The notes under the pieces: model-generated
The model's database searches: none
What the model was told of the DNA's origin: nothing
What the model saw: the letters and a program-made list of their open reading frames with translations, nothing else
Program-made: the position numbers and the translations under genes
Shown: positions 1 through 64,000 of the stretch, in pieces
Numbering within the stretch: position 1 is the first letter of the stretch
Layout of the letters: each line of letters begins with the position of its first letter
Assembly (NCBI GenBank): GCA_944349655.1
Contig: CALVNL010000003.1
Span: 15,252-79,251 of the forward strand
DNA length: 64,000 bases
Direction of reading: 5' to 3'
Source: an uncultured Clostridia bacterium
Lineage (GTDB): Bacteria > Bacillota > Clostridia > Christensenellales > DTU072

Positions 1-3000
1 CGGTTATTGTTACATTTATATTGCTGATATGAAGGTTTACACAAACAATTCCATACCCGCCGTCATATCCGTTAGCACCGTCACCTCCGTTCGCACCGAT
101 GTTGTTATCTGCGGCTGTATTAGAATAGCCGATACCGCCTGTTCCTGTATTTCCTATCCCGCCCCATACGGTTAGACTTGCTCCGCTTTCACCTGTAATA
201 TTGAGTGTATTAGTGTAAATTCCGGCAGAAGAATAATCTAATATCGGACCATTCGTAGACAATACCCCTCCGGTAATTACGTTTGTTCCTTTACAATACA
301 GGTTGATTGTTGCATAATTCCCAATAATTCCGTTAGTTGTATTTGTAGCTATACTGTAATAATTTATTAAAATAATTGTTATAGGAGTGTTTCTGCTTAA
401 CACCTCTATCCGCTGAAAATTATTCGCAAACAACGCTAAACCCGTAGTATTTGAATGATCTTCGAACGTTATAACATTTACGCTGGAGGCGATTTTGTAT
501 AGGGCACCTTTTATCGGATTACTGCAATCTACATAAACGGCATAATCCGAAAAAGTCATTGTACCTGAATAATTATTTGAAATTATATAAGATGAACGAC
601 TGAATTGTGCCGTGCAAACCAAATTTTCCGAATTTACGTTAGAATAACTACAATCCCAACCATCGAATTTATAACCCAATCTGGATACCGCAGGGGGAGT
701 GGCGTTACCGCCGTAAAGCACATATTCGGTTTTCAAAACGCTTCCGTCAAAGTTTTTGAATTTAACTTCGCACCGTCTTCTTAGCAACGCATATAAGATA
801 AGAGCGTTTGACGAGAACAATTCGAGATCTTGTCCCGGCGTAAAATCGTAAATAGTCGAAGAATCGTACGGACCGTCGGGAGTAGCTGCAGACGGCGCCA
901 AAGAATCTAACGATTGGGTGCTCCATTTCACGAAATCACAGTGAAGATCGGCGATGTATCCGAGTTCGGGGAGCAAATCTCCATAGGTATAGGTGCCTGA
1001 AATAGCGTTTTGTAGCTGATTATTCAAATATAATTTGATATAATATGTCTCCGGCTCATACAAGGCATAAAGATAATAAGAATCCGCATCCGAAGAAAGC
1101 GGGGCATTCGACGGACCGGGTAAATTATCTGCATTATCGAATTCCCCCGTAACCGTGACGGTATTCCCGTCTTCACCCATATACGGAACGGTAAAACTCG
1201 TATGTTCGCCTGTCGTCGCTCCGTTTGACGGTCCATCTATACCGCCGCTACCTGCAGAGGGATCCGTAAAAGAAAAACCTACCAAGGTGTAACCGGTGCG
1301 AAATCCTAATCCGTGCGATTTGAACTCCTGGATCAACAAAGACTTGTTTATTTGATCTCCGTATCTGATCCACTGAACACTGCCGGATAATGCGGGAAGC
1401 GAATCGTTATCCAAATAAATCCACCAACCGCCGTTTTCTTCCACTTTTAATTCATATCTGTTGGGTGCCCATTCCGCTTTAATCGTCCAACCGCTTGTAG
1501 CCGTGAGATCGTTGTTTAATTGCCATGATGTGGTTGACGCAAGGTATGATCCTTCATTGGTGAGATTATTCCAACCGCTCAGATAATATCCTTCTTTTAC
1601 AGGGGTCGGAAAAGAAAAATAATCGTGGTAAATGACGCTTTGAGTAACATCGGCTTCACCGTTATCAAGCACGAATGTAACCGGATACTTATAAAATGCG
1701 TATAAATTTATATCCTGTTCGGCGCTAAGAATAGTTGTTTTTCCGCTAAAAGAGTTTGAATTATCGCTCCAACCTGCAAAAGTGAGATCGGATCTCGGAG
1801 ACGCGACGTTTATTGTGAGAGGCAGATCTTCGTCTATAAACTCTTGTGTGACGTAATAATCGGGATCGGTAATGTCGTAATAGCGCACATTACAGATATT
1901 ATAAAAAGGTCCGTTATATGCTTTCAGATAAGACAAATTTTCTTCATAAAGATTACGATATGAATAAGGAACATATATTTTTAACGCCATATTGCCTGTT
2001 CCGTCGGTCAACAATCCTTCGACCGTAGGAGTAATCTGTCCTCGGAACTCCACCCTTTCGATACTTACGCAATCTTCTAAAATTCTTCCTTCTATATATT
2101 GCAATCCTGCGGGAAAACGGATACTGTGCACTGTGCTCCCCTTAAAAGCTTTCGAAAAGATACGTGTTACGTTCGAAGGTACGGTTATGTCCGTAACCCC
2201 CTCCACGTCTTTGTATCTTACCAAACGGTTGTTCAATATAAAGAAACCGTTCACACAATTTGCGTTAAGCCACGATGTCCCTTCAAAAGCGCACTCTCCT
2301 ACGCTTTCTACGGCAGAAGAATAGTTGACCGTGCTCAGTCCGCTTTGATAAAAAGCATACTTGCCTATTTTCTTTACGCCCGGCAAACTTATAGTCGTAA
2401 ACAAATTGTTGCCGTAAAACGCAAAATCGGCAATTTCCTCGACAGACGAAGGTAAAGTTAAACTGCTTCCCGTTCCGCCGTACTTTATCAATACTTTTTG
2501 AAGCTTATCATATAAACTCCCCTCTGAAGACATAAAATAAGCGTTTCCGCTATCGACCGTAAAGGCAACCGAATTTTTTCCGAAAGCCAGTTCTCCTATT
2601 TCAGAAACATTTTCTCCGATCCCTACGGTACTGAGAGCGCATTCGAGAAACGCTCTTTCCCCTATTTTGATCAAAGTAGAGGGTAAAGAAACGGCTGTTA
2701 AACTTCCGCAACCTAAGAAAGCTTCGGCGCCTATTTCTTCCAATCCGCTCGGCAGAACGACGCTACTTATCGACTTTTCCTTAAAAGCACCTTCCCCTAT
2801 CTTGACTACCGTGTAATTCAAGATTTCGTCCGGCAATACCAAAGCGCCGTTATCGGACAAATTCAAATTCCTGACCCCGGTTATGGTAGCGGTTTTATTC
2901 AGATCGTCTAAAATAAAGTTATAATCGAGCATGTTCGGATTATTGATCTCTATTGTTTCCATGATCTTATTTATAAAATCTACGTCCATCGTTTGCAGAT

Positions 3001-4978
3001 AATGCGCAACGGGGAAAGGTATGTTGCCGAGAGAACTTTTGTTCAATTTAATTTCTTTATCGGAAAAAATCTTCCCCGTATGTTCAAATTTTTCATATCC
3101 TTGTGCGATTTGTGAATCGTAACCTACCAAAAAGTCGCTCATAAAAAGGATTTCGTCAGTAAAAAACAGATTAGCTCCGTCATTATTGAATTCCGTATAA
3201 TCCCTCAATTTTACGTCGTCCAAGAATTGAGAAATAGCCTGATTATTGACCTGGTCGAAAATAGCCGCCGTTGCCATACCTGCGCCGATCAACCCGGGGA
3301 CGAAAACCGACGGATAGGTAGCGATTACCAACCCCGTTACTTCTACAGCCGTAACGGCGAGAGCCGTCGGTAAACAAGCCATCACCTTCGCAACGGTATC
3401 GGCGAATTTCCCCACCTTGACGATATCGTTTTTAGCATTGGTTAAATCTTCTAAAAATTTATCGACTTTGCCGGTTTTGCTTAAGAAATATCCTACCGTC
3501 CTGTTTGCCGTATTTTCAAACAGTTCGTCGTCGGAAAAAAATTTCGAGAGGACAGAATATACTGTTTTCGCCGCTTGTTTATTAATGGTTAAGATAATAT
3601 TTGAATTCAGAATGGAATCCAAACTTTCTCCGAAGGTCTGACCTGTGGGATACATATCTTTATATGTATCGTAACAAGATTTAAGCGTGTTTAATCCAAA
3701 TATAATAAATGAACTTACACCAAATTTTGTAACCTCGTTCCCGTCAGACTCATTCTCGATCCACTCCTTTACTATATTTGAATCTAAGTGCTTTAAAATA
3801 AGATAAAAATAGTTATTGACTAATTTGCCTAAAAATTCAACGTCTTCCAATAACTCGACGACAGGCTTGTGATAATCGACTCCGTCGCTGTCTTTCGATA
3901 TTGTGTAGAGCCTTGATAAGAGTTTATACTCATTTTCTCCGAGATATTTTTCTGTCAATTCTCTTTTTGATTTAAACAAAAGTACCAAATAATCGTCCAT
4001 ATCCATTTCCGTTTCTATCCCTTCGGCAATACTCGCAAACCTGCTTATTTCGGCAAAATGACTCCTGTCAATTGCACCCGCGAAAGAATAGGCTTTGATA
4101 TCGGGATTTTGAACGACGGTCACGTTATTCCAAGCGGACTTTAATTGCGAAAGTAACGACGAGTTCCCGTCCGCAAACTCATAGATATTGCTTCCGCCCA
4201 ATATCTCTTCCGGTTTTTGCAAATTAGCTCCGTATTGTTTCAGCATTTGAAAGAGCTTTAGAGTGTCCGCTCCGTTATGGGGCGTTCCTATATTATAGAG
4301 TGCGTTAACAGCGGTAGGGTGGTCGTTGGCATATTTAATCCCCAGCAATCCCCCTCTGCCGTGTCCGATAATGTTAACGGAGGCATTAAGCGCTGTGGAT
4401 TTTTTCAAGTCATACAGAACCAGTGTGATAAGTTTGTTTAATTCGGCATAAGCCAAAGCGAAATTACCCTTTTTTTTCGAAAAATTTATTAGTATAACTA
4501 TATGCTCCACACCGTTGTCGGAAAAGTTCGAAAATACTCCTTCGGAACTTTTAATTTCGTCTTTTTCTAAAACGAAATCTTCATTTTGAAGAAGTTTTAT
4601 GTACAAATCGGAATTTTCGAAAAAAGCCGAATACAGCTGAACGTTGCTATGTGTCGAAGCCATTTGTTCGGGCAGATACTCGGCGTTGTAAGAAAAACCG
4701 CCCTTAAAATAATTGTTACTCCACACCGATGCGTTTTCGTTGATATCCGGGACTAATACCGTCAACATCGGGACTTTTGCGGATATCGACGGATAAGCGA
4801 TTACCGATGATTTTTGCGACAGCGTCAAATTCGGATCTGTTCCCGTAAAGGCGGATATGTCGATATCCGCTTTTGCCGCATTCGGCTGAGTCGGTATGCC
4901 GATAATCGTCATTACCGCAAATAAAATCAGAAAAACCGCGATCATAACTGCTAAACTTTTGTTTCTTTTCGTTTTCAT
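1..4978 (-). CDS. Large secreted surface protein, 1659 codons visible, C-terminus runs off the window start. Contains a signal peptide, a lipase-like alpha/beta-hydrolase domain with a degenerate nucleophile motif, BspA-type leucine-rich repeats and Listeria-Bacteroides (InlB B-repeat-like) modules
   Basis: Absent from the ORF track because no stop lies in the window. My own reverse-complement translation starts at the ATG at 4978 (GGAG at 4986-4990). It reads MKTKRNKSLAVMIAVFLILFAVMTIIGIPTQPNA and is still open at nt 2 (last codons NLHISNINVTIT). Motifs read: NIIGHGRGGLLG..IGTPHNG (lipase-like); repeated VVKIGEGAFKE..VVLPSGLEEIGAEAF (LRR); GYYLSGW, GYTLVGF, GYKFDGW repeats. I did not translate every codon of the middle. 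Confidence 0.8.
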   Translation of the reverse strand, partial: MKTKRNKSLAVMIAVFLILFAVMTIIGIPTQPNAAKADIDISAFTGTDPNLTLSQKSSVIAYPSISAKVPMLTVLVPDINENASVWSNNYFKGGFSYNAEYLPEQMASTHSNVQLYSAFFENSDLYIKLLQNEDFVLEKDEIKSSEGVFSNFSDNGVEHIVILINFSKKKGNFALAYAELNKLITLVLYDLKKSTALNASVNIIGHGRGGLLGIKYANDHPTAVNALYNIGTPHNGADTLKLFQMLKQYGANLQKPEEILGGSNIYEFADGNSSLLSQLKSAWNNVTVVQNPDIKAYSFAGAIDRSHFAEISRFASIAEGIETEMDMDDYLVLLFKSKRELTEKYLGENEYKLLSRLYTISKDSDGVDYHKPVVELLEDVEFLGKLVNNYFYLILKHLDSNIVKEWIENESDGNEVTKFGVSSFIIFGLNTLKSCYDTYKDMYPTGQTFGESLDSILNSNIILTINKQAAKTVYSVLSKFFSDDELFENTANRTVGYFLSKTGKVDKFLEDLTNAKNDIVKVGKFADTVAKVMACLPTALAVTAVEVTGLVIATYPSVFVPGLIGAGMATAAIFDQVNNQAISQFLDDVKLRDYTEFNNDGANLFFTDEILFMSDFLVGYDSQIAQGYEKFEHTGKIFSDKEIKLNKSSLGNIPFPVAHYLQTMDVDFINKIMETIEINNPNMLDYNFILDDLNKTATITGVRNLNLSDNGALVLPDEILNYTVVKIGEGAFKEKSISSVVLPSGLEEIGAEAFLGCGSLTAVSLPSTLIKIGERAFLECALSTVGIGENVSEIGELAFGKNSVAFTVDSGNAYFMSSEGSLYDKLQKVLIKYGGTGSSLTLPSSVEEIADFAFYGNNLFTTISLPGVKKIGKYAFYQSGLSTVNYSSAVESVGECAFEGTSWLNANCVNGFFILNNRLVRYKDVEGVTDITVPSNVTRIFSKAFKGSTVHSIRFPAGLQYIEGRILEDCVSIERVEFRGQITPTVEGLLTDGTGNMALKIYVPYSYRNLYEENLSYLKAYNGPFYNICNVRYYDITDPDYYVTQEFIDEDLPLTINVASPRSDLTFAGWSDNSNSFSGKTTILSAEQDINLYAFYKYPVTFVLDNGEADVTQSVIYHDYFSFPTPVKEGYYLSGWNNLTNEGSYLASTTSWQLNNDLTATSGWTIKAEWAPNRYELKVEENGGWWIYLDNDSLPALSGSVQWIRYGDQINKSLLIQEFKSHGLGFRTGYTLVGFSFTDPSAGSGGIDGPSNGATTGEHTSFTVPYMGEDGNTVTVTGEFDNADNLPGPSNAPLSSDADSYYLYALYEPETYYIKLYLNNQLQNAISGTYTYGDLLPELGYIADLHCDFVKWSTQSLDSLAPSAATPDGPYDSSTIYDFTPGQDLELFSSNALILYALLRRRCEVKFKNFDGSVLKTEYVLYGGNATPPAVSRLGYKFDGWDCSYSNVNSENLVCTAQFSRSSYIISNNYSGTMTFSDYAVYVDCSNPIKGALYKIASSVNVITFEDHSNTTGLALFANNFQRIEVLSRNTPITIILINYYSIATNTTNGIIGNYATINLYCKGTNVITGGVLSTNGPILDYSSAGIYTNTLNITGESGASLTVWGGIGNTGTGGIGYSNTAADNNIGANGGDGANGYDGGYGIVCVNLHISNINVTIT

Positions 4979-4989
4979 ATTTATACTCC

Positions 4990-5721
4990 TTATTTGTTTT
5001 CTCTCCACCCTGCATAGAGATACACGATCTCTTCGTCGTCTTTGACGTATCCGTCAAGACTGATACCGTTGACGCATTCCGCTTCCGCATACCACCCGAC
5101 GAAAGTATATCCCTCTCTTTTGGGCGTTTCGGGTATGACCTCCAACGTCTCCCCGACGTCCAGATCGTCTATGAAAAACACTCCTTTATTCGGCGCCTCG
5201 TCGTAGTTATACATATATTGCATATTGGCAAAGGTATAAACCGTAGGATTGGGAATGTTCTCTTGATAACTTTCCAGCGCCTCGGTCGCTATATAGAAAT
5301 CGGGTTCCATGATCATTCCGCGACGATATTCGCAGGAAACATACAAAACTTTTAAATCATCAGGCCAATCGTTGACAAACATGGAACCGGGTGCTATTCC
5401 ACCGAATGAATTTATTCTTGTCATATTATATGAAACGATTATTTTCCTCACGTTGGGCGCTGTTGCAATTCCTGTATATTTTGTAACCGGTATCCCGTCT
5501 ATTTCTAAAGGAATTACAATATTTTTCAATTTCGTACCCTTTTCTGTCAAACCGTCTATGAAAACTACTTCATAATCTTTGCCGTAATAGATATGATATC
5601 TGAAATACTCGCTTTCAAAATTATTGTCTTTATCGCCACAACCGTACAAAACCGCCGTCGATAACACTATCAGCACGAACACAAGCAGAATACTCGTTAT
5701 TTTCTTTGATTGACTTTTCAT
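4990..5721 (-). CDS. Lipoprotein, tandem paralog 1 of 3 (LRR-like N-half, Listeria-Bacteroides repeat C-half)
   Basis: ORF 4990..5760 trimmed to the internal ATG (MKSQSKKITSILLVFVLIVLSTAVLYGC, lipobox-like LYGC). An AAGGAGA RBS precedes it. C-terminal REGYTFVGWYAEAEC..YLYAGW. Confidence 0.75.
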   Translation of the reverse strand: MKSQSKKITSILLVFVLIVLSTAVLYGCGDKDNNFESEYFRYHIYYGKDYEVVFIDGLTEKGTKLKNIVIPLEIDGIPVTKYTGIATAPNVRKIIVSYNMTRINSFGGIAPGSMFVNDWPDDLKVLYVSCEYRRGMIMEPDFYIATEALESYQENIPNPTVYTFANMQYMYNYDEAPNKGVFFIDDLDVGETLEVIPETPKREGYTFVGWYAEAECVNGISLDGYVKDDEEIVYLYAGWRENK

Positions 5722-5738
5722 TTCTTTTCTCCTTGCTC

Positions 5739-6476
5739 TCATATTGTGTTTTCTCTCCACCCTGCATAGAGATACACGATTTCTTCGTCGTCTTTGACGT
5801 ATCCGTCAAGACTGATGCCGTTGACGCATTCCGCTTCCGCATACCACCCTACGAAAGTATATCCCTCCCTTTTGGGTGTTTCGGGTATGACCTCCAACGT
5901 CTCCCCGACGTCCAGATCGTCTATGAAAAACACTCCTTTATTCGGCGCTTCGGCGTAGTTGTACATATATTGCATATTGGCAAAGGTATAAACCGTAGGA
6001 TTGGGTATGTTCTCTTGATAACTTTCCAACGCCTCGGTCGCTATATAGAAATCGGGTTCCATTATCATTCCGCGACGATATTCGCAGGAAACGTATAATA
6101 CTTTTAAGTTCGGGAGAAATCCGTTAACGAATAAAGAGCCGGGTACTAACCCACCAAAAAATGCATTAATGGTTGTAACATTATATGAAACGATTATTTT
6201 CCTCAAGTTAGGTGCTGTTGCACTTCCGTTACATGTTTTAACGGGTTTTCCGTCTATTTCTAAAGGAATTACAATATTTTTTAATTTTGCTCCCTTTTCT
6301 GTCAAACCTTGAATAAGAACAACTTCTCCACCGTTAAAAGGAACGGTTCGACACCTGAAATACTCGGTTTCAAAATCATTGTCTTCATCGACGCAACCGT
6401 ACAAAACCGCCGTCGATAACACTATCAGCACGAACACAAGCACAATACTCGTTATTTCCTTTGATTTACTTTTCAT
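5739..6476 (-). CDS. Lipoprotein, tandem paralog 2 of 3
   Basis: ORF 5739..6515 trimmed to MKSKSKEITSIVLVFVLIVLSTAVLYGC. Same architecture as its neighbours; the C-terminal ~115 aa are nearly identical to paralogs 1 and 3. Confidence 0.75.
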   Translation of the reverse strand: MKSKSKEITSIVLVFVLIVLSTAVLYGCVDEDNDFETEYFRCRTVPFNGGEVVLIQGLTEKGAKLKNIVIPLEIDGKPVKTCNGSATAPNLRKIIVSYNVTTINAFFGGLVPGSLFVNGFLPNLKVLYVSCEYRRGMIMEPDFYIATEALESYQENIPNPTVYTFANMQYMYNYAEAPNKGVFFIDDLDVGETLEVIPETPKREGYTFVGWYAEAECVNGISLDGYVKDDEEIVYLYAGWRENTI

Positions 6477-6493
6477 TTCTTTTCTCCTTGCTC

Positions 6494-7228
6494 TCATATT
6501 GTGTTTTCTCTCCACCCTGCATAGAGATACACTATCTCTTCATCGTTTTTGACGTATCCGTCAAGACTGATACCGTTGACGCATTCCGCTTCCGCATACC
6601 ACCCGACGAAAGTATATCCCTCTCTTTTGGGTGTTTCGGGTATGACCTCCAACGCCTCACCGATGTCCAGATCGTCTATGAAAAAAACTCCTTTATTCGG
6701 TGCCTCGTCGTAGTTGTACATATATTGCATATTGGCAAAGGTATAAACCGTAGGATTGGGTATGTTCTCTTGATAACTTTCTAAAGCCTCGGTCGCTATA
6801 TAGAAATCGGGTTCCATCATCATTCCGCGACGATATTCGCAGGAAACGTATAGAACTTTTAAGTTCGGGGGAAATCCGTTAACGAACAAAGAACCGGGTA
6901 CTATTCCTCCGAATGAATTAATGGTTGCACAGTTATATGTCACGATTATTTTCCTTACGTTGGGCGCTATTGCACTCCCGTTATACGCTTTGACAGGTTT
7001 TCCGTCTATTTCTAAAGGAATTACAATATTTTTCAGTTTCGTACCCTTTTCTGTCAAACCGTCTATAAAAATCGCATCATAATCTTTAGCCTGGACAATA
7101 TGATATCTGAAATACTCGGTTTCAAAATTATTGTCTTCATCGACGCACCCGTACAAAACCGCCGTCGATAATAATATCAGCACGAACACAAGCACAATAC
7201 TCGTTATTTTCTTTGCTATACTTTTCAT
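6494..7228 (-). CDS. Lipoprotein, tandem paralog 3 of 3
   Basis: ORF track 244 aa, MKSIAKKITSIVLVFVLILLSTAVLYGC. Same architecture. Confidence 0.75.
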   Translation of the reverse strand: MKSIAKKITSIVLVFVLILLSTAVLYGCVDEDNNFETEYFRYHIVQAKDYDAIFIDGLTEKGTKLKNIVIPLEIDGKPVKAYNGSAIAPNVRKIIVTYNCATINSFGGIVPGSLFVNGFPPNLKVLYVSCEYRRGMMMEPDFYIATEALESYQENIPNPTVYTFANMQYMYNYDEAPNKGVFFIDDLDIGEALEVIPETPKREGYTFVGWYAEAECVNGISLDGYVKNDEEIVYLYAGWRENTI

Positions 7229-7387
7229 TTTTCTCCTGATTTTTAGACCTTTATACTTTTATCCGCGACTTATAAATATCGATTATTATTTTTGAATATC
7301 CTTTTATATATTAGTTACAATTTACACGGTAAAAAGTGACAACGTCTTTTAAATTTATAAAAAAATTTTCGTTTTTCCATAAGCGAC

Positions 7388-7415
7388 AAAAAAGAAGTGT
7401 CCGTAAAACACTTCT
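7388..7415 (-). terminator. Rho-independent terminator ending the sigma/peptidase/membrane-protein operon
   Basis: On the plus strand: A-run, then AGAAGTGT (7393-7400), 7-nt loop, ACACTTCT (7408-7415). On the minus strand this is a stem followed by a T-run, 33 nt after the stop at 7448. Confidence 0.65.
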
Positions 7416-7447
7416 TTCAATTCATTCTTTTTATAATTTATATATTT

Positions 7448-8116
7448 TTATTTTTTTTCTATTATTCTGTTCAACTGTTCGATGAAATGACTATCTTCAT
7501 CGAAACTAATAATTTCAGCCGTTATATAAACTGTTTCTTCTTCAATATTTATTTCCCCTTTTACAGTAAAAAAATAGAGTCCTTCGTCTTCTGAATATGT
7601 TTCAACGTATTCGATTGCGTATCCGATAACGGTATCTCTTTTTATATACTCTTTATGCTCAAATTCAATATTATAATTCGGATTAACTGCAACCACAAAA
7701 TCCATCTGATTCAGCCCGTCTTCGTCGACAAAATTTACCGAATAAAAAAGAGTTTCTCCGTAATCCTCGTCTTCGAATCTGTTTATACTATAATTACCAT
7801 TGACAAAAGTAAAATATTGTAACTCTTCGTTCAATGCTTCGACTGTTATATTTTGCGAGGATAAGTTTTCCTCTAAATACACTCTTGGAGCCGTATCGTT
7901 TGTTTCGTCTTCGGACCCTATAAAAAATACGCAAAGTAAAACAACCGCTATCGTGATAACGGAAAATACCGTGCCGACAATCAAAGGAATAAATTTCCTT
8001 TTATTCCATGTAACCGATCTCATTTCTTTTTGTTTTTCTTTTAACGTTATCAAAGATTCGGTCTTAGCCAAATTCTTCGTCTGCCTTGCTGCGTATTTTT
8101 TTAATTTCTTATTCAT
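7448..8116 (-). CDS. Single-pass membrane protein (basic cytoplasmic N-terminus, one TM, extracytoplasmic domain); possible anti-sigma factor
   Basis: 222-aa ORF with AAGGTGG RBS. The TM segment FIPLIVGTVFSVITIAVVLLCVFFI follows a ~40-aa K/R-rich N-terminus. Third gene of the sigma-factor operon. The function is an inference only. Confidence 0.6.
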   Translation of the reverse strand: MNKKLKKYAARQTKNLAKTESLITLKEKQKEMRSVTWNKRKFIPLIVGTVFSVITIAVVLLCVFFIGSEDETNDTAPRVYLEENLSSQNITVEALNEELQYFTFVNGNYSINRFEDEDYGETLFYSVNFVDEDGLNQMDFVVAVNPNYNIEFEHKEYIKRDTVIGYAIEYVETYSEDEGLYFFTVKGEINIEEETVYITAEIISFDEDSHFIEQLNRIIEKK

Positions 8117-8127
8117 TATACCACCTT

Positions 8128-9306
8128 TTATGATATCGATAATGCGTACGCGTCATCGATCTGCGTATTATAATTTATATTAAAATAGCCTCTTTTCCTA
8201 AGAAAGAAACCTGAAGCCACCGCTATGTATTTGTCTTGTCTCGTTCCTCCGCTTGTTAAAGCATAAGTTACCTCTTTATATCCGAAACCTGCCATTACAT
8301 GCGCTCCGCTTCCGATTTTATAAGTTAAGTAATCACTGTTTTCTTCGGTGTAAAAGTCGCTTACGGTATAAGTATATAGAAATAATGCCAAAGGTTCCCC
8401 CGCATTTAACTTTTGTTTAGCCGCCGTATAATTAAAAGTGCTGCCGCTCATGCAGGAACTAAACGTTGCCGTGTAACCTTTTCTCGTGCAAAAAGTGCTT
8501 ATTCCGTTCTTAAACTGCGCAACTGTAGTTCCCGATTGCGAGCTTCCCATATCGGAATATAACTGCGTAATCATATTATCCGTAGCCGAACTGCTTTCTT
8601 TATACAGATATAAACTGCCGACTGTTGTTCCCGGTGAATAATCGCCGATAAGATTTGTCTTATATCTGTCCCAATACTGAATTAAATTCCCCCCTGCAAT
8701 CGCCGCACACGCATTTGATAATCCGCCCACTTCATATAACCCGGGATGACGCTTTGCCAATTCATGTTTTACTTCCGTTCTTTCAGAATAATAAACATAT
8801 TCGGATAAACTTCCGTAAATCGTATCATCGGCGCAATAAGCGACTATACTTAATGCTGTTAATGTTTCGTCATCGATTAAAATCCCGTTATCCGCAAAAT
8901 AATAATTGTTATCGTAAAAATAAATATATATTAAAGTTGAAACGTAGATTCTTTGAGCCGCTTCGGGTATAACTTTATACGGGTTTTCCGTGTAAAAAAA
9001 GAATTCTGTCGCAACGAACTGTCCGTCTATGCTTATAATTATCGCATATCCTTGTTCTCCGTTACAGTTGAAATCGTATATAAATCCAAGCAAATTAAGG
9101 TTAATATCAAAAATAGGCTCTTTTGTAACCGTAACCGTCAGAAATTCCTCGTTTCCTTCATATAACTCGCTTATATTTTCCCAAAATACTAAATCGCATT
9201 CGTCGTTATCAAGTTCCTCCGCATAAGCAATACCGCCTATTGTAAATGCGGCTCCCATACAGATTATGATCGTCAAAATTGCCGCTAAAAAAAATATTTT
9301 TTTCAT
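8128..9306 (-). CDS. Secreted papain-like (C10/C1-like) putative cysteine peptidase
   Basis: ORF trimmed to MKKIFFLAAILTIIICMGAAF (GAGGAG RBS). Candidate catalytic Cys context GGLSNACAAIAGGNLIQYW; candidate His context SGAHVMAGFGY. Family assignment is from motif resemblance only. Confidence 0.5.
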   Translation of the reverse strand: MKKIFFLAAILTIIICMGAAFTIGGIAYAEELDNDECDLVFWENISELYEGNEEFLTVTVTKEPIFDINLNLLGFIYDFNCNGEQGYAIIISIDGQFVATEFFFYTENPYKVIPEAAQRIYVSTLIYIYFYDNNYYFADNGILIDDETLTALSIVAYCADDTIYGSLSEYVYYSERTEVKHELAKRHPGLYEVGGLSNACAAIAGGNLIQYWDRYKTNLIGDYSPGTTVGSLYLYKESSSATDNMITQLYSDMGSSQSGTTVAQFKNGISTFCTRKGYTATFSSCMSGSTFNYTAAKQKLNAGEPLALFLYTYTVSDFYTEENSDYLTYKIGSGAHVMAGFGYKEVTYALTSGGTRQDKYIAVASGFFLRKRGYFNINYNTQIDDAYALSIS

Positions 9307-9317
9307 AAACAAACTCC

Positions 9318-9875
9318 TCAAATATCGTTTTTCATAATATAGTTGCATAAAGAGTCCGTAAAAGTGACAGATGAAAAAAATTTTTTTAACTTTTTTATAA
9401 TTCTTTTATGTCTTTGCCTGACCGCATCATAACGTAAATTCAAAATCGCCGCAATTTCTTTTAACTTGTATCCTTCCCAATAATACAAGTCAACAATTTC
9501 CTGTTCGGTTTTATCTAATTGCTTAATTGCATAGTATAAATCACCATAGAGTTCTTCCTTTGTCAGCACATCAACTTCCGCTATGATTTGATTTAAATCT
9601 GAATAAGCGTATCTTGAATCGTATTTAACTTTTCTTTTTGCTAAACTGTCACAGTTCAAATAAACCCAAGTTGTGGGATTAGCAACATACCCGAATTTTT
9701 CTTTTTCCAATAAGCTGTTGAAAAAATCCTGCGCTATATCTTCGGCAAATGTTCTACCGTATTTTTTTCCGATATGATAAATTATTTTTCCATAGTAAAA
9801 ATTATAGAGTTTCTCTAAAGCACGTTCACTTGTCCGTAATGTTTTTAATAATAAGTTAAATTCTATTTCGTTCAA
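9318..9875 (-). CDS. Sigma-70 family (ECF-like) RNA polymerase sigma factor
   Basis: 185 aa. C-terminal region-4 HTH: LYYWEGYKLKEIAAILNLRYDAVRQRHKRIIKKLKK. N-terminal region-2-like segment. Confidence 0.75.
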   Translation of the reverse strand: MNEIEFNLLLKTLRTSERALEKLYNFYYGKIIYHIGKKYGRTFAEDIAQDFFNSLLEKEKFGYVANPTTWVYLNCDSLAKRKVKYDSRYAYSDLNQIIAEVDVLTKEELYGDLYYAIKQLDKTEQEIVDLYYWEGYKLKEIAAILNLRYDAVRQRHKRIIKKLKKFFSSVTFTDSLCNYIMKNDI

Positions 9876-10057
9876 GTGAATTTCTCCTTCATTTGTTTTC
9901 GAAAATTATATCAAAAAATATAAATAATGTAAATACTTCAAAAATGCTTTCGCAGTTAAGACCGGTACTGAAAAAACACTGCAAAAACGAAACTTTAACT
10001 ATCTTATAAAGAATACAAAATCTACAAACAATAATTATATATTTTTAAAATCTATAT

Positions 10058-10097
10058 AAAAAAACTCAACCTAACCTTTTTTCTGGTTCCGTTGAGT
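10058..10097 (-). terminator. Hairpin plus T-run, read as the orphaned terminator of tRNA-Ser(GGA), displaced by island insertion
   Basis: ACTCAAC (10064-10070) pairs with GTTGAGT (10091-10097). An inner AACC/GGTT helix is also present. The A-run 10058-10063 is a T-run on the minus strand. No minus-strand gene ends upstream of it in the present arrangement. Confidence 0.55.
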
Positions 10098-10101
10098 CCG
10101 T

Positions 10102-10109
10102 CTTGGCGG
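10102..10109. repeat. Left copy of the 8-bp direct repeat CTTGGCGG (putative att core)
   Basis: Identical octamer at 22909-22916. The extended match CTTGGCGGnGAnAn is 11 of 14. Confidence 0.55.
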
Positions 10110-10179
10110 CGAAACCGAATGTCAGTTTGAACTATTCTGCGCTTCTCGATTATTAGTGGTTTCAAAAACCATTGCGTAG

Positions 10180-11718
10180 TTATACCTTGATGCCAGGTGT
10201 TTCTAGGATGGTCGCTTTTTCCGCAGATAGTTTTTTAATCGTGTTAATTCCAGTTTTGATAGCTGTAATTATACTCTTGTATTTGCTTGATTTATCTATT
10301 ATTCTGTGCGTTTCAAATAGCAACAAAATCTCTTTTAAGATAAAAACCAAGCAATGATCTGTTGCCATAATAATATTCACTATGTCACCCCAGGAGCCAC
10401 TATTTGCATACCATAAGTAACCATTTGCATGAGATATCATTTGACTCTCAACATAATCTAAAAGCATTACTCGATCCCAAGAGGTAGAAGATTTTGGATT
10501 CTTGACAGAAAACTTTGATACAAAATCTTTTACTATTCGGGTAAGGCTTTCCGTGGAACCTTTATCGTCAATGGAATACCCTGTTGTTGTACGGAAGTTT
10601 TTCTCAAATATGCTTTGTTCGATTCCATTAGGGTATAATGATTTATAATAGTTGTACGCTTTATCTAACGGGTATTCTTCACCTATGTTTCGTTTGATCT
10701 GCATGCGTTCATGTTCTTCAAGTAGCTTAAAACGCTCCTCTCGGGGGAAGGCACTCAAATAGCATTTTTGGAACGATGCTAGCATATCTAATATGATTTT
10801 CCATTTAGATTTTACTTGTTCGGGCAATCCAAGGAGTTTATCGGAGCAGATCTCTGAGAGTATAAGAGAGAGACTTGTTAATGTATCTGACGTATAATTC
10901 TTTCCAAAAGTCTTTTGAAATTCATTACTTATTTGATTTAGCGAATTACACTCTTGGACAACTAAATCATTGTATTTTCGTGATAAAACCGCGGTATATA
11001 TTGCGGTATAATACACCTCGAAAGTCAACCGTGTTAGAGGAAGAGTTGAGTACTCTTGTGTGATGAGGAGCAGGATGTCAGGAATAGTGGACCAAATTCC
11101 TTCGTTTGAATAGAAATCATTTACAGACGGATGAATTGCTTGGCTATACAGTCCGTAAAGTTTTGCATAATCCTCACCCAAGGTTTCTGCCACCGTTTTA
11201 CGATGGACAACATGGTCTTGGCATAGGAAGGGTAAGTTGCTTTTTACTATGTCATTTATTTCTTTAGCGGTATGACTACTGGATAGTTTTTCGCGGAAAA
11301 AAGTAACTGCGTCATCTTTGTCTTTCAAAAGTTTTTCGGGAATAAGAATTATGTCGGCAATATCTTGAAAATTTTTATAATAATTGTATTCAATCAGGTG
11401 AACTTGCTTTCTTAATAGTTCTATTTGTAGGTCTGAAATCTGCCCTTTTTGATATAGACGTTTTAACGCTAATCCTTCGAGAAAACAGCGTGCAGTAAGC
11501 AACATACCCGGACTACCAATATGTTGCAACAAAACGTCTTTTACGAAGGTTAATGCTTGGGAGGTCAAATAAAAATCTATAATATCGGTAAAAGATTCTG
11601 TCCCAAACAGTTCTTCATCTTCGGAACGCTTCATAAGGGCGTGATTATAAGTGAATAGTCTCCCCCAAAAAGTGTTTAATTCCTCAACAATTATTTGTGT
11701 GACATATTTCATCTGCAT
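10180..11718 (-). CDS. 512-aa predicted all-alpha protein of unknown function, partner of the SIR2 gene
   Basis: Starts 10 nt downstream of the SIR2 stop on the same strand. I find no P-loop or other catalytic motif. Two similar segments occur: YGLYSQAIHPS and YVESQMISHANG. One R-x6-H string is present (REKLSSSH). Confidence 0.7.
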   Translation of the reverse strand: MQMKYVTQIIVEELNTFWGRLFTYNHALMKRSEDEELFGTESFTDIIDFYLTSQALTFVKDVLLQHIGSPGMLLTARCFLEGLALKRLYQKGQISDLQIELLRKQVHLIEYNYYKNFQDIADIILIPEKLLKDKDDAVTFFREKLSSSHTAKEINDIVKSNLPFLCQDHVVHRKTVAETLGEDYAKLYGLYSQAIHPSVNDFYSNEGIWSTIPDILLLITQEYSTLPLTRLTFEVYYTAIYTAVLSRKYNDLVVQECNSLNQISNEFQKTFGKNYTSDTLTSLSLILSEICSDKLLGLPEQVKSKWKIILDMLASFQKCYLSAFPREERFKLLEEHERMQIKRNIGEEYPLDKAYNYYKSLYPNGIEQSIFEKNFRTTTGYSIDDKGSTESLTRIVKDFVSKFSVKNPKSSTSWDRVMLLDYVESQMISHANGYLWYANSGSWGDIVNIIMATDHCLVFILKEILLLFETHRIIDKSSKYKSIITAIKTGINTIKKLSAEKATILETPGIKV

Positions 11719-11728
11719 TGTTTGTAAG

Positions 11729-13075
11729 CTAAATTGCTAAATAATCAAGGAATTGTTTTAGATCAATTACAGTCGGGAACCAAATACACTCTACTCCAAT
11801 TCTCATAAAATGTCTATGAACAATGAATTGATCTTTTGTCGAGAGACCATCTGTCAACATTAGCGCAATATGAGTTTTTCCTTTAATTTGAGTTGTTTCC
11901 AGTATTCTTCGCAAATTAGGATCTGTTAAACTACAGCCAACGAATAGATACGTATTATCCCTATAAAGATAGTTTTGGAGAACTACCGACCAATGATAAG
12001 GATTATTATAAAGCTTATGATACTCAGATTCACTAAAAACAATATAATCTTTATACTGGCAATAATCTTTTGGTAAAATATTAAATGGTAAGTAACCATG
12101 TGTGTGATAGATACTTAATTCATTGTTGGAAAGCATACTTTCATTGAACATAATATTATGTTTCACGCCACAGGCGTCTAATTCTTGCTCTAAAAAATTA
12201 TCATAATTATATGTAATAATATTAAACTTTTTCTCGTTGTGCAATTTAACAACCAGTTTGGCAACATATTTCAAAGTGGAGTCAGGATAATTACTTATTG
12301 GCGGAGTATACTTATCATATAATCCTTTGTATAAACTTTTAATAAAGTCTTTTAAATTTTCTTGAGTAAATTGTCCATTTATAATACTCGTTCCACCTAT
12401 TTTCTTTTGTACTGATATTGAATTGTCAATTACTCCAGCCGATTCTATTTCTTTAAAAAAATCAGAGATAAGGACATCCCATCCTTTAGAACCATAATCA
12501 AGTGATACTCCAGCACCTAGAGATAAAGAAATCATTTTTTTTTGAACTAATTCTTGTAAAAGCAATTTATTATTTTTAATTTTAATATCAAAGTTTAAAA
12601 CTTCATTTAATGAGGCATTCTTTTCTATTTTATCGATTTTTTCGTTATAAAAGCTGTAGTAATCAATAGAATATTCCTTTGCCCATGTTGCTATTGTATT
12701 TTGATCCCAAACGACTATGTTTTCTTCGGCAAATCTATTATTGCTTGAACGACTGCCTTCTTTTAAATATCCATTTACTATGAACAAGCTGATATATTTT
12801 TTCGAATCCAACAGTGGATAGAATTTCATATTCCTGGCATTGTATTTTACTTCAATAATTACAGGCATTTTAAAATCGTCAAATCCTTCCGGTGCGAATC
12901 CATCAAATATACGTATGCCATGTGCAATAGCATTACGAATTTCATTTTTTTGATTAACATACTTAAATATATTTGTGTCTTTGAATTCACTAAAAAACGG
13001 CTTCCCTTGAACGGCACATTTTTGCCTAATTACGGATAAAACAAATTTTTCGAAATCTAATTCTTTATTAATCAT
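11729..13075 (-). CDS. SIR2-family (SIR2_2-type) protein with an N-terminal Mrr-like PD-(D/E)xK domain; putative NAD+-consuming defence effector
   Basis: SIR2_2-like blocks: SLSLGAGVSLDYGSKGW, ITYNYDNFLEQ, IYHTHGYLPF, YLFVGCSLTDPNLRRILE. N-terminal FEKFV..IFDGFAPEG..VIIEVKY resembles the Mrr/PD-(D/E)xK pattern. Confidence 0.75.
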   Translation of the reverse strand: MINKELDFEKFVLSVIRQKCAVQGKPFFSEFKDTNIFKYVNQKNEIRNAIAHGIRIFDGFAPEGFDDFKMPVIIEVKYNARNMKFYPLLDSKKYISLFIVNGYLKEGSRSSNNRFAEENIVVWDQNTIATWAKEYSIDYYSFYNEKIDKIEKNASLNEVLNFDIKIKNNKLLLQELVQKKMISLSLGAGVSLDYGSKGWDVLISDFFKEIESAGVIDNSISVQKKIGGTSIINGQFTQENLKDFIKSLYKGLYDKYTPPISNYPDSTLKYVAKLVVKLHNEKKFNIITYNYDNFLEQELDACGVKHNIMFNESMLSNNELSIYHTHGYLPFNILPKDYCQYKDYIVFSESEYHKLYNNPYHWSVVLQNYLYRDNTYLFVGCSLTDPNLRRILETTQIKGKTHIALMLTDGLSTKDQFIVHRHFMRIGVECIWFPTVIDLKQFLDYLAI

Positions 13076-13111
13076 ATTTTTTCATAAATCCTTGTCAGCA
13101 GTTTTAAAACT

Positions 13112-13140
13112 ATTATAACACTAATTCTGTTTTATTTCAA
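13112..13140 (-). promoter_or_regulatory. Sigma-70-type promoter for the SIR2 operon
   Basis: Minus-strand reading: TTGAAA (13140-13135), 17-nt spacer, TG-extended TATAAT (13117-13112). The ATG lies at 13075. Confidence 0.55.
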
Positions 13141-13189
13141 GATTGTACGTCATTTTTCAAAAAATAATCTCCAAATTTTAGAGAATACC

Positions 13190-13218
13190 TTGAAAATCAA
13201 TAGGAGATATGGTACAAT
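13190..13218 (+). promoter_or_regulatory. Sigma-70-type promoter for the HTH/RM/PHP-ATPase operon
   Basis: TTGAAA (13190-13195), 17-nt spacer, TACAAT (13213-13218). Divergent from the SIR2 promoter. Confidence 0.5.
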
Positions 13219-13256
13219 GAATTAAAATCTTATACCCTTGATGATTGGAGATAATT

Positions 13257-13466
13257 ATGGCAGTTAGTTATAAGAAACTTTGGAAGTTGCTTATCGACAA
13301 AGATATGAAAAAAGAGGATCTGCGCAAGGCAACCGGTATTACTACAACGGCAATGGCTAAACTCGGCAGGAACGAGAACGTTAATACCGAAATACTCGTA
13401 AAGATTTGTGCGGCACTTCAATGTGAACTAAATGACATTGTTGAAATTGTTGGCACAGAACAATGA
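13257..13466 (+). CDS. Small XRE/Cro-type helix-turn-helix regulator (possible RM controller protein)
   Basis: ATG at 13257 with GGAG 6 nt upstream (the track used an upstream TTG). Sequence: MAVSYKKLWKLLIDKDMKKEDLRKATGITTTAMAKLGRNENVNTEILVKICAALQCELNDIVEIV. Confidence 0.75.
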   Translation: MAVSYKKLWKLLIDKDMKKEDLRKATGITTTAMAKLGRNENVNTEILVKICAALQCELNDIVEIVGTEQ

Positions 13467-13536
13467 ATATTGTAAAGAATGAGATTGGTTTAATAATATT
13501 GAAAACCAAAGCGAATAAAGTATTAGGAGAAAAAAG

Positions 13537-15417
13537 ATGAATAGACACGATATTATAGATAGCATTGGAGCTAAATATCATGTTGGGAACACCGAGAATG
13601 GTGAATTTAGTTATGTTCAGGCATTAAAGTCTGTAGGTAAAGACATAAAAGATTATCAAAAAGCGGCGACTGGAACGAAGCACCAGTTTTTGGATATCCG
13701 ATTTACCAATGATCGCTTGGTAATCTTGGTTGAATGCAAGAGCAAATTCAGCCGTTGGGATAAGGCAAAGATACAAGGACAACTCCAAGACTATGTAAGA
13801 TTTGAAAAAGCTTACTCCGATAAAAAAATTGTTGCTATTTTGGCAGAAACCGAAGGCAACGATGTTTGGGTTTGGTATGGTCAATCGGTTATTATTGACG
13901 ACGAGCATAAAGTGTCAACAGAAACCGTTATTCGCACGTTTGGAGAGTATGAAAACTTGTGTTTTGGCAAGGTAAACGATAAGATAAAAATCGTCGATTC
14001 TATCAAGCAATTAAACGAAAAATTACATTCGGATGGTATTAATGAGAAATTGCGTAGTCAATTTGTCGGGACGTGTCTTCTTGCCTTAAAAAACGGCTTG
14101 GTTTACAAAGATGTAAAAGCGACATTGGATCCTAAAACAGGAAAAGAACTTTCTCCTGAAAAAGTTGTCTTAAGAAACATTAAAGATATTCTCGAAGGTC
14201 TGCTAACAAAGAGTGGGACGGTCAATATAAACAAAGCGAGTAAATTGACGATACTTAATAATAAAGTTCTCGGCGACCAAGACGTTGAAAGTCTTACTTA
14301 TGAAGAATTAAAAGAGATTTTAGAATATATCGATACAAATGTCGTTCCATATATTAACGATAAAAGTACTGCAGGGCAAGATTTATTAAACCTCTTCTTT
14401 ACAACGTTCAACAAATATGTTGGTAAATCTGATAAAAATCAGGCTTTTACTCCTGACCATATTTGCGACTTTATGAGCAAAGCCGTTGGCGTAAACAAGA
14501 ATTCTCGTGTTTTAGATCCTTGTTGCGGGAGTGGAGCTTTCTTGGTTAGAGCAATGACCGATGCAATGGATGATTGTGATACAGAAGACGAAAGAGAAGA
14601 TGTAAAGAAAGGGCAGATTTTTGGCATTGAATATGAAGACGGCGCCTTTGGACTGTCCTCTACAAATATGTTGATTCACGGTGATGGAAACTCAAACGTC
14701 ATACAAGCATCTATGTTCGATAAGGCAAAGTGGATTTCGGATAATAACATTAATGTTGTTTTGATGAATCCGCCTTACAATGCGACTAAAAAATGTTGTA
14801 ATCCCGAATATACAAAGAATTGGAGTGCAAACCAAAAAGAAGATCCGTCAAAGGGTTTGCATTTTGTTGAATTTGTTGCAAAACATGTTTCGAAACCTTG
14901 TAAGATTGCAGTCCTTCTCCCTATGCAAGCTGCTATCGGGAATAGTGGAGAAACAGCAGATTTTAAAAAGAAAATGTTAGACAATTATACGCTAGAAGCT
15001 GTTTTCTCGTTGCCTAATGATATGTTCTATCCTGGTGCTTCGGCAATTGCATGCTGCATGATATTCGATTTATCACAGAAGCATGAAAAAGCGAACAGAG
15101 AAACGTTTTTTGGATATTATAAAGATGATAAATTTATAAAGCGCAAGGGGCTTGGGCGTGTTGAAAAAACAGATGCAGATGGGAACAGCCTGTGGGTAAA
15201 AACGGAAGACCTGTGGTTGAATTTGTATCGAAATAAAAAGGAAGTGCCGGGACTGTCCGTTATGCACAAGGTGTCTTGGAAAGACGAATGGCTCGCTGAA
15301 GCTTATATGGAAACGGATTATTCCACCCTAAGCCAGCAAGATTTCCAAAATACCATCAATGAGTATTTGTCGTATTTAGTTAAAGAAGGTGGAATCTATG
15401 AATCTAAAATTAAGTAG
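13537..15417 (+). CDS. BcgI A-like Type IIB restriction-modification subunit (N-terminal PD-ExK endonuclease fused to a gamma-class N6-adenine methyltransferase)
   Basis: D53-x12-E66-x-K68 (FLDIRFTNDRLVILVECK, nt 13693-13740). SAM motif VLDPCCGSGAFLV precedes the catalytic VVLMNPPYN. 626 aa; AGGAGA RBS. Confidence 0.75.
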   Translation: MNRHDIIDSIGAKYHVGNTENGEFSYVQALKSVGKDIKDYQKAATGTKHQFLDIRFTNDRLVILVECKSKFSRWDKAKIQGQLQDYVRFEKAYSDKKIVAILAETEGNDVWVWYGQSVIIDDEHKVSTETVIRTFGEYENLCFGKVNDKIKIVDSIKQLNEKLHSDGINEKLRSQFVGTCLLALKNGLVYKDVKATLDPKTGKELSPEKVVLRNIKDILEGLLTKSGTVNINKASKLTILNNKVLGDQDVESLTYEELKEILEYIDTNVVPYINDKSTAGQDLLNLFFTTFNKYVGKSDKNQAFTPDHICDFMSKAVGVNKNSRVLDPCCGSGAFLVRAMTDAMDDCDTEDEREDVKKGQIFGIEYEDGAFGLSSTNMLIHGDGNSNVIQASMFDKAKWISDNNINVVLMNPPYNATKKCCNPEYTKNWSANQKEDPSKGLHFVEFVAKHVSKPCKIAVLLPMQAAIGNSGETADFKKKMLDNYTLEAVFSLPNDMFYPGASAIACCMIFDLSQKHEKANRETFFGYYKDDKFIKRKGLGRVEKTDADGNSLWVKTEDLWLNLYRNKKEVPGLSVMHKVSWKDEWLAEAYMETDYSTLSQQDFQNTINEYLSYLVKEGGIYESKIK

Positions 15418-16555
15418 TTGGCAATATTTTGATTACATAAGAATTTTTGATATCAAGAAAGGGTTTTATAACAAAAAGCCTGATCCATCTGGTTCTGGAA
15501 AAATTAATTTTATAGGCGCGACTGATCATAATAATGGCGTTACAGAAAGGTATACCCTAGATGAGATAGAAAACGCTTCTAGAACAGGTGATTTGCCAAA
15601 CGAATCATTAAGCAGAAAAGTTTTTCCGGCTCATGCGGTATGCGTAACAAACAATGGCTCCGTAGGTTACGCCTATTATCAAGAAGAATCTTTTACATGT
15701 AGTCACGATGTAAATCCATTATACTTGAAAGACGGGGAGTTTAATAAGTATACAGGCCTTTTTGTCGCAACTGTAATCATGCATGATAAATATCGTTGGG
15801 GATATGGTAGAAAATGGAGGCCTGAAAGAATGGTCAAATCTAAGATAAAACTCCCGATAGTGCAAGATGAAGATGGAAACCCTTTAATAGACGGGAGTAA
15901 AAAGTATTCAGATGATGGCTATTTGCCGGATTGGGCATTTATGGAAAAATACATGATGAACTTGTCTGTTAATCCTGTTTCTACTAATAATAAATCACCT
16001 GTATGCTCTTTTAATACAAAAGATTGGAAAGAGTTTCAGTTCGGCAAACTTATAGAAAATAATAATATCTATAAAGCAAAAGCTTATAGCAAAATAGAAC
16101 TAGAAACGAAAAATATTGCTGAAAAAGGGTATATTCATTTTGTTTCTCGCACGGAAGAGAATAATAGTATCGACTGTTATGTGATGAAAAGCGATTTTTC
16201 TGATATTGAAGAAGGGAATGCGATTACTATTGGAGATACCACATCCACTATAGCATATCAAAGCGAACTCTTTGTAAACGGAGATCACATCATTGTCATT
16301 CGTGCAGACTGGCTAAACAAGTATACTGGTATGTTTATTGTAAGTTTATTAAGAAAAGAGCGTTATCGTTATTCATATGGTAGAGCATTTTTAATGGATT
16401 CTATCAAGAATACAAAATTACATCTTCCTGTAAAAAAGCAGGATGGCAAACCTATTATTGATGATAGCCATACTTTTTCCGATGAAGGCTACTTGCCGGA
16501 TTGGGAATGGATGGAGACTTATATAAAGTCTTTGCCATACAGTGATAGAATTTAA
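15398..16555 (+). CDS. BcgI B / HsdS-like bipartite DNA-specificity subunit
   Basis: Start moved to the ATG at 15398 (AAGGTGG RBS), overlapping the upstream stop. There are two tandem halves, each ending in a conserved block: KIKLPIVQDEDGNPLIDGSKKYSDDGYLPDWAFMEKYM and KLHLPVKKQDGKPIIDDSHTFSDEGYLPDWEWMETYI. Confidence 0.65.
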   Translation: MNLKLSSWQYFDYIRIFDIKKGFYNKKPDPSGSGKINFIGATDHNNGVTERYTLDEIENASRTGDLPNESLSRKVFPAHAVCVTNNGSVGYAYYQEESFTCSHDVNPLYLKDGEFNKYTGLFVATVIMHDKYRWGYGRKWRPERMVKSKIKLPIVQDEDGNPLIDGSKKYSDDGYLPDWAFMEKYMMNLSVNPVSTNNKSPVCSFNTKDWKEFQFGKLIENNNIYKAKAYSKIELETKNIAEKGYIHFVSRTEENNSIDCYVMKSDFSDIEEGNAITIGDTTSTIAYQSELFVNGDHIIVIRADWLNKYTGMFIVSLLRKERYRYSYGRAFLMDSIKNTKLHLPVKKQDGKPIIDDSHTFSDEGYLPDWEWMETYIKSLPYSDRI

Positions 16556-16600
16556 CGTTCGTTCAATGATTCTTAAAATACACAAGCAAAGGAGTTGCTG

Positions 16601-19417
16601 ATGGAATATACTAGAGGATCAGAGTGGAGAAGATGGGATTTCCATCTACATACCCCTGACACAAAAAAGAATGATCAGTTCCAAGCGAATGGCAAAGGAA
16701 AATGGGAACTGTTTTATGAAAATATAGCTAATTACATTGGAGATAAAACCAATCCTCAAAAAACAATTGCAGCAGTCGGAATTACCGATTATTTTTCAGT
16801 TGAAAATTATAGAAAAGTAAAATCAGATGGAATATTGGCACGACATATTGACTTTATTTTTCCCAATATAGAACTTAGGTGTCTCCCCCTAAAAGACGGA
16901 GTAAAAATGAATGTTCATTTACTGATTAATCCATCTTTTATCGATAAAGTAGACACTATAATTCTTAGCAATTTAAAGTATTGCTCAATGGATACGGAGT
17001 ATTGTGCTCGTAAAGATGATTTAATAAGATTTGGAAAAGATCTGGATGCATCTTTGGATGATGAAATGGCCTATAAAAAAGGTGTTGAAAATTTTAATAT
17101 CAATTTTGACGATTTAATAAAAATATTAAAAAATCATCCAGAATGTAAAGATAATGTACTTATCTTAATGCCCAATAGGAGTACTGATGGTGCATCTGCA
17201 GTTGGAAATCCTACAAGCCCGTCAGTGGATCTATGTGATTTATGCGAATATAGAAGAGAATTATATAGAACATCGGATATTATTTTATCTGCGAATCCTT
17301 CGGACATAAATTTCTTTTTAGGTAAACGAGATAAGAAACCTGAAAAGATAATGCCTTGCGTTTGGGGGTGTGATGCTCATACAAACGAAGCTATCTTTGA
17401 ACCGCTTAATAGCGAAAAACAACCGACTAAAAGGTATTGCTGGATTAAAGCAGACCCGACATGGGAAGGATTAAAGCAGGTACTATTTGAACCAGAAGAG
17501 CGGGTTCGCATTCAAGAACTATGCCCAGCGGATAGAATTGACAATTATCGAATTATTGATCAAATTGTTATCGAGGATGATACGGTGCCCCATAGATTTT
17601 CGAATGATGCTATTCCCATCAATGAAAATCTTACTTGCATTATAGGTTTAAAGTCAACAGGTAAATCTATATTGCTGCAGAACATTGCACAGGCAATTGA
17701 TCCTACGGAAGTAACGACAAGATTTAATACAGTTTATGCAGGCAAGAGAATTCCTTTTGAGTTTCCCATAAAAGTATATTGGAAAGATGGTACCGTCTCA
17801 TCAAAAGATTCTAAAGATGATAAGAAAATAGTTTATATAGCACAGTCATATCTTAACAAGTTGATGGATGATTGTGCAGAGAAAACAGAAATTGATTCAA
17901 TAATTGAAGGTATAATCACTCAGAACGAAGATTTCTGCATTTTAAAAAAGAGTTTTGATGCAGAATTGATAGATATTCAAAAACAAATAGAATCTAAGAT
18001 TTTAGATTTAATATACAAACAAAGAGAGTTAATTGGACAAGTAGCTGTTATTAAAGATATTGGTAATCGAGAATCGATTGAAAAGAACATCGAACTGTTG
18101 CGCGAAAAAAAAGAATCAATAGCAAAATCTTTAAATCTATCAGCAGAAGATATTGCTAAATACGATAATGCAATTAATAAAAAGCAAGAACTGGAAGAAA
18201 ATTTGATTGTTTTACAGACAGACAGGAATACTATCGAAAACTCACAGTTTAGTGTTTATGTATGTGGTGAAACAAAAATAGTTGATGCTGAAATAACCAA
18301 TATGTACAATAATGCTCTTTCGTTAATAGAAAGTGAAGCATCGAAAAGATGGAATGAGAAAAAGCAAAGTATTGTTAAGAAAATAGACGAAAAATTATCC
18401 ACAATTAATAATGAATTAAAATCTACGATTGATGTCATTGAAGCCTTAAAACCAATGATGGATAGTAATGAAGAGATTAAGAGAATTGAAAATAATTTGA
18501 GGGCAGAAGAAACAAATTTACGAAAGATAAATGCGGAATTTGAAACACTAACTAATATTCAAAAGTCCATAAACTCTATTATAGAGAATATTCTATCTCT
18601 TTCGACATCACGTGAAAACAAATATGATTTATTCGCAGAGCAATTCAAAACGATTCATTTCAAAGATACGAATGAAAACTTTAAAATCATTGCAATAAAA
18701 AGAAGGCGTAGAGTTTACTTCAGAGACACAATAACAAAGATCTTTACACAAAATGCTTTAAAAACAATTCATAATGGTGTTTTTAGAAATTTTGACGATC
18801 CCTCTTTTATTTTAGAAAATGAGTATGACGAGGCTTGTAAAAAAGATTATATAAATGCGATTCTTGAAAACGACACACAAAAAGTTTTGCTAAGTAAATA
18901 TGAAAAAGATCGTGCATTGCAAGAACTATTTGGCGATTTTGATAATATTATTTATACGGTTGAAATGGATGGTGATCTTATCGAGAGTATGTCTCCCGGT
19001 AAAAAGGCATTAGTTCTGTTGAAACTACTTATAAGTCACGATGAGTCAAAATGTCCAATTCTGTTAGATCAGCCCGAAGACGATTTAGATAACCTCTCCA
19101 TAGTATCCGATTTAGTTGCCTTTATAAAAGAACGAAAAAGGGATCGACAAATAGTTTTGGTGACACATAACGCAAATTTGGTCCTAGGCTGTGATGCTGA
19201 AGAAGTAATTGTGGCAAATCAGCAAATAGACAATAATTCACTTACACATAATAAATCATTTAGATTCGAGTATCGCTCTGGATCTATAGAAAATATAACC
19301 ACAACGGATTCAGATACTTTCCTAGGATCAAGAGGCATTCAACAACATATTTGTAATATTCTAGAAGGCGGAAAAGAAGCATTTATTGCAAGGAAAAATA
19401 AATATACCAATTTGTAA
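16601..19417 (+). CDS. Fused PHP-domain phosphoesterase / Rad50-SMC-like coiled-coil ABC ATPase (Ppl/TrlF-like defence protein)
   Basis: Start at the ATG at 16601 (AAGGAG 6 nt upstream). PHP motifs: FHLHTP (H15, H17), GITDYF, NIELR, NVHLLI, GCDAH. Walker A: GLKSTGKS (aa 349-356). A ~300-aa heptad-rich insert follows. Signature-like MSPGKKAL, Walker B ILLDQPEDDLD, H-loop VTHNANL. Confidence 0.75.
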   Translation: MEYTRGSEWRRWDFHLHTPDTKKNDQFQANGKGKWELFYENIANYIGDKTNPQKTIAAVGITDYFSVENYRKVKSDGILARHIDFIFPNIELRCLPLKDGVKMNVHLLINPSFIDKVDTIILSNLKYCSMDTEYCARKDDLIRFGKDLDASLDDEMAYKKGVENFNINFDDLIKILKNHPECKDNVLILMPNRSTDGASAVGNPTSPSVDLCDLCEYRRELYRTSDIILSANPSDINFFLGKRDKKPEKIMPCVWGCDAHTNEAIFEPLNSEKQPTKRYCWIKADPTWEGLKQVLFEPEERVRIQELCPADRIDNYRIIDQIVIEDDTVPHRFSNDAIPINENLTCIIGLKSTGKSILLQNIAQAIDPTEVTTRFNTVYAGKRIPFEFPIKVYWKDGTVSSKDSKDDKKIVYIAQSYLNKLMDDCAEKTEIDSIIEGIITQNEDFCILKKSFDAELIDIQKQIESKILDLIYKQRELIGQVAVIKDIGNRESIEKNIELLREKKESIAKSLNLSAEDIAKYDNAINKKQELEENLIVLQTDRNTIENSQFSVYVCGETKIVDAEITNMYNNALSLIESEASKRWNEKKQSIVKKIDEKLSTINNELKSTIDVIEALKPMMDSNEEIKRIENNLRAEETNLRKINAEFETLTNIQKSINSIIENILSLSTSRENKYDLFAEQFKTIHFKDTNENFKIIAIKRRRRVYFRDTITKIFTQNALKTIHNGVFRNFDDPSFILENEYDEACKKDYINAILENDTQKVLLSKYEKDRALQELFGDFDNIIYTVEMDGDLIESMSPGKKALVLLKLLISHDESKCPILLDQPEDDLDNLSIVSDLVAFIKERKRDRQIVLVTHNANLVLGCDAEEVIVANQQIDNNSLTHNKSFRFEYRSGSIENITTTDSDTFLGSRGIQQHICNILEGGKEAFIARKNKYTNL

Positions 19418-19792
19418 CATGACAACCACGCAAGTACTAAAATCGGGTTTCCAGATTGTTCGGCGCAACGGCGTGGAGGCTTCAAAGTAGCGACTTCTTA
19501 CTATTTCCATAACTCGCTTAGACCGTCGGAAATAGCCAATAAAACGGAGCAAAATAACAAATCGAAAAATTCATTATAAATATGGCTGAAATTGCTGGGT
19601 ACATTAAGGTATAATGAAGATTTTAAAGGTTAGCGCATCACTAAAACAAAAAGAAAATGACCGCCGAAACATCGAGCAAATACCTGTATTATTGTCCTTT
19701 AATAAAACAAGAAGTGCAGCTACACTCTCAAAAAGTTTTAATCATAAAGCGAGTTTTTACACTATATTTATAATAAATCAAGTAATAAATCA

Positions 19793-19818
19793 AGCCGAGA
19801 ATTTTTCTCGGCTTTTTC
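19793..19818 (+). terminator. Rho-independent terminator inside the island's non-coding stretch
   Basis: AGCCGAGA (19793-19800), loop ATTTT, TCTCGGCT (19806-19813), then a T-run. Confidence 0.6.
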
Positions 19819-19889
19819 CATTGTTATTTGCAAGAAAGTTTAATTATCTTTATTTTTTTCTTAATAACCTTGTAAAATCCATTGTCAAA

Positions 19890-20380
19890 TGTCCTATATA
19901 AGTGAGGGGCATTTTTCTTTTGCGAAAAATACGAAGTTTTTGCCCTCTACTGTCCATATGTAGTGAGAAAATCTTTTTCAAAATAAAAAAAGTTTCGTGC
20001 AAACCATTTACTTTCGTGCCGGAAGTTTCCAATTATAGTAGAGGGATATTTTTCAGGAAAGTACGAAGTTTTTACTCTCTGTTGTCCATATATAGTGAGG
20101 AGATTTTCTTCTGTAAGAAAAAAGTTTCCCGTAAACCATTAACTTTTGTACCGGAAGTGTCCAATTATAGTAGAGAAATAATAAATTACCGCGAATTTCT
20201 AAAAACACCCCGCCAAAAGGTATGGTAAGTGTCCAATTATAGTAGGAGAATTTTTTGAAAAAGTTCAGTTAAATACCCTAACAAAGAGATGAAAACTTTC
20301 CAATATAAGTAGAGATGTTTTCAAGAACTTACGAAAAACACCCCCGCAAACAGGCAAGCTAATGTCCATATATAGTGAAC
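19890..20380 (+). repeat. Array of eight ~18-bp direct iteron-like repeats (consensus TGTCCAWWTATAGTRRAG) containing a 132-bp tandem duplication
   Basis: Copies start at 19890, 19951, 20026, 20083, 20158, 20230, 20297 and 20363, all in the same orientation. Two subtypes occur: TGTCCATATATAGTGAG and TGTCCAATTATAGTAGAG. Segments 19931-20044 and 20063-20176 align without gaps, 93 of 114 identical. Confidence 0.85.
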
Positions 20381-20640
20381 GGTAAAGGAGATAACGGATC
20401 ATGAGTTACAAACAAGTGTACCCGCCTTAGCAGGCAGAAAACGGAAAGCAAAAGCCCGAAAAATAAATTGGAAAACGGGTACTTTTTACAAGCAGGATAA
20501 GGTTTTTGCAATCTATTTCAAAAACGGAACTCGAAACAAGTCGGAAACCGACTTTTCGAAAAGGACAACATTTGCTCGTATCCACAAGAAGAAATCGCCC
20601 TGCTTTTACTAAAAATATCGGCGGACTAACGCAAAAGCAC

Positions 20641-20696
20641 TTGACTTACGCACACAAAGCGTGTAAAATATAATCGTCGTATAGATACGATTATAT
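20641..20696 (+). promoter_or_regulatory. Promoter with an overlapping palindromic operator upstream of the small island gene and recombinase
   Basis: TTGACT (20641-20646), 17-nt spacer, TAAAAT (20664-20669). Perfect 10-bp inverted repeat ATATAATCGT (20668-20677) / ACGATTATAT (20687-20696). Confidence 0.55.
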
Positions 20697-20716
20697 ATTC
20701 ACGGAGGAATGAAAAA

Positions 20717-21007
20717 ATGGCAAAGTCAAGAAAGGAAAAAGACAAAAGATACGAAGAACGGCACAAGGAAGAACGCAAAGCCAAAAACGTTATATGGGGA
20801 ACGAGCGTTCCGAGAAAGACGGCGGAAGAAATAAACGAGTTTCTGAAAAAGCACGGCTATACGAAGGTGGAACTTATACAAGCTGGCTACGAAGAACTGT
20901 TAGCCCGACACGATACCGCCTTTGCAAAATTAAAGGACGGCTACGACGATTTTTTCGAGAGCGAACTTACGAAATTCGCAGAAGAAAGAAACAAAAACAA
21001 ATCATAA
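20717..21007 (+). CDS. Small charged protein (96 aa), unknown function; possible DNA-binding accessory factor of the island
   Basis: GGAGG RBS 9 nt upstream. N-terminal K/R/E-rich segment MAKSRKEKDKRYEERHKEERKAKN. The function is inferred only. Confidence 0.55.
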   Translation: MAKSRKEKDKRYEERHKEERKAKNVIWGTSVPRKTAEEINEFLKKHGYTKVELIQAGYEELLARHDTAFAKLKDGYDDFFESELTKFAEERNKNKS

Positions 21008-21130
21008 TCCGTAAGACGAGATACTCTCGCCTTGCGGAAATCTGAGATAAGGAGGATTTTGCGGTAATGGTGAGAGAACATTACAGCCATCAGGAAAGAG
21101 AACATAGTATCCGCGCAATAAGTATGAACG

Positions 21131-21328
21131 TTGAAGCGGATACAAGAAAACACCGTTGAGGTCAATCTGTCAACGGGACACAAAGAAAAAGGCAGATTAA
21201 ATCTGCCGAAAGAAAGAATACAAACAAGCGCAAAAATTTTAGCCGATATTTTACTCGACTATGCGAGAAACGGCGGTAATATGGACGTTTTAACGCCCGA
21301 GAGCGTATTCGGCAGGAGAAAGCAATGA
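21131..21328 (+). CDS. Hypothetical small ORF overlapping the recombinase start (ATGA)
   Basis: TTG start, no clear RBS. Support comes only from the 4-nt overlap with the recombinase ATG. Confidence 0.25.
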   Translation: MKRIQENTVEVNLSTGHKEKGRLNLPKERIQTSAKILADILLDYARNGGNMDVLTPESVFGRRKQ

Positions 21329-22932
21329 AAAAGCGAGTAGTTATATATGCAAGGTTCAGTTCGCACAGTCAGACGGAACAGTCTATCGAAGGACAACTTC
21401 GGGAATGCTACGAGTATGCAAAAAGACAGGACCTTCTCGTTGTAGCCGAATACATTGACCGTGCGCTTACGGGTACTACGGACAAACGCCCCGAATTTTT
21501 AAGAATGATCGACGACAGTAAGAAAAAGACTTTCGACTATGTTCTTGTTTACCAACTTGATCGCTTTGCCCGTAACCGTTACGACAGCGCGAATTACAAA
21601 GCAAAGTTAAAGAAAAACGGCGTGCGTGTTCTATCTGCAAAGGAAAACATAACGGAAGACGCAAGCGGAATTTTAATCGAGGGCGTGCTGGAAAGTATGG
21701 CGGAGTATTACTCCGCCGAACTTTCGCAAAAGGTAAAACGCGGAATACGGGAAAGTTACGAAAAAGGTTACTTTATCGGCGGATACGGATTATTCGGCTA
21801 TGACATCGTGGACAAAAAATGGACGATAAACAGTTACGAAGCGGATATTGTAAGAGATATTTTTACAAGATACAAAAACGGCGAAAAGGCGAAAGAAATT
21901 ATTGCAAGGCTGAACGGACAAGGCATTAAGACGAAAGCCGGTTCGTCGTTCAATATGAACAGTCTTGCAAGGATAATCCGCAACGAAAAATACATCGGGA
22001 AAGTAACTTCACACGGCACGGTTTACACTAATGTCATACCGCCTATCGTGGACGAAGAACTTTTTTATGAATGCAACGTCATTATGGACAAGCATAAACA
22101 TAAACCGCGCGATAGCAAGAGCGAACAGCCATATATTTTAAGCGGAAAATTGTTTTGCGGATTTTGCGGTAGTCTGATGACCGCCGAAACGGGAACAAGC
22201 CATACAGGTAAACTTCATCACTATTACAAGTGTTTCGGAAGAAAACGCAACAAACACAGTTGTAAAAAGGCAAATTACAGACAGCAAGACCTTGAAGATC
22301 TGGTCTTCGGCACGACGGTTAAATACGTTCTGCAACCCGACGTAATTCAAACCGTTGCCGAACAGGTCGTTTCAAAATTCAATTCGGAGATAACAAAGAC
22401 CGCAACGCTTGAAAATCTCGAAAACGAGTTGAAAGCCAAAGAAAAAGCGATATACGCACTGCTTGCCGCCATAGAACAAGGCATAGTGACTAAATCCACC
22501 AAAGAACGACTGATTTCTCTCGAAACGCAAAAAGAGGAATTAGAGAGCAAAATTTTACTTGAAAAGGCTCGGCAGATAAAACCGCTCGAAGTGGACAAAG
22601 TAAAAGCGTTTTTAACCTATTTTGCCCGTAAAAAGTATGAAAACGGGCAAGAAAAAAACGAGTTTTTCAACTCGTTCATAAACCGTGTTATTTTGTATGA
22701 CGACAAAATTTTAATCTTTTACAACACAGACGATAATCACCCGACGGTAATCAAGAGAAAAAATACGGAAGAATTGGTTTCGCAACTTAACGACATAGAG
22801 AGCAACGGCAAAACCGCAATAAATGACTGCCTGAACGCAACGGGAAACAACAGCCCAAGCGTACAAAATGAAAACTCGCTTGAACCTCAAGGGTTCAAAC
22901 GAGTTTCACTTGGCGGAGAGAGTGGGATTTGA
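21325..22932 (+). CDS. Large serine recombinase (resolvase/invertase N-domain, recombinase domain, zinc ribbon, coiled coil)
   Basis: VVIYARFSSHSQTEQSIEGQ and LDRFARN (serine-recombinase catalytic domain). Cys cluster CGFCGSLM..YYKCFGRKRNKHSC. 535 aa. The 3' end overlaps the tRNA by 22 nt. Confidence 0.9.
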   Translation: MKKRVVIYARFSSHSQTEQSIEGQLRECYEYAKRQDLLVVAEYIDRALTGTTDKRPEFLRMIDDSKKKTFDYVLVYQLDRFARNRYDSANYKAKLKKNGVRVLSAKENITEDASGILIEGVLESMAEYYSAELSQKVKRGIRESYEKGYFIGGYGLFGYDIVDKKWTINSYEADIVRDIFTRYKNGEKAKEIIARLNGQGIKTKAGSSFNMNSLARIIRNEKYIGKVTSHGTVYTNVIPPIVDEELFYECNVIMDKHKHKPRDSKSEQPYILSGKLFCGFCGSLMTAETGTSHTGKLHHYYKCFGRKRNKHSCKKANYRQQDLEDLVFGTTVKYVLQPDVIQTVAEQVVSKFNSEITKTATLENLENELKAKEKAIYALLAAIEQGIVTKSTKERLISLETQKEELESKILLEKARQIKPLEVDKVKAFLTYFARKKYENGQEKNEFFNSFINRVILYDDKILIFYNTDDNHPTVIKRKNTEELVSQLNDIESNGKTAINDCLNATGNNSPSVQNENSLEPQGFKRVSLGGESGI

Positions 22933-22936
22933 ACCC
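22891..22936. repeat. Perfect 9-bp inverted repeat GGGTTCAAA / TTTGAACCC spanning 46 bp, centred on the tRNA CCA end (att-site-like)
   Basis: Arms at 22891-22899 and 22928-22936; the right arm is the tRNA T-arm. A further TTGAACC copy lies at 22880-22886. Confidence 0.6.
22909..22916. repeat. Right copy of the 8-bp direct repeat CTTGGCGG (putative att core)
   Basis: Identical to 10102-10109. Covers the tRNA 3'-terminal CCGCCA plus 2 nt. Confidence 0.55.
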
Positions 22937-23001
22937 ACGGTACGCTTTTGGCGTACACACGATTTCCAATCGTGCTCCTTCGACCCCTCGGACATCTCTC
23001 C
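22911..23001 (-). tRNA. tRNA-Ser (anticodon GGA), class II with long variable arm, CCA encoded
   Basis: Hand fold of the minus-strand sequence. Acceptor GGAGAGA/TCTCTCC; D stem TCC/GGA; anticodon stem CACGA/TCGTG with loop TTGGAAA. Variable arm GTACGC/GCGTAC; T stem GTGGG/CCCAC with loop TTCAAAT; discriminator G then CCA. 91 nt. Confidence 0.9.
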
Positions 23002-23086
23002 TTGTGCGGGACGGTTATGGTCCTTTGCCCGTCCCCTTGTTGTTGATATCGTTGACTATTATATAATACTTTTTTCGGTTTGGCAA

Positions 23087-24298
23087 TTAAAAATCGCCTA
23101 TTGCGCGGATTTCTTTCTTGTCAACCAGTCTTAATCCGTAGCAATCGAAACTTCCGTCCGTTCCCACTTCGATAACCGTACCGCCGCGCTGAGCAGTTTC
23201 CTTGGCTATTCCGAAGTATGCAAGATAGTCTATGCTCATTCCGTAGGTCAGACGAATATAATCGTCTCCTTCGCCTCCGTTATAGTATAATGAGAAATTG
23301 TTGTAATGATCGTGTCCGGTGAATACGCCTTTAGTGCTTCCCAATTTCAGCATCGTTTCGAAAAGTTCGTCTTCACCTATTCCGCTGTAAACTACGTTCC
23401 CGCTTTCTCCCGCTATGCCGTAAACATATTTGACGTTTTCCGTATCTTTCTCGCCGTTGTTGTACCATTCGAAATATGCGTCTTTGCATTCCACAAGAGG
23501 TATGTGGAAAAATGCCAGACTCTTAAGAGTTTCGGTCGCACCGTTAGACTTATTTATATTGTCAAGACGCGTAATCTCGTTTTCATACCAGGTTATCTGA
23601 TTGGGATGAATGTTATCGTAATCACGGAAAAATCCCTTTGCATAAGCATGAGAGTCGAACAAAACGAGGGACTGGGTTATTATCCCGGCGCTGTTCTTGA
23701 CGTTTATGAAATAGTTGCCGTAACCGTCCACGTCCTCGGGCCCTTCCTGATAAAGGCAATATTTTAATTCGGGACGAGAATAATAGTCGGAAATTTGTTC
23801 ACGGTCGTAATAGCTGTACACTTCGCTGTCGTGGTTTCCGAATACCACCGCCCAGTAAACTCCGATAGCTTCCATCGTTTCCGCAAAGGTTTTAGTGGGA
23901 GCCATATTGTTGAAACTGCCGCTGGAGAACGGCACGGGATAAGCCATATCTCCCGTTACTATTACGAGATCGGGTTTTGTGTAAGCGATAAGGTCGTAAA
24001 CGGCGTTTATCGCCATAATATCTTTACGCAAAGAAAACGCTCCGCCGCCGATATGTACGTCGGTAAGCTGTAAAATCTTGAACTCTCTGTCCGTAGTAAA
24101 GGTGTAATAGCCGGTTTCTTCGTCGATGTACGGAGCGTCCAACGGATCGTCCTGTTCCACCTTGGAAAGACTGCGGGCATATTTGATGTTTGCGTTGTTG
24201 CCGATAACTGATACAAGACTTACAATCAATATGAAACATACGATAATGGCCAAAATTATACCGACGATCTTCAACGCCTTTTTAGCTCTGGGTTTCAT
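23087..24298 (-). CDS. Membrane-anchored metallophosphoesterase (calcineurin-like)
   Basis: LQLTDVHIGG, VIVTGDMAY, VVFGNHDSE, FFHIPL, TGHDHYNN. N-terminal TM. Confidence 0.8.
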   Translation of the reverse strand: MKPRAKKALKIVGIILAIIVCFILIVSLVSVIGNNANIKYARSLSKVEQDDPLDAPYIDEETGYYTFTTDREFKILQLTDVHIGGGAFSLRKDIMAINAVYDLIAYTKPDLVIVTGDMAYPVPFSSGSFNNMAPTKTFAETMEAIGVYWAVVFGNHDSEVYSYYDREQISDYYSRPELKYCLYQEGPEDVDGYGNYFINVKNSAGIITQSLVLFDSHAYAKGFFRDYDNIHPNQITWYENEITRLDNINKSNGATETLKSLAFFHIPLVECKDAYFEWYNNGEKDTENVKYVYGIAGESGNVVYSGIGEDELFETMLKLGSTKGVFTGHDHYNNFSLYYNGGEGDDYIRLTYGMSIDYLAYFGIAKETAQRGGTVIEVGTDGSFDCYGLRLVDKKEIRAIGDF

Positions 24299-25199
24299 TC
24301 TGCCTCCTCGATAAGCATATTTTCGTATCGTAACGGAATTTTTCCGAAATTATTTCGGTAAGCTCTCCGACGACTTTATCAATTATATCAAATGTTTCTT
24401 CTTTTGTAAATATAAGTTCCAAAACTAATTGTTTATTCTCCGCTCCGTAATCGTGAAGAGAAATGCTTTTGACTTCCGCCACTCCCTCGTAAGCCAAGCA
24501 AATTTCTTTTATTTCCTGCTCCCTTTCCGAAGAAATTTTTTCCCCGAGGATTTTTTTAGCGGCCGATATAAGCAATTTTATTCCGTTAATCAGCATAATC
24601 ACGCCTATAATCAAGCCGAAAACGGCGTCAAGTCTGAGATTGGCGTAACGGTTAAGGGAAAATCCTATCAGTGACATAGTCGTCACCCCCGCGTCGATGA
24701 AGCTGTCGAGGGAAGCTCCTTTCAGCACCCCGCTGTCCACCCTTTTATTGAAAAAACGGAAGAACAGTCCGAGAAGAATTTTAACGACGACGGTGGAAGC
24801 TATTATTGCAAAATAATTCCAGGTAAATACGAGAAGATAAGGTAATACGAACCTTTCCACGGCAAGATAAAGAAAACTTGCGCCTACTATACAAACTACG
24901 GTAGCTATGACGAAATCCGCTAGATATTCTATTCTTCCGTAACCGTAAACCATTTCGCCCGCGGCTTTTTTTCTGAGAAATGAAAACCCCACCGCCGCAA
25001 TTACAAAACTCAGACTGTCGGATAAATTATTGACGGCGTCGGTCATTACGGCAAGACTGTTGGAAGATAATCCTATATAAATTTTTACGATAAATAAAAT
25101 AAAATTAACCGCAACGCCCACGCTTATCGCCGCCAAGGCTTTATTTACACGCTCTTTCCCGCAATATAACTCAAGTTCTTTTATTTTATTTTGTTTCAA
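24282..25199 (-). CDS. Cation diffusion facilitator (CDF) family transporter
   Basis: SSNSLAVMTDAVNNLSDSLSF in TM2. Six predicted TMs plus a C-terminal cytoplasmic domain. Confidence 0.7.
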   Translation of the reverse strand: MKQNKIKELELYCGKERVNKALAAISVGVAVNFILFIVKIYIGLSSNSLAVMTDAVNNLSDSLSFVIAAVGFSFLRKKAAGEMVYGYGRIEYLADFVIATVVCIVGASFLYLAVERFVLPYLLVFTWNYFAIIASTVVVKILLGLFFRFFNKRVDSGVLKGASLDSFIDAGVTTMSLIGFSLNRYANLRLDAVFGLIIGVIMLINGIKLLISAAKKILGEKISSEREQEIKEICLAYEGVAEVKSISLHDYGAENKQLVLELIFTKEETFDIIDKVVGELTEIISEKFRYDTKICLSRRQNETQS

Positions 25200-25263
25200 T
25201 ATATTTCTCCTTTTTTTATTTGTAAAGCAAAATATAACTCGACTAAATTATAACTTTGACTTT

Positions 25264-26379
25264 TTACTCGACTGTTTTGCCGACGATTTTCTCGGCAAAA
25301 GCGCGCAAAGCTTTTTCCAGGTGTTCGCCGCAGAGGGCTACGTTTTCTTTTAAGGAAATCGTCCTGTCGTTTATTTCCACTATTTCCGCTTCGCCGAACT
25401 TAAATCCTTCGGATTTTTCGCCGCAGAAAACCGCAGCCTTTTTACCTGCTCTTATGGCGTCGGAAATAACTTTAGGACAAATTTTTCCGGCACGAGACGA
25501 GTCGCCGCCCGTTTCGTCGAATCGTCCCTCTCCGCTGATTACTACGTCACACTTTTCAAAGGCTTTTTCAAAGTCCTCCGTTGAAGTAAAGTACTCGGCT
25601 CCCGAAACGATCTCGGCATCGAAAAAGGCTTTGAAACAATACCCCAGTCCTCCTGCCGCTCCGGCTCCTTCAAAATTCGGGTCGACGCCTGTAAAGGAAG
25701 TTTGGGTAACGTAATGAAGCATATTGGTTTCCAGTTCTTCGACGTCTTGAGCCGACGCTCCTTTCTGCGGAGCAAAAATCCTGCTACAGCCTTCTTCGCC
25801 TGTCAAAGGGTTTTTTACATCGGTTAAGACCCTAAAGATTCTTCCTTCCACCGACTTTCTGAAATCCGAAACGTCGATAGCTTTTATATTTTTAAGGGTA
25901 TTGCCTACGGGTACGAAAGCCTGTCCGTCTTCGTCGTAAAATTTTACTCCGAGCGCCGAAAGCATCCCTGCTCCGCCGTCGTTGGTGGCGCTGCCGCCCA
26001 GTCCGACTATAATTTCTTTTTTCCCTAATTTCAGCAACAGTCTGATGATTTCTCCCAACCCGAACGTAGTGGTAAAAAGCGGATTTTTTATCATAGTATT
26101 GGCTAAAGAGGCACATTCGGAGACGGCGCAAACACCTTTTTCTCCGTCGAAAGCGTAGCGGGCAAATCTCTTTAAGAAATTTGCGTCGGAAACTTTACAC
26201 TCCGAAACCGTACCGCCGAAAACCGAAACGTAAGTGATTAAAAAACCGTCTCCTCCGTCGCTTAAGGGAAACAGGCGACATTCCTGCCCGTATCCCGACA
26301 ATACTCTTGCGGCGATATTGCAGAATTCGGTATTGCTCAATCCCCCTTTGAAACTGTCGGGGGCTATCAGAAATTTCAT
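25264..26379 (-). CDS. Glycerate kinase
   Basis: Start trimmed to MKFLIAPDSFKGGLS (GGTGGAG RBS). GGSATNDGGAGMLSALG motif present. Confidence 0.85.
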   Translation of the reverse strand: MKFLIAPDSFKGGLSNTEFCNIAARVLSGYGQECRLFPLSDGGDGFLITYVSVFGGTVSECKVSDANFLKRFARYAFDGEKGVCAVSECASLANTMIKNPLFTTTFGLGEIIRLLLKLGKKEIIVGLGGSATNDGGAGMLSALGVKFYDEDGQAFVPVGNTLKNIKAIDVSDFRKSVEGRIFRVLTDVKNPLTGEEGCSRIFAPQKGASAQDVEELETNMLHYVTQTSFTGVDPNFEGAGAAGGLGYCFKAFFDAEIVSGAEYFTSTEDFEKAFEKCDVVISGEGRFDETGGDSSRAGKICPKVISDAIRAGKKAAVFCGEKSEGFKFGEAEIVEINDRTISLKENVALCGEHLEKALRAFAEKIVGKTVE

Positions 26380-26475
26380 TTTTACTCCACCGTAAAACTT
26401 AAGATTATTTGACAATGTTTTATTGGATAATTATAATAAAATTTATAAATATAATCAAGTAGGTACAATTACGAT

Positions 26476-27990
26476 ATGAGAAAAATTCTGATTTTTGACA
26501 CCACTTTAAGAGACGGAGAACAAGCCCCCGGCAACAGTATGCACGCGTCCGAAAAACTGGAAATGAGCGCCCAACTCGAAAGACTCGGCGTGGACGTACT
26601 GGAAGCAGGCTTTGCCGCGGCTTCCCCCGGAGACTTCGCTTCGGTAAAAGAAATCGCCGAAGCCAGAAAAAATCTGATAGTTTGTTCGCTGTCCCGTTGC
26701 AAAAAAGAAGACATCGACGCAAGTTACGAAGCGTTGAAATCCGCCCTCGTCGCTCCGAGGATACACTTGTTTCTGGCGACAAGTCCCGTTCATATGCAAT
26801 ATAAACTGAAAATGAACGAAGATCAGGTTCTCGAACGTATAGCCGAGAGCGTGCGTTACACCAAAAAATTGGTTTCCGACGTACAATTTTCCTGCGAAGA
26901 CGCTATGCGCAGCGAAAGGTCGTTCCTTATCAAAGCCATTCAGACGGCTATCGACAACGGAGCCACCACGATAAACGTCCCCGACACCGTGGGATACAGT
27001 TATCCCGAAGAAATCGAAGATACCTTCCGTTTTATTCTGTCCAACGTAAAAAACGCCGACAAAGTTATTTTCGCCACGCACTGCCATAACGACCTCGGCC
27101 TTGCGGTAGCCAACTCCCTCGCCGCCATAAAGGCAGGCGCTTGCCAGTTGGAATGTACGGTAAACGGTATCGGCGAAAGGGCGGGGAACGCGTCCTTGGA
27201 AGAAGTTTGTATGGCGTTAAAGACGAGACGGGAGTATTACGACGCCGACACAGGGATCGACACTCGTCAGATATACACGACGAGTCAGCTTTTAAGCTCC
27301 ATAACCGGCGTAAAAATCCCCCCGACGAAACCGCTTGTCGGGAAAAACGCTTTTGCGCACGAAAGCGGAATACACCAACACGGAGTACTCGCCAACAAAG
27401 CCACTTACGAAATCATCGACCCGTCCTCTCTGGGTATCGTGCAAAACAATATCGTTCTCGGAAAACACAGCGGAAAACACGCTTTCAAGGACTACCTGAC
27501 GGGAATGGGCGTCGATGTAGCCGACGACGAACTGAATATGCTCTTCGAAAAATTCAAGAACATCGCCGACAAGAAAAAACAAATCACGCATAAGGATATA
27601 GAATATCTTATTTCTCACACCAACACCACGCAGGTCAAGAAGTCGGTCACTTTGAACAATTACGGTATAACCACCTTGAAAGGCGGGCCTGCCCTCGCCA
27701 CCATAACCTTGAACACGATGGACGGGATAAAGGCGGGCAACGCCACCGGGGACGGACCTATAGACGCCGCCTTCAAAGCCATTAACGCCATAACGGGCAG
27801 GGACTTCAAACTTATCGACTGGTCGGTAAGCGCCATAACCGAAGGCGAAGACGCTCTGGGCGCCGCAACCCTTCGCTTAAACTACAACGGCGTGGAAGTA
27901 ACGGGAAGAGGAATTTCCACCGACACCGTGGAAGCGTCGCTTCTGGCTTACCTGAACGGTTGCAATAAACTGTTCGATATGGTTCCATAA
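26476..27990 (+). CDS. leuA: 2-isopropylmalate synthase (a citramalate synthase cannot be excluded by eye)
   Basis: IFDTTLRDGEQAPG, HCHNDLGLAVANSLAA, C-terminal regulatory domain. First gene of the leuCDB cluster. Confidence 0.8.
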   Translation: MRKILIFDTTLRDGEQAPGNSMHASEKLEMSAQLERLGVDVLEAGFAAASPGDFASVKEIAEARKNLIVCSLSRCKKEDIDASYEALKSALVAPRIHLFLATSPVHMQYKLKMNEDQVLERIAESVRYTKKLVSDVQFSCEDAMRSERSFLIKAIQTAIDNGATTINVPDTVGYSYPEEIEDTFRFILSNVKNADKVIFATHCHNDLGLAVANSLAAIKAGACQLECTVNGIGERAGNASLEEVCMALKTRREYYDADTGIDTRQIYTTSQLLSSITGVKIPPTKPLVGKNAFAHESGIHQHGVLANKATYEIIDPSSLGIVQNNIVLGKHSGKHAFKDYLTGMGVDVADDELNMLFEKFKNIADKKKQITHKDIEYLISHTNTTQVKKSVTLNNYGITTLKGGPALATITLNTMDGIKAGNATGDGPIDAAFKAINAITGRDFKLIDWSVSAITEGEDALGAATLRLNYNGVEVTGRGISTDTVEASLLAYLNGCNKLFDMVP

Positions 27991-27999
27991 GGAGGCAAT

Positions 28000-29256
28000 A
28001 TGGGATACACAATTACCGAAAAACTTTTAATGAAGGCCTGTAAAAAAACCGAAATAAAAACGGGCGAACTGATTAAAGTCAACCTCGATATGGTACTCGG
28101 AAACGACATCACCACTCCCGTCGCCATAGCGGAGCTTGAGAAAAAAGGTATCGACAGAATTTTCGACAAGGACAAGATATCCATAGTCCTCGACCATTTC
28201 ACCCCGAACAAGGACATTAAATCCGCCACCCAGTCGGCTAAGTGCCGTACCTTTGCCAAAAGACACGCTATAACGCATTTCTACGACGTGGGCAGAATGG
28301 GAATAGAGCACGCCCTCTTGCCCGAACAGGGTATCGTTAAACCGGGCGACGTAATAATCGGAGCCGACTCGCACACCTGCACTTACGGCGCGATAGCGGC
28401 TTTTTCCACCGGAGTAGGCAGCACCGATATGGCTATGGGAATGGCTTGCGGAAAAACCTGGCTGAGAGTTCCGGCTCAAATAAAAGTAGTGCTGAAAGGA
28501 AAACTTGCTCCTTTCGTGAGCGGAAAAGATCTTATATTGCATCTTATCGGTATGATAGGCGTGGACGGAGCGTTGTATAAAACTCTGGAGTTCTGCGGCG
28601 AAGGCGTATCGTCCTTAAGTATGGACGACCGTTTTACCGTCTGCAATATGGCGGTGGAATGCGGCGCAAAGAACGGGATATTCCCTTTTGACGAAATAAC
28701 GGAAGAGTATCTCAAGGAAAGAGTCGCCGGTTACACGGTATTTTCTTCGGACGCCGACGCGTTCTACGAAAAAACCATTGAAATCGACTTAGCCAAACTC
28801 CGTCCCACGGTTGCTTTTCCGCATCTACCCTCCAACGTAAGGACCTTGCCCTGCAAGGAAACGGTCAAAGCCGACCAGGTGCTTATAGGAAGCTGTACCA
28901 ACGGCAGACTTTCCGACATAGAAAAGGCCTGCGCTATTCTCAAGGGCAGGAAGGTTGCCGACGGAGTAAGACTTATCGTGACCCCCGCCACGCAAAAGAT
29001 TTATCTCGAATGCGTAAAAAGGGGACTTTGCGAAATTATCGTGGAAGCGGGCGGCGTGGTCTCCACCCCCACCTGCGGAGCGTGCTTAGGCGGTCATATG
29101 GGAATACTCGCTTCCAAAGAAGTCTGCATCTCCTCCACAAACCGTAATTTCGTGGGCAGAATGGGAGCTATAGACAGCGAAATATATCTCGCCTCCCCCG
29201 AAGTCTGCGCCGCAAGCGCCGTTCTCGGCAGGCTTGCCTCCCCCGAAGAACTTTAA
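28000..29256 (+). CDS. leuC: 3-isopropylmalate dehydratase large subunit
   Basis: [18 protein letters not shown], aconitase-family Fe-S ligand cysteines. 418 aa. Confidence 0.85.
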
Positions 29257-29285
29257 TTTTCAAGTTTTAACAAGGAGTAATTATA

Positions 29286-29765
29286 ATGGGTAAAGTATAT
29301 AAATTCGCCGACAACGTGGATACCGACGTAATCATCCCGGCAAGGTACCTCAATCAATCGTCCGTCGAACATCTCGCTTCCCACTGTATGGAAGACGCCG
29401 ACGCGACTTTCGCCTCCAAAGTAAAAAAGGGCGACTTCATCGTCGCCGGCGAGAATTTCGGATGCGGCTCCAGTCGTGAACACGCTCCTATCGCCATAAA
29501 AGGGTGCGGAGTGGAAGCGGTTATAGCCAAAAGTTTTGCCCGAATTTTTTACCGCAACGCCATAAACATAGGACTTGCCATAGTCGTATGTCCCGACTGC
29601 GGGGAAATAAACGAGGGAGACGAACTGACTTTCGACGCTTCCAGCGGTGCGATAAGCGACCTTACCACGAGCAAAACGTATCAAGGCGACACCTTCCCTC
29701 CTTTTATAAAAAATATCATCGACAAGGGCGGACTTCTGAACTGCCTGGAGGATTTTTCCGATTAA
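29286..29765 (+). CDS. leuD: 3-isopropylmalate dehydratase small subunit
   Basis: [27 protein letters not shown]. 159 aa. Confidence 0.85.
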
Positions 29766-29807
29766 ATTCGGTCTTTTCGAAATAGAATAAAGCGAGGAGA
29801 AAATATT

Positions 29808-30872
29808 ATGAATAAAAAAATAGCGTTGATTTACGGGGACGGAATAGGTCCCGACATAGTGAAAGCGGCGGTAAAGGTATTGGAAAGGATAGCGGAAAAA
29901 TACCGCCATAAATTCACTTTTTGCGACGCTCCGATGGGCGGCAACGCGATAGACGAATACGGAGACCCGTTACCTAAGAAGAGCGTGGACGTCTGTCTTG
30001 CTTCCGACAGCGTGCTTTTAGGCGCCGTAGGAGGTAAAAAATGGGATAACCTTTCCGGCTCCAAACGTCCCGAAGCGGGACTTCTCGGCATAAGAAAGGC
30101 TCTTAAACTTTACGCAAACATCCGCCCTGCGAAACTTTTTCCGCAGGTAGCCGACCGCAGCCCCCTGCGTAAGGACATCGTGGAAAACGGTTTCGATATG
30201 GTGATAGTGAGAGAACTTACGGGCGGTATCTATTTCGGAGAAAGAGGTATCCGTCAAGGAAAACTGGGTCGGGAAGCGTACGATACCGAGTGTTATTCGG
30301 AAATCGAGATCGAACGTATCGCAAGAGTAGCTTTCGAAATAGCCCGGAAGCGTAACAAGAAAATAACCAGTATCGACAAGGCAAACGTTCTGGAAAGCTC
30401 CCGTCTTTGGAGATATGCGATACACGAAGTAGCTCAGGACTACCCCGACGTTACCGTAAACGATATGTTCGTGGACAACGCCGCTATGCAGCTTGTAAAA
30501 GACCCGTCGCAGTTCGACGTTATAGTTACGAGCAATATGTTCGGAGACATTCTCAGCGACCTTGCAAGCGCTCTGACGGGAAGCATAGGGCTTCTTCCCT
30601 CGGCGTCTCTGAACGACACCACCCTCGGTCTCTACGAACCCATTCACGGGTCCGCTCCCGATCTCGGCGAAAACGTGGCAAACCCCATCGCCACCATACT
30701 TAGCGCCGCTATGATGTTGCGTTACTCTTTCGATATGACGGAGGAAGCCGCCGACGTGGAAAAAGCCGTGGACAAAGTCCTCTGCGACAACCGCACTCAA
30801 GACCTCTGGTCGGAAGGAAAGCGTCTCTGCTCCACTTCGGAAATTACCGACCTCATAATAAAAAATATCTGA
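29808..30872 (+). CDS. leuB: 3-isopropylmalate dehydrogenase
   Basis: [39 protein letters not shown]. Confidence 0.9.
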
Positions 30873-30891
30873 CCTATATAAACACGTCGAA

Positions 30892-30919
30892 AGCGGCAAC
30901 TATGGTTGCCGCTTTTTTT
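30892..30919 (+). terminator. Rho-independent terminator after leuB
   Basis: AGCGGCAAC, loop TATG, GTTGCCGCT, then T7. Confidence 0.75.
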
Positions 30920-30953
30920 ATAATGAAAACTTAAATATTGACTTCGAGTTACT

Positions 30954-31505
30954 TTATTTTATCGGAGTTTCCGATAAAAAGACCGTGTCGCCCGTTCTGT
31001 AATAATGAACGTCTCCGCCCCATCCGAAACTTCTCTCCTCTGTCCGAAGAGATAATCGTATAGTACCTTTCTTCCCGACAAAAAGTTCTTCGGGTATGGT
31101 CAAAAGTTCGGTATGATTGAAAAATAGTTCGTCTACATATTCTCCGTCTTCATTCCAATGCGTAAAGCAATACTCTTCGGTATTATAGTCGTATATCGTT
31201 TTTATATAATGGTAAGTTTCCGTTTCTAAGTTTACGAAATAGACGTCGACTACGCTTTCCTCCGGAGGATATATGCTGTATAACCACCCGAAAGAATAAT
31301 AAAGAGTGACGTCGTTTACCGGAAAGACATTGACTTCGGATCGGTATGCGCATAAATTTGTAGGTAACATACAACCTTCCCCGGCTTTATATCCTTTTTC
31401 CAGTCCCTTTTTTTCGGGCTCTTCCTCTTCCGCTCCGCCGCAACCGCAAAATATCAAAACAAGAGTAGTTACGATAACGGTCAATATAATAAGTTTTCTT
31501 TTCAT
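30954..31505 (-). CDS. Lipoprotein of unknown function
   Basis: Trimmed to MKRKLIILTVIVTTLVLIFCGCGG (lipobox). Confidence 0.65.
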   Translation of the reverse strand: MKRKLIILTVIVTTLVLIFCGCGGAEEEEPEKKGLEKGYKAGEGCMLPTNLCAYRSEVNVFPVNDVTLYYSFGWLYSIYPPEESVVDVYFVNLETETYHYIKTIYDYNTEEYCFTHWNEDGEYVDELFFNHTELLTIPEELFVGKKGTIRLSLRTEERSFGWGGDVHYYRTGDTVFLSETPIK

Positions 31506-31717
31506 TCCGTCCCTCCCTTTCCTGTAAGCCGTTGCAGGGTGCAAATAATCTGTTTCATCGGTTTTTTTATTAAATCGTATGCAAAATTATCTTTGGTAAA
31601 AAAATAAAAAATTTATTATTTTCCTTATTTTTATTATATTATCGGTGTAACGACAAGTCAACCCGCTTTTTCGAAAGCGGGTTGACGGCAAAATCGGATT
31701 GAAATCGAAACGGATTT

Positions 31718-32428
31718 TTATTCTTGCGTTTCTCCGTTTCCGTCATCGGCGGACTGTTTCTTTTTCAATTTTTTATATTTAACGATAAAGGTCACGACTA
31801 ACGCGACTAAAGTAACCAGCACGAACAACGCCAGCACCAAAAGTATCAAGGACGAGTATTTTCCGAGGACTATGTTGAGTACGGTTATAATAAGTCCCGC
31901 CGCGAAATTTCCGAGAACTATGGCAGGCACGCTGTAACGGTATTCCAAATCCAGGAAAGCCGCAACCGCCGACCCCGTCCATACTCCCGTCATCGGCAGA
32001 GGTATCGCCACGAACACAAACACCCCCAACGCCTTGTTGAAACGGTTTTTTCGTTTTTTAGTTTCTTCGTCGAGAACTTCTTTCGCTTTTTCCTTCCCGT
32101 CTCCTTCCTTTTCGGCGTCGTTTTCCAGCTTTTTGGCCTTGCTCATAAACATTTCTTCCACGGCGGTGGCTATTTTGCAAAATGCTTTGGTCTTTTTCAA
32201 CGCTCTTAAAATGGGTTTCAAAAACAACAGAAGTATCGGACAGACTATAAGCGCGCTGCAACAGGACAGAACGTACGCTATCCACGGGTTCATTCCCAAA
32301 TTGGTGGCGACGGTTATCGCCCCTCTTACCTCGATCATCGGAATAATGCTTATTATTACCGTTACCAGATAATTATTGTTAAAAGCTCCCTGGAGCCAGT
32401 TTACTATAGCTTCGGTGAAGGCTTCCAT
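31718..32428 (-). CDS. Membrane protein, putative small multidrug export family (COG2426-like) with an inserted charged loop
   Basis: IISIIPMIEVRGAITVATNLGMNPW. Several TMs. Central K/E-rich insert. Confidence 0.5.
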   Translation of the reverse strand: MEAFTEAIVNWLQGAFNNNYLVTVIISIIPMIEVRGAITVATNLGMNPWIAYVLSCCSALIVCPILLLFLKPILRALKKTKAFCKIATAVEEMFMSKAKKLENDAEKEGDGKEKAKEVLDEETKKRKNRFNKALGVFVFVAIPLPMTGVWTGSAVAAFLDLEYRYSVPAIVLGNFAAGLIITVLNIVLGKYSSLILLVLALFVLVTLVALVVTFIVKYKKLKKKQSADDGNGETQE

Positions 32429-32433
32429 ATCGT

Positions 32434-33276
32434 TTATCTCCTGATTTTTTCTAAAATATATTCGGCGTAAACGCCTGCTATGTTAATTCCGCTCACTCTT
32501 TCCGCGTTTTCAAAATAAGCGTTGCCGTTGACTTCGATAATCGACGGTTGGTCGCAAAAAAGATCCACGCCGCAATAGTCTAATTTCAAACCCTCGGCGG
32601 CTTTTTCGGCTAAGGAAAGATACTCTTTACTAAGGATTGCTTTTTCGGCGATTCCTCCGTTGTGGGCGTTACTGCGGAAATCGTTTTCCGACTTAAGGCG
32701 CATACTCGCAACCGCCTTTCCGCCCACTACGATAACTCTGTAACTTTCTCCTTTGCTTCCCTCTTCGTAGGACTGGAAAAGTTTTTCTTCCGCTCCCGTT
32801 TCTTCGTCGAGTTCGATAAGCTCCGCCCTCGTCTTCGCCAGATAAACCCCCATTCCGAGGGAACTCCTCGCTTTCTTGACGACTAAAGGAAGCCCCAGTT
32901 CTTCTATAAGATAATCGTAAACGGAATTGTCTTTTTCGTAAACGTAACGTTTCGGCGACGCCAAGGTTTTCGGCATAGGCAAGCCGAGGGAAGAAAGTAT
33001 AACCGCCGTTTTTATTTTGTCGTCGGCGTTTTCCGTCCCTTCCGACCCGTTGAAAACTTTTATTCCCGCCTTTTCCAACGCCATACAGAACGCTACGTCC
33101 TTGTCGAAAAATACCGCAAAATCGGCTTTGGGTATTTTTTGACAGTCCCAAGGACGGGAAAAAGCTAAAACTTCGCTTTCTACACCTCTTTTTTCCAGTT
33201 CTTCCTTCATACGGCGGCATTGATGCGCCGAGGCCTGCGAGGTATAGAAAGCATTGATTACGATAAGAGCCTTCAT
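32434..33276 (-). CDS. RimK-family ATP-grasp ligase
   Basis: LPLVVKKARSSLGMGVYL, YRVIVVGGKAVASMRLKSENDFRSNAHNGG, GVDLF..IIEVNGNAYF. Confidence 0.65.
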   Translation of the reverse strand: MKALIVINAFYTSQASAHQCRRMKEELEKRGVESEVLAFSRPWDCQKIPKADFAVFFDKDVAFCMALEKAGIKVFNGSEGTENADDKIKTAVILSSLGLPMPKTLASPKRYVYEKDNSVYDYLIEELGLPLVVKKARSSLGMGVYLAKTRAELIELDEETGAEEKLFQSYEEGSKGESYRVIVVGGKAVASMRLKSENDFRSNAHNGGIAEKAILSKEYLSLAEKAAEGLKLDYCGVDLFCDQPSIIEVNGNAYFENAERVSGINIAGVYAEYILEKIRR

Positions 33277-35183
33277 TCGCTTACTTTTACCAGACAGTTG
33301 GCTATGGTTATCGCGTCGGCGTAATAACTGTTCATTGTTATTTTGGTATTGTATTTAGTGAAATTATGACCGTTAATCGTACGGTAATAAACGCCCGAAA
33401 CAGCCGACGCGGTCTGATAATAATCGTGACTGTCGGGAACAAACGTCAGACTGACGTAATGCGTGGAACTGAAAGCATAACCTTCTTTGGAAAGGTCTCC
33501 TTCGCTGTCCACTGTTTTATCGTCCAGTCTTACCACGTAAAAACCGCTATCGTCGGCGTTTACCGAGAAAGAGGCTATCTCGTTTTCCTTGCTGTCGGTC
33601 ACGCTGACCGTCAACGTGGCTTCGGAAATGCCTGCGTATCCGTCGTTCATATATCCGTCTCCGTCGTAATCCTTATAGACGTAACCGCAGATAAGGGTAT
33701 AGCTGTCCTGATCGGAAAGCTGGAAGTTCTCCGAACGGAAATACGCCATCGTGTAATCGCTGAAAGTGTAAACGGGATTGCCGTGGACGGTTTCCTTCGT
33801 GGTCTTGGTAAGGTATTTTTTCATACTGAAAGATATCCCTCTTAGCGCCCTGGTATAAACGGTGGGCGTCCAGGCGCTCAGACCGAAATTCTTGCCTCTG
33901 GAACTGGAAGCCGTGGAGGAAGAGTCGTTATTCAGCTGACGGTTGTTTATTATGGGACGGGTTTCGTTAGGCGCCCAGTTAAAGCCCGAATAACTGTAAT
34001 AGGTCTGAAAATCGTTCAGCGAACGGGGGTAACCCGAAGCATAACTTGCACCTGCGTTGCCCGAGTCGTCGCTTCCTATAATACTGTAAAGATACCAGTC
34101 CATAGCGATACGCTTCTTTGCTTTATACTCGTCGGAAAACTTGGTGGAATAACTTTCTCTGAACTCCAGATAAGTAAGTTTTTGTTTAAAAGAATTGAAA
34201 GTAACTTCGTCGTTTTCGCCCATCTCCACGTCGTAAGCGTAATTCACTACCTGTTGGTCTATAGTACCGCTGCCGGTTTCCACTTTTACGGTGGCTATTT
34301 CCTTACTTTCCACCATTTCTATGGCGGCGCCGTACGACGCCACTTTCTCCGACATTTTGTCGGCAACGTACAGCATACCGTAATCGTCGGAAATATTACT
34401 TCCCCAGGGTATCACACTGTCGGCAAGGTTCATATCGTCCACCGACAGATACGGGTCGCAAAGGGTCACTCTTGCGGGAAGTACGTTCTTGTCAAGCAAT
34501 CCTTTTTCTTGCTTGGAAGCAAGATAATAAGAAGCAGTTAAAGCAAGATCCGCTCCCGTGCCGTTTCCGACGAAACGTATCTCGTTCCCCTTTATCTGTT
34601 CGGAAAGTTCTTCGATATAAAGAGTTGCGAAAACTTCGGTGAGCGAATAATTGGGTACCTTGGTGGTTTCGTAACCGTTTTCCACCGAATAACGCATTTT
34701 GGGTACCGAAAAAAGTTTAGCTAAAATATCGTCGGGATTATCTTCGTCGGTGAAGTTTTCCCAACGGAAAATAACCACGTTCCAGCCGGCAACGTTAGTC
34801 CAGTAATCGGCAAGATTGAGTTTAAGCCCCTCCGCCCTGTAACCGATATTGTCGGCGACGACATAGTCGGTAGAGCTCGAACCGCTTTCCTTGAAAGTGT
34901 ATTCCGCCGCGTCCAGCGTCATTGAAAAATCCTCTCCTCCGCTTTCGCCGGGAATAACCACGAGAGTGGGTTTGAACGTGTTATAGGGTTTAACCCACTC
35001 GAAAACGAGATTTCCGCTCTTCCGAACTTCGGAAAGATACGCTATATCCGATTTTTTTAATAACGTTTCATCGGATTTTTCCCTGAAAAGCGGCGGTAAA
35101 AACACTCCGAGGAGAGTAGCCGTAACAGCTAAAATTACCACGCAGGCAACGATAACAATGATAAGTTTCGTTTTTTTCGTCAT
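33273..35183 (-). CDS. Membrane-anchored lipase-like protein with Gly at the nucleophile position, plus an SdrD-B/Cna-B-like C-terminal domain
   Basis: N-terminal TM. FVGNGTGADLAL (G206-N-G208-T-G210, nt 34554-34568) stands where the paralog has GLSLG. C-terminal GYVYKDYDGDGYMNDGYAGI. Confidence 0.65.
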   Translation of the reverse strand: MTKKTKLIIVIVACVVILAVTATLLGVFLPPLFREKSDETLLKKSDIAYLSEVRKSGNLVFEWVKPYNTFKPTLVVIPGESGGEDFSMTLDAAEYTFKESGSSSTDYVVADNIGYRAEGLKLNLADYWTNVAGWNVVIFRWENFTDEDNPDDILAKLFSVPKMRYSVENGYETTKVPNYSLTEVFATLYIEELSEQIKGNEIRFVGNGTGADLALTASYYLASKQEKGLLDKNVLPARVTLCDPYLSVDDMNLADSVIPWGSNISDDYGMLYVADKMSEKVASYGAAIEMVESKEIATVKVETGSGTIDQQVVNYAYDVEMGENDEVTFNSFKQKLTYLEFRESYSTKFSDEYKAKKRIAMDWYLYSIIGSDDSGNAGASYASGYPRSLNDFQTYYSYSGFNWAPNETRPIINNRQLNNDSSSTASSSRGKNFGLSAWTPTVYTRALRGISFSMKKYLTKTTKETVHGNPVYTFSDYTMAYFRSENFQLSDQDSYTLICGYVYKDYDGDGYMNDGYAGISEATLTVSVTDSKENEIASFSVNADDSGFYVVRLDDKTVDSEGDLSKEGYAFSSTHYVSLTFVPDSHDYYQTASAVSGVYYRTINGHNFTKYNTKITMNSYYADAITIANCLVKVSE

Positions 35184-35199
35184 TCTTGAAATAACCTCT

Positions 35200-36705
35200 T
35201 TAACCTTTTATTAAGCCTGAATTAACAATTTTCAAATCAATGGAACCCGAAACGGTAACCTGTGCCGTGCCGTTTCCGTCCAAGGCGTTACCGTAGTACT
35301 CGTCGTCGCTACGGTCGGCATAAGTCCAACCCTCGCAGGGAGTAACTTTCAGGGTATAAGTTTTTCCTACCGCACTGCCGTCGAGTATGAATTCGTAATA
35401 ACCGCTTTCGTCGGTAACTACCTCCCCTATCTTTTCTTCTCCGCAATACAGCTCCGCTTTGACCGAAGCGAGACGGTTCATAAGTCTGTCGTCGTTTATC
35501 CCGTTCGCGTTCGCGTCGTTAAAGGCGAACCCGGCAATCTTAGGCACGGTAACGTCGGAATACAAAACGTCGTCGGTAAATACGTTTTCGGTATTGTTGC
35601 GTTCCATCGAGTATCTTGCGCCCTGTCTTGCGTAAACGTAAGGGGTAGGCGTCAGCGGCCCGAAAGCGTACTGCGTTCCCGTTAAGTCGGTTTTATCCAT
35701 AAACGGATCCGCCGACACCGTGTTGAAATACCAGGTTTTTCCCGAGGTATGCTGTAACCCCTGATCCATTCCCGCAAAAGCGTTGTTGAACTGTAAAAAC
35801 ATCGTATTGTCGTGGAGTTTTTTAGTGCTGCCGGGAGAAACTATATCGGGCAGATTGCTGACCATACTGCTCGCTATATATTCGGTGGCTATCCCCATAT
35901 CGTGGGCTTTTTTCGTAACTTCCACCGCATAATACAAAGGACCGCCTTCGTTCATCGGTTCGTTGAGCCAGGGGACGTTATACGCTTCGATACCGCCCGT
36001 AAATTCCAGATAAGCGTCGAAAAGACTCATTCTGTCGGGCAGAAATTCCTTATCTATCCAACCGTCTTCCAGCAAAGCGAAAAGATAACTCATCGACGCC
36101 ACTACGGTACTTCCTCCGAGACTCAATCCCGTAAGGCGTATTTCACTGCCTTTGAAAGTGTTTTTTCCCATAAAATCGAGGTAATATGCCACAAAACACT
36201 CCGCTATGCTGTAATTTAACAAATCCTCGCTTTCTTCCGTCCGTTGCCCGTCGTCGGCTTCGTACATAAAGTTGCCCGCGCCGCGTCCCCACACCTTGCG
36301 CGTTCCCACGTTCGGCATAAAATCGGAAAGCTGACTCCAACAGAATTCCGCCACGTTGTAACCTTTTTCCAGCCAGCCTACGGCGTTGGGGATAAGTTCG
36401 TTACTGTGGTAACCGAAAGGATACAACATTCCGTGAATAAATATCACCAAGGGTTTCGACGGGTCGTAATTCACCGTTTCTATCGGTTCGGTAGAACGCG
36501 TCATACTGCCGTCTTCGTTATAGAAAAAAAGTCCGAAAAGGCGTTCGTCGTCCAGTTTTTCGGGGATATAAATATCTTCGGGTCTGACGAATTCCACTTC
36601 GTGAGTTTCCTTTTCGGGAATAAATACTATGAGAAGCACCGCTAACAGTACAGCTAACAGCACGCAAGAAGTGACTATTGAAAAAATTTTCCACTTTTTA
36701 CTCAT
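35200..36705 (-). CDS. Membrane-anchored lipase/alpha-beta hydrolase with an SdrD-B-like C-terminal domain
   Basis: VIFIHGM, LTGLSLGGS (intact GxSxG, S195). C-terminal GFAFNDANANGINDD..TDESGYYEF. Confidence 0.7.
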   Translation of the reverse strand: MSKKWKIFSIVTSCVLLAVLLAVLLIVFIPEKETHEVEFVRPEDIYIPEKLDDERLFGLFFYNEDGSMTRSTEPIETVNYDPSKPLVIFIHGMLYPFGYHSNELIPNAVGWLEKGYNVAEFCWSQLSDFMPNVGTRKVWGRGAGNFMYEADDGQRTEESEDLLNYSIAECFVAYYLDFMGKNTFKGSEIRLTGLSLGGSTVVASMSYLFALLEDGWIDKEFLPDRMSLFDAYLEFTGGIEAYNVPWLNEPMNEGGPLYYAVEVTKKAHDMGIATEYIASSMVSNLPDIVSPGSTKKLHDNTMFLQFNNAFAGMDQGLQHTSGKTWYFNTVSADPFMDKTDLTGTQYAFGPLTPTPYVYARQGARYSMERNNTENVFTDDVLYSDVTVPKIAGFAFNDANANGINDDRLMNRLASVKAELYCGEEKIGEVVTDESGYYEFILDGSAVGKTYTLKVTPCEGWTYADRSDDEYYGNALDGNGTAQVTVSGSIDLKIVNSGLIKG

Positions 36706-36825
36706 CGGACGCCTCTTTTATATATTTTTAATTATTGTAACATAAATATAACTCCTTGACAACAATAAACCGCCCTTTTCGGGGAGCGGAAAACATTCAT
36801 AATGCGTGCGACGACGGATTTTTAT

Positions 36826-36854
36826 TTGACTAAGCGGATTTTTCGGGATAAAAT
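36826..36854 (+). promoter_or_regulatory. Candidate sigma-70 promoter for the ECF S-component gene
   Basis: TTGACT, 17-nt spacer, TAAAAT. ATG at 36879. Confidence 0.35.
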
Positions 36855-36878
36855 AAAGGTTCAAAGAGGAGAAGGACT

Positions 36879-37553
36879 ATGTTTAAGAATCTCGAATGGA
36901 AAAAATACACCCGTAGTCAGATAATATCGATGAACGCCGTACTTTGCGCAATGGTACTTTTGTTCGTCGCCATTCCCATTCAGATAGGCCCTTTGAGTCT
37001 CGCCGTGATACCGATTATCGCAATAATAATTTCCGCCGAAGTTTTAGGCTGGCTGAACGGAATGATTACCGGTTTGTTTTTCGGGTTGGTTTCTCTCGTC
37101 GGTCATTTCATCAGACCCGGCGTACTGAGTTTTGCTTTTTATAATCCCCTTATAAGCGTATTCCCGCGTATTCTGATCGGGCTTTTCGCTTATCTTACCG
37201 TAAAGGGGCTCACAAAACTTTTCCCGAAAATGCCTCTTCTTTTAGCCAACGCTTTCGGAGCTGCGGTAGGCGTACTGACCAATACCGTGGGAGTCCTCGG
37301 ATTTACCTTGCTGTTTTATTACGGCAGAGAGTTGGGAACGGGCGGCAGCGCTATCGGTTGGGAGTGGCTTGCCGGGGTCCTTCTCACCAATTCCATACTG
37401 GAAATAGTCGTCTGCACGGTGGTGACGCCTCCCGTCGTCCTTGCCGTCAACAAGACCCTTTCTCTGACCGCCGTAAGGAAGAAAACTTCCGATAAAGAAG
37501 TTGCCTCGGCGCCTCGCTCCGAAGTCGATAACGCCGAAAAAGACGCGGATTGA
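36879..37553 (+). CDS. ECF-transporter substrate-binding (S) component-like membrane protein
   Basis: Five to six TMs, ~200 aa core, NPLISVFPRILIG motif. The substrate cannot be called. Confidence 0.55.
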   Translation: MFKNLEWKKYTRSQIISMNAVLCAMVLLFVAIPIQIGPLSLAVIPIIAIIISAEVLGWLNGMITGLFFGLVSLVGHFIRPGVLSFAFYNPLISVFPRILIGLFAYLTVKGLTKLFPKMPLLLANAFGAAVGVLTNTVGVLGFTLLFYYGRELGTGGSAIGWEWLAGVLLTNSILEIVVCTVVTPPVVLAVNKTLSLTAVRKKTSDKEVASAPRSEVDNAEKDAD

Positions 37554-37574
37554 GTTTTTAACTGTTGAATTTTT

Positions 37575-37608
37575 GAAAAAAAGTCTCCGTTCCGACGGAG
37601 ACTTTTTA
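37575..37608. terminator. Bidirectional Rho-independent terminator between convergent genes
   Basis: A-run, AGTCTCCGT, loop TCCG, ACGGAGACT, T-run. Confidence 0.75.
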
Positions 37609-37611
37609 CGC

Positions 37612-40086
37612 TTAAAGCACGTTCCTTTCTATACTCTGTTTCTTCCGACGGAAAAGAGCCGACATAAGGTAAATGAATCCGTAAAAAGCCACGGCGCAAA
37701 CCGCCGTCACGGCAAGAAACCACGGGAAAACCGCAATCGTGGGAAATCTGTCTATTATTTCAGCAAAAACGGGTACGAGTAAATTCGCAATCAACGAAAG
37801 TCCCACGCCTACCGCCGCTCCCGACAACCCCACTATAAGGCTTTCGGCTAAGGACAGTCTGACGTATCCGCTTCCGTCAAGTCCTACGGATTCGTAGATA
37901 TTGTATTCTCTTCTCCTGCTCATTAAGGTCACGAGAGTGAGATTGACTACGCCTACCGACGCCACCGCCCCTATCAACACCTGAAGTATCTTAAGCAAAG
38001 TAACCACTCCGCGTATTCCTACGCTGGTTGCGTACGCCCAGTCCGTAAATTCCAGAATATAACATAGCTCCCCTTCCAGTCTGTCCCGAAGTTCACGGTA
38101 CAGGTCGTCGTCGGACACGTCGCTCCTTACTTTCAAGAATATCATTCCGTCGTCGGGAGTGTAGTCTTTTGCGTCGATACGGAAGGAACTGTTTCGGATT
38201 ATCATAACCCTGTCGTTACTCGTGACCGTTTCGTCTATACCTATCACGGTGAATTCGTCATACAGAGTACGTCCGTCGGAAAGCGTAAGCTTGATGACGT
38301 CGCCTTCCTTCAAGCCGAGGCGTTTCGCCATATCGTAACTTATAATTACGGGATTGAGCGTAGTGTCGAAGTTTGACTTAATCTCTTCCGTCCAACCTTT
38401 ACCTAGTCCCTCCAACCCCGAGGAATTATCGGTGCCGTAAACGGTATATTCCACATTTTGGGTATCCGTTTCCCATATAAAGGTATCGTAAAAATGTAAA
38501 TTTATATCTTCGATTCCGTAAACGTTTTCCAACGATAAACTTACTTTTTTCAAATCGGTCTGCGTAATCGGAGCGACTACGAAATCCGCGTTAAACCGTT
38601 CGTTTGCCGGCGTGACGGCTCCTATTATCACGTTGACGATACTGACTATTACGAAGGTAAAGACCACCACGAACCCGACCAGTCCGCTCAGAGTGCGGTT
38701 GAGCGGATTGCGTTTTATGCTCATAGATGCAAGTCCCGCGCTTCCTTTTTTCCCGAATAACGCCGAAACCGCTCTTAACACATAAGGTATCGCAAAGAAC
38801 ACGAATACCGCCGCAGCCGCCACTAAAAATACGGTGAATACCACGGTATAAACTTTTACGAAAGCAACGCACAATGCAGCCGCCGTCATAACCGCCGCCG
38901 AAATTATCAAAGGCAGAACGGACTTCGGTCTTTTTGACGCGCCTGTTTTATCGGAAGTAACTTTTCTTACCGAATCCCTGCTTGCTCGGAGAGAAGGAAA
39001 CAATGCGCTCAGTCCCGAAACCGCCGTCCCGAACAGAATACTGAAAAGATAATCGGTAAACCCGAAAGTAACGGCGTCGGGGAAGTTGGGGATTACGTTA
39101 TCGGCGACGAGTCCCATTCCTATCCTGCCTATAACGGTCCCTACGACGGCTCCCGCCAGTCCGTAAACGAGACCTTCGGCAAAGAGCATCGCAACTATGG
39201 TTCCCCTGGACGCTCCTACGGTACGGAACAGCATAAGTTCGGGTATTCTTTTCCGCGCCATAACCAAAAACGCCGTAAAGAGTATAAACGCCATCAATGC
39301 CGCCACGAAAATCAACGCAATATTCAATAACGTCTGATTGCTTCCCACGATACGGTCTATTTCGGCATAATCCACGCTTTCGCCGACCTCTATCCCTTCA
39401 CCCATTTTGGCTTTCAAGCCTTCTTCGAAGGCAGTTCTGTCGGCGTTATCGGTAAGTTTGATGTTGACGAGATTCAGAAGTCCTTTGTTTGCGAGGGTGT
39501 CGAGGTCCACAAGTAAATTGTTCACCACGCTGTTAGCGAAAATCCCGTAGTTTTCGAAAACGTACGTTACGGTAAGTTTGCGGTAAAGCTGGTACATTTC
39601 CACGTAAACTTCCACCACGTCCCCTGCCTTAATGCCGTTTTCTTCGGCAAATGAACGCCCTATCCATACCGCAGGATAGGAATAGCTGTATTCGTACGAG
39701 TCGTAAATTACCAGGCTCGACGCGTGTCGGGAAATATATGAAGTAAGATCCGTGGCTTCTATCAGAACCGCTTTGCTGACGTCGTCGGACGACGGACGGT
39801 ACAACGCTCCCGTCTGCATATATTTTTCGGTATATTCCACCGAGTCTGCGTTTTCGGACAGATATTCGTCTATCGCGGCTTCGGAAAACACTCCCCCCGA
39901 AACGCTGAGGTCGGTATCTCCTCCGAGACGGGCTTTCAGCGAAGTTTGCAGATTGGTAAAAAGTCCGCCCACGGTAAGAGTGGCAAAAAACATCGCCGTA
40001 ACCACGGTGACCGTCAAAAGTATCACCGCAAGTTGCGCCGCATTGTCCTTAATGCTTCTTATCGTATGGCTTAAAAGTAACCTCAC
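37612..40086 (-). CDS. FtsX/MacB-type ABC transporter permease (two FtsX modules)
   Basis: 824 aa. Two four-TM blocks, each preceded by a large extracytoplasmic domain. Adjacent to the ATPase gene. Confidence 0.75.
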   Translation of the reverse strand: MRLLLSHTIRSIKDNAAQLAVILLTVTVVTAMFFATLTVGGLFTNLQTSLKARLGGDTDLSVSGGVFSEAAIDEYLSENADSVEYTEKYMQTGALYRPSSDDVSKAVLIEATDLTSYISRHASSLVIYDSYEYSYSYPAVWIGRSFAEENGIKAGDVVEVYVEMYQLYRKLTVTYVFENYGIFANSVVNNLLVDLDTLANKGLLNLVNIKLTDNADRTAFEEGLKAKMGEGIEVGESVDYAEIDRIVGSNQTLLNIALIFVAALMAFILFTAFLVMARKRIPELMLFRTVGASRGTIVAMLFAEGLVYGLAGAVVGTVIGRIGMGLVADNVIPNFPDAVTFGFTDYLFSILFGTAVSGLSALFPSLRASRDSVRKVTSDKTGASKRPKSVLPLIISAAVMTAAALCVAFVKVYTVVFTVFLVAAAAVFVFFAIPYVLRAVSALFGKKGSAGLASMSIKRNPLNRTLSGLVGFVVVFTFVIVSIVNVIIGAVTPANERFNADFVVAPITQTDLKKVSLSLENVYGIEDINLHFYDTFIWETDTQNVEYTVYGTDNSSGLEGLGKGWTEEIKSNFDTTLNPVIISYDMAKRLGLKEGDVIKLTLSDGRTLYDEFTVIGIDETVTSNDRVMIIRNSSFRIDAKDYTPDDGMIFLKVRSDVSDDDLYRELRDRLEGELCYILEFTDWAYATSVGIRGVVTLLKILQVLIGAVASVGVVNLTLVTLMSRRREYNIYESVGLDGSGYVRLSLAESLIVGLSGAAVGVGLSLIANLLVPVFAEIIDRFPTIAVFPWFLAVTAVCAVAFYGFIYLMSALFRRKKQSIERNVL

Positions 40087-40104
40087 GCTTTCTCCTCTTT
40101 GAAT

Positions 40105-40959
40105 TTATTTTCCCTCTCGGGTATTTCCTTCCTCCGCACATACGTCTTCTTTGTCCTCGCAGGCGGATATTTTGTCTTCTTTGTCGATATTTTCTTCGTC
40201 CTTTTCCGTAACCGCTTCGTCGGAATCCGTCACAGCCTTTGCTTCATCGCTTTCGGTTGTTTGGTCTTCTGCAATACTTTCTTCGATAATTTCTTCGCTG
40301 ACGATAAGTCCGTCCTTTATTCTTATAAGGCGGTTGCCGCAAAGAGCGTTCTGCTCGCTGTGCGTAACTTGTAAAATGGTGGTGGAGGTATCCTTATTGA
40401 TACTCCGCAATAACTTCATAATATCTTCCGCACTCCCCGAGTCGAGGTTGCCGGTAGGTTCGTCGAGGAAAATAATATCGGGTTCGTAAATCAACGCTCT
40501 GGCTATTGCGGTACGTTGCTGCTCGCCGCCCGAAAGCTCGGAGGGCATTTTTTTAATAAGAGGCGTGATTTTCAGATAATCTGTTAAAAAGGTAAACTTT
40601 TCCCGATATTTCGAAGGGCTTTTCCCGTCTAAAACTATAGGAAGAAAAATGTTTTCCTCTACGGTGAGATATGGCGCGAGATTAAAAAACTGGAACACGA
40701 AACCTACTTTGGTCCGTCTGAGTTTGGCAAGGTCTTTTTCCTTGAGTTCGGACAGCGCCTTTCCTTCGAACAAGACTTTCCCTTCGGTCGGTGCGTCCAT
40801 TCCGCCCAGAATGGTAAGAAGGGTGCTTTTACCGCTGCCCGACGCCCCGAGTATGGAGATAAAATCTCCTTTACGTACGGCGAGGTCCACCCCTTTCAGC
40901 ACTTCCGTCTTGCCGTCGAAACTTTTTTTCACTCCGCTACATACGAGTATTTCCGTCAT
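40105..40959 (-). CDS. ABC transporter ATP-binding protein with an acidic C-terminal tail
   Basis: Trimmed to MTEILVCSGVKKSF (GGAGG RBS, ATGA overlap with the upstream gene). GASGSGKST, LSGGEQQR, IIFLDEPTGNLD. ~60-aa D/E-rich tail. Confidence 0.85.
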   Translation of the reverse strand: MTEILVCSGVKKSFDGKTEVLKGVDLAVRKGDFISILGASGSGKSTLLTILGGMDAPTEGKVLFEGKALSELKEKDLAKLRRTKVGFVFQFFNLAPYLTVEENIFLPIVLDGKSPSKYREKFTFLTDYLKITPLIKKMPSELSGGEQQRTAIARALIYEPDIIFLDEPTGNLDSGSAEDIMKLLRSINKDTSTTILQVTHSEQNALCGNRLIRIKDGLIVSEEIIEESIAEDQTTESDEAKAVTDSDEAVTEKDEENIDKEDKISACEDKEDVCAEEGNTREGK

Positions 40960-42302
40960 TGAACCTCCCCTGCCAAGTCGTACAATATCTGCGACGACCA
41001 CATATAAATAACCGACGCATTGAAAACGTCTGCGACGTCTTCCAACGCCCACAACGAACGGGCTTTGTCCGCCAAAGGAACTATACTTCCGTCCTTTTCC
41101 ATTCCGATTAAGGTATCGTAATCGTAATTCGTGTTTTCCATTTCGACCAGTGCGTCGAAAAATTCATCGGTAGCGTTCAGATGATTATTCAGTCTTTCCA
41201 AGAATTTTTCCGCCTCCAAACTTCCGCCCGACGTCAGAGTCTGCGCTTTATAGAGATTTTCGATAACGGATTTTATCTGTAAAGCGAGAGTTTCCCTGTC
41301 AACACAACCGAACTTTTCCCCGTAAGACAAAATAAATTCGTCCAGACCTTTGCCTACGGATTTTGCTATAAGCGACTGCGAATAGACTAAATCCGCGTCT
41401 TTACCCGTATCTGCGTAAAGTCTGCCCCATTCCACTTCTTCTGCACCCACCGATCTCAGTACGCACCCGAAAAGCGGAATAAGATACCCTATCTTTTCCC
41501 GCAACGCGGCTGTATAAACGTTTATTCTTTCGTAGTTATTCTTATCCTCGCCGTAATTCCAGCGAAGCAACAATACTTTTTCCAAAGTATCTACTCCCGC
41601 CGCACTTTCGGCTTTTAAGAATACCGTTCCCAGTTGATAAAAAGCCGCGCTCATTGCGTGGGAATCCACGTATTCGCCCGTGCCTTCCTTGACGTCGTTT
41701 ACCGTGGTGATAAAATACGCGGTATCTCCTATCAGACTCACGAAATTGTCTTTCCCGAAAGCCGACAAAAGCAAGGAATATTCCTGTCCGCCGTACAAAA
41801 CAAAATAATTGTAAAGAACCAGCCCGAATTCCTCGCTGGTCAGTCCGCTTTTATCGAACAGCCCGTCCAAAAAGGAACTCACGAATTCTAAACTGGTGGT
41901 TTCGAATAATTCTATTATTTGTTCTTCGGTCAAAGACGCGTTGTTCAAAGCGTCTATAAGCCCCGTAAGGTCGTTTTGGTTGACGGCGTCCGCCATACCG
42001 CCCAGTTTTTCGGCAGGTATCCTGGATATCGACATCGCTTCCACGATTTGGTCGGTAAAATTCGATACGTTTATTCCCGTAATTTCCGCCAAAAATCCGT
42101 TTACCGCGTCGCGGAATTTCTTGACGTAAATGACGTTTTCTTTAGTGGTATAATCCACAGGCGCGGTATCTATAAAAAATTCCGTCACGGGATCGGGACG
42201 ATTGGAATCCACGGCGACGTAAACCACTCCGCCTATAATCGCCAGAGTGACAAGTATCACCAAAGCTATTCCCACCGCATTCCTTTTTCCGTACGAAGTC
42301 AT
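40956..42302 (-). CDS. Membrane-anchored protein of unknown function
   Basis: 448 aa. N-terminal TM (VGIALVILVTLAIIGGVVYVAV). Helical-looking ectodomain. Confidence 0.6.
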   Translation of the reverse strand: MTSYGKRNAVGIALVILVTLAIIGGVVYVAVDSNRPDPVTEFFIDTAPVDYTTKENVIYVKKFRDAVNGFLAEITGINVSNFTDQIVEAMSISRIPAEKLGGMADAVNQNDLTGLIDALNNASLTEEQIIELFETTSLEFVSSFLDGLFDKSGLTSEEFGLVLYNYFVLYGGQEYSLLLSAFGKDNFVSLIGDTAYFITTVNDVKEGTGEYVDSHAMSAAFYQLGTVFLKAESAAGVDTLEKVLLLRWNYGEDKNNYERINVYTAALREKIGYLIPLFGCVLRSVGAEEVEWGRLYADTGKDADLVYSQSLIAKSVGKGLDEFILSYGEKFGCVDRETLALQIKSVIENLYKAQTLTSGGSLEAEKFLERLNNHLNATDEFFDALVEMENTNYDYDTLIGMEKDGSIVPLADKARSLWALEDVADVFNASVIYMWSSQILYDLAGEVQ

Positions 42303-42325
42303 AAATTCTTAACCCGATTTCTTTT

Positions 42326-44185
42326 TCAAAAAATAGTATTTATTACCGTCAAATTCCCGTCTTCATCTATTTCGAACAAGTAACCTGCCGAGTAAAGTTT
42401 ATTGTTTTCCAAAGTATATTCCGCAGAAAACTGTATTCCGCTCCCGTCCTCCCCTGCGCATAATTTCAATCCGTTTTCGTACACGAGGACGTAAACGTCT
42501 TCGTAAACGTACGTCTCAACGGGAGTTTCCCCTCCGAAGTCATACCAGTCGTAAGTCTCTTCGTCAATGTCGTAATCGAAAAGGAAGGACAGTTCGCACC
42601 CTGTCATATAAACTTTTACGTTCAGAAACCCGTTCGCAAACTCGTACCTGCCGTAGCCGAGGTCGGACAATTCCGCCGTCCCGTCCCGATAAAGATAAGC
42701 CGTCCACGAAAGAATGGGATCGGCGCTCGTCAAGACGTACTCGACCTCTCCTTCGGGCACGACTTCCAGCGTCAGTTCGCTCCGGTATCCGCAATAGATG
42801 AAATAAAAGATATACGTTCCCGTAACGGAGGTGTCGGCGTCGGCATTGTCCACGGAATAGTCTCCTTGCGACAAGAGGACGTATTCCGCCGTTTCGCCGT
42901 TCACTTCTTCATAGTAATTCACGAGGACGGTCTGCCCCGTAAAAGTAAGGGCGAAATACCCCTCCAGATCAGTTCCCTGGCTCACTCTGAAAACGGTATT
43001 GTCGAAGGTCACGCTCCTGACGTTGGTGACGGCGGGATCATAGAGTTCCGCCGTGACGGAATAATCTTTCCCGTAATACTTTACGGTAAAGGTTTTTATT
43101 CCCGCGGTAGTGAAATCCGCTTCTTCCGCTATCTCGAGCAAATCGAGACCGACCTCGTCGGTATAGCCGTAAATATCGGTAAAGCAAACCGTCATTTCGG
43201 GTAAACCTTCCTTAACCGTGCGATAATAACCTTTGTCGGTAAAAATTGAAATTATCTCCGCAGTTCCTTTTTCGTAAAACGTAATACTCACTTCGTAAAC
43301 GTAACCGTCGTAAATTATCCCGAAAGTCTTGTCTCCCGCAACAAGGGGGTCCACCTCTCCTTCGATAATATCTTCGCTCACTTTAACCGAACTGAAATTC
43401 CCTTCGGCGTCGGTAATTTCGAAATATAATTCTTCGGGAAAGGCACCGCATAATACGTGATGCAAATTGAGCCTTGCCGATTTTGCGTTAAAAACAATTT
43501 CTCCTGCAAAATTTTCTCCCGTAACTCCGTCGGGAAAACTCGAGGAAGCAAAACACAGTTTATCCGCATCGATTAAAGCAATATCCGCTTTTATTTCTAT
43601 AACCGTGGCAGGAAAGTATATACCGTTAAAATGAGTATCCGTAAAAGCGTTTTCGGATACCGAAACAACGAATTTACCTTCGAACTTTTCGGGGATTATC
43701 AAAAATTCGTCTGTGACTGACGACGCCGAAGTCAAAGCGTATCCGTCGCCGTAAGGAGCAAAGACCAGCCCCTTAGAGGAATACGCTTCTCCGCATTTTA
43801 CGCATTCGAGGAGGGCGTTATACTCGTGTCCTTCGCTCTCTATCACGTTTTCGAGTACCGTATCGCCGCAACGGGAACACACTTTCGAAACGCTGCCTTC
43901 CTCTGTGCAGGTAGCGGGTACGGTAACGGTTTGATATGAATGACCTTTGGCGGGAAGAGAAGACGTTTCCACGGTTCCGCACAAAAGGCAGGTCCTCTCT
44001 CTGTTCCCCGTATCCAAGCAAGTTGCGTCTTGCGTGACACTCCACTCCGACCAGGAATGGTTACATTCCGGAGTGGGCGAAGGCGGAACCACGACGGGCG
44101 AATCGTTCCCCTCTTCCGCGCAGGAAGCCAGAAGAAACATAAAGAAAAGCATTATTATGGTTAACGCTAATAATCTCTTTTTCAT
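42326..44185 (-). CDS. Lipoprotein with a Cys-rich CxxC repeat region and an LRR-like segment
   Basis: Lipobox LLASC. CNHSWSEW..ATCLDTG..CLLCG..GHSY..ATCTEEG..CSRCG..GHEY..CVKCG. Confidence 0.65.
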   Translation of the reverse strand: MKKRLLALTIIMLFFMFLLASCAEEGNDSPVVVPPSPTPECNHSWSEWSVTQDATCLDTGNRERTCLLCGTVETSSLPAKGHSYQTVTVPATCTEEGSVSKVCSRCGDTVLENVIESEGHEYNALLECVKCGEAYSSKGLVFAPYGDGYALTSASSVTDEFLIIPEKFEGKFVVSVSENAFTDTHFNGIYFPATVIEIKADIALIDADKLCFASSSFPDGVTGENFAGEIVFNAKSARLNLHHVLCGAFPEELYFEITDAEGNFSSVKVSEDIIEGEVDPLVAGDKTFGIIYDGYVYEVSITFYEKGTAEIISIFTDKGYYRTVKEGLPEMTVCFTDIYGYTDEVGLDLLEIAEEADFTTAGIKTFTVKYYGKDYSVTAELYDPAVTNVRSVTFDNTVFRVSQGTDLEGYFALTFTGQTVLVNYYEEVNGETAEYVLLSQGDYSVDNADADTSVTGTYIFYFIYCGYRSELTLEVVPEGEVEYVLTSADPILSWTAYLYRDGTAELSDLGYGRYEFANGFLNVKVYMTGCELSFLFDYDIDEETYDWYDFGGETPVETYVYEDVYVLVYENGLKLCAGEDGSGIQFSAEYTLENNKLYSAGYLFEIDEDGNLTVINTIF

Positions 44186-44237
44186 AGATTATATTATACT
44201 ATAATAATATTTAATTTGCAATAAGCCGCCCCGCAAC

Positions 44238-44268
44238 AAAAAAAGCGACGCGTCGTAAAACGCGTCGC
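44238..44268 (-). terminator. Rho-independent terminator of gap
   Basis: GCGACGCG / CGCGTCGC stem with an 8-nt loop. The plus-strand A-run is a T-run on the minus strand. Confidence 0.75.
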
Positions 44269-44292
44269 TTTCGAAATAGTTATTTTCGGTAA

Positions 44293-45363
<1,071 letters not shown>

Positions 45364-45367
45364 TTAT

Positions 45368-45402
45368 AAAAAAAAATGCAACTGTTTTAGTCGCATTTTT
45401 TT
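45368..45402 (-). terminator. Probable terminator of leuS (imperfect stem flanked by A and T runs)
   Basis: ATGCAAC / GTCGCAT stem with one mismatch. T-run on both strands. Confidence 0.4.
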
Positions 45403-45423
45403 CTTTGTTTTCAAAAAAATTCT

Positions 45424-47820
45424 TTATTTTGCGATAATGTTCAGAATACGTCCTTTAACGTAAATTACCTTAACTATATTCATTTCTTTGAACGGCGGGA
45501 AGGCTTCTTTGGCTTTTTCCACTATTTCCGCCTCGCTTTCGTCCTTATGAACGAGGATTTTCGCTCTCAGTTTGCCGTTGAGCTGAACGGGGATTTCCAC
45601 CACGTCGTCCACCAGATCTTTTTCGTCGTAAGTAGGCCAGGACTCTTTTTCTATTTTTTTACCGAACAGGTTTTCGAACATTTCGCTGGTCATGTGCGGC
45701 GCTACGGGATAGAGAAGTTTCAAAAGAATTTCCAGCTCTCCCTTCGTCACCGAGCCTCTGTTATAGAACTGGTTGACCGCGGTCATGAGACAGGCTATGG
45801 CGGTGTTGTATTTGACCGCTTCGTAGTCGTCGGAGGTTTTCTTGATGACCGCCGCCATGTTTACGTCGTCGGTCGGCGTTTCCTTAATCATATCGGCAAG
45901 CGCCCATACTCTGTTGAGAAACCTTCTGCACCCTCTCACTCCTTCCACAGACCAGGGAGCGGGCTTTTCGTAATCCCCTATAAACAATATAAAAGTACGC
46001 AACGTGTCGGCTCCGTATTCTTTTATGACGTCGTCGGGATTGACTACGTTACCCCTGGACTTACTCATCTTTTCGCCGTCGCTTCCGAGAATAAGTCCTT
46101 GTGCGGTACGTTTGAGGTAGGGTTCTTCCTTGCTCACCACGCCGATATCGTAAAGGAACATATTCCAGAAACGGCTGTATATGACGTGCCTGGTGACGTG
46201 TTCCATTCCGCCGTTGTACCAATCGACCTGGTTCCAGTAGCGGTAGGCGTCCTTGTCCACGGGAGCGTTGTCGCAGAAAGGCGACATATATCTTAAGAAA
46301 TACCAGCTGCTTCCCGCCCACTGCGGCATAGTGTCGGTCTCTCTTTTTGCGGGGGCGCCGCATATCGGGCAGACCGTGTTGACCCAGTCGGTAACTTTAC
46401 TCAAAGGACTGGAAGCGTCGTCTGTGGGGCTGAAGTCTTCCAGCGGAGGAAGTTTCAAAGGAAGTTCGTTTTCGGGAACGGGTACCTGTCCGCAATGAGG
46501 ACAGTTGATTATGGGAATGGGCTCTCCCCAGTATCTTTGACGGTTGAACGCCCAGTCTTTCATTTTATAATCGGTCTTCGGAGTTCCGATACCGTTTTTC
46601 GCCATATAATCTATCATTGCGGGAATTGCTTCGGCTACTTCCATTCCGTTCAGGAAACCGGAGTTGACCATCTTTCCGCCTTCTTTAGCTATATACGCTT
46701 CCTTCTCTATATCCCCTCCCGAAATGACTTCGATTATCGGAAGGTTGAATTTCTTGGCGAATTCGTAGTCCCTCGTATCGTGCGCAGGCACCGCCATAAT
46801 CGCTCCCGTACCGTAATCCATCATAACGTAATCGGCGCAAAATACGGGTATTTCCGTACCTGTGACTGGGTTGACGGCGACTATTCCCTTGACGAGTTCG
46901 CCGCTCTTTTCCTTGGCAAGATGCACCCTTTCGAATTCTTTTTTGAGTTTGGCTTTCTGCTGGTAAGCGGAAATTGAGTCGAGATTTTCTATATCTGACG
47001 CAAATTCCTTCAAGACGGGATGTTCGGGGCTTACCACCACGAAGGTAACGCCGAAAATGGTATCGGGACGGGTGGTATAAACCTTGAGAGGATATTCTTT
47101 TTCGCCTGCGCGGACTTTGAAAACCACTTCGGCTCCGCGGCTTTTCCCGATCCAGTTGGTCTGTTCGATTTTTATTTTTTCCAGGAAATCCAGATCCTTC
47201 AATCCGCTCAGCAAACGTTCGGCGTAATTCCTGATACGCAGAAACCACACGTCTTTTTCCCGCTGTTCCACCATCGAACCGCAACGGTCGCAGACGCCGT
47301 TCTGACTTTCTTCGTTGGCAAGCACCACTTTGCATTTGGGGCAGAAATTGACAAGGGTCGTGGACTTGTAAGCCAGTCCTTTTTTGAACATCTGCAAGAA
47401 TATCCACTGCGTCCAACGATAATAATCGGGATCGGTAGTGTCCACCGCCCTGTCGTAATCGAAGGAAAAACCGACTTTACGGAGTTGTTCGTCGAAATGA
47501 CGGATATTGTCGTCGGTAACCAGACGGGGATGCCTGCCGGTAGCCATGGCGTAATTTTCGGTGGGAAGTCCGAATGCGTCGTAACCTATAGGGAAAAGCA
47601 CGTTGTATCCTTCCATACGGCGTTTTCTCGCAATAACTTCCATACCGGTATAAGCTCTCACGTGTCCTACGTGAATGCCCGCTCCCGACGGATAGGGAAA
47701 TTCGATAAGCCCGTAAAACTTTTTCCTGCCGGGTTCTTCGACGGCGTGAAAAATTTTGTTATCGTACCAGTAACTCTGCCATTTTTTTTCGATTTCGGCG
47801 GGATTGTATGCCTTTGTCAT
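45424..47820 (-). CDS. leuS: Leucine--tRNA ligase
   Basis: FPYPSGAGIHVGHVRAY (HIGH), KMSKSRGN (KMSKS). 798 aa. Confidence 0.9.
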   Translation of the reverse strand: MTKAYNPAEIEKKWQSYWYDNKIFHAVEEPGRKKFYGLIEFPYPSGAGIHVGHVRAYTGMEVIARKRRMEGYNVLFPIGYDAFGLPTENYAMATGRHPRLVTDDNIRHFDEQLRKVGFSFDYDRAVDTTDPDYYRWTQWIFLQMFKKGLAYKSTTLVNFCPKCKVVLANEESQNGVCDRCGSMVEQREKDVWFLRIRNYAERLLSGLKDLDFLEKIKIEQTNWIGKSRGAEVVFKVRAGEKEYPLKVYTTRPDTIFGVTFVVVSPEHPVLKEFASDIENLDSISAYQQKAKLKKEFERVHLAKEKSGELVKGIVAVNPVTGTEIPVFCADYVMMDYGTGAIMAVPAHDTRDYEFAKKFNLPIIEVISGGDIEKEAYIAKEGGKMVNSGFLNGMEVAEAIPAMIDYMAKNGIGTPKTDYKMKDWAFNRQRYWGEPIPIINCPHCGQVPVPENELPLKLPPLEDFSPTDDASSPLSKVTDWVNTVCPICGAPAKRETDTMPQWAGSSWYFLRYMSPFCDNAPVDKDAYRYWNQVDWYNGGMEHVTRHVIYSRFWNMFLYDIGVVSKEEPYLKRTAQGLILGSDGEKMSKSRGNVVNPDDVIKEYGADTLRTFILFIGDYEKPAPWSVEGVRGCRRFLNRVWALADMIKETPTDDVNMAAVIKKTSDDYEAVKYNTAIACLMTAVNQFYNRGSVTKGELEILLKLLYPVAPHMTSEMFENLFGKKIEKESWPTYDEKDLVDDVVEIPVQLNGKLRAKILVHKDESEAEIVEKAKEAFPPFKEMNIVKVIYVKGRILNIIAK

Positions 47821-47959
47821 AAATGCCTCACTATTTCAAGAATAAACTTAATAAATAATACCACGCTTAACGTCTTTAAGTCAAACATAAGGGGGAAAAT
47901 GCTTTTAATTTTTCCTTTGATTTGTTAAAATAAGAGTATTCTCGTCCGGGAGGTAAAAG

Positions 47960-48781
47960 ATGGACGCTTTTGTGGAAAAACTGAAAGTATTTCTTGCCGG
48001 CACGGGAAAGAATATCGTTACCGCTCTGGTGGTGCTTTTTATGGGGTTGGTCATCATAAAAATCGTCTCCCGAGTCAGTAAAAATTCCTTGCAGAAAACT
48101 TCTGTGGCGAGGACGACGATTTCTTTCGCGGTGTCGATAATTCATTTCGCTTTATACGCGCTACTCATCTATCTGGTGATAAGCATTCTCGTCCCCAACG
48201 TGAGCGCGGGACTTATCGCGGTTCTCGGCAGCGCGGCTCTCGCCGTGGGTCTCGCCCTTAAGGACAGTTTGAGCGACTTTGCCAGCGGTATAATGATTAT
48301 TTTCAACAAACCTTTCAAAGAGGGCGATTTTATCGAAGTCGACGGGGTGGAAGGCACCATAAGAAGCATTCATCTTATGCACACCGTAATTTACACTTCC
48401 GACAACAAAAAAATCGTCGTCAACAACAGCAGAGTCAACAGCGAAAAAATAATAAATTATTCCGCACGTCCCACAAGACGAGTCGATCTGGAATTTTCCG
48501 CCGCCTACGGGAGCGACCTCGACGTCGTGAAGAAAGCCATAACCGAAACCGCTCTCGCCCACGAAAAGGTCCTGAAAAATCCCGAACCGCTCGTAAGACT
48601 TTACCTTCACGGCGAAAGCAGCCTTATATTCCGCTGCCGCGTCTGGGTCAACAACGCCGATTACTGGGACGTTTATTACGACCTTACCGAAAATATCTAC
48701 AACCGCTTCAATCGCGACGGTATAGACATCCCCTTCAAAACCGTCACCGTCAATTTACCGAAAAAGGAGGACGCACAATGA
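47960..48781 (+). CDS. MscS-family mechanosensitive channel
   Basis: Three TMs followed by FKEGDFIEVDGVEGTIRSIHLMHTVIYTSDNKKIVVNNSRV. Confidence 0.85.
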   Translation: MDAFVEKLKVFLAGTGKNIVTALVVLFMGLVIIKIVSRVSKNSLQKTSVARTTISFAVSIIHFALYALLIYLVISILVPNVSAGLIAVLGSAALAVGLALKDSLSDFASGIMIIFNKPFKEGDFIEVDGVEGTIRSIHLMHTVIYTSDNKKIVVNNSRVNSEKIINYSARPTRRVDLEFSAAYGSDLDVVKKAITETALAHEKVLKNPEPLVRLYLHGESSLIFRCRVWVNNADYWDVYYDLTENIYNRFNRDGIDIPFKTVTVNLPKKEDAQ

Positions 48782-49278
48782 AAAACAAACTGTTGAACCT
48801 CTTTATCCTTATCGGACTCTGCGGCTTTGCCACCGCTTGTTTTCTGGTTGCGACAAACATTGCTCAATTCGGAGCGTTATGGTTGGATTACGTGTTTTTA
48901 GGGTCCCTTTTAATTGTTTTTGTTTGCCTGAACTTCAAGTTTCGCAAATATACTCCTTACGACGAAACGGTCTCCTGTCTGCGTCGTGCCAAAAAAAGCG
49001 TGGCGTCGGTAAAGACCGGTAAAGAAATAAATTACGTTAAACTCCTCGCCGTACAGAACCAACTTTCGAACGCGTCGATATACCTGTCCGATTTGACGTC
49101 TTCTCTCGACCTATACGAACTTAAGGACGCGGTAAGCGAACTGGAAATTATCCGTTCGCATTACAAAACGGACGAAAATTTCCGCCTGACTATGGACGAA
49201 CAAACTCACTCGTCGGACGTAGCCGCCCTCGGCAGAATAATAGACTCCGTCAAATCCGTCGGACAAAGTAAGGAATAA
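48778..49278 (+). CDS. Two-TM membrane protein of unknown function
   Basis: ATGA-coupled to the MscS gene. 166 aa. Confidence 0.55.
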   Translation: MKNKLLNLFILIGLCGFATACFLVATNIAQFGALWLDYVFLGSLLIVFVCLNFKFRKYTPYDETVSCLRRAKKSVASVKTGKEINYVKLLAVQNQLSNASIYLSDLTSSLDLYELKDAVSELEIIRSHYKTDENFRLTMDEQTHSSDVAALGRIIDSVKSVGQSKE

Positions 49279-49308
49279 AACTTTAGCTTTTTCCCCCGAT
49301 ACCGTCAA

Positions 49309-49334
49309 CGCCCGCCCGAAGCGGGCGTTTTTTT
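49309..49334 (+). terminator. Rho-independent terminator
   Basis: CGCCCGC, loop CCGAA, GCGGGCG, then T7. Confidence 0.75.
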
Positions 49335-49623
49335 ACGGCGAGGAAAATTTTACGTTAAAGAATTTAGTCAAAAGCCTTACGCTTCTATCCCTTTGCGCGG
49401 AAATGAAATTGCGCGAAAAGCCCGAACGGGCGGAATATTTCCTTATGGAAATCCTTTCAGAAAAGGTTTTAATGAGAATATCTTTTTCGTACGGCTCGAG
49501 AAAATTCAGACAATGCTCCAGAAACTCCGCTTCCTTATCGGGTTTGTCGAGCGCTTTGGCTTCTTTTTTACGGTCTTTCAGATTGACTAATAAATCCTTG
49601 AGGTCTTTTTCTTCGTAAATCAC
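49333..49623 (-). CDS. Small sigma-70 region-4-like HTH protein
   Basis: GTG start in a GTGA overlap with the upstream stop; GGAGG ~10 nt upstream. EPYEKDILIKTFSERISIRKYSARSGFSRNFISAQRDRSVRLLTKFF. The longer track ORF 49333..49842 overlaps the upstream gene in another frame. Confidence 0.55.
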   Translation of the reverse strand: MIYEEKDLKDLLVNLKDRKKEAKALDKPDKEAEFLEHCLNFLEPYEKDILIKTFSERISIRKYSARSGFSRNFISAQRDRSVRLLTKFFNVKFSSP

Positions 49624-49934
49624 TCTATCACAACCTCCAGCCATTCTCTGATGGTTCCGTTTTCTTCCATTTCGGGCGAATAATCGCACTTTTCGCAGAT
49701 ACCTTCCAATATCCACATTCTCATAAGTCCGAAGTCGTATCCCCTTCTCAAAAACAAAACGAGCTCCTTCCCGCTGTCGGGATCGGGATACGTCTGTCTC
49801 AGAAAAGCCGCATCTTCGTCTTTTACCGATTTTTCCGCCCATTTCTTTATTTTCTGCCTGTCGGCAGGTATCAGGCAGACGATCTCTTCGTAATCGAAAA
49901 CCGCCCCCTTTGTCATAACTACTTTGTTAATCAT
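49620..49934 (-). CDS. Small protein of unknown function (104 aa)
   Basis: ATG start with GGAGG RBS. Coupled to the downstream HTH gene. Confidence 0.55.
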   Translation of the reverse strand: MINKVVMTKGAVFDYEEIVCLIPADRQKIKKWAEKSVKDEDAAFLRQTYPDPDSGKELVLFLRRGYDFGLMRMWILEGICEKCDYSPEMEENGTIREWLEVVIE

Positions 49935-50156
49935 TACGCCTCCGATGTAATTTAATGTTGTAACTTAGCCGAAATTAGGTTATTTTGTCAAATTTCGTCA
50001 CAATGATATCATAGGTCTTGTTGCGTTTTCAAGCCATATTTTGGCTTAAAATAACGTTTTTTGTCGAGTTTTAGCCCATTTTACGACTTGTTTTCCTCTC
50101 TTGTAATATTTTGACGCAATTTCTTCACCTCCCGTGTGGGCGTTTTGTTTTTTTGG

Positions 50157-50185
50157 TTGCATAAACAACGGCGTTTTGATATAAT
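50157..50185 (+). promoter_or_regulatory. Strong sigma-70 promoter placed for a leaderless transcript
   Basis: TTGCAT (50157-50162), 17-nt spacer, TG-extended TATAAT (50180-50185). The ATG lies at 50192, 7 nt downstream, with no SD. Confidence 0.5.
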
Positions 50186-50191
50186 AAATTT

Positions 50192-51019
50192 ATGAAATAC
50201 TTTAATCAGACTTTGGCTTATCTCTTCAAATACGGTAAAGGAAAAAGATTTTTTATTTTCTTTTTGCTGATGTTGCCCTCTTGCGCGATATTCGCTTATT
50301 TCTTTCCGTTGAGCCGACACTTTACTTTCTTCTTCGATTATCTCAGGACTTCGTATTACTCCTGGGGTCGTCTGTGGCTGGATTTCGACCACTCGGCAAT
50401 TTCGCTGTCCCTTTCCTTTGTAGGCGCCGTGATTACCGTATTCGCCGTTGCTTATGTTGCCACCGTCATCACCCGACACGTACGCGTCGGAGAATTCGGT
50501 TTTCCCAAATTATTATATTCGGTCAACGAAGGCTTTTTTCCTGCACTCTCCGTAACTATCGCCCTTATGGCTCTCATACTCGTGACGCACACCGTTTATA
50601 CCATCTTTCTTTATATGTGGATGCGTCTCGCCAACAAAATTTTCGGCCTTATCCTTTCGCTGATAACTTTTTTGGGGTTATCCGTAGCCGTGGTTTACCT
50701 TATTTCCTCCCTTATACTTTGGTTGCCCATTATGTTCTATAACGGACTTTTCGCATTCAAGGCGATGGGAGTGGCTTTCTATAAATCCCGTACCTATCAG
50801 AGATTCTTTTTCCTGCCCAACCTGATGCACCTCGGTATACTTTACGTGGTCGCTCTCGGTGCCCATTTCACCCGAAGCGTCTGGTTCGTGGAATGGATAC
50901 TGAACGCTCTTGCATATACGTATTTTGCCGTGGTAACGCTTGCTTTTTCCGTAATATCCTATTGCGAAACCGAAAGCATTACCAGAGAAGACCTGGCGAA
51001 AAGCTATTTCGGGAGGTAG
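50192..51019 (+). CDS. Polytopic membrane protein, unknown function
   Basis: 275 aa, six or more hydrophobic segments. Confidence 0.6.
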   Translation: MKYFNQTLAYLFKYGKGKRFFIFFLLMLPSCAIFAYFFPLSRHFTFFFDYLRTSYYSWGRLWLDFDHSAISLSLSFVGAVITVFAVAYVATVITRHVRVGEFGFPKLLYSVNEGFFPALSVTIALMALILVTHTVYTIFLYMWMRLANKIFGLILSLITFLGLSVAVVYLISSLILWLPIMFYNGLFAFKAMGVAFYKSRTYQRFFFLPNLMHLGILYVVALGAHFTRSVWFVEWILNALAYTYFAVVTLAFSVISYCETESITREDLAKSYFGR

Positions 51020-51020
51020 T

Positions 51021-51914
51021 ATGCCGATATATCACTCGTTTTCCATTCTGTTTTGTAATTTCAAATTAGTAGCTAAGCTATTGCTTTTCATATTCGTTAT
51101 CTTTCTTGTCGCGGCGTCGATACTTATAGGTATCCTCAACCCCGTCCTCGATAACTTCTTCGAAGAATTGCAACAGGAAATCCCCATAGACGGCGACTAT
51201 TTCTTCAAACACCCCATTCTGTCGCTACAGATAATTTTGGATTATTTCGCGAACTTTTTGGAAAACAATCCCGCTCTCGTGGCTACCCGTTTGGTTTATA
51301 TATGGTTGCTGGTTACCGGATTCAAGTTTTTCGTAAGTCTGCCTCTTTTGCCCGTGACCAAAATTCTGCACAGCAAAATGACCACAGGTTTCGATATGGG
51401 CTTTCTGAACGCAACGATAAGCACGGTTAAGGAAAACCTGCTTTTCTGTCTGGTTTCGGCTATAGTGGTAGGGATAGCGGATCTGTTGATATTTGCGGCA
51501 ATGACCTATGTTTTTATAGGGTTGGCAAAACTCATCGGTATTTTGTCGCTACCCGTTTCTTTCCTCATAACCTTGGTTATTTACTCTTTGCGTATAACTC
51601 TGCTATGTCAATGGCTTCCCGAAATGTGCGCGTCGAGTTCCAAAAATATTTTCAAAGCCTTGAAACATTCCTTCAAGCCGGTTTTCCGTAACTTCCGCAA
51701 GAACTTTATATGCGTATTCGTGATACTGGTTACCGTTTCCTCGGTGGTTTTGTCCACCGTGTTGCCCACGTTCGGGTTGGTTCCCATTCTGATGATACCT
51801 ACTTATATCGTTCTTTATTGCTCGCTTTGCCTGACTTTGTCGTGTTCTTTCTACCATCAGAAATATTTTATCGACAACGGCGTTACTATCTATAATCCCG
51901 TTAAAAAATATTAA
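51021..51914 (+). CDS. Polytopic membrane protein, unknown function
   Basis: 297 aa, GGAGG RBS, multiple TMs. Confidence 0.6.
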   Translation: MPIYHSFSILFCNFKLVAKLLLFIFVIFLVAASILIGILNPVLDNFFEELQQEIPIDGDYFFKHPILSLQIILDYFANFLENNPALVATRLVYIWLLVTGFKFFVSLPLLPVTKILHSKMTTGFDMGFLNATISTVKENLLFCLVSAIVVGIADLLIFAAMTYVFIGLAKLIGILSLPVSFLITLVIYSLRITLLCQWLPEMCASSSKNIFKALKHSFKPVFRNFRKNFICVFVILVTVSSVVLSTVLPTFGLVPILMIPTYIVLYCSLCLTLSCSFYHQKYFIDNGVTIYNPVKKY

Positions 51915-51935
51915 AATATCTCATCTGTATTCCGA

Positions 51936-51961
51936 AGAGAGGCTTGCCTCTCTTTTTTTTT
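51936..51961 (+). terminator. Rho-independent terminator
   Basis: AGAGAGG, loop CTTG, CCTCTCT, then T8. Confidence 0.75.
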
Positions 51962-51995
51962 ACGAATTTTTATTCCCGAAAGCAATACATTTTAT

Positions 51996-52847
51996 ATGGA
52001 TATGAAAAAACTCCGCCTGCATCCTTTTTTCATAATCGTGGGAATATTCTTTGTTTTCCGCGGACAGATAACGGTTTTCCTGAACACTCTCCTCTGCGTT
52101 TTTTTACACGAATACGCCCATTCCGTCGCGGCAAAAAAAAGAGGTTACAGAATAACGTCCCTCACTCTTATGCCGTACGGAGCCGTTCTGAACGCCGACA
52201 GCGGACTTTCCGACGAGGACGCTTTTGCAATTTACGTTTCCGGTCCTGCCGGCAATTTTCTCGCCGCGCTAAGCGTAGTCGCCCTCTGGTGGACGATTCC
52301 CGAAACGTATTCCTTTACTTTGATTTTTTTCAAAGTCAATCTGGCTTTGGGCGTCTTCAATCTTCTTCCGCTTTATCCCCTCGACGGCAGCAGGATACTC
52401 CTCTCTATGGTTAAAAATAAAAAAAGATGCCTGCGTATCCTTACCGTTGTCGGGTATGTAGCGTCCTTTACTTTCGCCGCGCTTTTCGTTGCGAGCGCTT
52501 TTTACAAAATAGTTTACAGTTTTGCCATAGTTTCGGTAATGCTTTTTATCGGCGCGAGCGTGGAAGCCGAAAAAGAAAAATACGTTTTGTTCTGCAAAGA
52601 ATTTTTCTGTATCCGTGACCTTTCCCGTCCGCTCAGAAAAATCGAACTCTACGTCCATACTTCCGCTCCCGTCGGTTCAGTCACGAAGGAACTGACTTCC
52701 GACGCTTTTTACACGGTCAATATTGTGGACGGGAATATGCGAATACTGAAAAAACTGGAAGGAACGGAACTGGAAAAACTTTTCTTTACGGAAAAGAGCC
52801 GCCCTATGGCGGCTCTGCTAAGAAAAGACGACTCCGTCAGTCTTTGA
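51996..52847 (+). CDS. M50 site-2 metalloprotease, SpoIVFB-like
   Basis: LHEYAHSVAA (HExxH) and NLLPLYPLDGSRIL (NxxPxxxLDG). Confidence 0.8.
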   Translation: MDMKKLRLHPFFIIVGIFFVFRGQITVFLNTLLCVFLHEYAHSVAAKKRGYRITSLTLMPYGAVLNADSGLSDEDAFAIYVSGPAGNFLAALSVVALWWTIPETYSFTLIFFKVNLALGVFNLLPLYPLDGSRILLSMVKNKKRCLRILTVVGYVASFTFAALFVASAFYKIVYSFAIVSVMLFIGASVEAEKEKYVLFCKEFFCIRDLSRPLRKIELYVHTSAPVGSVTKELTSDAFYTVNIVDGNMRILKKLEGTELEKLFFTEKSRPMAALLRKDDSVSL

Positions 52848-55800
52848 ATTTTTCCATATATTTCCTTTCGCGTTCCTTTTTCTTGCGGTTGACCGCTATG
52901 ATTACCGCCACGACGCCCACCACGACGACTACGCCTATTACCGTTGCGCCCAAGGGAATATAGTCCGTTATAAGATCGGTCGCCGCCTTGGAGCTATATA
53001 CGGCTATACCGTAAACAGGTTCGGCAGTAAAGGTAACGGTAACGAGATTTTCCGAGCTTTCCGTTCCTTCTGCGGAAGTTTTGAGCGTAGCCGTTACTTC
53101 CTTATAATCGGTAAGTTCTTCTACAGAACCGTCTGCTTTCACCAGATAAATTTTATCGCCTTCATTTAACGCAAGGCTGACGGTATAAACTATTTCTTCT
53201 GCGGAAATTTCGCCGTAACGCAATTCGTAATAACCGCTAAGATAACGGCTGTTAGGCAGGAAAATATTATAATTCAACGCTTTATCCAACTGCTCCTGGT
53301 AAATCGACAACCCGATGGATTCGGCTTTAACCACCGTCAGAGAAGCCGTCGCGCCGAAATCTCCTTCCATCGTTACGAAAGTGTCGCTGATAGAAGTTTT
53401 GTTTACGGTTATGGTTCCGCTTAAGTAAATGAACTCATAATTCTTATCCGCGCCTCCCTTCGGAGTAACGTAATAAATCCCCCCTGCCGAAGCCACGGGA
53501 TCAACGGAAGGTTTGCTGTCCAGTACGCTTTCGTTGTCGCCGCCCACAAATCCGTCGTAAACAATTTCGGTCTTTATGACGTCCCCTTCCTTAAAGGTAG
53601 CCGATTTTACCGAAACGGTCAGTAAAGCGGGATAAATCACGTATTTAATCGAAGCTCCGCCCTCCAGTACGTAACGTGTCTCGTCTTCGGAAAGTCTTAC
53701 GGTGTAATAATATTCCCCTGCGTCTATGGACGGCACTTTGTCCGCAATAAGTTGTACCTTGTCGTCACCCACCGCATTGGACAAAGCTGCGGTAAATTCG
53801 CCCTGCACCTCGCCGTTATAAACATACTCGGTAACGCCCTCGAACACGACTTCGGCTATCCTCGGCAAAACGTTCACGATAACGTTATCGCTCCTTACCG
53901 CCGCAAAATTCGAGGTGTCGGGAGTAAACATCGCCGCAAGCGTATTTTCTCCTACTCCGCACTTCGTATCGGGGAATATCCAACTGAAAGTTCCTTGCAC
54001 TGCTTTTCCGTAAGCGTCTATAGCGCTCCCGCTCAACCTTAACGAAGAAAGAGCATTGCCGTAACGCAACGTCCCGTCAGGCACAAAAGTTACCGTGGGG
54101 GTCGCTTTATTGATACGGAATTTGTTACTCGAATAATCCACCGAAACTATACGGTAATTGTTTCCGCCGTCGTAACCCGACAAAGTGTAGGCGTATTCGC
54201 CCACGTTTTCACCCGGTTGACGGGTGACGGAAACCGTGACGGATTCCGCTCCGTCGTCGAACATAAAGGAATAACCGTCGTTAGGACGGAAAGTAATAAT
54301 CGGGTCGGGCTGACCGTAATCTTTCTCCACTTCGTCCACTATAAACTCTATATCCCTTTTCGCTATCACGTATTCGGAAACGTGCGTAGCGGAAAATACG
54401 ATATCGTAGTCGGGATTGTTTGCGCCGGTCAACGAGCCTTGCAGGATTTCGTAACTTCCTGCTGCCTCGCCTTCCTCACGGGATAGGAAACCGTTGAATG
54501 TTATCGCCTTGCCGTTAGGCAACGAGTCGGTAACCAGATTGGTCGCCTTGTCGTAAACTTTATATTTTATGAAAGAGTCCTGCTCCCCGTAGATTTTACC
54601 GTTGGTTTCCTCGCCTATTTCTATATTGGTACGGATTTCCACGGGTCGGGGCGTTATGGTAAGGGTATTGTTGTAAGAGGTGCGGAAAACGTATCCGTCG
54701 CTGTCGCCGCCGTAAAAACTGACGTCGTAACTTCCGGCTTTAAGTTCTCCTTTGTTTTCCACTTCGTACATTGACGGCACAAATCCCGCCACGGTTTCGG
54801 TCGCGATAACGTCGCTCTGCGCTTCGTCGGTACTGTAAACGAGGGTCAGGTCTATCACGTCGCCGTAATAAACGGTCTCTTCCTTTACCCCCACGTAAAT
54901 AACTCCCGCTTCCACTTTTATGGTATATTCCTCGCTGTAGCGGTCTTCGTAATTGGGACTGTTGGTCGCCTTGAAACGGAAAGTCAAAGTACCGTCGAGA
55001 GAATAGCGGGTCAGTTCCAACAGATAATCTCCGTTTTCGGACAAGGTGACTTTAGCTTCTCCCCGTCCGTTTACCGTCCTTTCCACTTGGAGGTCGGCTC
55101 CGTAAAGCTCTCCGGGCGTTATCGCTATACCTTCGCCGTAAGTCAATACCATATCCTCGAAGTTTCCGCCGTCGGATAGCGATACCTCTATCTCTCCGCC
55201 TTTATCGGAACGCAAAACCTCGAAAGCATATCTTCCTACGTTTGCGTCGAGAGTATAATTTTTGTCGTTAACGGACAGTTCGGCTTCGTAATTGCCTGCG
55301 TCCTTGACAGAGGAAACGAGCGTTTCGCTTTCGTCGTTCAATTTATAGAAAATTGCCGTTACTTTCCCGTCTCCGCCGCTGAGTTTGCGGAAAGTAATGT
55401 TTATCAGGGAAGACAGATCGCTCCCGTCGTACATCAGAACGGGAACGGAATAATGCAAATCCTCTTCCTTAACCGTCTTGGGCGTAATCGTATATTCCGT
55501 TGCGCCCGATATCGCGACTACGTAATTTTCGCTGTCGGTACAGCTTACCTCCACGGTGTATATCCCTGCGTCGTATTTTTTGCTGCCGTCTTCCGGCAAA
55601 GTTTGCGGAACAAACTCGAATTTCAAAGCCGCCGTTCCGTAAAGCGTACCGTCGAGGGTATAATTCGCGGTAGGACTTACGCCCGTATATTCGCTTTCCG
55701 TGACGTTCAAGGTAACGGTCAGCGTCATCCGAGCTATTGAGGCCGCAATCCCCGTCAAGGTTACCTCTGTGAGAGAATAATTCCCAGATGCGGTTCCCGA

Positions 55801-58800
55801 AATAGCGGAACAGGTTACCGTAGCAAGGGTTTCGCCCGCAGAAGCTTTCTCCCACGTCAACGACGCGGAAACCTCGACTTTCCCTGCGTCCGAACTTATT
55901 ACGCCGGAAATAAGGTCCGCCGGCAGTTCCTTGACCGAGGAAGTTTTGTTATCGTAAACTTTGGACACGAAACTTTCCCAAAGAGCTTTTTCGCTTGCGT
56001 AATCCGCTACCGTCAAAACCTTCTTGTCGACGACGTATTCCTCGGTAACGTATCCGCAGAAATGCTCGTCTTCTGCTTTTTTCAGCGAAACTTTAATCCT
56101 ATATGAGCCTGCGTTTATAATGGACGTGACTATCCCCTGAGTACTTAAATCGGTATAGGTAAAATCGTTTTCTCCGAAAAATCCCTCGTTATCGGCGGTC
56201 GGAGCGACGGTAAACACCTTGGCGGAGCCGTCGTAAGTACTGTCGGACGGCGTTACAAACGTCGCATAATCGGCAAAATCGAAAACTTCCGCATTCAAAG
56301 TAAGTACATAATTGTTTTCGGAATTAGTTACATATCCTTCTTCCGGCACGGCGAATGTCACCGTCACGCAATCGGAATTGTTGTTGCCGTAAGTAATATC
56401 GTTCAGCAAACCGTCTGTATCGAACGTATTGAGGAATTTACCGTACTGCAAAGCTAAGGTAAAGGTTACGTTCTGTCCGCGGTAATATTCTCCTCCGCCG
56501 TAACTACTCTCGCCTTCTCTGAGAAAAGTCACGTCGGCAAGTTCCACGCTCAAAACAAACCTTGCGTACAGCTTGGTCGCCCCCGAAACCGTCACGTTGG
56601 GGTTCACGGTCGGGTCGTAAACTCCGTTTCCGTCGAACTCCGCTTTATCCTGAGCGTTCATCAAAACGCCCTTATAACCCGTTTCCGCCGTCAAAGAGAA
56701 CGTAAAGCCGTTTTCGGTCACATTTATAACTACTTCTCCGCCTCTGTCCTCGAAAAGAACGTTGCCGTAATTGTTGTGGACGTAACCTTCTTTCCCCGCC
56801 TGCACGAAACTACCGTCAATATTTTTCTTCAGATACCAACTGTTGTAAGAGTTAATCGTTACCGTACCCGCTTCCTGCGCAGTCAGCCCGAAAGCCGTCG
56901 GAGCGGATAAAGTGCCTGCAAATACGGTATCGTTAATCGTAGTGGAATTTGCCGTGAACACGGTTATTCCGCCAACCCTCGATTGAGAGGAAACGGTTGC
57001 GTAGGAGAAACAATGGGAAATGAGACCGTTGTTGTAGCCTACGAAAGAGGCGGCGTCGGTACCGAGAGAAGTCACGGAGCAGGTTTCGTCCAGTATAAGG
57101 TTACGGAGTTCGAAACCTTTGGAGGTATAAGCAAACAACGCCGCATAACCGTAACCGGCCTGCTCGGAAATTATCAGAGAAGAAAATTTATGACCGTTCC
57201 CGTCGAAAACTCCGCCGAAAACTCTGTTGGAGGGATTGGCTGCCGAAATAAATCTGCCTATCGGACGGAAAGGCACGTCTCCGAAATCGATATCGGCGTC
57301 CAGACGGAAATAATTGCCCGAATAGTCGTATCCTGCGTCCACGTTGTTTCGTAAAACGTTCATTTCCGCAAGCGTGGTTATGAGATAAGGATTGCCGGAA
57401 GTACCCCATTCGTCGAGACTTTCGTTATCCCAGCCGAAAGAACGGATTTTTAATGCGTAAGCGCTGAGTTCTTCCACTCTCGCTATCCCCGTATTTTCAA
57501 AAACGGCGTTCCTGGGCGAATATCCGCTGTCCTTATCGGAACTTAAATTGCTTACGAAGTTTGCTTGAGTGAAATTGCTTTCAAATCCCGAAAGCATTTC
57601 CGCAGAAGTCTTGGCGTAAATTCCGCCCGGCGTTGCGCTTTCTCCTCTGTAAAAAGCAATGTTGGCCGTAAAAATATCGCCGTTATAAAATACAGCCGAG
57701 CCGAGATTGAAGGTGGAATAAACTTCTCCCGCCAGTCCTCCGCGTTTTCCGTCGGACTCGATAATAGCCGTCACGTAACTTTGAGAAACTGCGGACTCCT
57801 TTACGGACATAGTTATTTTACCGACGAGACCGCCCGCCACCGAACCGCTGCCGTAAGCGTAAACCGTCCCCGAAGCCACCGCTCCGAAAATAGTCCCTCC
57901 GTCGTTTTCGCCGGCTATACCGCCCGCCACCGAACCGTTCAGAAGTCCGGCAAAAAAGCAGTTGTTTATCTCGCCGTAATTTTTCCCTGCGACGCCGCCT
58001 ATCGTTGCGGCGCCTTCGGCTCTTCCCGTAAAGAAAGAACTCTCTATAATGCCGTAATTGACCGCAACGAGTCCGCCGACAAAATCCGCCGACGCGTTTA
58101 CCGAAGCGGTTGAATAAGAGTCGGTAAGCAACCCTCCTTCGAGTATCGTCCCGACTATCGACGCATTTTCATACACGCCGCCTTCCACTGCAACGTTTTT
58201 AACGACGCCTCCGTTACCTATGTAGCCGAACAGAGGACTATGCCCGTCGAAAACGCTTCTCAACGCATAATATCCGCCGTCGTACGTTCCGCAGAAAGCC
58301 GTTTCTTCGCTGTCCGACAAAGAAAATTGCTTCTCCAAGGTTATTTCGGCGCTCTGAAGATAAAACGCCGAGCGGTAAGTCTCGTAATTTGCCGCAAGGT
58401 AAGAAAGGTTCGATAAGTGAGAAGCTGAATTTACTATAAACGGCAACGAGTCGGTCCCTTCTCCTCCGCCGAAATAATTTACTTTCAAACGGGAGTCGTC
58501 GTCGGCAAAAGCTCCGTTAAGCCTCGGAAGATAACCGAACCCTACGCCCTGCGCAGGTTGAACCCAAGCTGTAGAATCGTCCGCAAACAGTCCTTCGGTA
58601 AACTCCACGGAATTGATCGCGGTCCCTTTCCCCGACAAGGTCAGAACGCCGTCAAGATAATAAGAATTCCTCACGTCAACGCCGTCAGGCGCAATCGCGC
58701 GGAAAGTATTTATATCGGTCTCCGCTTCGGGTACCGTGGCAAACGTTCCGTAAAAATAGGTTTCGGTAACCAGGGGACTCCCGACTATGCCGCCCGCAAA

Positions 58801-60705
58801 CGAGTCCGCATCTCCGATGATGCCTCCGGTACGTTTTGCGCCGCTTACGTTCCCCACGACCATGGCAAAGGATATCTCCTCTCCCGACGAAGCCGCAGTT
58901 CCGACTATCCCGCCGACGTAATTTCTTCCCGTAACGGAATTGACTACCGCAGCTTCGGAAATTTTGCAATTCGCTACGCTTCCCGCGACGCCTCCTACGT
59001 AATCGGCTTTATAAGCGGAAACCTGTCCGTAAACGTAAAGTTTTTCCGCGGCAATTCCTTCGCTTTGCACTCTTCCGAAAATCCCTCCGAAATAAGCGTA
59101 AGCGTTGCCGCTTCCCTGCGATACCCTACCTTCGTTGACGAGAGAGGAAACGCCGCTTGCAAGAACGGCTTCCCCCGCAATTCCGCCCACGTAACGGGTT
59201 CCTGTTACCGCGGCCTTGTTTTCGACTTCGGAAATACCTCCGTTTTCTATTTTTCCGATCAGTCCTCCTACATACGTATTACCGTTGACGGAGCCTTGTT
59301 CGGTGTTGATTGAAGAAACCGTCCCGAGAGAATATCCCGCCAAAGCTCCGACGTAATTCCCTCCCGAAACGACTGCGGACAAACGTAAAGCGTTTACCGA
59401 GCCTGTTTGTCCTATCTTTGCGAAAAGTCCGACGTAATCGTCGGAAGACGTAACTGAAAAACTTATCAGATTGCCGCCGCCGTTGAAATTACCTCCGAAC
59501 CCTCCCTCCGCGGTAAAAAGCGGAGTTATCTCTCCGAGGTTCAAAGACACGTTCAGCCTTACGAATTTTCCTTCGTAAGAAAAAAGAGCGGAGTTGACGG
59601 CAAAGAGGTTCCAGTTTTGTTCGTCGTTAATCAAATAAGGCGAAGCCTCGCTTCCGTCTCCTGCGGCAAACAGACTCCTTTCGAAATAATCCTTAAATCC
59701 CTCTTTTTCCGCAAAAGACGGGGCGTGCAGATATCCTTTACCTTCTTCGAAAGCGGGACGAACGAGTCCGTTTTCGCTGAATATGGCTTCTCCCGATAAA
59801 AATGCGTATAACGACAAAGCCGTAAAGGTTTCGGGAACGGTTATTTCGGAAAATCCCACCACGTTACGGGAACTGGCGGAGGAGAGATTATATACGCGTC
59901 CGCTGCCTTGTTTGGCGTTCAGAAGATAACCTACGACCGAACCTATCCTTTCGCCCGTCACGTTGATGGCGGCGGCATTGTAAACGTCGCTAATCAAACC
60001 TGCGTTACTGCCTGCTACGCCGCCCACGACAGAACTCGTTCCGCCGAAAGTTTCCGCCTCGCCGAGGTTTACGGAATTAAGAACGCTGCCCGCGTCTCCG
60101 TTCACGCCGACTATACCGCCGCCGTAAGAGGAAACCGTAAAGCCTCCGTAATTGACCGCCGATTCGACAAGACCTATGTTTTCGCCGACTATACCGCCGA
60201 CTCTCGTGTTCGCCGACACCGAAGCGCTATTGAAAACGTTTCTTATAATACCTGCGTTATAAGCGGCGATACCTCCTGCATGTTCGGTCGAAGCGGTAAC
60301 GTTTCCTTCGGTAACTACGTTTTCCACCACTCCCGACAACCCTACGTAACCGAAAAGTCCGCCGTAGCTATCCGCAGAGACGGAAAGAGTTATTGCGTGG
60401 AAACCGCCGTCGAAACGTCCGTTGAAGGGATTGCCTGCGTTCCCTATGGGAGTAAATCCGCTTTCTAACGCGATCGGCGCGGTAACTTTATAGTAAACGC
60501 CGTAAGTCGCTCCGCCTCCTGCCACGTAGTCGGACAGTGCGAGCAAACTTTCGGGGGAAGATATTTCGCAAGGATCGAGTTCGGTCCCGACGGAAAAATC
60601 GGGTTCGTCAACGGCATAAACAACGGCGCCCGAGTACGCGACGAACGCCGCAAGACAAACCGCAATCGTCAGAACTATTCCCATCAAACCCAATACCTTT
60701 TTCAT
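52837..60705 (-). CDS. Giant (2622 aa) surface protein: signal peptide, GLUG-motif repeats, MBG (YG-type) repeats, C-terminal TM anchor
   Basis: Many GG(I/L)(A/V)Gxnxgxixn units in the N-terminal ~1100 aa. Later repeats contain YDG/YGE/YGQPDP. The C-terminus is VIGVVVVVGVVAVIIAVNRKKKERERK. Confidence 0.8.
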   Translation of the reverse strand: MKKVLGLMGIVLTIAVCLAAFVAYSGAVVYAVDEPDFSVGTELDPCEISSPESLLALSDYVAGGGATYGVYYKVTAPIALESGFTPIGNAGNPFNGRFDGGFHAITLSVSADSYGGLFGYVGLSGVVENVVTEGNVTASTEHAGGIAAYNAGIIRNVFNSASVSANTRVGGIVGENIGLVESAVNYGGFTVSSYGGGIVGVNGDAGSVLNSVNLGEAETFGGTSSVVGGVAGSNAGLISDVYNAAAINVTGERIGSVVGYLLNAKQGSGRVYNLSSASSRNVVGFSEITVPETFTALSLYAFLSGEAIFSENGLVRPAFEEGKGYLHAPSFAEKEGFKDYFERSLFAAGDGSEASPYLINDEQNWNLFAVNSALFSYEGKFVRLNVSLNLGEITPLFTAEGGFGGNFNGGGNLISFSVTSSDDYVGLFAKIGQTGSVNALRLSAVVSGGNYVGALAGYSLGTVSSINTEQGSVNGNTYVGGLIGKIENGGISEVENKAAVTGTRYVGGIAGEAVLASGVSSLVNEGRVSQGSGNAYAYFGGIFGRVQSEGIAAEKLYVYGQVSAYKADYVGGVAGSVANCKISEAAVVNSVTGRNYVGGIVGTAASSGEEISFAMVVGNVSGAKRTGGIIGDADSFAGGIVGSPLVTETYFYGTFATVPEAETDINTFRAIAPDGVDVRNSYYLDGVLTLSGKGTAINSVEFTEGLFADDSTAWVQPAQGVGFGYLPRLNGAFADDDSRLKVNYFGGGEGTDSLPFIVNSASHLSNLSYLAANYETYRSAFYLQSAEITLEKQFSLSDSEETAFCGTYDGGYYALRSVFDGHSPLFGYIGNGGVVKNVAVEGGVYENASIVGTILEGGLLTDSYSTASVNASADFVGGLVAVNYGIIESSFFTGRAEGAATIGGVAGKNYGEINNCFFAGLLNGSVAGGIAGENDGGTIFGAVASGTVYAYGSGSVAGGLVGKITMSVKESAVSQSYVTAIIESDGKRGGLAGEVYSTFNLGSAVFYNGDIFTANIAFYRGESATPGGIYAKTSAEMLSGFESNFTQANFVSNLSSDKDSGYSPRNAVFENTGIARVEELSAYALKIRSFGWDNESLDEWGTSGNPYLITTLAEMNVLRNNVDAGYDYSGNYFRLDADIDFGDVPFRPIGRFISAANPSNRVFGGVFDGNGHKFSSLIISEQAGYGYAALFAYTSKGFELRNLILDETCSVTSLGTDAASFVGYNNGLISHCFSYATVSSQSRVGGITVFTANSTTINDTVFAGTLSAPTAFGLTAQEAGTVTINSYNSWYLKKNIDGSFVQAGKEGYVHNNYGNVLFEDRGGEVVINVTENGFTFSLTAETGYKGVLMNAQDKAEFDGNGVYDPTVNPNVTVSGATKLYARFVLSVELADVTFLREGESSYGGGEYYRGQNVTFTLALQYGKFLNTFDTDGLLNDITYGNNNSDCVTVTFAVPEEGYVTNSENNYVLTLNAEVFDFADYATFVTPSDSTYDGSAKVFTVAPTADNEGFFGENDFTYTDLSTQGIVTSIINAGSYRIKVSLKKAEDEHFCGYVTEEYVVDKKVLTVADYASEKALWESFVSKVYDNKTSSVKELPADLISGVISSDAGKVEVSASLTWEKASAGETLATVTCSAISGTASGNYSLTEVTLTGIAASIARMTLTVTLNVTESEYTGVSPTANYTLDGTLYGTAALKFEFVPQTLPEDGSKKYDAGIYTVEVSCTDSENYVVAISGATEYTITPKTVKEEDLHYSVPVLMYDGSDLSSLINITFRKLSGGDGKVTAIFYKLNDESETLVSSVKDAGNYEAELSVNDKNYTLDANVGRYAFEVLRSDKGGEIEVSLSDGGNFEDMVLTYGEGIAITPGELYGADLQVERTVNGRGEAKVTLSENGDYLLELTRYSLDGTLTFRFKATNSPNYEDRYSEEYTIKVEAGVIYVGVKEETVYYGDVIDLTLVYSTDEAQSDVIATETVAGFVPSMYEVENKGELKAGSYDVSFYGGDSDGYVFRTSYNNTLTITPRPVEIRTNIEIGEETNGKIYGEQDSFIKYKVYDKATNLVTDSLPNGKAITFNGFLSREEGEAAGSYEILQGSLTGANNPDYDIVFSATHVSEYVIAKRDIEFIVDEVEKDYGQPDPIITFRPNDGYSFMFDDGAESVTVSVTRQPGENVGEYAYTLSGYDGGNNYRIVSVDYSSNKFRINKATPTVTFVPDGTLRYGNALSSLRLSGSAIDAYGKAVQGTFSWIFPDTKCGVGENTLAAMFTPDTSNFAAVRSDNVIVNVLPRIAEVVFEGVTEYVYNGEVQGEFTAALSNAVGDDKVQLIADKVPSIDAGEYYYTVRLSEDETRYVLEGGASIKYVIYPALLTVSVKSATFKEGDVIKTEIVYDGFVGGDNESVLDSKPSVDPVASAGGIYYVTPKGGADKNYEFIYLSGTITVNKTSISDTFVTMEGDFGATASLTVVKAESIGLSIYQEQLDKALNYNIFLPNSRYLSGYYELRYGEISAEEIVYTVSLALNEGDKIYLVKADGSVEELTDYKEVTATLKTSAEGTESSENLVTVTFTAEPVYGIAVYSSKAATDLITDYIPLGATVIGVVVVVGVVAVIIAVNRKKKERERKYMEKFKD

Positions 60706-60820
60706 ATTACCTCTTCTTAAAAACCCGATATGGATATATTTTATTGTATCATACGACGAAGGTTATTTCAACAGTAAAATTATTTATATATTTATAATCC
60801 GCTCAACCGCGCGCAACAAT

Positions 60821-60849
60821 AAAAAACCGCCCCTTTTTTCACGGAGCGG
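60821..60849 (-). terminator. Rho-independent terminator of argH
   Basis: Minus-strand CCGCTCC / GGGGCGG stem followed by T6. Confidence 0.6.
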
Positions 60850-60874
60850 TCGTAACAATTCCTTAAGGGCGGTT

Positions 60875-62284
60875 TTAAATCAATCCGTTTTCTTTTTTCA
60901 CCGAAAATTTGTCGATAAACGCTTTCAAAGAAGCGATTTCTCCCTTAACTTCCTTTTCGGAAGGCGCGCCCGACGACTTTCTTCTGCTTACGCAGTTGAG
61001 CATATCCACAGCCTCGTAAACTTCTTCGTCGAAAATCGGGTCGAAAGAAGCGTACTCTTCGACGGATAAATTTTCCAGCGTTTTTCCTCTTTCGATACAG
61101 TAAGCCACGATCCTGCCGCAAATCTTGTAAGCCGTGCGGAAAGGCACCCCTTTCCTGACCAGATAATCGGCACAGTCCGTGGCGTTAATGAATCCTTCCC
61201 GACAGGCTCTGAGCATATTGTCCTTGCGGGCTTTCGACGTGGCAAGCATCGGAGCAAAAATCTCCAAACAGTCGTTAAGGGTATCCAAACTGTCGAAAAT
61301 GGCTTCCTTATCTTCCTGCATATCTTTATTGTATGCCAGCGGTAAACCCTTCATCAGGGTGAGAAGAGCCACCAAATTTCCGTTGACTCTTCCGGTCTTT
61401 CCTCTGATAAGTTCGGCAATATCGGGATTTTTTTTCTGCGGCATTATGGAGCTTCCCGTCGCGTAAGCGTCGTCCAGTTCCAGGAACTTGAACTCCCAGC
61501 TGCACCACAAAATGATTTCTTCGGCAAATCTCGACAGGTGCGTCATACATATCGAACAAGCCGAAGCGATTTCCAGGCAGAAGTCTCTGTCGCTCACTCC
61601 GTCTATCGAGTTGGCGCAATATCCGTCGAAATTCAGTTCGGCTGCGGTGAACGCCCTGTTTATAGGGTGAGTGGTGCCGGCAAGGGCGCAGCTTCCCAGC
61701 GGCGAATAATTCATTCTCTTAGCCGCGTCGGCAAATCTTCCGACGTCTCTTTTCAGCATTTCGGCGTAAGCGAGAAGATGATGACCGAAAGTCACGGGTT
61801 GCGCTCTTTGCAAATGAGTATATCCCGGCATCACGGCGTCGGCGTATTCCTCCGCCTTATCGACGATTACTTTCATAAAATCGATAATATTTTTTTCGGT
61901 GCGGTCTATTTCTTTCCGTAAATGAAGTCTTACGTCTGTCGCCACCTGGTCGTTACGGCTTCGGGCGGTATGGAGCTTTTTCCCCGCTTCGCCCTTTCTT
62001 TCCGTCAACAATGCTTCCACGAACATATGAATGTCTTCGCTTTCGGGGTCAATCTTAACCTTGCCGCTCTCTATATCGGCAAGAATTTCCTTCAATCCCT
62101 CGATAATGACGTCCCTGTCCTCGGAAGAGATTATTCCGCATTCGGCGAGCATTTCAGCGTGCGCTATGGACCCTTCGATATCGGACTCGTACATCCTGCC
62201 GTCCACTCTTATAGAGGAATTGAAATCGTTAAGCTTTTTGTCGGGACTCTTGGAAAAACGTCCTTCCCACATTATTTTAGCCAT
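60875..62284 (-). CDS. argH: Argininosuccinate lyase
   Basis: MWEGRFSK, GYTHLQRAQP, GSSIMPQKKNPD. Confidence 0.9.
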   Translation of the reverse strand: MAKIMWEGRFSKSPDKKLNDFNSSIRVDGRMYESDIEGSIAHAEMLAECGIISSEDRDVIIEGLKEILADIESGKVKIDPESEDIHMFVEALLTERKGEAGKKLHTARSRNDQVATDVRLHLRKEIDRTEKNIIDFMKVIVDKAEEYADAVMPGYTHLQRAQPVTFGHHLLAYAEMLKRDVGRFADAAKRMNYSPLGSCALAGTTHPINRAFTAAELNFDGYCANSIDGVSDRDFCLEIASACSICMTHLSRFAEEIILWCSWEFKFLELDDAYATGSSIMPQKKNPDIAELIRGKTGRVNGNLVALLTLMKGLPLAYNKDMQEDKEAIFDSLDTLNDCLEIFAPMLATSKARKDNMLRACREGFINATDCADYLVRKGVPFRTAYKICGRIVAYCIERGKTLENLSVEEYASFDPIFDEEVYEAVDMLNCVSRRKSSGAPSEKEVKGEIASLKAFIDKFSVKKENGLI

Positions 62285-62293
62285 ATAAAACTC

Positions 62294-62953
62294 CTATTCG
62301 TCGATTTTTAGATCGGCGTTTTTTATTGCGTATGAGATATTTATTCTGCGCCAGGACGCCAGCACTCTTATTACCGTTATCAGCCCTGCGCAAATATAGA
62401 CTGCGAAATAATGATTGAGTTTGTCGTGAATGAAAAAGTAAAGGATACTCCCCACTATAGCCGCCAGCGCGTAAACTTCCTTTCGCAAAACGATGGGTTT
62501 ACGCCCGCTTAAGACGTCCCTTATCATTCCGCCGCCCACGCCGGTCACCGCTCCCACGAAAACTATCATTATGAAATTGTCGGCGTAACCTAATTCGATT
62601 GCCGCCTGACAACCGTTTATCGCAAATACTCCCAACCCTACCGCGTCGAAGAAATCTACGGTTTTTTTGAGTATTTTTACTGATTTTCGGCTGAGTCTTT
62701 TGTCAACTATCTTGAAAAGAATAAGAGAAGCCACCACCGTAACGAGTACGGTTACGGTATAGACGGGACGGACGAAACTGACCGGAGGCGTAACGCCCAG
62801 CACGAGGTCACGGATTATTCCGCCCCCTAACGCCGAACAAAGCGACACCACGAAAATGCCGAACACGTCCAGTTCGTATTCGATACCGACGAAAACGCCG
62901 ACCATCGAAAACGCCACTACTCCGATTATTTCCAAAACCGCCGATACGTCCAT
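62294..62953 (-). CDS. Trimeric intracellular cation channel (TRIC/UPF0126) family protein
   Basis: Duplicated GGGIIRDLVLG / GGGMIRDVLSG motifs. Seven TMs. Confidence 0.8.
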   Translation of the reverse strand: MDVSAVLEIIGVVAFSMVGVFVGIEYELDVFGIFVVSLCSALGGGIIRDLVLGVTPPVSFVRPVYTVTVLVTVVASLILFKIVDKRLSRKSVKILKKTVDFFDAVGLGVFAINGCQAAIELGYADNFIMIVFVGAVTGVGGGMIRDVLSGRKPIVLRKEVYALAAIVGSILYFFIHDKLNHYFAVYICAGLITVIRVLASWRRINISYAIKNADLKIDE

Positions 62954-63052
62954 TTTTCCCTTTCAAACTCTTCTTTGAACTAAATAAAATTATAGCTTAT
63001 TCAACCTTTGCGTTGCAACACTTTTCGACAATGTGATATAATTATTACCGAT

Positions 63053-63655
63053 ATGAAATTAGTTAGTTACAATCCTCGCAAACTTACGGGAGAAATCCTT
63101 TATAAGGACAAAATTTTTCTTTTAAGCGAAGAAGCCTGTCTTACCTGCGGCGTGGATATCCGCAAGGAAATTCCCGAAGAAAATATTTCTCTTCTAATCG
63201 AAAAAAGTCAGGAATATTTCTGTCGGGTTTATCTTTACGACCAGATAGCTTCTTACCTGAAAACCGCCAAAGGTTATTACGATAAACTGATTAACAAAGG
63301 TTTCCCTAAAAAAATCGCCGCCGAAGAAGTGAAAAAAGCCAAGGAAAACGGTTATATTGACGACGCTTCTTTTGCCGAAAATTACATAAAAACGCACGGA
63401 AAAAACAAAGGCGTTTACCGCTTGAAAAACGAATTGAAACAAAAAGGAGTTTCTTCCGAAATAATCGAAGACGCGGTAAAAGACCTCTCCCCCGACGCCG
63501 ACGAACTGCTCCTTCTTGCCGAAAAAGCGGCAAAATCCGTTCCCGACGGTCCCGCCAAAAAAAGCAAAGTTTTTGCAAAACTCGCTCGCAGAGGATATCC
63601 CTACGAAGCTATTTCTTCGGCGCTTTCGGTTTTGTTTTCCGATATCGACGATTGA
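63053..63655 (+). CDS. recX: Recombination regulator RecX
   Basis: Trimmed to MKLVSYNPRK. GYIDDASFAENYI and three-repeat helical layout. Confidence 0.7.
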   Translation: MKLVSYNPRKLTGEILYKDKIFLLSEEACLTCGVDIRKEIPEENISLLIEKSQEYFCRVYLYDQIASYLKTAKGYYDKLINKGFPKKIAAEEVKKAKENGYIDDASFAENYIKTHGKNKGVYRLKNELKQKGVSSEIIEDAVKDLSPDADELLLLAEKAAKSVPDGPAKKSKVFAKLARRGYPYEAISSALSVLFSDIDD

Positions 63656-63720
63656 AAATATATTTACTCTGAATAGTTTTCCCCCGAATATTTGACAAAT
63701 TTCCCCATAATATATTTCCC

Positions 63721-64000
63721 GTGGGGAAAATATTATGTCTTATCCTGACCTTAGCGGTCGTTTTTTGTCTGTGCGGTTGCGTCGAAAGCGTAAACGATAA
63801 CTTTTGCGTGCAAATCACCTGTATTACCGAAACAACCGAATTCCGCGGCGTGGGAACGAAAATTGAAAGCGGATACATATTGACGGTGGCTCATATTTTT
63901 CCCGAAACAGATGACGAGAAAAAAATATGTTTCCTCGACCCTGCCGACGGAAATTCATATGAAACGGAAATCCTTTTTATAGACCGCTCGCAAGACCTTG
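63721..64000 (+). CDS. Trypsin-like (S1) serine protease lipoprotein, N-terminal fragment running off the window end
   Basis: Own translation from the GTG at 63721: MGKILCLILTLAVVFCLCGCVES (lipobox), then GYILTVAHIF (His-motif context). Open to nt 64000. The start codon is uncertain (no clear RBS). Confidence 0.5.
   Translation, partial: MGKILCLILTLAVVFCLCGCVESVNDNFCVQITCITETTEFRGVGTKIESGYILTVAHIFPETDDEKKICFLDPADGNSYETEILFIDRSQDL

What the first reader, a model, noticed from the sequence alone, without database searches (positions are those of the whole stretch)
10058..23001. 12.8-kb AT-rich defence island at the CCA end of tRNA-Ser(GGA), splitting the tRNA from its terminator
An identical octamer, CTTGGCGG, occurs at 10102-10109 and 22909-22916 (11 of 14 identical when extended). 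The right copy covers the last six nt (CCGCCA) of an intact tRNA-Ser(GGA). The left copy lies 4 nt from a hairpin plus T-run on the same (minus) strand that terminates no gene in the present arrangement. Deleting 10110-22916 in silico gives tRNA-CCA, AG, ACGG, then a 7-bp-stem terminator, which is the layout expected of an uninterrupted tRNA locus. The interval holds a large serine recombinase at its edge and only defence-type cargo. It is visibly AT-rich (15/60 G+C at 12001-12060 versus 35/60 at 28321-28380, hand counts). Caveat: an 8-bp match between two ~100-bp regions is not very improbable alone; the argument rests on the combination.
Basis: partly seen in the sequence, partly recalled or inferred. 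Interest (0 to 1): 0.7.

Follow-up and report, generated by a model that had tools for sequence, protein, structure and literature searches.

The report
Serine-recombinase defence island at tRNA-Ser CCA end
A 12.8-kb mobile island carrying candidate anti-phage genes sits exactly at the CCA end of a tRNA-Ser gene in a gut Christensenellales bacterium, placed there by a large serine recombinase, a kind of integrase that the papers I could search either say does not target tRNA genes or mention at a tRNA only once, in passing.

Summary
tRNA-Ser(GGA) (22911-23001, minus strand), the octamer CTTGGCGG at both ends, the hairpin plus T-run at 10058-10097 and the low G+C are all present. A closely related strain (99% identical flank) has the empty site: tRNA-CCA joined directly to that terminator. 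A related element shows the matching attP-type junction. Together these place the crossover within TGGCGG, the last six nucleotides of the tRNA. The island spans about 10104-22910. It has a conserved 3-kb backbone (repeat region, orf96, orf65, recombinase gene) and variable cargo: a SIR2-domain protein with an unknown partner, and a methyltransferase, specificity subunit and TrlF-type ATPase.

Three corrections. The tRNA is not left without a terminator, because the island supplies a 16-bp hairpin plus T-run 3 nt after the CCA, inside the recombinase gene's 3' end. The displaced terminator now lies 82 nt downstream of the island's last gene. There is no compositional step at the left boundary.

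The wider result is that the whole recombinase clade sits this way. It abuts tRNA-Ser or tRNA-Met genes; more distant relatives abut other tRNA genes and tmRNA genes. Four further complete islands show the same layout. I rate it a new variant of a known kind, interest about 0.6.

The parts
10058..10097 (-). The original tRNA-Ser terminator, now displaced (B' side of attB). It is a hairpin pairing 10064-10070 with 10091-10097, followed by seven T. It now lies 82 nt downstream of island ORF 10180-11718.
   Evidence: Sequence; fold (dG -15.5, z -3.5). In the empty-site contig L004 it follows the tRNA CCA directly.
10102..10109 (.). Left copy of the core CTTGGCGG. TGGCGG at 10104-10109 is the part shared across the family.
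10110..10135 (+). Left end of the island (P' arm), with TTTGAACT at 10126-10133, 16 nt after TGGCGG.
   Evidence: The same motif at the same spacing occurs in L010, L027, L031 and L033, in L089, and as TCGAACT in L088.
10180..11718 (-). Cargo: a 512-aa protein of unknown family, in an operon with the SIR2 gene.
   Evidence: No hit in Pfam, PADLOC, NCBIfam, PHROGs or PDB sequences.
11729..13075 (-). Cargo: a 448-aa SIR2-domain protein, a candidate NAD-depleting defence effector.
   Evidence: PF13289 SIR2_2, E 3e-17. Partial PADLOC ThsA/SIR2 hits over the SIR2 domain only.
13245..13466 (+). Small XRE-type HTH regulator.
   Evidence: phrog_3 transcriptional repressor, E 3.5e-6. PF13443 HTH_26 is recorded for the same gene in L001 and L006. 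76% identical in L008.
13537..15417 (+). Cargo: N6-adenine DNA methyltransferase.
   Evidence: PF02384, E 6e-33. PADLOC type IIG / type I methyltransferase models.
15389..16555 (+). Cargo: restriction-modification specificity subunit.
   Evidence: PF01420 Methylase_S, E 6e-19, two stretches.
16595..19417 (+). Cargo: a 940-aa TrlF-family AAA-like ATPase. It sits where a type I system would have the restriction subunit (the type I layout is from general knowledge).
   Evidence: NF045780, E 4e-154, 516 bits against a cut-off of 350. The C-terminus resembles the anti-phage protein Ppl.
19918..20314 (.). Conserved non-coding repeat region of the backbone: a 132-bp unit 1.9 times, and a 21-nt motif AAGTkTCCAATTATAGTAGAG four times.
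   Evidence: Conserved in L008 and L089-L091.
20717..21007 (+). orf96, a conserved backbone gene of unknown function.
   Evidence: Present upstream of the recombinase gene in 15 relatives at 51-99% identity. No family hit.
21131..21328 (+). orf65, which overlaps the recombinase start codon. It is a candidate accessory or directionality factor (inference).
   Evidence: Found directly upstream of the recombinase gene in about 25 relatives at 35-98% identity. No family hit.
21325..22932 (+). Large serine recombinase, 535 aa. The ORF runs through the core and ends 22 nt inside the tRNA gene. In the excised circle it would be 553 aa.
   Evidence: Pfam domains; phrog_95 integrase, E 2e-124; invariant R10 and S12; predicted circular-form ORF.
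22871..22907 (-). Replacement terminator for the tRNA carried by the island (P arm): a 16-pair hairpin followed by TTTTCATTTT. It encodes the recombinase C-terminal peptide NSLEPQGFKRVS. TTTGAAC lies 11 nt from the core.
   Evidence: dG -28.2, z -6.1. A hairpin is conserved with different stem sequences in the 37 element ends folded, followed by T-rich sequence in most. G at +15 in 35 of 36 unique ends.
22909..22916 (.). Right copy of the core. The crossover lies within TGGCGG, 22911-22916, which is CCGCCA of the tRNA.
   Evidence: Chromosomal homology in L002, L003, L004 and L092 ends at 22910/22911. Element homology in L088 ends at 22916.
22911..23001 (-). Intact tRNA-Ser(GGA) (B arm). The T-arm motif TTTGAAC at 22928-22934 lies 11 nt from TGGCGG.
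23058..23086 (-). Promoter-like site for the tRNA (TTGCCA, 17 nt, TATAAT).
   Evidence: 11 of 12 matches. This is a consensus match only.

Best explanation
This is an integrated mobile island of about 12.8 kb (about 10104-22910). Its own large serine recombinase inserted it by site-specific recombination between an attP that lies in the 3' end of the recombinase gene and an attB formed by the 3' end of tRNA-Ser(GGA) plus the start of its terminator. The crossover falls within CCGCCA, so the tRNA is rebuilt exactly. On the tRNA side the island supplies a new hairpin and T-run terminator 3 nt after the CCA. That sequence also encodes the recombinase C-terminal peptide and carries a TTTGAAC motif mirroring the one in the tRNA T-arm. 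The tRNA's original terminator is moved 12.8 kb away, to behind the island's last operon. The conserved 3-kb backbone (repeat region, orf96, orf65, recombinase gene) moves variable cargo. Here the cargo is two candidate anti-phage modules: a SIR2-domain protein with an unknown partner, and a methyltransferase, specificity subunit and TrlF-type ATPase.

Shown here: the boundaries, the empty site, the attP-type junction and the generality across the recombinase clade. Inferred: the exact crossover dinucleotide, that TTTGAAC is a recombinase-binding motif, that the island can still excise, that the hairpins terminate transcription, and that the cargo defends against phage.
For: Empty site: L004 joins the tRNA CCA to the terminator at window 10099..10029. 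Three further contigs of the species lose homology to the window at 22910.

attP-type junction: L088 encodes a 96% identical recombinase; its DNA is 96.4% identical to window 21161-22916 and then runs into different cargo immediately after CTTGGCGG.

Other complete islands: four were found (3.2, 7.8, 10.1 and 10.3 kb). All are bounded by TGGCGG, with direct repeats of 6-14 nt. In each, the far junction is followed by a hairpin and T-run, and the P' arms are homologous.

Clade-wide position: in 22 loci with a recombinase at least 60% identical and enough downstream DNA, 21 ORFs overlap by 17-18 nt the CCA end of a convergent tRNA-Ser (anticodons CGA, GGA, TGA, GCT) or tRNA-Met, and in one (L027) the protein match stops short while the element end still abuts the CCA. 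More distant relatives lie up to about 360 nt from tRNA-Asn, Glu, Ala, Val, Leu, Met, Gln or tmRNA genes. At least 72 of 120 cluster representatives have tRNA-like C-terminal tails.

Several targets for near-identical enzymes: recombinases 96-98% identical sit at different tRNAs, GGA in the window and CGA in L008, with distinct tails in P0001-P0003.

Element-borne hairpin: all 37 element ends fold into a hairpin with differing stem sequences, followed by T-rich sequence in most. The T-T-y-G-A-A-C motif sits at +12 to +18.

Backbone and cargo: the backbone genes are conserved while the cargo varies and is rich in restriction-modification genes.

No tyrosine recombinase domain and no phage structural gene was found among the island ORFs searched.
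Against: Only one true empty-site contig was found. It covers just 70 bp beyond the tRNA and differs by a 4-nt indel from the predicted repaired site. No attP junction of this exact element was found; L088 has different cargo, showed no terminal overlap and could be a tandem array. There is no compositional break at the left boundary. The half-site geometry is odd for a serine integrase: P, B and B' carry the GAAC motif 11 nt from TGGCGG and only P' carries it 16 nt away, so no single centre makes both attP and attB symmetric. The centre of the symmetric tRNA-side junction is the palindromic dinucleotide GC. No relaxase, replication gene or packaging gene was found in the island, so the route of cell-to-cell transfer is unknown. 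Neither cargo module matches a complete validated defence system.
Confidence: 0.85

Rival explanations
1. The island is real, but it is a fixed relic that can no longer move. The recombinase persists only as a remnant, and the presence/absence polymorphism reflects an old insertion or a deletion.
For: No circular junction of this exact element was recovered (0 hits in viral contigs). All six contigs carrying the identical sigma-factor gene also carry the island.
Against: The recombinase ORF is intact, with invariant catalytic residues. Island-bearing and empty strains are 99% identical in the flank. Recombinases 96-98% identical occur at other tRNA genes and in an attP-type junction with different cargo. 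That points to recent activity in the lineage.
Confidence: 0.1
2. The mobile unit is larger. The low-G+C stretch from about 6.5 kb (sigma-factor cassette and Flg_new paralogues) through 22.9 kb is one composite island, or a tandem of islands, at this tRNA. The 'native terminator' at 10058-10097 would then be the relic end of an older element.
For: G+C is 0.346 in 6501-10099, the same as the island. Strains of the L002, L003 and L092 type have entirely different DNA after the tRNA, including tRNA fragments. The B' sequence resembles the element-end consensus, with C8, T9, C10 and GAAC at +15 to +18.
Against: L004 shows the terminator directly after the tRNA with the recombinase island absent, so 10104-22910 is a separable unit. 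No recombinase remnant was seen in 6.5-10.1 kb. Homologues of the sigma cassette occur in other genomic contexts without a tRNA.
Confidence: 0.2
3. Integration happened by a classical tyrosine-integrase route, or by homologous recombination through a duplicated tRNA 3' segment, and the serine recombinase is only a passenger.
For: tRNA 3' ends are the classic targets of tyrosine integrases (PMC4383910). L002 and L003 carry a 19-22-nt direct copy of the tRNA 3' end downstream.
Against: No tyrosine recombinase domain was found among the island ORFs searched. The flanking repeat is only 8 nt here and 6 nt in L033. The recombinase ORF overlaps the junction with a fixed 17-18-nt register in 21 loci, which no passenger gene would do.
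Confidence: 0.03

Closest known systems
Roseburia phage Shimadzu integrase (large serine recombinase; Cornuault et al., bioRxiv 10.1101/575076)
   Same: The recombinase is 44% identical. The paper reports that the integration site lies inside the integrase gene, so the prophage and free forms differ in the last ~22 residues, and that a second prophage copy was 'inserted in a tRNA'. Here the predicted forms are 535 and 553 aa. The phage sequence near the end of the integrase gene contains TGGTGG, the complement of CCACCA (my reading).
   Different: Shimadzu is a 45-kb tailed phage; this is a 12.8-kb island with no virion genes. The paper does not describe the CCA-end geometry, a replacement terminator, or tRNA targeting as a property of the clade.
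[quoted passage not shown]
   Same: Integration at the 3' end of a tRNA or tmRNA gene with the gene rebuilt. The tRNA locus acts as a hot spot for variable DNA, including defence cargo.
   Different: The enzyme family is unrelated. There is no displaced tRNA fragment of tens of nucleotides; the repeat is 6-14 nt. The crossover is in the final CCGCCA and not in the anticodon or T loop. [quoted passage not shown]
SCC elements (CcrA/B/C serine recombinases at the 3' end of rlmH/orfX)
   Same: A serine recombinase inserts a cassette of variable cargo at the extreme 3' end of a conserved housekeeping gene without inactivating it. That description of SCC elements is from general knowledge. Ccr models are the best NCBIfam hits.
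   Different: The Ccr scores are far below the family cut-offs (144 against 900 bits). The target is a tRNA and not a protein-coding gene. There is a single recombinase gene, and attP lies inside its 3' end.
Serine-recombinase IMEs and ICEs of Firmicutes (Tn4451/TnpX; streptococcal elements in rumA; PMC5704250, PMC4701971)
   Same: Small integrative elements with one large serine recombinase and very short flanking repeats. In the rumA elements attR lies within the integrase gene. Three relatives here carry Mob_Pre relaxases.
   Different: Those elements insert inside protein-coding genes and disrupt them. This one uses a tRNA end and preserves it. No relaxase was detected in this island.

Membership tests
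Large serine recombinase (serine integrase) | N-terminal resolvase catalytic domain with a conserved Arg and catalytic Ser | tested here: met
   PF00239, E 3e-30, residues 5-148. Y8, A9, R10, F11 and S12 are invariant in 31 sequences.
Large serine recombinase (serine integrase) | Recombinase domain plus zinc-ribbon domain C-terminal to the catalytic domain | tested here: met
   PF07508, E 2e-18 (residues 172-256) and PF13408, E 7e-13 (residues 271-328). phrog_95 integrase, E 2e-124.
Large serine recombinase (serine integrase) | Short att sites sharing only a small core, with each site quasi-symmetric about a central dinucleotide | tested here: inconclusive
   The shared core is 6-14 nt. GAAC-type motifs lie at fixed spacing in P, B and P'. 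P' is 5 nt further out than B, as I recall for attP versus attB half-sites. P, however, has the B-type spacing, so attP and attB cannot both be symmetric about one centre.
Large serine recombinase (serine integrase) | Demonstrated recombination of attP with attB | not testable with these tools
   Only comparative junctions are available.
Tyrosine-integrase tRNA island (Islander type) | A tyrosine recombinase gene on the island | tested here: not met
   No PF00589-type hit among the island ORFs searched.
Tyrosine-integrase tRNA island (Islander type) | A displaced tRNA fragment of tens of nucleotides at the far end | tested here: not met
   Only 8 nt are repeated, 6 of them from the tRNA.
Integrative mobilizable element (IME) | Its own integration and excision module | tested here: met
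   A recombinase gene with att junctions.
Integrative mobilizable element (IME) | A relaxase and/or oriT for mobilisation | tested here: inconclusive
   No relaxase was found in the island. Mob_Pre is present in 3 of 85 cargo proteins of relatives. The repeat region 19918-20314 is uncharacterised.
Prophage or phage satellite | Virion, packaging or satellite hallmark genes | tested here: not met
   PHROGs hits are limited to the integrase and one repressor-like HTH.
Type I restriction-modification system | HsdM, HsdS and HsdR all present | tested here: not met
   M and S are present. No HsdR is present; a TrlF-family ATPase sits in its place.
Thoeris and other SIR2 defence systems | The SIR2 effector together with its defining partner (TIR ThsB, HerA, pAgo and so on) | tested here: not met
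   Only the SIR2 domain matches. The 512-aa neighbour matches nothing.

The most novel reading that the evidence does not exclude
A large clade of serine integrases in gut Christensenellales and other Clostridia uses the near-universal T-arm plus the CCA end of tRNA and tmRNA genes as its chromosomal half-site. One enzyme can therefore use several tRNA genes. Its attP lies inside its own 3' coding end and doubles as a portable intrinsic terminator that replaces the one it displaces. This would add a second, mechanistically unrelated route to tRNA-gene integration and correct the statement that only tyrosine integrases target tRNA genes.
Probability: 0.5. Interest if true: 0.75.

Novelty: new variant of a known kind. 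Interest (0 to 1): 0.6.

Why it matters
tRNA genes are the classic landing sites for genomic islands, and that has been credited to tyrosine integrases. [quoted passage not shown] The review of integrative mobilizable elements says serine-recombinase elements insert inside genes and disrupt them (PMC5704250).

Here a serine recombinase, and apparently its whole clade with thousands of relatives in gut metagenomes, inserts at the last bases of tRNA and tmRNA genes. It does no damage to the gene and brings a replacement terminator.

If confirmed, three things follow. Island-finding tools that require a tyrosine integrase or a long tRNA-fragment repeat will miss these elements. A common vehicle for restriction-modification and other defence genes in an abundant, poorly cultured gut lineage would be identified. 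And these would be compact serine integrases whose natural target is a sequence present in nearly every bacterium, which is of interest for genome engineering.

Tried and rejected
1. I searched the relatives for the window's left-end sequence allowing up to 12 mismatches and found nothing. A spacing-based motif search then found four far junctions (after a mis-specified first attempt).

2. I scanned viral contigs for an attP junction with the window's P arm and got 0 hits.

3. The single metagenome scan, with the tRNA 5' end plus leader, returned one contig, L092. It has the alternative L002-type arrangement and is not a further empty site.

4. I looked for a longer empty-site flank through homologues of the sigma-factor gene. 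In other species the cassette lies in unrelated contexts without a tRNA, so it gave no information.

5. I first took the recombinase tails reading QVVIAFELF... for circular forms. In L089 that tail lies in a chromosomal contig where a second recombinase gene converges on the first and overlaps it by 113 nt. The sequence after the core is still P'-like.

6. Pfam, PADLOC, NCBIfam, PHROGs and PDB sequence searches gave no family for the 512-aa partner, orf96 or orf65.

7. I tried to fix the crossover dinucleotide from half-site symmetry, but no single centre fits both attP and attB. It is left open.

8. The paper Mageeney et al. 2020 (TIGER), which may give figures on tRNA-gene use by serine integrases, is not held in the library.

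Full report
**1. The observation**

ARAGORN and Rfam both find one intact tRNA-Ser(GGA) gene at 22911-23001 on the minus strand. CTTGGCGG occurs at 10102-10109 and 22909-22916. The 11-of-14 extension and both hand G+C counts are correct.

The minus-strand hairpin pairs 10064-10070 with 10091-10097, has an inner 4-bp stem, and is followed by seven T. ORF 21325-22932 (+) is a large serine recombinase with Resolvase, Recombinase and zinc-ribbon domains. Its stop codon lies 22 nt inside the tRNA gene.

**2. The boundaries, tested by comparison**

Looking up the exact product of the neighbouring metallophosphoesterase gene (23087-24298) gave contigs of the same species.

- L001 is 99.97% identical to the window and carries the island.
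- L004 is 99% identical over 1.5 kb. It reads ...CTCTCTCCGCCA|GGACTCAACTGAACCCGTAAAAAGGTTAAGTTGAGTCTTTTTAT... That is the tRNA CCA joined directly to the hairpin terminator found in the window at 10099..10029. This is the empty site. It has 4 nt fewer (AGAC) than the in-silico deletion and is 88.7% identical over the terminator. It is therefore a diverged allele and not a chimera formed through the repeat.
- L002, L003 and the human-gut contig L092 lose homology to the window at 22910 and continue with unrelated DNA. This tRNA end is a variable junction with at least three configurations.

The island side was tested with L088. This is a 10.1-kb contig that encodes a 96% identical recombinase. 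Its DNA is 96.4% identical to window 21161-22916 and diverges immediately after CTTGGCGG into different cargo: KilA-N, HTH, ResIII and an N6_N4 methyltransferase. That is an attP-type junction, either a circle or a tandem.

Chromosomal homology ends at 22910/22911 and element homology ends at 22916. The crossover therefore lies within TGGCGG, the last six nucleotides (CCGCCA) of the tRNA. No longer flanking repeat exists.

**3. The same layout across the recombinase clade**

The recombinase has thousands of relatives at 60-98% identity. Nearly all end in ...NSLEPxGFKRVSLGG. They then diverge into tails such as E-x-GIRTP, which is the reverse-strand translation of a tRNA acceptor stem and T-arm. 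At least 72 of the 120 listed representatives have such tails.

Eighty loci were fetched from species-representative genomes, mostly Christensenellales and other Clostridia gut MAGs. The window's organism is evidently one of these; L008, 'uncultured Christensenella sp.', has a 96% identical recombinase.

- There are 22 loci with a recombinase at least 60% identical and enough downstream DNA. In 21 the ORF overlaps by 17-18 nt the CCA end of a convergent tRNA-Ser (anticodons CGA, GGA, TGA, GCT) or tRNA-Met. In one (L027) the protein match stops short but the element end still abuts the CCA.
- Exceptions and edge cases: one locus abuts a 3' half-fragment of tRNA-Met (L018), and one abuts only ...TTCCGCCA (L032).
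- Relatives at 42-56% identity lie up to about 360 nt from tRNA-Ser, Asn, Glu, Ala, Val, Leu, Met or Gln genes or tmRNA genes.
- Recombinases 96-98% identical sit at different tRNA genes. Specificity therefore seems limited to features shared by these tRNA ends.

**4. A replacement terminator and fixed-distance motifs**

Directly after the CCA, the window has a 16-pair hairpin followed by TTTTCATTTT (22907..22871; dG -28.2, z -6.1). So the tRNA is not left unterminated.

All 37 element ends examined fold into a strong hairpin, although the stem sequences differ between subclades. In most of them T-rich sequence follows the stem directly.

Independently of the stem sequence, positions +12 to +18 after the CCA read T-T-y-G-A-A-C. 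G is at +15 in 35 of 36 unique sequences, and GAAC is present in 26 of 36.

Measured from TGGCGG, this motif lies 11 nt away on the element side (P). That mirrors TTTGAAC of the tRNA T-arm, 11 nt away on the other side (B). At the island's left end (P') TTTGAACT lies 16 nt away, 5 nt further out. The same spacing holds in L010, L027, L031, L033 and L089, and in L088 as TCGAACT.

From memory of structural work on serine integrases (Rutherford et al. 2013, not re-read here), a 5-bp outward shift of the distal motif is the known difference between attP and attB half-sites. That fits P' against B. The P arm, however, has the B-type spacing, so attP and attB cannot both be symmetric about one centre. 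I leave the exact crossover dinucleotide open.

The conserved C-terminal peptide, which follows a highly variable linker, is most simply explained by constraint on the DNA (att site and terminator) and not on the protein. This is inference.

**5. Five complete islands**

The spacing motif located the far junctions in four relatives. The islands measure 3,224, 7,827, 10,072 and 10,271 bp, against 12,807 bp between the two TGGCGG starts in the window. The direct repeats are 6-14 nt and always contain TGGCGG. In every case the far junction, read in the tRNA's direction, is CCGCCA followed by a hairpin and T-run (dG -15.5 to -23.5).

In the window that terminator now lies 82 nt behind ORF 10180-11718 on the same strand, with no other predicted terminator between them. 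It probably now ends the island's SIR2 operon.

**6. Anatomy of the island**

The backbone runs from about 19.9 to 22.9 kb, with G+C 0.418. It consists of:

- a repeat region, with a 132-bp unit 1.9 times and a 21-nt motif four times;
- orf96;
- orf65, which overlaps the recombinase start codon;
- the recombinase gene.

orf96 and orf65 are conserved in 15 and about 25 relatives respectively.

The cargo runs from 10.1 to 19.4 kb, with G+C 0.339. It consists of:

- a 512-aa protein with no detectable family;
- a SIR2_2-domain protein;
- an XRE-type HTH regulator;
- an N6-adenine methyltransferase and a specificity subunit;
- a TrlF-family AAA-like ATPase, E 4e-154, whose C-terminus resembles the anti-phage protein Ppl.

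These are plausible defence modules, but neither matches a complete validated system.

In 14 relatives, the genes in the 10 kb upstream of the recombinase gene are dominated by DNA methyltransferases, ResIII helicases, Schlafen-type helicases and RhuM. Three carry Mob_Pre relaxases. Some flanking chromosomal genes are probably included in that sample. No relaxase, replication gene or virion gene was found in the window's island, so its route between cells is unknown.

**7. Composition**

The island is AT-rich (0.354) compared with the right flank (0.463). The 3.6 kb to its left is equally AT-rich (0.346), and the internal step lies at about 20.5 kb. Composition alone would have misplaced the left boundary. 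The 6.5-10.1 kb stretch may be an older or separate variable region.

**8. What is already known**

- The review of integrative mobilizable elements says serine-recombinase elements insert inside genes and disrupt them (PMC5704250).
- The large survey of serine recombinases by Durrant et al. does not contain the word tRNA in its main text (PMC10083194).
- The closest precedent is Roseburia phage Shimadzu, whose recombinase is 44% identical. Its integration site lies within the integrase gene and gives two C-terminal isoforms, and a second copy was 'inserted in a tRNA' (bioRxiv 10.1101/575076).
- In streptococcal elements integrated in rumA, attR also lies within the serine integrase gene (PMC4701971).

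I found no description of CCA-end targeting as a property of a recombinase clade, nor of the replacement terminator. The library is incomplete, and the TIGER paper could not be read.

**9. Verdict**

The finding is confirmed, with corrections. It is a serine-recombinase island integrated within the last six bases of tRNA-Ser(GGA). It is one member of a widespread family of gut-bacterial elements that carry variable, mostly restriction-modification-type cargo.

The kind of object, a site-specific island at a tRNA gene, is well known. The enzyme family, the crossover position and the terminator replacement make it a new variant. Confidence in the main explanation is 0.85. Interest is 0.6.

Noticed in passing
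L002 11390-11715; L003 11390-11590; L092 from about 3129: A third configuration of the same tRNA-Ser locus. After the CCA comes a different terminator (AATACAAAAAACGCACATTTTCGTGCG TTTTTTT). It is followed by a 13-nt inverted copy of the T-arm (GTGGGATTTGAAC), then a 19-22-nt direct copy of the tRNA 3' end (AAATCCCACTCTCTCCGCCA), and in L002 and L003 a TetR-family gene absent from the window. It looks like the scar of a different, tyrosine-integrase-type element.
   Followed up: partly
window 19918-20314: A non-coding repeat region between the cargo and the recombinase module: a 132-bp unit 1.9 times (81% identical), and a 21-nt motif AAGTkTCCAATTATAGTAGAG at 20023, 20155, 20227 and 20294. It is conserved in L008 and L089-L091. 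It could be iterons, an oriT or regulator binding sites. The 108-aa ORF listed there (19902-20228) is probably not a gene.
   Followed up: partly
window 4990-7228 and about 1-4978 (minus strand): Three tandem paralogous genes with a Listeria-Bacteroides repeat domain (about 89% identical to one another). Next to them is a gene for an approximately 1850-aa LRR_5 protein that runs off the window's start. Then comes a low-G+C cassette (sigma-70-like 185 aa, 406 aa, 222 aa) at 7448-9875. Homologues of the sigma cassette sit in unrelated contexts in other species.
   Followed up: partly
L089 10001-13046; L090 4069-7114: Two large serine recombinase genes converge and overlap by 113 nt. One is 77% and the other 35% identical to the window's recombinase. 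The first ORF reads through TGGCGG into a P'-like arm that lies inside the 3' end of the second gene. There is no tRNA. This may be nested or tandem elements, or a two-recombinase element.
   Followed up: partly
L018 about 11525-11600: An element of the tRNA-Met-targeting subclade abuts only the 3' half of a tRNA-Met, from the anticodon loop onward. This suggests the recombinase needs no more than the T-arm and acceptor 3' strand.
   Followed up: no
phage records MT837257, MT838962, MT837820 and others: Many unannotated 4-13-kb 'Bacteriophage sp.' contigs from human faecal samples encode recombinases 38-44% identical to this one. They may be small non-phage elements of this kind.
   Followed up: no
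L031 8216-11458: A minimal 3.2-kb element of this family: the recombinase gene plus one 539-aa ORF on the opposite strand, bounded by TTGGCGG repeats.
   Followed up: no

Follow-up and report, generated by a model that had tools for sequence, protein, structure and literature searches.

The SIR2 proteins most similar to the one considered here belong to described defence systems. ThsA of Thoeris (6lhx, 8bto, 8btp) has SIR2 at its N-terminus and, at its C-terminus, a gcADPR-binding SLOG/STALD domain; it requires a TIR partner, ThsB. DSR1, DSR2 and KomC (Kongming) share the SIR2 fold and are defence proteins that deplete NAD+. The DSR proteins (about 1000 aa) join an N-terminal SIR2 domain to large C-terminal sensor repeats, and KomC, with 264 aa, consists of SIR2 only and is one subunit of a system of several genes. 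In SIR2-HerA, a SIR2 gene and then a gene for a protein of about 500–600 aa form one operon. Two further families bear on the comparison: Mrr, a type IV endonuclease in which an Mrr_N winged helix precedes the PD-(D/E)xK domain Mrr_cat, and DUF5677 (PF18928), for which we know of no function.

The locus compared with these systems lies in a window of 64,000 nucleotides, the whole stretch of DNA that was analysed (Table 1). It comprises two open reading frames, both on the minus strand, for proteins of 448 and 512 aa (the latter called the partner below) that are separated by 10 nt, as first annotated. The junction reads TAG cttacaaaca ATG, that is, the stop codon of the 448-aa gene followed by the start of the 512-aa gene, and direct reading of these 10 nt revealed no Shine-Dalgarno-like sequence. 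This spacing, together with the absence of a Shine-Dalgarno sequence, suggests that the two genes are translationally coupled. The near-consensus promoter that had been claimed is present, matching 11 of 12 consensus positions and carrying a TG that would make an extended -10, as judged by consensus match alone. Downstream, a terminator-like hairpin lies about 85–125 nt 3' of the partner stop codon, and it is not among the calls of a simple terminator scan. Both genes are real and, judging from the sequence, are probably co-transcribed in one unit.

Table 1. Features of the two-gene locus and its surroundings, in window coordinates.
Feature	Position	Strand	Basis
Intrinsic-terminator-like hairpin (CUCAACG...GGUUGAG) + seven-U run	10057..10097	-	RNA fold and coordinates
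512-aa all-helical partner gene	10180..11718	-	ORF listing
DUF5677-like stretch of partner, residues ~109-201, including SQAIHPS	11116..11394	-	PF18928 sub-threshold matches in relatives
Intergenic junction, 10 nt (cttacaaaca)	11719..11728	-	Direct sequence reading
448-aa protein gene (Mrr-like N-domain + SIR2_2), stop codon included	11729..13075	-	ORF listing
SIR2 NADase-type domain (predicted), residues ~170-448	11732..12568	-	PDB profile search, Foldseek, alignment
N-terminal domain, residues 1 to ~150, PD-(D/E)xK-like (E9, D58, E75, K77)	12626..13075	-	Alignments, AF2, hhalign
Promoter-like site common to both genes, TTGAAA-17-TGtTATAAT	13112..13140	-	Consensus scan + direct reading
HTH_26 (Cro/C1-type) gene, divergent, upstream of RM-like module	13245..13466	+	Pfam E 9e-18
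RM-like module: type IIG-like N6-methyltransferase (626 aa), specificity subunit (388 aa), TrlF-family ATPase (940 aa)	13537..19417	+	Pfam, PADLOC, NCBIfam
Large serine recombinase (535 aa, +), 3' end overlapping tRNA-Ser(GGA) (22911-23001, -)	21325..23001	.	Pfam, ARAGORN, Rfam

The sequence motifs ascribed to the 448-aa protein in the initial annotation could all be located, both the SIR2_2 blocks (GAGVS at 187–191, TYNYD at 288, HTHG at 324 and FVGCSLTDPNL at 378) and those near the N-terminus (FEKFV at 8, IFDGF at 56 and IIEVKY at 73). Pfam SIR2_2 (PF13289) passes its gathering threshold over residues 286–410 (63.4 bits, cut-off 24.5, E 3e-17), and the search for the family as a whole returned 1286 matches. 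ThsA is the best profile and fold match to residues ~170–448. In the PDB profile search 6lhx was matched at E 1.8e-14, with N290 aligned to the Asn of the ThsA NYD motif, H326 to the His of its MHG motif, and the GAG loops also in register. With the AF2 model of the protein (pLDDT 89, pTM 0.88), Foldseek found ThsA 8btp at 2.8e-12 as well as KomC and DSR2, all at a probability of 1.0. N290, H324, H326 and G187/G189 are invariant in an alignment of 39 sequences. With the catalytic Asn and His both kept, the assignment to the defence type of SIR2 holds.

The architecture, on the other hand, differs from those of the described proteins. Unlike ThsA, the 448-aa protein carries its SIR2 domain at the C-terminus, where it ends; there is no SLOG domain, and the PADLOC ThsA match covers positions 17–211 of a 478-position profile. 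Nor is there a ThsB TIR gene near the locus: Pfam, PADLOC and NCBIfam gave no TIR match in the partner or in the neighbouring HTH_26, methyltransferase, S subunit, TrlF ATPase and sigma-70-like genes. The DSR proteins are more than twice as long, with SIR2 at the opposite end, and, compared to KomC, a PD-(D/E)xK-like domain has been added at the N-terminus. The best reading is that the gene encodes a defence SIR2 of a known kind in a new architecture, making its product a candidate stand-alone Mrr-like/SIR2 defence protein that would degrade NAD.

What is the N-terminal domain? The Mrr/PD-(D/E)xK core proposed from its motifs is plausible. A D58...E75-x-K77 signature is laid out on an alpha-beta-beta-beta-alpha-beta order (H4-22, E59-61, E72-77, E95-100, H106-110 and E120-123 in the AF2 model), which fits the restriction-endonuclease fold. 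D58 and E75 are invariant in one alignment (A3) and E75 in another (A2). K77 occurs in this protein and in most sequences, and since it is replaced in several family members, this predicted nuclease-like domain may bind rather than cut. By hhalign, the domain matches residues 126–251 of the homologue P0159 (probability 96.7%, E 4.4e-10), which come after the Mrr_N domain of that protein. Ten relatives of about 600 aa have Mrr_N (46–68 bits, cut-off 29.5), then the homologous domain, then SIR2_2, and share with Mrr the order of Mrr_N followed by such a domain; because the N-domain comes after Mrr_N in these relatives, the label "Mrr-like" is reasonable. Unlike Mrr, the window protein is without Mrr_N, and its nuclease character is predicted only. 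Attempts to identify the domain as Mrr_cat by profile gave no match, whether with Pfam (the window protein and all 22 N-domain sequences) or in a PDB profile search with the N-domain; one member weakly matched RE_Bsp6I (E 0.0088). The link to Mrr is one of motifs, topology and domain context, by which the domain is plausibly Mrr-like.

Do the two genes form a conserved pair? Loci of SIR2 homologues (24–65% identity) contained no partner homologue within 4–5 kb, first in 90 and then in 93 loci, and the N-domain was kept in 77 of the 90. Homologues at 34–64% identity are found beside type I hsdR genes, beside HTH and Thg1-like genes, or alone, as is P0128. In the reciprocal direction, 22 independent partner loci, each with at least 1.4 kb of upstream DNA, included two that carry the SIR2 gene, L013 and L126, which are 98.5% and 95% identical in nucleotide sequence to the window. 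The pair is intact in these three sampled contexts, which, being at least 95% identical, count as a single evolutionary event. In a fourth locus, L122, where the partner is 87% identical, a different gene stands upstream and the 10-nt spacing is unchanged. A 305-aa gene 3' of the partner in L122 and L126 was considered as its real mate and rejected, as neither the window nor any other locus has it; this gene has no Pfam match. The SIR2 gene and the partner are not a conserved two-gene system. The initial annotation had taken them for one, with the partner as possible sensor or regulator of the SIR2 protein; this is not supported, as beyond the nearly identical cassette homologues of the two were not found side by side in other genomes. 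It had rightly recognised no named system: PADLOC assigns the locus to none, and literature searches found no description of an Mrr-like/SIR2 fusion or of a SIR2+DUF5677 system.

The partner is a member of an uncharacterised, all-helical family of about 500 aa that is distantly DUF5677-like. Relatives were collected in 78 clusters by word search and as 248 representatives by profile search, and nearly all are about 500 aa long and match from end to end; 34 residues, polar or aromatic, are invariant among 37 sequences. The AF2 model has 23 helices and is confident (pLDDT 89.9, pTM 0.91). In spite of the SIR2-HerA-like gene order, a Walker A motif and a DUF87/HerA match are both missing from the partner and its predicted fold is all-helical, which bears out the earlier statements that it lacks a P-loop and is unlikely to be HerA; it is not HerA. 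Scans with Pfam, PADLOC, NCBIfam and PHROGs gave nothing usable, the sole line being KaiC at 14.9 bits, far under the cut-off. A Foldseek search of the model against PDB and BFVD found no fold match (best E 0.16, TM at most 0.16), and a PDB sequence-profile search returned noise only (EB3, E 0.15). The likeness to DUF5677 comes from the relatives: PF18928 matches 18 of the 37 family members, all under the gathering threshold, the best (P0020, in a separate scan) reaching 26.0 bits (E 1.1e-05) against a cut-off of 27.1 over profile positions 56–156 of 166, to which residues ~109–201 of the family align. The window partner itself has no match to PF18928 and reaches no Pfam threshold. Unlike DUF5677, the family has an additional C-terminal helical half of about 300 aa with EQVKSKWK and SHANGY motifs.

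Other readings of the partner were tried and set aside. The two SQ.I..H segments described as related, SQAIHPS at 192 and ESQMISHANGY at 424, are both present and conserved, but the internal duplication that they might indicate was rejected (hhalign of the two halves, probability 0.3%). A HEPN reading (Rx4-6H) fails because the sole R-x6-H ending on an invariant His is R329...H336, in which the Arg is not conserved. A membrane protein is unlikely: transporter-like Foldseek matches are insignificant, and the one hydrophobic helix (KD19 1.86) lies inside the compact model. No partner homologue was found by tblastn against plasmids and phages or in IMG/VR viral contigs. In two relatives, P0073 and P0078, the C-terminal half of the partner is fused to NERD or KAP-NTPase N-termini; these hybrids occur on only 1–2 contigs each, possibly as a result of deletions.

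In other genomes, the partner is a defence-island resident found beside many different, already complete systems. Nine of the 10 neighbours tested match PADLOC, among them HamB, a complete SIR2+HerA pair, AriAB, PtuA-like, PDC-S49, PDC-S39, PDC-M54A and DdmE-like proteins, and further neighbours identified with Pfam are AbiH, RhuM, a type III Res subunit, NOV_C, Fic and DUF2971. The systems it adjoins include Hachiman, SIR2-HerA, PARIS, Septu-like, AbiH, RhuM and RM genes; the true SIR2-HerA pair (in L009) is a separate system, upstream of the partner homologue. In about two thirds of the partner loci another gene on the same strand lies within 50 nt, so an accessory role for the partner is possible. 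No neighbour family recurs in more than 3–4 loci, and several loci (L002, L012, L019) have no tightly linked neighbour. DUF5677 has been reported as enriched in the serine-recombinase-marked defence islands of Bacillota, and when ORFs were tested, five protected E. faecalis against six phages, the one DUF5677 ORF not being one of them (PMC12632615).

The locus lies in a mobile defence island; that the island is mobile had been proposed. A serine recombinase with Resolvase, Recombinase and Zn_ribbon_recom Pfam domains, together with the tRNA-Ser that it overlaps, marks the island, and GC content is low from about 7 to 20 kb of the window. The HTH_26 gene beside the pair is also present and divergent in L126. 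The earlier description, which put the pair between an RM system and the end of the island, is partly right: the RM-like module is on one side, but the other side holds a sigma-factor and surface-protein cluster, and it is on the far side of the RM module that the recombinase and tRNA-Ser are found.

The explanation preferred here, which we consider fairly probable, is that the locus consists of two functionally autonomous defence-island cassettes that in this lineage share one promoter and terminator on a serine-recombinase island, the SIR2 protein being a single-polypeptide defence and the partner separate. A genuine two-gene system restricted to this lineage, in which the helical protein has come to serve the Mrr-like/SIR2 effector as its sensor, regulator or antitoxin, would account for the common promoter and terminator, for the junction suggestive of coupled translation, and for the intact pair in the window, L013 and L126. 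However, these contexts amount to one event, the other gene is missing from all 93 SIR2 loci and from 20 of the 22 partner loci, the SIR2 homologues at 34–65% identity (P0128 alone among them) do without a partner homologue, and in L122 another gene precedes the partner with the spacing unchanged, all of which makes such a system distinctly improbable. Even harder to credit is a promiscuous role for the helical protein, as a portable accessory that senses for, or modulates, any adjacent effector (SIR2, SIR2-HerA, RhuM, AbiH, DUF2971, a NOV_C nuclease or a trypsin-like protease). The close, variable, effector-like neighbours on the same strand agree with it, and the NERD and KAP-NTPase fusions suggest modular use; yet several neighbours (SIR2-HerA, Hachiman, PARIS) are complete and known to work alone, some loci lack a tight neighbour, no neighbour family recurs beyond 3–4 loci, and the fusions are rare and may have arisen by deletion.

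The partner might instead have nothing to do with defence and be a passenger or maintenance gene of the island (addiction, regulatory or anti-defence), leaving the SIR2 gene as the only defensive one. The failure of the tested DUF5677 ORF to protect (PMC12632615) and the lack of any catalytic family or fold match are in line with this, and the link to recombinase-marked islands would suit an island-maintenance gene equally well. It is nonetheless rather unlikely, since the family is not found on sequenced plasmids, phages, IMG/VR contigs or in PHROGs, sits within defence gene arrays and not beside recombinases, and has 34 invariant residues that point to a specific activity. A tie between the SIR2 protein and the adjacent RM module, as an RM-guarded suicide effector like PrrC in type Ic hsd loci, is also unlikely. 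In three independent contexts (L032, L036, L123) a homologue at 55–65% identity does lie within a type I hsd operon or immediately behind it; L104, which is more distant, likewise has a neighbour resembling hsdR, and the window gene adjoins an RM-like module. Against this, RM neighbours occur in only 8 of the 93 SIR2-family loci, the others being beside Thg1-like genes or alone, the window gene runs divergently to the module behind a promoter of its own, and defence genes quite generally land at RM operons. There is, finally, a slim chance that the partner is a new kind of portable immune module, with a fold not matched by solved or viral structures. It would then either act against phages by itself, through new chemistry, or couple promiscuously, as sensor or modulator, to any effector next to which it lands, here gating the Mrr-like/SIR2 NADase through translationally coupled co-expression.

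If the two cassettes are autonomous, the 448-aa protein would be a single-polypeptide candidate abortive-infection protein. Its Mrr-like PD-(D/E)xK domain would serve as a nucleic-acid sensor or nuclease module, and activation would probably involve oligomerisation, as in ThsA, KomC and DSR2. Once activated, the C-terminal SIR2 domain would hydrolyse NAD+ through N290 and H326, and the loss of NAD+ would starve both the infected cell and the phage. The 512-aa family, for its part, would move between defence islands independently, and the protein most likely acts alone, in a defence or defence-accessory role, presumably through a polar site formed by its invariant His, Glu and Lys motifs.

Tight operon spacing in the compact genomes of gut Clostridia is not enough to define a defence system, and here a reciprocal neighbourhood test split an apparent pair into two independent cassettes. 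With its 34 invariant residues, a confident model without a known fold match, and consistent defence neighbours (Hachiman, SIR2-HerA, PARIS, Septu-like, RM), the ~500-aa helical family makes a reasonable candidate for a defence function, carried by a single gene, that has not been described. The 448-aa protein belongs to a broad, unnamed family of about 450–600 aa in which an Mrr-type DNA-recognition or nuclease module is predicted to be coupled to a SIR2 NADase, a family that could connect foreign-DNA sensing of the type IV restriction kind with NAD+ depletion.

The initial annotation read the SIR2 gene and the gene directly downstream of it (the partner) as a candidate two-gene defence system, and its account of the two genes was accurate. 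Two ORFs on the minus strand, encoding 448 and 512 aa, are separated by the claimed 10 nt (junction TAG cttacaaaca ATG), where no Shine-Dalgarno sequence is present when the sequence is read directly, and the near-consensus promoter is also found. Since this promoter-like site precedes the SIR2 gene and a hairpin with seven U residues lies past the partner, the two genes look, from sequence, like one transcription unit. The sole Shine-Dalgarno-like AAGGA near the SIR2 start lies 4-5 nt ahead of an out-of-frame ATG that begins a five-codon mini-ORF, MKKYD, overlapping the SIR2 start codon, which could encode a leader peptide or be there by chance.

Features of the window and of related loci (L, loci carrying partner or SIR2 homologues)
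Feature	Positions	Strand	Basis or content
SIR2 gene, 448-aa ORF	11729-13075	minus	ORF listing
Partner gene, 512-aa ORF	10180-11718	minus	ORF listing
Promoter-like site TTGAAA-17-TGtTATAAT	13140-13112	minus	consensus match, sequence reading
Hairpin then seven U residues	10097-10057	minus	RNA fold, coordinates
Out-of-frame ATG, mini-ORF	13068-13085	minus	
RM-like module, controller-like gene	13245-19417		HTH_26, N6-methyltransferase, specificity subunit, TrlF-family ATPase
Large serine recombinase, 535 aa	21325-22932		Resolvase, Recombinase, Zn_ribbon_recom
Recombinase and tRNA-Ser(GGA)	21325-23001		
Sigma-70-like gene	9318-9875		
Three tandem paralogues	4990-7228	minus	
Stop-free frame	1 to ~5050	minus	
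L013 (CP091734) SIR2 and partner	4649-7538		
305-aa gene, L126	3896-4813		
305-aa gene, L122	1750-2667		
RNase III-like, L017	2231-3220		
RNase III-like, L027	2407-3390		
RNase III-like, L022	325-1401		
Thg1-like, L002	4972-5688	minus	
Thg1-like, L037	4270-4986		

Do the two genes travel together? Pairing was tested both ways, from partner homologues (24 species-level genome loci plus metagenomic contigs) and from SIR2 homologues. The SIR2 gene stood beside the partner only at L013 on first examination, and only at L013 and L126 with family profiles; these are near-identical copies of the cassette (98.5% and 95% nucleotide identity to the window). It was missing from 20 of the 22 independent partner loci having at least 1.4 kb upstream. 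A partner homologue was found at none of 90, then none of 93, SIR2-family loci (24-65% identity). Beyond these near-identical copies, co-localisation is thus absent from both directions, the outcome that the initial annotation had itself named as refuting the pair, and the proposal of a new two-gene SIR2 system fails. PADLOC and literature searches found no named defence system that fits the locus, in agreement with the initial annotation.

In L013, from a Clostridiales MAG, the SIR2 and partner genes are each split into two ORFs, through either long-read assembly frameshifts or inactivation. L126 and L122, the two closest relatives, carry a 305-aa gene without Pfam match 29 nt past the partner that is not in the window; homology of L126 to the window stops at 10214, just within the partner 3' end.

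All the motifs described for the SIR2 protein are in place (GAGVS at 187, TYNYD at 288, HTHG at 324, FVGCSLTDPNL at 378, FEKFV at 8, IFDGF at 56 and IIEVKY at 73), and it matches Pfam SIR2_2 at 63.4 bits (cut-off 24.5); the PADLOC ThsA and SIR2 models match only partially. A family profile searched against structures found ThsA (E 1.8e-14), aligning N290 with the Asn of its NYD motif and H326 with the His of its MHG motif, and Foldseek of the AF2 model (pLDDT 89, pTM 0.88) retrieved ThsA, KomC and DSR2, each at probability 1.0, in keeping with the proposed defence-type SIR2 with catalytic Asn and His. Across 39 members of the family, the GAG loop and the residues N290, H324 and H326 do not vary.

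The N-terminal ~150 residues had no match in Pfam or PDB profile searches. D58 and E75 are invariant in the alignment, most members also have K77, and the order of secondary structure predicted by AF2 (helix, three strands, helix, strand) is that of a restriction-endonuclease core. The domain is retained at 77 of 90 SIR2-family loci. In ten relatives of about 590-607 aa (P0159, P0166, P0167, P0169, P0172, P0177, P0178, P0186, P0188 and P0192) Mrr_N scores 46-68 bits, which is above threshold, and is followed by a stretch homologous to this domain (hhalign with P0159: probability 96.7%, E 4.4e-10) and then by SIR2_2, so that the domain holds the position of Mrr_cat in Mrr. By sequence it did not prove a member of Mrr_cat. 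The proposed Mrr-like N-terminus thus stands as a resemblance, in residues, topology and Mrr_N context, but not as Mrr_cat membership, and "Mrr-like" is a fair description. The ten-member subfamily joins a complete Mrr-type module, a winged-helix Mrr_N followed by a PD-(D/E)xK-like domain, to a SIR2 NADase, an architecture for which no description was found in the searchable literature.

The partner lacks a Walker A motif, as had been noted, and has no usable match in the Pfam, PADLOC, NCBIfam or PHROGs libraries. Its family comprises 78 clusters by word search, and a profile search gives 248 representatives at 50% identity. Almost every member is ~500 aa and aligns end to end; none was found on sequenced plasmids, phages or IMG/VR contigs. 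The 34 invariant residues fall in motifs such as RCxLEGLALK, SQxIHPS, EQVKSKWK and YVESQMxSHANGY, and the conservation of His, Glu and Lys among them suggests a defined active or ligand-binding site. The AF2 model (pLDDT 89.9, pTM 0.91) is wholly helical, with no significant match in PDB or BFVD. Internal duplication, considered from the two His-containing motifs, was not detectable. In P0073 and P0078 the C-terminal half, starting at residue ~246 or ~279, is joined to foreign N-termini (NERD plus the start of a helicase, or a KAP P-loop NTPase), each type on 1-2 contigs only; these may be true domain shuffles or deletion hybrids of neighbouring island genes.

The setting is a low-GC stretch (~7 to 20 kb). 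The serine recombinase, whose 3' end overlaps a tRNA-Ser(GGA) on the opposite strand, probably forms with it the island integration module. The RM-like module encodes a type IIG-like or MAD2-like methyltransferase (626 aa), a specificity subunit (388 aa) and a TrlF-family ATPase (940 aa, NCBIfam 515 bits, Ppl-like C-terminus). L013 has the methyltransferase and specificity genes too, homology ending at 16555, short of the ATPase gene. Elsewhere lie three slightly overlapping paralogues (256, 258 and 244 aa) whose N-termini resemble signal peptides; the two scanned, of 256 and 244 aa, carry Flg_new, the Listeria-Bacteroides repeat. In transcription order they are preceded by a sigma-70-like gene and two genes without Pfam match. 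The ORF listing shows nothing of 150 aa or more over the opening 5 kb because the reading frame there, free of stops for at least 1684 codons and probably encoding a giant surface protein, extends past the window start.

What, then, is the partner doing here? Its immediate neighbours vary by locus: RhuM, HerA, DUF2971 (twice), a trypsin-like protease, a membrane protein, a type III Res subunit, RNase III-like proteins (three times), AbiH, NOV_C (twice), Fic and GGDEF. PADLOC models matched nine of ten further neighbours (Hachiman HamB, a complete SIR2+HerA pair immediately upstream of a partner homologue, PARIS AriAB, Septu-like PtuA, PDC-S49, PDC-S39, PDC-M54A and DdmE-like). Such surroundings are those expected of an autonomous gene resident in defence islands. 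That the partner is instead a promiscuous accessory module seems highly improbable: no neighbour family recurs at more than 3-4 loci, and L002, L012 and L019 have no tight neighbour. A passenger with no role in defence is unlikely. DUF5677 is matched just under threshold by 18 of 37 family members (residues ~109-201). A 2025 preprint (PMC12632615) independently reports an enrichment of DUF5677 in Bacillota defence islands marked by serine recombinases, but the single DUF5677 ORF that it assayed was not among the protective ones. The window carries a recombinase of this type.

A true pair confined to this lineage, in keeping with the shared promoter, is a slim prospect. At L122 (partner 87% identical) the gene ahead is not SIR2; its product has a winged-helix-like end, the gap is again 10 nt, and homology to the window fades within ~60 nt of the start of the partner gene. 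The SIR2 gene might, on the other hand, be coupled to the adjoining RM module in a PrrC-like manner, which has a small chance and is compatible with independence from the partner. At L032, L036 and L123 homologues are found within type I hsd operons or behind them; at L037 the homologue follows an HTH and a Thg1-like gene, and in L039 (Abiotrophia) it stands alone.

The RNase III-like proteins of L017, L027 and L022, encoded 157-226 nt upstream of the partner homologues, are unusually long (327-358 aa, with RNase III, Dicer-dimer-like and dsRBD matches) and may be housekeeping rnc or a defence-linked variant. Thg1-like genes (tRNA-His guanylyltransferase family, 238 aa each, sharing 34% identity) adjoin the partner homologue in L002 and the SIR2 homologue and HTH gene in L037; they may represent a defence-island family.

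The locus thus probably holds two independent cassettes under one promoter, a reading that leaves real room for doubt. The SIR2 protein would be a single-chain sensor-effector, its Mrr-like domain recognising, and perhaps cutting, foreign or modified DNA, after which the SIR2 domain would deplete NAD+, given that its catalytic residues are conserved and that ThsA, DSR2 and KomC behave so. The partner would act separately. The SIR2 protein is a novel architectural variant among defence NADases of known kind, and the family of the partner is uncharacterised and may be new.

What the first reader, a model, noticed from the sequence alone, without database searches (positions are those of the whole stretch)
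16556..19417. Single-polypeptide PHP nuclease plus Rad50/SMC-like ATPase wired into the RM operon
A complete set of PHP phosphoesterase motifs (HxH, D, E, H, DAH; aa 1-260) is fused to an ABC-type ATPase. Its Walker A (aa 349-356) and its signature, Walker B and H-loop (last ~110 aa) are separated by a ~300-aa coiled-coil-like insert. Functionally this resembles an SbcC/Rad50 ATPase with a PHP domain replacing the SbcD/Mre11 nuclease. PHP plus ATPase matches what I recall as the single-gene Ppl system (Gao et al. 2020) and the NCBI TrlF family AAA-like ATPase name. Here the gene lies 45 nt after the specificity subunit gene, with no terminator between. That raises the possibility of functional coupling to the Type IIB RM, for example as a second nuclease acting on RM-generated ends, or as a back-up when the RM is inhibited. 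This coupling has not, to my knowledge, been characterised.
Basis: partly seen in the sequence, partly recalled or inferred. Interest (0 to 1): 0.7.

Follow-up and report, generated by a model that had tools for sequence, protein, structure and literature searches.

The report
PHP nuclease–SMC ATPase tailing restriction operon
This gene encodes a single protein that joins a PHP-type nuclease to a Rad50/SMC-like ATPase; it belongs to the named TrlF family, which includes the anti-phage protein Ppl, it is the last gene of a restriction-modification operon on a small mobile defence island, and relatives in many bacteria sit just after restriction genes of every type.

Summary
Window 16601-19417 (+) encodes a 938-aa protein with an intact PHP motif set (H15/H17, D63, E91, H106, D258-A-H260). 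It also has an ABC ATPase split by a roughly 240-aa coiled coil.

It scores 515.6 bits, full length, on NCBIfam TrlF_fam_ATP (cut-off 350). It fails the Ppl-specific model (78 against 1000), but Ppl itself scores 477 on the TrlF model, so Ppl is a subclade of this family. AlphaFold models (pLDDT about 91) match SMC, Rad50 and JetC heads, and PHP phosphoesterases.

The gene starts 45 nt after the S gene of a BcgI-like RM operon (HTH, RM, S, TrlF). No terminator precedes the hairpin at 19792-19814. The operon lies on a 12.8-kb serine-recombinase island at tRNA-Ser.

In 73 species-level loci, the gene immediately upstream of the TrlF homologue is an RM gene in 27 (types I, II, IIS, IIG, III, IV). 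Only 4 of 70 downstream genes are. Most tightly coupled upstream genes are RM genes.

TrlF also occurs alone, and an 83%-identical RM exists without it. The best reading is an autonomous Ppl-like, DNA-end-directed nuclease, repeatedly recruited as a terminal RM accessory. The synergy itself is inferred, not shown.

The parts
10102..22940 (.). 12.8-kb integrative defence island that carries the operon. It has low G+C (31-37% against 46-50% in the flanks). It is bounded on the right by tRNA-Ser.
   Evidence: blastn finds the same segment at 93-99.9% identity in four other genomic contexts, L103 and L105-L107. Composition profile.
13257..13466 (+). 69-aa HTH_26 regulator at the head of the operon. 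It is either a controller (C-protein) or a TrlR-like regulator.
   Evidence: Pfam HTH_26 on the called gene. Homologues head RM-TrlF operons in L028 and L061, and one lies directly before TrlF in L059. A promoter-like site lies at 13190-13218.
13537..15417 (+). 626-aa fused restriction-modification subunit. It has an N-terminal PD-(D/E)xK-like motif (D53...E66-x-K68) and a gamma-class N6-adenine methyltransferase. It is BcgI-like (type IIB/IIG).
   Evidence: Pfam N6_Mtase 6e-33 and Eco57I. PADLOC REase_MTase_IIG 9.5e-55 over residues 59-617. The nuclease motif was read directly from the sequence.
15398..16555 (+). Specificity (S) subunit with two target-recognition domains. It overlaps the 3' end of the RM gene by 20 nt.
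   Evidence: Pfam Methylase_S with 2 stretches. PADLOC Specificity_II 1.7e-20. Called gene in L001.
16556..16600 (+). 45-nt spacer with the ribosome-binding site AAGGAG at 16589-16594. No terminator. One weak promoter-like match at 16552-16579.
   Evidence: Sequence. Promoter and terminator scan.
16601..17536 (+). TrlF aa 1-312: PHP phosphoesterase (nuclease) domain. HxH is at 16643-16651 and DAH at 17372-17380.
   Evidence: Conserved motifs. Domain model with pLDDT 91.2 whose top PDB matches are all PHP folds.
17537..17926 (+). TrlF aa 313-442: N-terminal lobe of the ABC ATPase head. Walker A is at 17645-17668 and the Q-loop is Q415.
   Evidence: Alignment. The profile matches Rad50, AriA and PtuA P-loop regions.
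17927..18646 (+). TrlF aa 443-682: antiparallel coiled-coil arm. The apex is near aa 547-562. It has no CxxC zinc hook and no hinge domain.
   Evidence: Model secondary structure. Foldseek matches to SMC heads with coiled coils. Sequence read directly.
18647..19417 (+). TrlF aa 683-938 plus the stop codon: C-terminal lobe of the ATPase head. The signature MSPGKK is at 18989-19009, Walker B and D-loop LLDQPEDDLD at 19055-19090, and the H-loop at H856. It ends in a family-specific tail, ILEGGxxAFxxRxxKY.
   Evidence: Partial matches to SMC_N and AAA_21 and to Ppl and PDC-M49A.
19792..19814 (+). Intrinsic-terminator-like hairpin (10-bp stem followed by a T-run). It is the first strong terminator after the operon.
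   Evidence: Terminator scan.
21325..22932 (+). Large serine recombinase of the island. Its 3' end overlaps tRNA-Ser(GGA) at 22911-23001 (-).
   Evidence: Pfam Resolvase, Recombinase and Zn_ribbon_recom. tRNA detected.

Best explanation
What it is. The gene encodes a TrlF-family protein, a distant homologue of the single-gene anti-phage protein Ppl. One polypeptide carries an N-terminal PHP metal-dependent nuclease and an SMC/Rad50-like ABC ATPase head whose two lobes are separated by a short coiled-coil arm. It is the terminal, most likely co-transcribed, gene of an operon of four genes: an HTH regulator, a BcgI-like RM subunit, an S subunit, and TrlF. The operon sits on a 12.8-kb serine-recombinase island, which also carries a SIR2 gene pair.

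Proposed mechanism (inferred):
- The protein dimerises through its nucleotide-bound heads.
- Nucleotide acts more as a regulatory ligand than as fuel, because the residue after the Walker B aspartate is an invariant glutamine.
- The protein engages free DNA ends, and the PHP domain degrades DNA exonucleolytically from them, as reported for Ppl.
- In this operon the restriction enzyme supplies those ends on unmodified invading DNA. TrlF would then turn repairable restriction cuts into irreversible degradation.

Basis for the coupling. What TrlF shares with its many unrelated RM partners (types I, II, IIS, IIG/IIB, III, IV) is their product, a DNA break, and not any common protein surface. TrlF can also work alone. 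The coupling is therefore facultative synergy, not obligate.

Shown here (computationally): architecture, conserved catalytic residues, fold, operon layout, mobility of the island, and recurrent RM linkage.
Inferred: defence function of this member, end-directed exonuclease activity, co-transcription, and synergy with restriction.
For: Family and architecture.

Ppl belongs to the same family (477 bits on the TrlF model; hhalign 99.8%). Ppl restricts T7 as a single gene (PMC11482910). A review describes it as an ssDNA 3'-5' exonuclease that is inhibited by bound NTPs and needs 3'-OH ends (PMC12904381).

Operon: 45-nt gap, RBS, and no terminator until 19792.

Survey of 73 species-level loci:
- An RM gene lies immediately upstream in 27 loci, covering six RM classes.
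- The RM fraction by position is 7, 18, 24 and 34% at -4 to -1, against 6, 3, 10 and 7% at +1 to +4. The 34% at -1 is the count after correction for mislabelled entries.
- -1 against +1 gives p=1.8e-5.
- About 22 of 27-29 same-strand upstream genes within 60 nt are RM genes.
- TrlF lies inside type I operons, between the M or S gene and the R gene, in L060, L087 and L089.

Closely related TrlFs (61-73% identity) follow unrelated RM types. Relatives at 65-70% identity to the window protein follow AlwI, a C5 methyltransferase or an integrase.

A type IV enzyme with no methyltransferase is also a partner (L078; L009).

An 83%-identical RM carries a related ABC ATPase, PDC-M49A, in the same 3' slot.
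Against: - No experiment exists on this protein or on any RM-linked TrlF.
- TrlF is solitary on many enterobacterial conjugative plasmids and next to integrases. Ppl works alone, so RM is not required.
- The RM family occurs without TrlF.
- One island copy has a split TrlF (162 + 786 aa) beside an intact RM (L105).
- A weak promoter-like site lies in the spacer, so independent transcription is not excluded.
- In Photorhabdus, no phenotype was assigned to TrlF (PMC7554251).
- The survey covers only the 80 best of at least 419 hits. It used a home-made ORF caller. Type II endonucleases were looked for only at position -1, which inflates the asymmetry. With helicase, methyltransferase and S classes only, the counts are 16/73 against 4/70, p=0.007.
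- The Ppl mechanism is taken from a review sentence, not from primary data that I read.
Confidence: 0.55

Rival explanations
1. Autonomous hitch-hiker. TrlF is a self-sufficient, Ppl-like single-gene defence nuclease with its own trigger, for example nucleotide depletion plus phage-made 3'-OH ends. It sits at the 3' end of RM operons only because that position gives expression and co-transfer within defence islands. It has no mechanistic interplay with restriction.
For: - Solitary occurrences on plasmids and next to integrases.
- Ppl protects as a single gene.
- Upstream partners are very diverse. They include non-RM defence genes (BrxA, PD-Lambda-3_B, PDC-S18, AlbA_2) and recombinases.
- The RM family occurs without TrlF.
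Against: - The strong asymmetry between upstream and downstream, and gaps of 0-60 nt, are more than island co-location predicts.
- TrlF is inserted inside type I operons between S and R.
- A related ATPase occupies the same slot behind a sister RM.
Confidence: 0.28
2. Guard or back-up, as in PrrC and PARIS. TrlF is held inactive while the RM enzyme is functional. It is unleashed when a phage anti-restriction factor, such as a DNA mimic, disables the RM enzyme. It then degrades DNA as an abortive or second-line response.
For: - Precedents exist: PrrC is silenced by a linked type I enzyme and activated by a phage anti-restriction peptide, and RloC is a Rad50-like ATPase-nuclease fusion (PMC2610378, PMC3458546).
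- AriA, which binds the DNA mimic Ocr, is among the structural and profile matches.
- TrlF occupies the PrrC-like position inside type I operons in L060, L087 and L089.
Against: - Partners include many simple type II endonucleases, a type IV enzyme and a lone methyltransferase. These share no surface that a guard could monitor.
- Closely related TrlFs switch RM partner type.
- TrlF occurs without any RM.
Confidence: 0.1
3. Host-side end processing. TrlF is an SbcCD-like repair factor. It cleans RM-inflicted or protein-blocked breaks on the host chromosome and so limits self-restriction damage. Alternatively, it is the temperature-restriction factor suggested by the name of the Photorhabdus locus.
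For: - It is architecturally analogous to Mre11-Rad50 and SbcCD.
- One clade lies directly after an SbcD/SbcC-like pair.
- RmuC or DUF2130 genes follow TrlF in five loci.
- The family name comes from a temperature-restriction locus.
Against: - Its distribution is patchy and borne on mobile elements and plasmids, unlike a housekeeping repair gene.
- The temperature phenotype mapped to trlG, not trlF.
- No trlG-like gene is present here.
- The characterised relative Ppl is an anti-phage gene.
Confidence: 0.06

Closest known systems
Ppl (Gao et al. 2020 single-gene anti-phage system; NCBIfam NF042955)
   Same: Same architecture: an N-terminal PHP domain, then an ABC ATPase with a coiled-coil insert. 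It is homologous: hhalign gives 99.8% probability and E 1.9e-29 over about 600 columns, and Ppl scores 477 bits on the TrlF model. It shares the SPGxK signature, the LLDQPEDDLD Walker B/D-loop and the C-terminal EGGxxAF tail.
   Different: Only about 19% identity. The window protein scores 78 bits on the Ppl model (cut-off 1000), and only over its last ~140 aa. Ppl is a solitary gene on enterobacterial conjugative plasmids. Here the gene ends an RM operon in a gut Clostridia island.
TrlF of the Photorhabdus laumondii temperature-restriction locus (trlR-trlF-trlG; PMC7554251)
   Same: It gives its name to the NCBIfam family, whose cut-off this protein passes. A small HTH regulator heads the operon in both. 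In Yersinia ruckeri pYR3, RM methyltransferase genes lie between trlR and trlF, which is the same layout as here.
   Different: No TrlG partner (AlbA_2 + HATPase_c_4) is present in the window. Only 1 of 73 surveyed loci has an AlbA_2 neighbour (L090). No function was shown for TrlF in that study.
SbcCD / Mre11-Rad50
   Same: Both combine an ABC ATPase head, split by an antiparallel coiled coil, with a metal-dependent nuclease that acts at DNA ends. Rad50 heads are significant matches by fold and by profile.
   Different: The nuclease is a PHP fold, not a calcineurin-like Mre11/SbcD fold. Both activities are on one chain. The arm is short (about 100 residues per strand), with no zinc hook. The Walker B aspartate is followed by Q, not E. 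It is not a conserved housekeeping gene.
PrrC and RloC (RM-linked ABC-ATPase/nuclease fusions)
   Same: Each is a single polypeptide combining an ABC-type (in RloC, Rad50-like) ATPase with a nuclease. Each is genetically linked to RM loci. PrrC lies inside a type I operon, as TrlF does in L060, L087 and L089.
   Different: Their effector is a C-terminal anticodon RNase that acts on tRNA. PrrC is tied to one type I family through protein-protein silencing. TrlF has an N-terminal PHP domain that presumably acts on DNA, and it follows RM systems of all types.
PDC-M49A (PADLOC candidate) and other SMC-like defence ATPases (AriA of PARIS, LmuB of Lamassu, JetC of Wadjet)
   Same: All are related ABC ATPase heads with coiled coils. 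PDC-M49A shares the C-terminal lobe and tail with TrlF (hhalign 86.6%). It occupies the slot after an 83%-identical RM and S pair.
   Different: None of them carries a PHP domain. They rely on separate effector proteins. PDC-M49A keeps the canonical LLDEPE Walker B.

Membership tests
TrlF family AAA-like ATPase (NCBIfam NF045780) | Full-length match to the family model at or above its curated cut-off of 350 bits | tested here: met
   515.6 bits, E 4e-154, residues 5-935 on model positions 1-943 of 944.
TrlF family AAA-like ATPase (NCBIfam NF045780) | N-terminal PHP fold with metal-binding His/Asp/Glu residues intact | tested here: met
   H15, H17, D63, E91, H106, D258 and H260 are present and conserved. 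The N-domain model matches only PHP folds at the top of the PDB search. Pfam PHP itself gives no hit.
TrlF family AAA-like ATPase (NCBIfam NF045780) | ABC ATPase head (Walker A, Q-loop, signature, Walker B, H-loop) split by a coiled coil | tested here: met
   Motifs. The model and Foldseek match SMC, Rad50 and JetC. Note: Q824 replaces the catalytic Glu in all 123 members.
Ppl anti-phage protein (NCBIfam NF042955; PADLOC Ppl) | Score at or above the equivalog cut-off of 1000 bits over the full length | tested here: not met
   78.2 bits, residues 793-932 only. PADLOC Ppl gives 66 bits, C-terminal only. Genuine Ppl scores 1330.
Ppl anti-phage protein (NCBIfam NF042955; PADLOC Ppl) | Protects against phage as a single gene; 3'-5' exonuclease regulated by NTPs | not testable with these tools
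   Known for E. coli Ppl only from the literature.
TRL operon (trlR-trlF-trlG) | Adjacent TrlG (AlbA_2 + HATPase_c_4) partner | tested here: not met
   Neighbouring ORFs have no such domains. The stretch after the gene holds a terminator and a repeat array.
TRL operon (trlR-trlF-trlG) | Small HTH regulator at the head of the operon | tested here: inconclusive
   A 69-aa HTH_26 gene lies at 13257-13466. Homology to Photorhabdus TrlR was not tested because no sequence was at hand. It may equally be an RM controller protein.
SbcCD / Mre11-Rad50 | Calcineurin-like (Mre11/SbcD) nuclease partner and a CxxC zinc hook at the coiled-coil apex | tested here: not met
   The nuclease is a PHP fold. The apex (aa 547-562) has a single, unconserved Cys.
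Type IIB (BcgI-like) restriction-modification system (upstream genes) | Fused endonuclease and gamma-class N6-methyltransferase subunit, plus a separate S subunit with two target-recognition domains | tested here: met
   Pfam N6_Mtase, Eco57I and Methylase_S (2 stretches). PADLOC REase_MTase_IIG and Specificity_II. The D53/E66/K68 motif was read directly.
Type IIB (BcgI-like) restriction-modification system (upstream genes) | Cleavage on both sides of a bipartite site | not testable with these tools
   Requires enzymology.
PrrC/RloC-type RM-linked anticodon nucleases | C-terminal HEPN-like anticodon nuclease domain | tested here: not met
   No such domain in Pfam, NCBIfam or PADLOC scans. The C-terminus is the ATPase lobe.

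The most novel reading that the evidence does not exclude
TrlF-family proteins, and the related PHP-less PDC-M49A ATPases, could be a general, type-independent 'restriction amplifier'. This would be a plug-in module recruited to the 3' end, or the interior, of RM operons of any class. It would recognise the DNA ends those enzymes create and destroy the cut DNA processively. It would add a second, shared tier to restriction, analogous to what RecBCD does in E. coli or what Cas3 does after Cascade.
Probability: 0.3. Interest if true: 0.75.

Novelty: new variant of a known kind. Interest (0 to 1): 0.55.

Why it matters
The protein family is already named, and one member, Ppl, is a validated anti-phage gene. 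The protein itself is therefore not new.

Two things appear not to be described in the literature I could search. One is how often this family is wired directly behind restriction genes of every class. The other is that close relatives swap RM partners.

If the link is functional, many RM systems would have an unrecognised third activity that makes restriction irreversible. That would affect several things:
- how RM efficiency and phage escape are modelled;
- how defence-system annotation tools score such operons (PADLOC models give only a partial hit to this gene);
- how gut Clostridia mobile islands package layered immunity.

The operon offers a clean test system, because the RM-only, TrlF-only and combined constructs all have natural counterparts.

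Tried and rejected
- Pfam gave no PHP call and only sub-threshold SMC_N and AAA_21 matches. PHP identity had to come from motifs and predicted structure.
- A single-sequence search of PDB sequences found nothing useful. The profile search found SMC, Rad50, AriA and PtuA but no solved family member.
- I looked for a TrlG-like or other partner gene downstream. ORFs 19614-19901 and 19902-20228 were rejected as genes: they run through the terminator hairpin and a repeat array, and they have no family hits.
- I considered that TrlF might replace the restriction subunit (HsdR or REase) of an M+S system. This was rejected. The partner systems keep their own HsdR or REase. The RM subunit here has its own nuclease motif. 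An 83%-identical RM exists without TrlF.
- Single-linkage clustering of TrlF sequences was uninformative, so nearest-neighbour comparison was used instead.
- The first position table miscounted three serine recombinases and one SNF2 helicase as RM at -1. This was corrected from 29 to 25, and later raised to 27 by PADLOC hits.
- Literature searches for 'TrlF', and for PHP plus RM plus defence islands, found no paper describing the RM linkage. The library is incomplete, so absence is weak evidence.
Full report
THE GENE

The ORF at 16595-19417 most likely starts at ATG 16601. AAGGAG lies 7 nt upstream, and the S gene stops 45 nt before at 16555. The product is 938 aa.

- PHP residues: H15-x-H17, D63, E91, H106 and D258-A-H260.
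- Walker A: GLKSTGKS, aa 349-356.
- Q-loop: Q415.
- Signature: MSPGKK, aa 797-802.
- Walker B and D-loop: PILLDQPEDDLD, aa 819-830.
- H-loop: H856.

In an alignment of 123 homologues at 28-70% identity, H17, E91, R93, D258, H260, G354, K355, Q415, D823, Q824, P825 and H856 are invariant. H15, D63 and H106 are at least 90% conserved.

The residue after the Walker B aspartate, normally the catalytic glutamate of ABC ATPases, is an invariant glutamine here. The same is true in Ppl. In canonical ABC ATPases an E-to-Q change blocks hydrolysis but allows nucleotide-dependent dimerisation (established knowledge). This suggests nucleotide sensing rather than motor activity, although E826 might compensate.

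FAMILY

NCBIfam places the protein in the TrlF family: NF045780, 515.6 bits against a cut-off of 350, full length. The Ppl equivalog model gives only 78 bits against a cut-off of 1000, confined to the last ~140 aa. PADLOC's Ppl model is likewise partial. Pfam gives only sub-threshold SMC_N and AAA_21 matches and no PHP call.

I fetched a genuine Ppl, WP_015059139, from a Klebsiella IncFIA plasmid.
- It scores 1330 bits on the Ppl model and also 477 bits, full length, on the TrlF model.
- A profile of this family aligns to it with 99.8% probability and E 1.9e-29.

Ppl is therefore a subclade of the broader TrlF family, and the window protein is a distant member of the same family. The family is large: 1,390 clusters at 50% identity with E<=1e-30, nearly all full length.

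The name comes from the Photorhabdus temperature-restriction locus trlR-trlF-trlG. There the phenotype mapped to trlG, and no role was found for trlF (PMC7554251).

STRUCTURE

The full-length AlphaFold2 model has pLDDT 90.7 and pTM 0.78. It shows an N-terminal alpha/beta domain, a head domain, and long antiparallel helices at aa 443-682.
- Foldseek against the PDB matches SMC heads with coiled coil (5xei, E 8.5e-10), JetC, MukB, cohesin, Rad50, Lamassu LmuB, AriA, RecN and RecF. It also matches the PHP phosphoesterase 3o0f.
- A separate model of aa 1-312 (pLDDT 91.2, pTM 0.91) has PHP folds as all of its 27 best PDB matches. These are TrpH-like phosphoesterases, RNase AM, and the PHP domains of Pol III alpha and PolC.
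- A sequence profile against the PDB finds SMC5/6, Rad50, AriA and PtuA, but no solved member of the family.
- The apex of the arm has no conserved CxxC, so there is no zinc hook.

LOCAL CONTEXT

Upstream, on the same strand, lie three genes.
- A 69-aa HTH_26 gene at 13257-13466.
- A 626-aa protein at 13537-15417. It carries N6_Mtase and Eco57I domains, a full-length PADLOC REase_MTase_IIG match, and a D53...E66-x-K68 motif.
- A two-TRD S subunit at 15398-16555, overlapping the RM gene by 20 nt.

This is the BcgI-like (type IIB/IIG) layout. The cleavage pattern cannot be tested here.

There is a promoter-like site at 13190-13218. No terminator-like site occurs before the strong hairpin at 19792-19814. 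A weak promoter-like match in the 45-nt spacer means independent transcription cannot be excluded.

The identical RM protein occurs on many contigs. Every context read carries the same block, in this order: a 512-aa gene, SIR2, HTH, RM, S, TrlF, a 96-aa gene, and a serine recombinase. The block is inserted between different flanking genes. blastn delimits it to window 10102-22940, ending inside tRNA-Ser(GGA). The operon is therefore cargo of a 12.8-kb mobile defence island with low G+C.

IS THE RM LINKAGE MORE THAN LOCAL?

I fetched 80 loci, one genome per species, from GTDB representatives, using family patterns. I called ORFs and annotated the gene immediately upstream of TrlF with Pfam and PADLOC. 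I classified methyltransferases, S subunits and R or Res helicases at all positions with local phmmer and hmmsearch.

Of 73 usable loci, the upstream neighbour is an RM gene in 27.
- Type I HsdR: 3 loci.
- Type I S: 5 loci.
- Type I HsdM: 1 locus.
- Type II endonucleases: 10 loci (AlwI, EcoO109I, Eco47II, HinP1I, CfrBI and two PADLOC REase_II).
- Type II methyltransferases: 3 loci.
- Type IIG/ISP fusions: 2 loci.
- Type III Res: 2 loci.
- Type IV GmrSD-HNH: 1 locus.

Other upstream neighbours are BrxA, PD-Lambda-3_B (2), PDC-S18, an AlbA_2 protein, an HTH, and six recombinases.

The fraction of RM genes by position is 7, 18, 24 and 34% at -4 to -1, but 6, 3, 10 and 7% at +1 to +4. The 34% at -1 is the count after correction for mislabelled entries.
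- -1 against +1 is 25/73 against 4/70, p=1.8e-5.
- Endonucleases were searched only at -1. Using only classes searched symmetrically gives 16/73 against 4/70, p=0.007.

Among same-strand upstream genes within 60 nt, about 22 of 27-29 are RM genes. In L060, L087 and L089, TrlF lies inside a type I operon, between the M or S gene and the R gene. This is the position classically occupied by prrC.

Closely related TrlFs follow unrelated RM types.
- 69-73% identity: CfrBI, a type III Res and a type IV enzyme in one group, and type I M and type IIG in another.
- 65-70% identity to the window protein: relatives follow AlwI, a C5 methyltransferase, or an integrase.

The window's HTH has homologues heading the RM-TrlF operons of L028 and L061, and another directly before TrlF in L059. 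This echoes trlR-[RM M genes]-trlF in Yersinia pYR3.

EVIDENCE AGAINST OBLIGATE COUPLING

- TrlF is solitary next to an integrase in the 70%-identical clade, and on enterobacterial conjugative plasmids.
- Ppl protects as a single gene.
- An 83%-identical RM and S pair, seen on 293 contigs, sits on an integrase/relaxase element without TrlF.
- One island copy has TrlF split into 162 + 786 aa beside an intact RM (L105).

In that sister element, the slot after the S gene holds a 670-aa PDC-M49A protein (E 5e-195). This is an ABC ATPase distantly related to the TrlF C-terminal lobe and tail (hhalign 86.6%), but without a PHP domain and with a canonical LLDEPE.

INTERPRETATION

The partners share no common protein. 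What they share is that they make breaks in foreign DNA; this holds even for the type IV enzymes, which have no methyltransferase. A recent review describes Ppl as an ssDNA 3'-5' exonuclease that requires 3'-OH ends and is held off by bound NTPs (PMC12904381).

The most economical model is that TrlF is an autonomous, end-directed PHP exonuclease gated by its SMC-like, nucleotide-binding head. In RM operons it would exploit the ends made by restriction to make cleavage irreversible.

I rate this model at about 0.55. The rivals are:
- pure hitch-hiking without functional interplay, about 0.28;
- a PrrC/PARIS-like guard of RM integrity, about 0.1;
- host-side repair, about 0.06.

NOVELTY

The protein is a member of a named family with a validated relative, so it is not categorically new. 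I did not find the systematic placement of this family as the tail gene of RM operons of all classes described in the searchable literature. I class the finding as a new variant of a known kind, of moderate interest, with a clear experimental path.

Noticed in passing
window 19880-20380: An array of at least 8 copies of a ~17-nt motif, (T)GTCCA[AT][AT]TATAGT[AG][GA]G. It includes a 131-nt tandem duplication (19918-20048 and 20050-20180, 79% identical). It lies between the operon terminator and the recombinase module. Copy number differs between copies of the island (L103, L106, L107). It may consist of iterons or recombinase/Rep binding sites.
   Followed up: partly
window 10102-22940: The operon is cargo of a 12.8-kb island. 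The island occurs at 93-99.9% identity in at least four other genomic contexts. It ends inside tRNA-Ser(GGA) at 22911-23001 (-), which overlaps the 3' end of the serine recombinase gene (21325-22932).
   Followed up: yes
window 10180-13075 (- strand): A divergently transcribed pair on the same island: a SIR2_2 protein (448 aa, weak ThsA-like PADLOC hits) and a 512-aa protein with no hit in Pfam or PADLOC and only a marginal, far sub-threshold KaiC match (E 0.008) in NCBIfam. It may be a second, uncharacterised defence module.
   Followed up: partly
L108:10212-12224 (also L109-L113): An 83%-identical RM and S pair sits on an integrase/Prim-Pol/relaxase element. It is followed by a 670-aa PDC-M49A ABC ATPase and two small ORFs (105 and 163 aa) instead of TrlF. 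The ATPase shares the TrlF C-terminal lobe and tail but has no PHP domain.
   Followed up: partly
L105:11065-13882: In one copy of the island, TrlF is split into 162-aa and 786-aa ORFs while the RM and S genes are intact. This may be natural loss of TrlF.
   Followed up: no
L074, L075, L086 (TrlF genes): TrlF proteins are 96-98% identical in MAGs assigned to three phyla: Melioribacteraceae, Patescibacteria and Planctomycetia. Two of them share the same CfrBI-type RM upstream. This indicates either very recent horizontal transfer or binning contamination.
   Followed up: no
L052, L056, L071, L083 (10.8-16 kb) and L027, L047, L059, L061, L094: In Flavobacteriia loci, TrlF is followed within ~20-40 nt by a 445-aa protein, an MksE-like protein and a 1070-aa MukB-like protein, which looks Wadjet-like. 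In five other loci a DUF2130 or RmuC gene follows TrlF: directly in L047, L059 and L061, and two or three genes further on in L027 and L094.
   Followed up: partly
L023 (GTDB representative, 100% identical over residues 507-938) and P0020 (517 aa): The species-representative MAG and one protein cluster hold only the C-terminal part of the identical protein. I did not determine whether this is a truncated allele or an assembly artefact.
   Followed up: no
window 19055-19066 (aa 819-822 plus D823-Q824): The Walker B aspartate is followed by glutamine instead of the catalytic glutamate. This holds in all 123 aligned family members and in Ppl. It implies weak or regulatory nucleotide hydrolysis.
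   Followed up: partly
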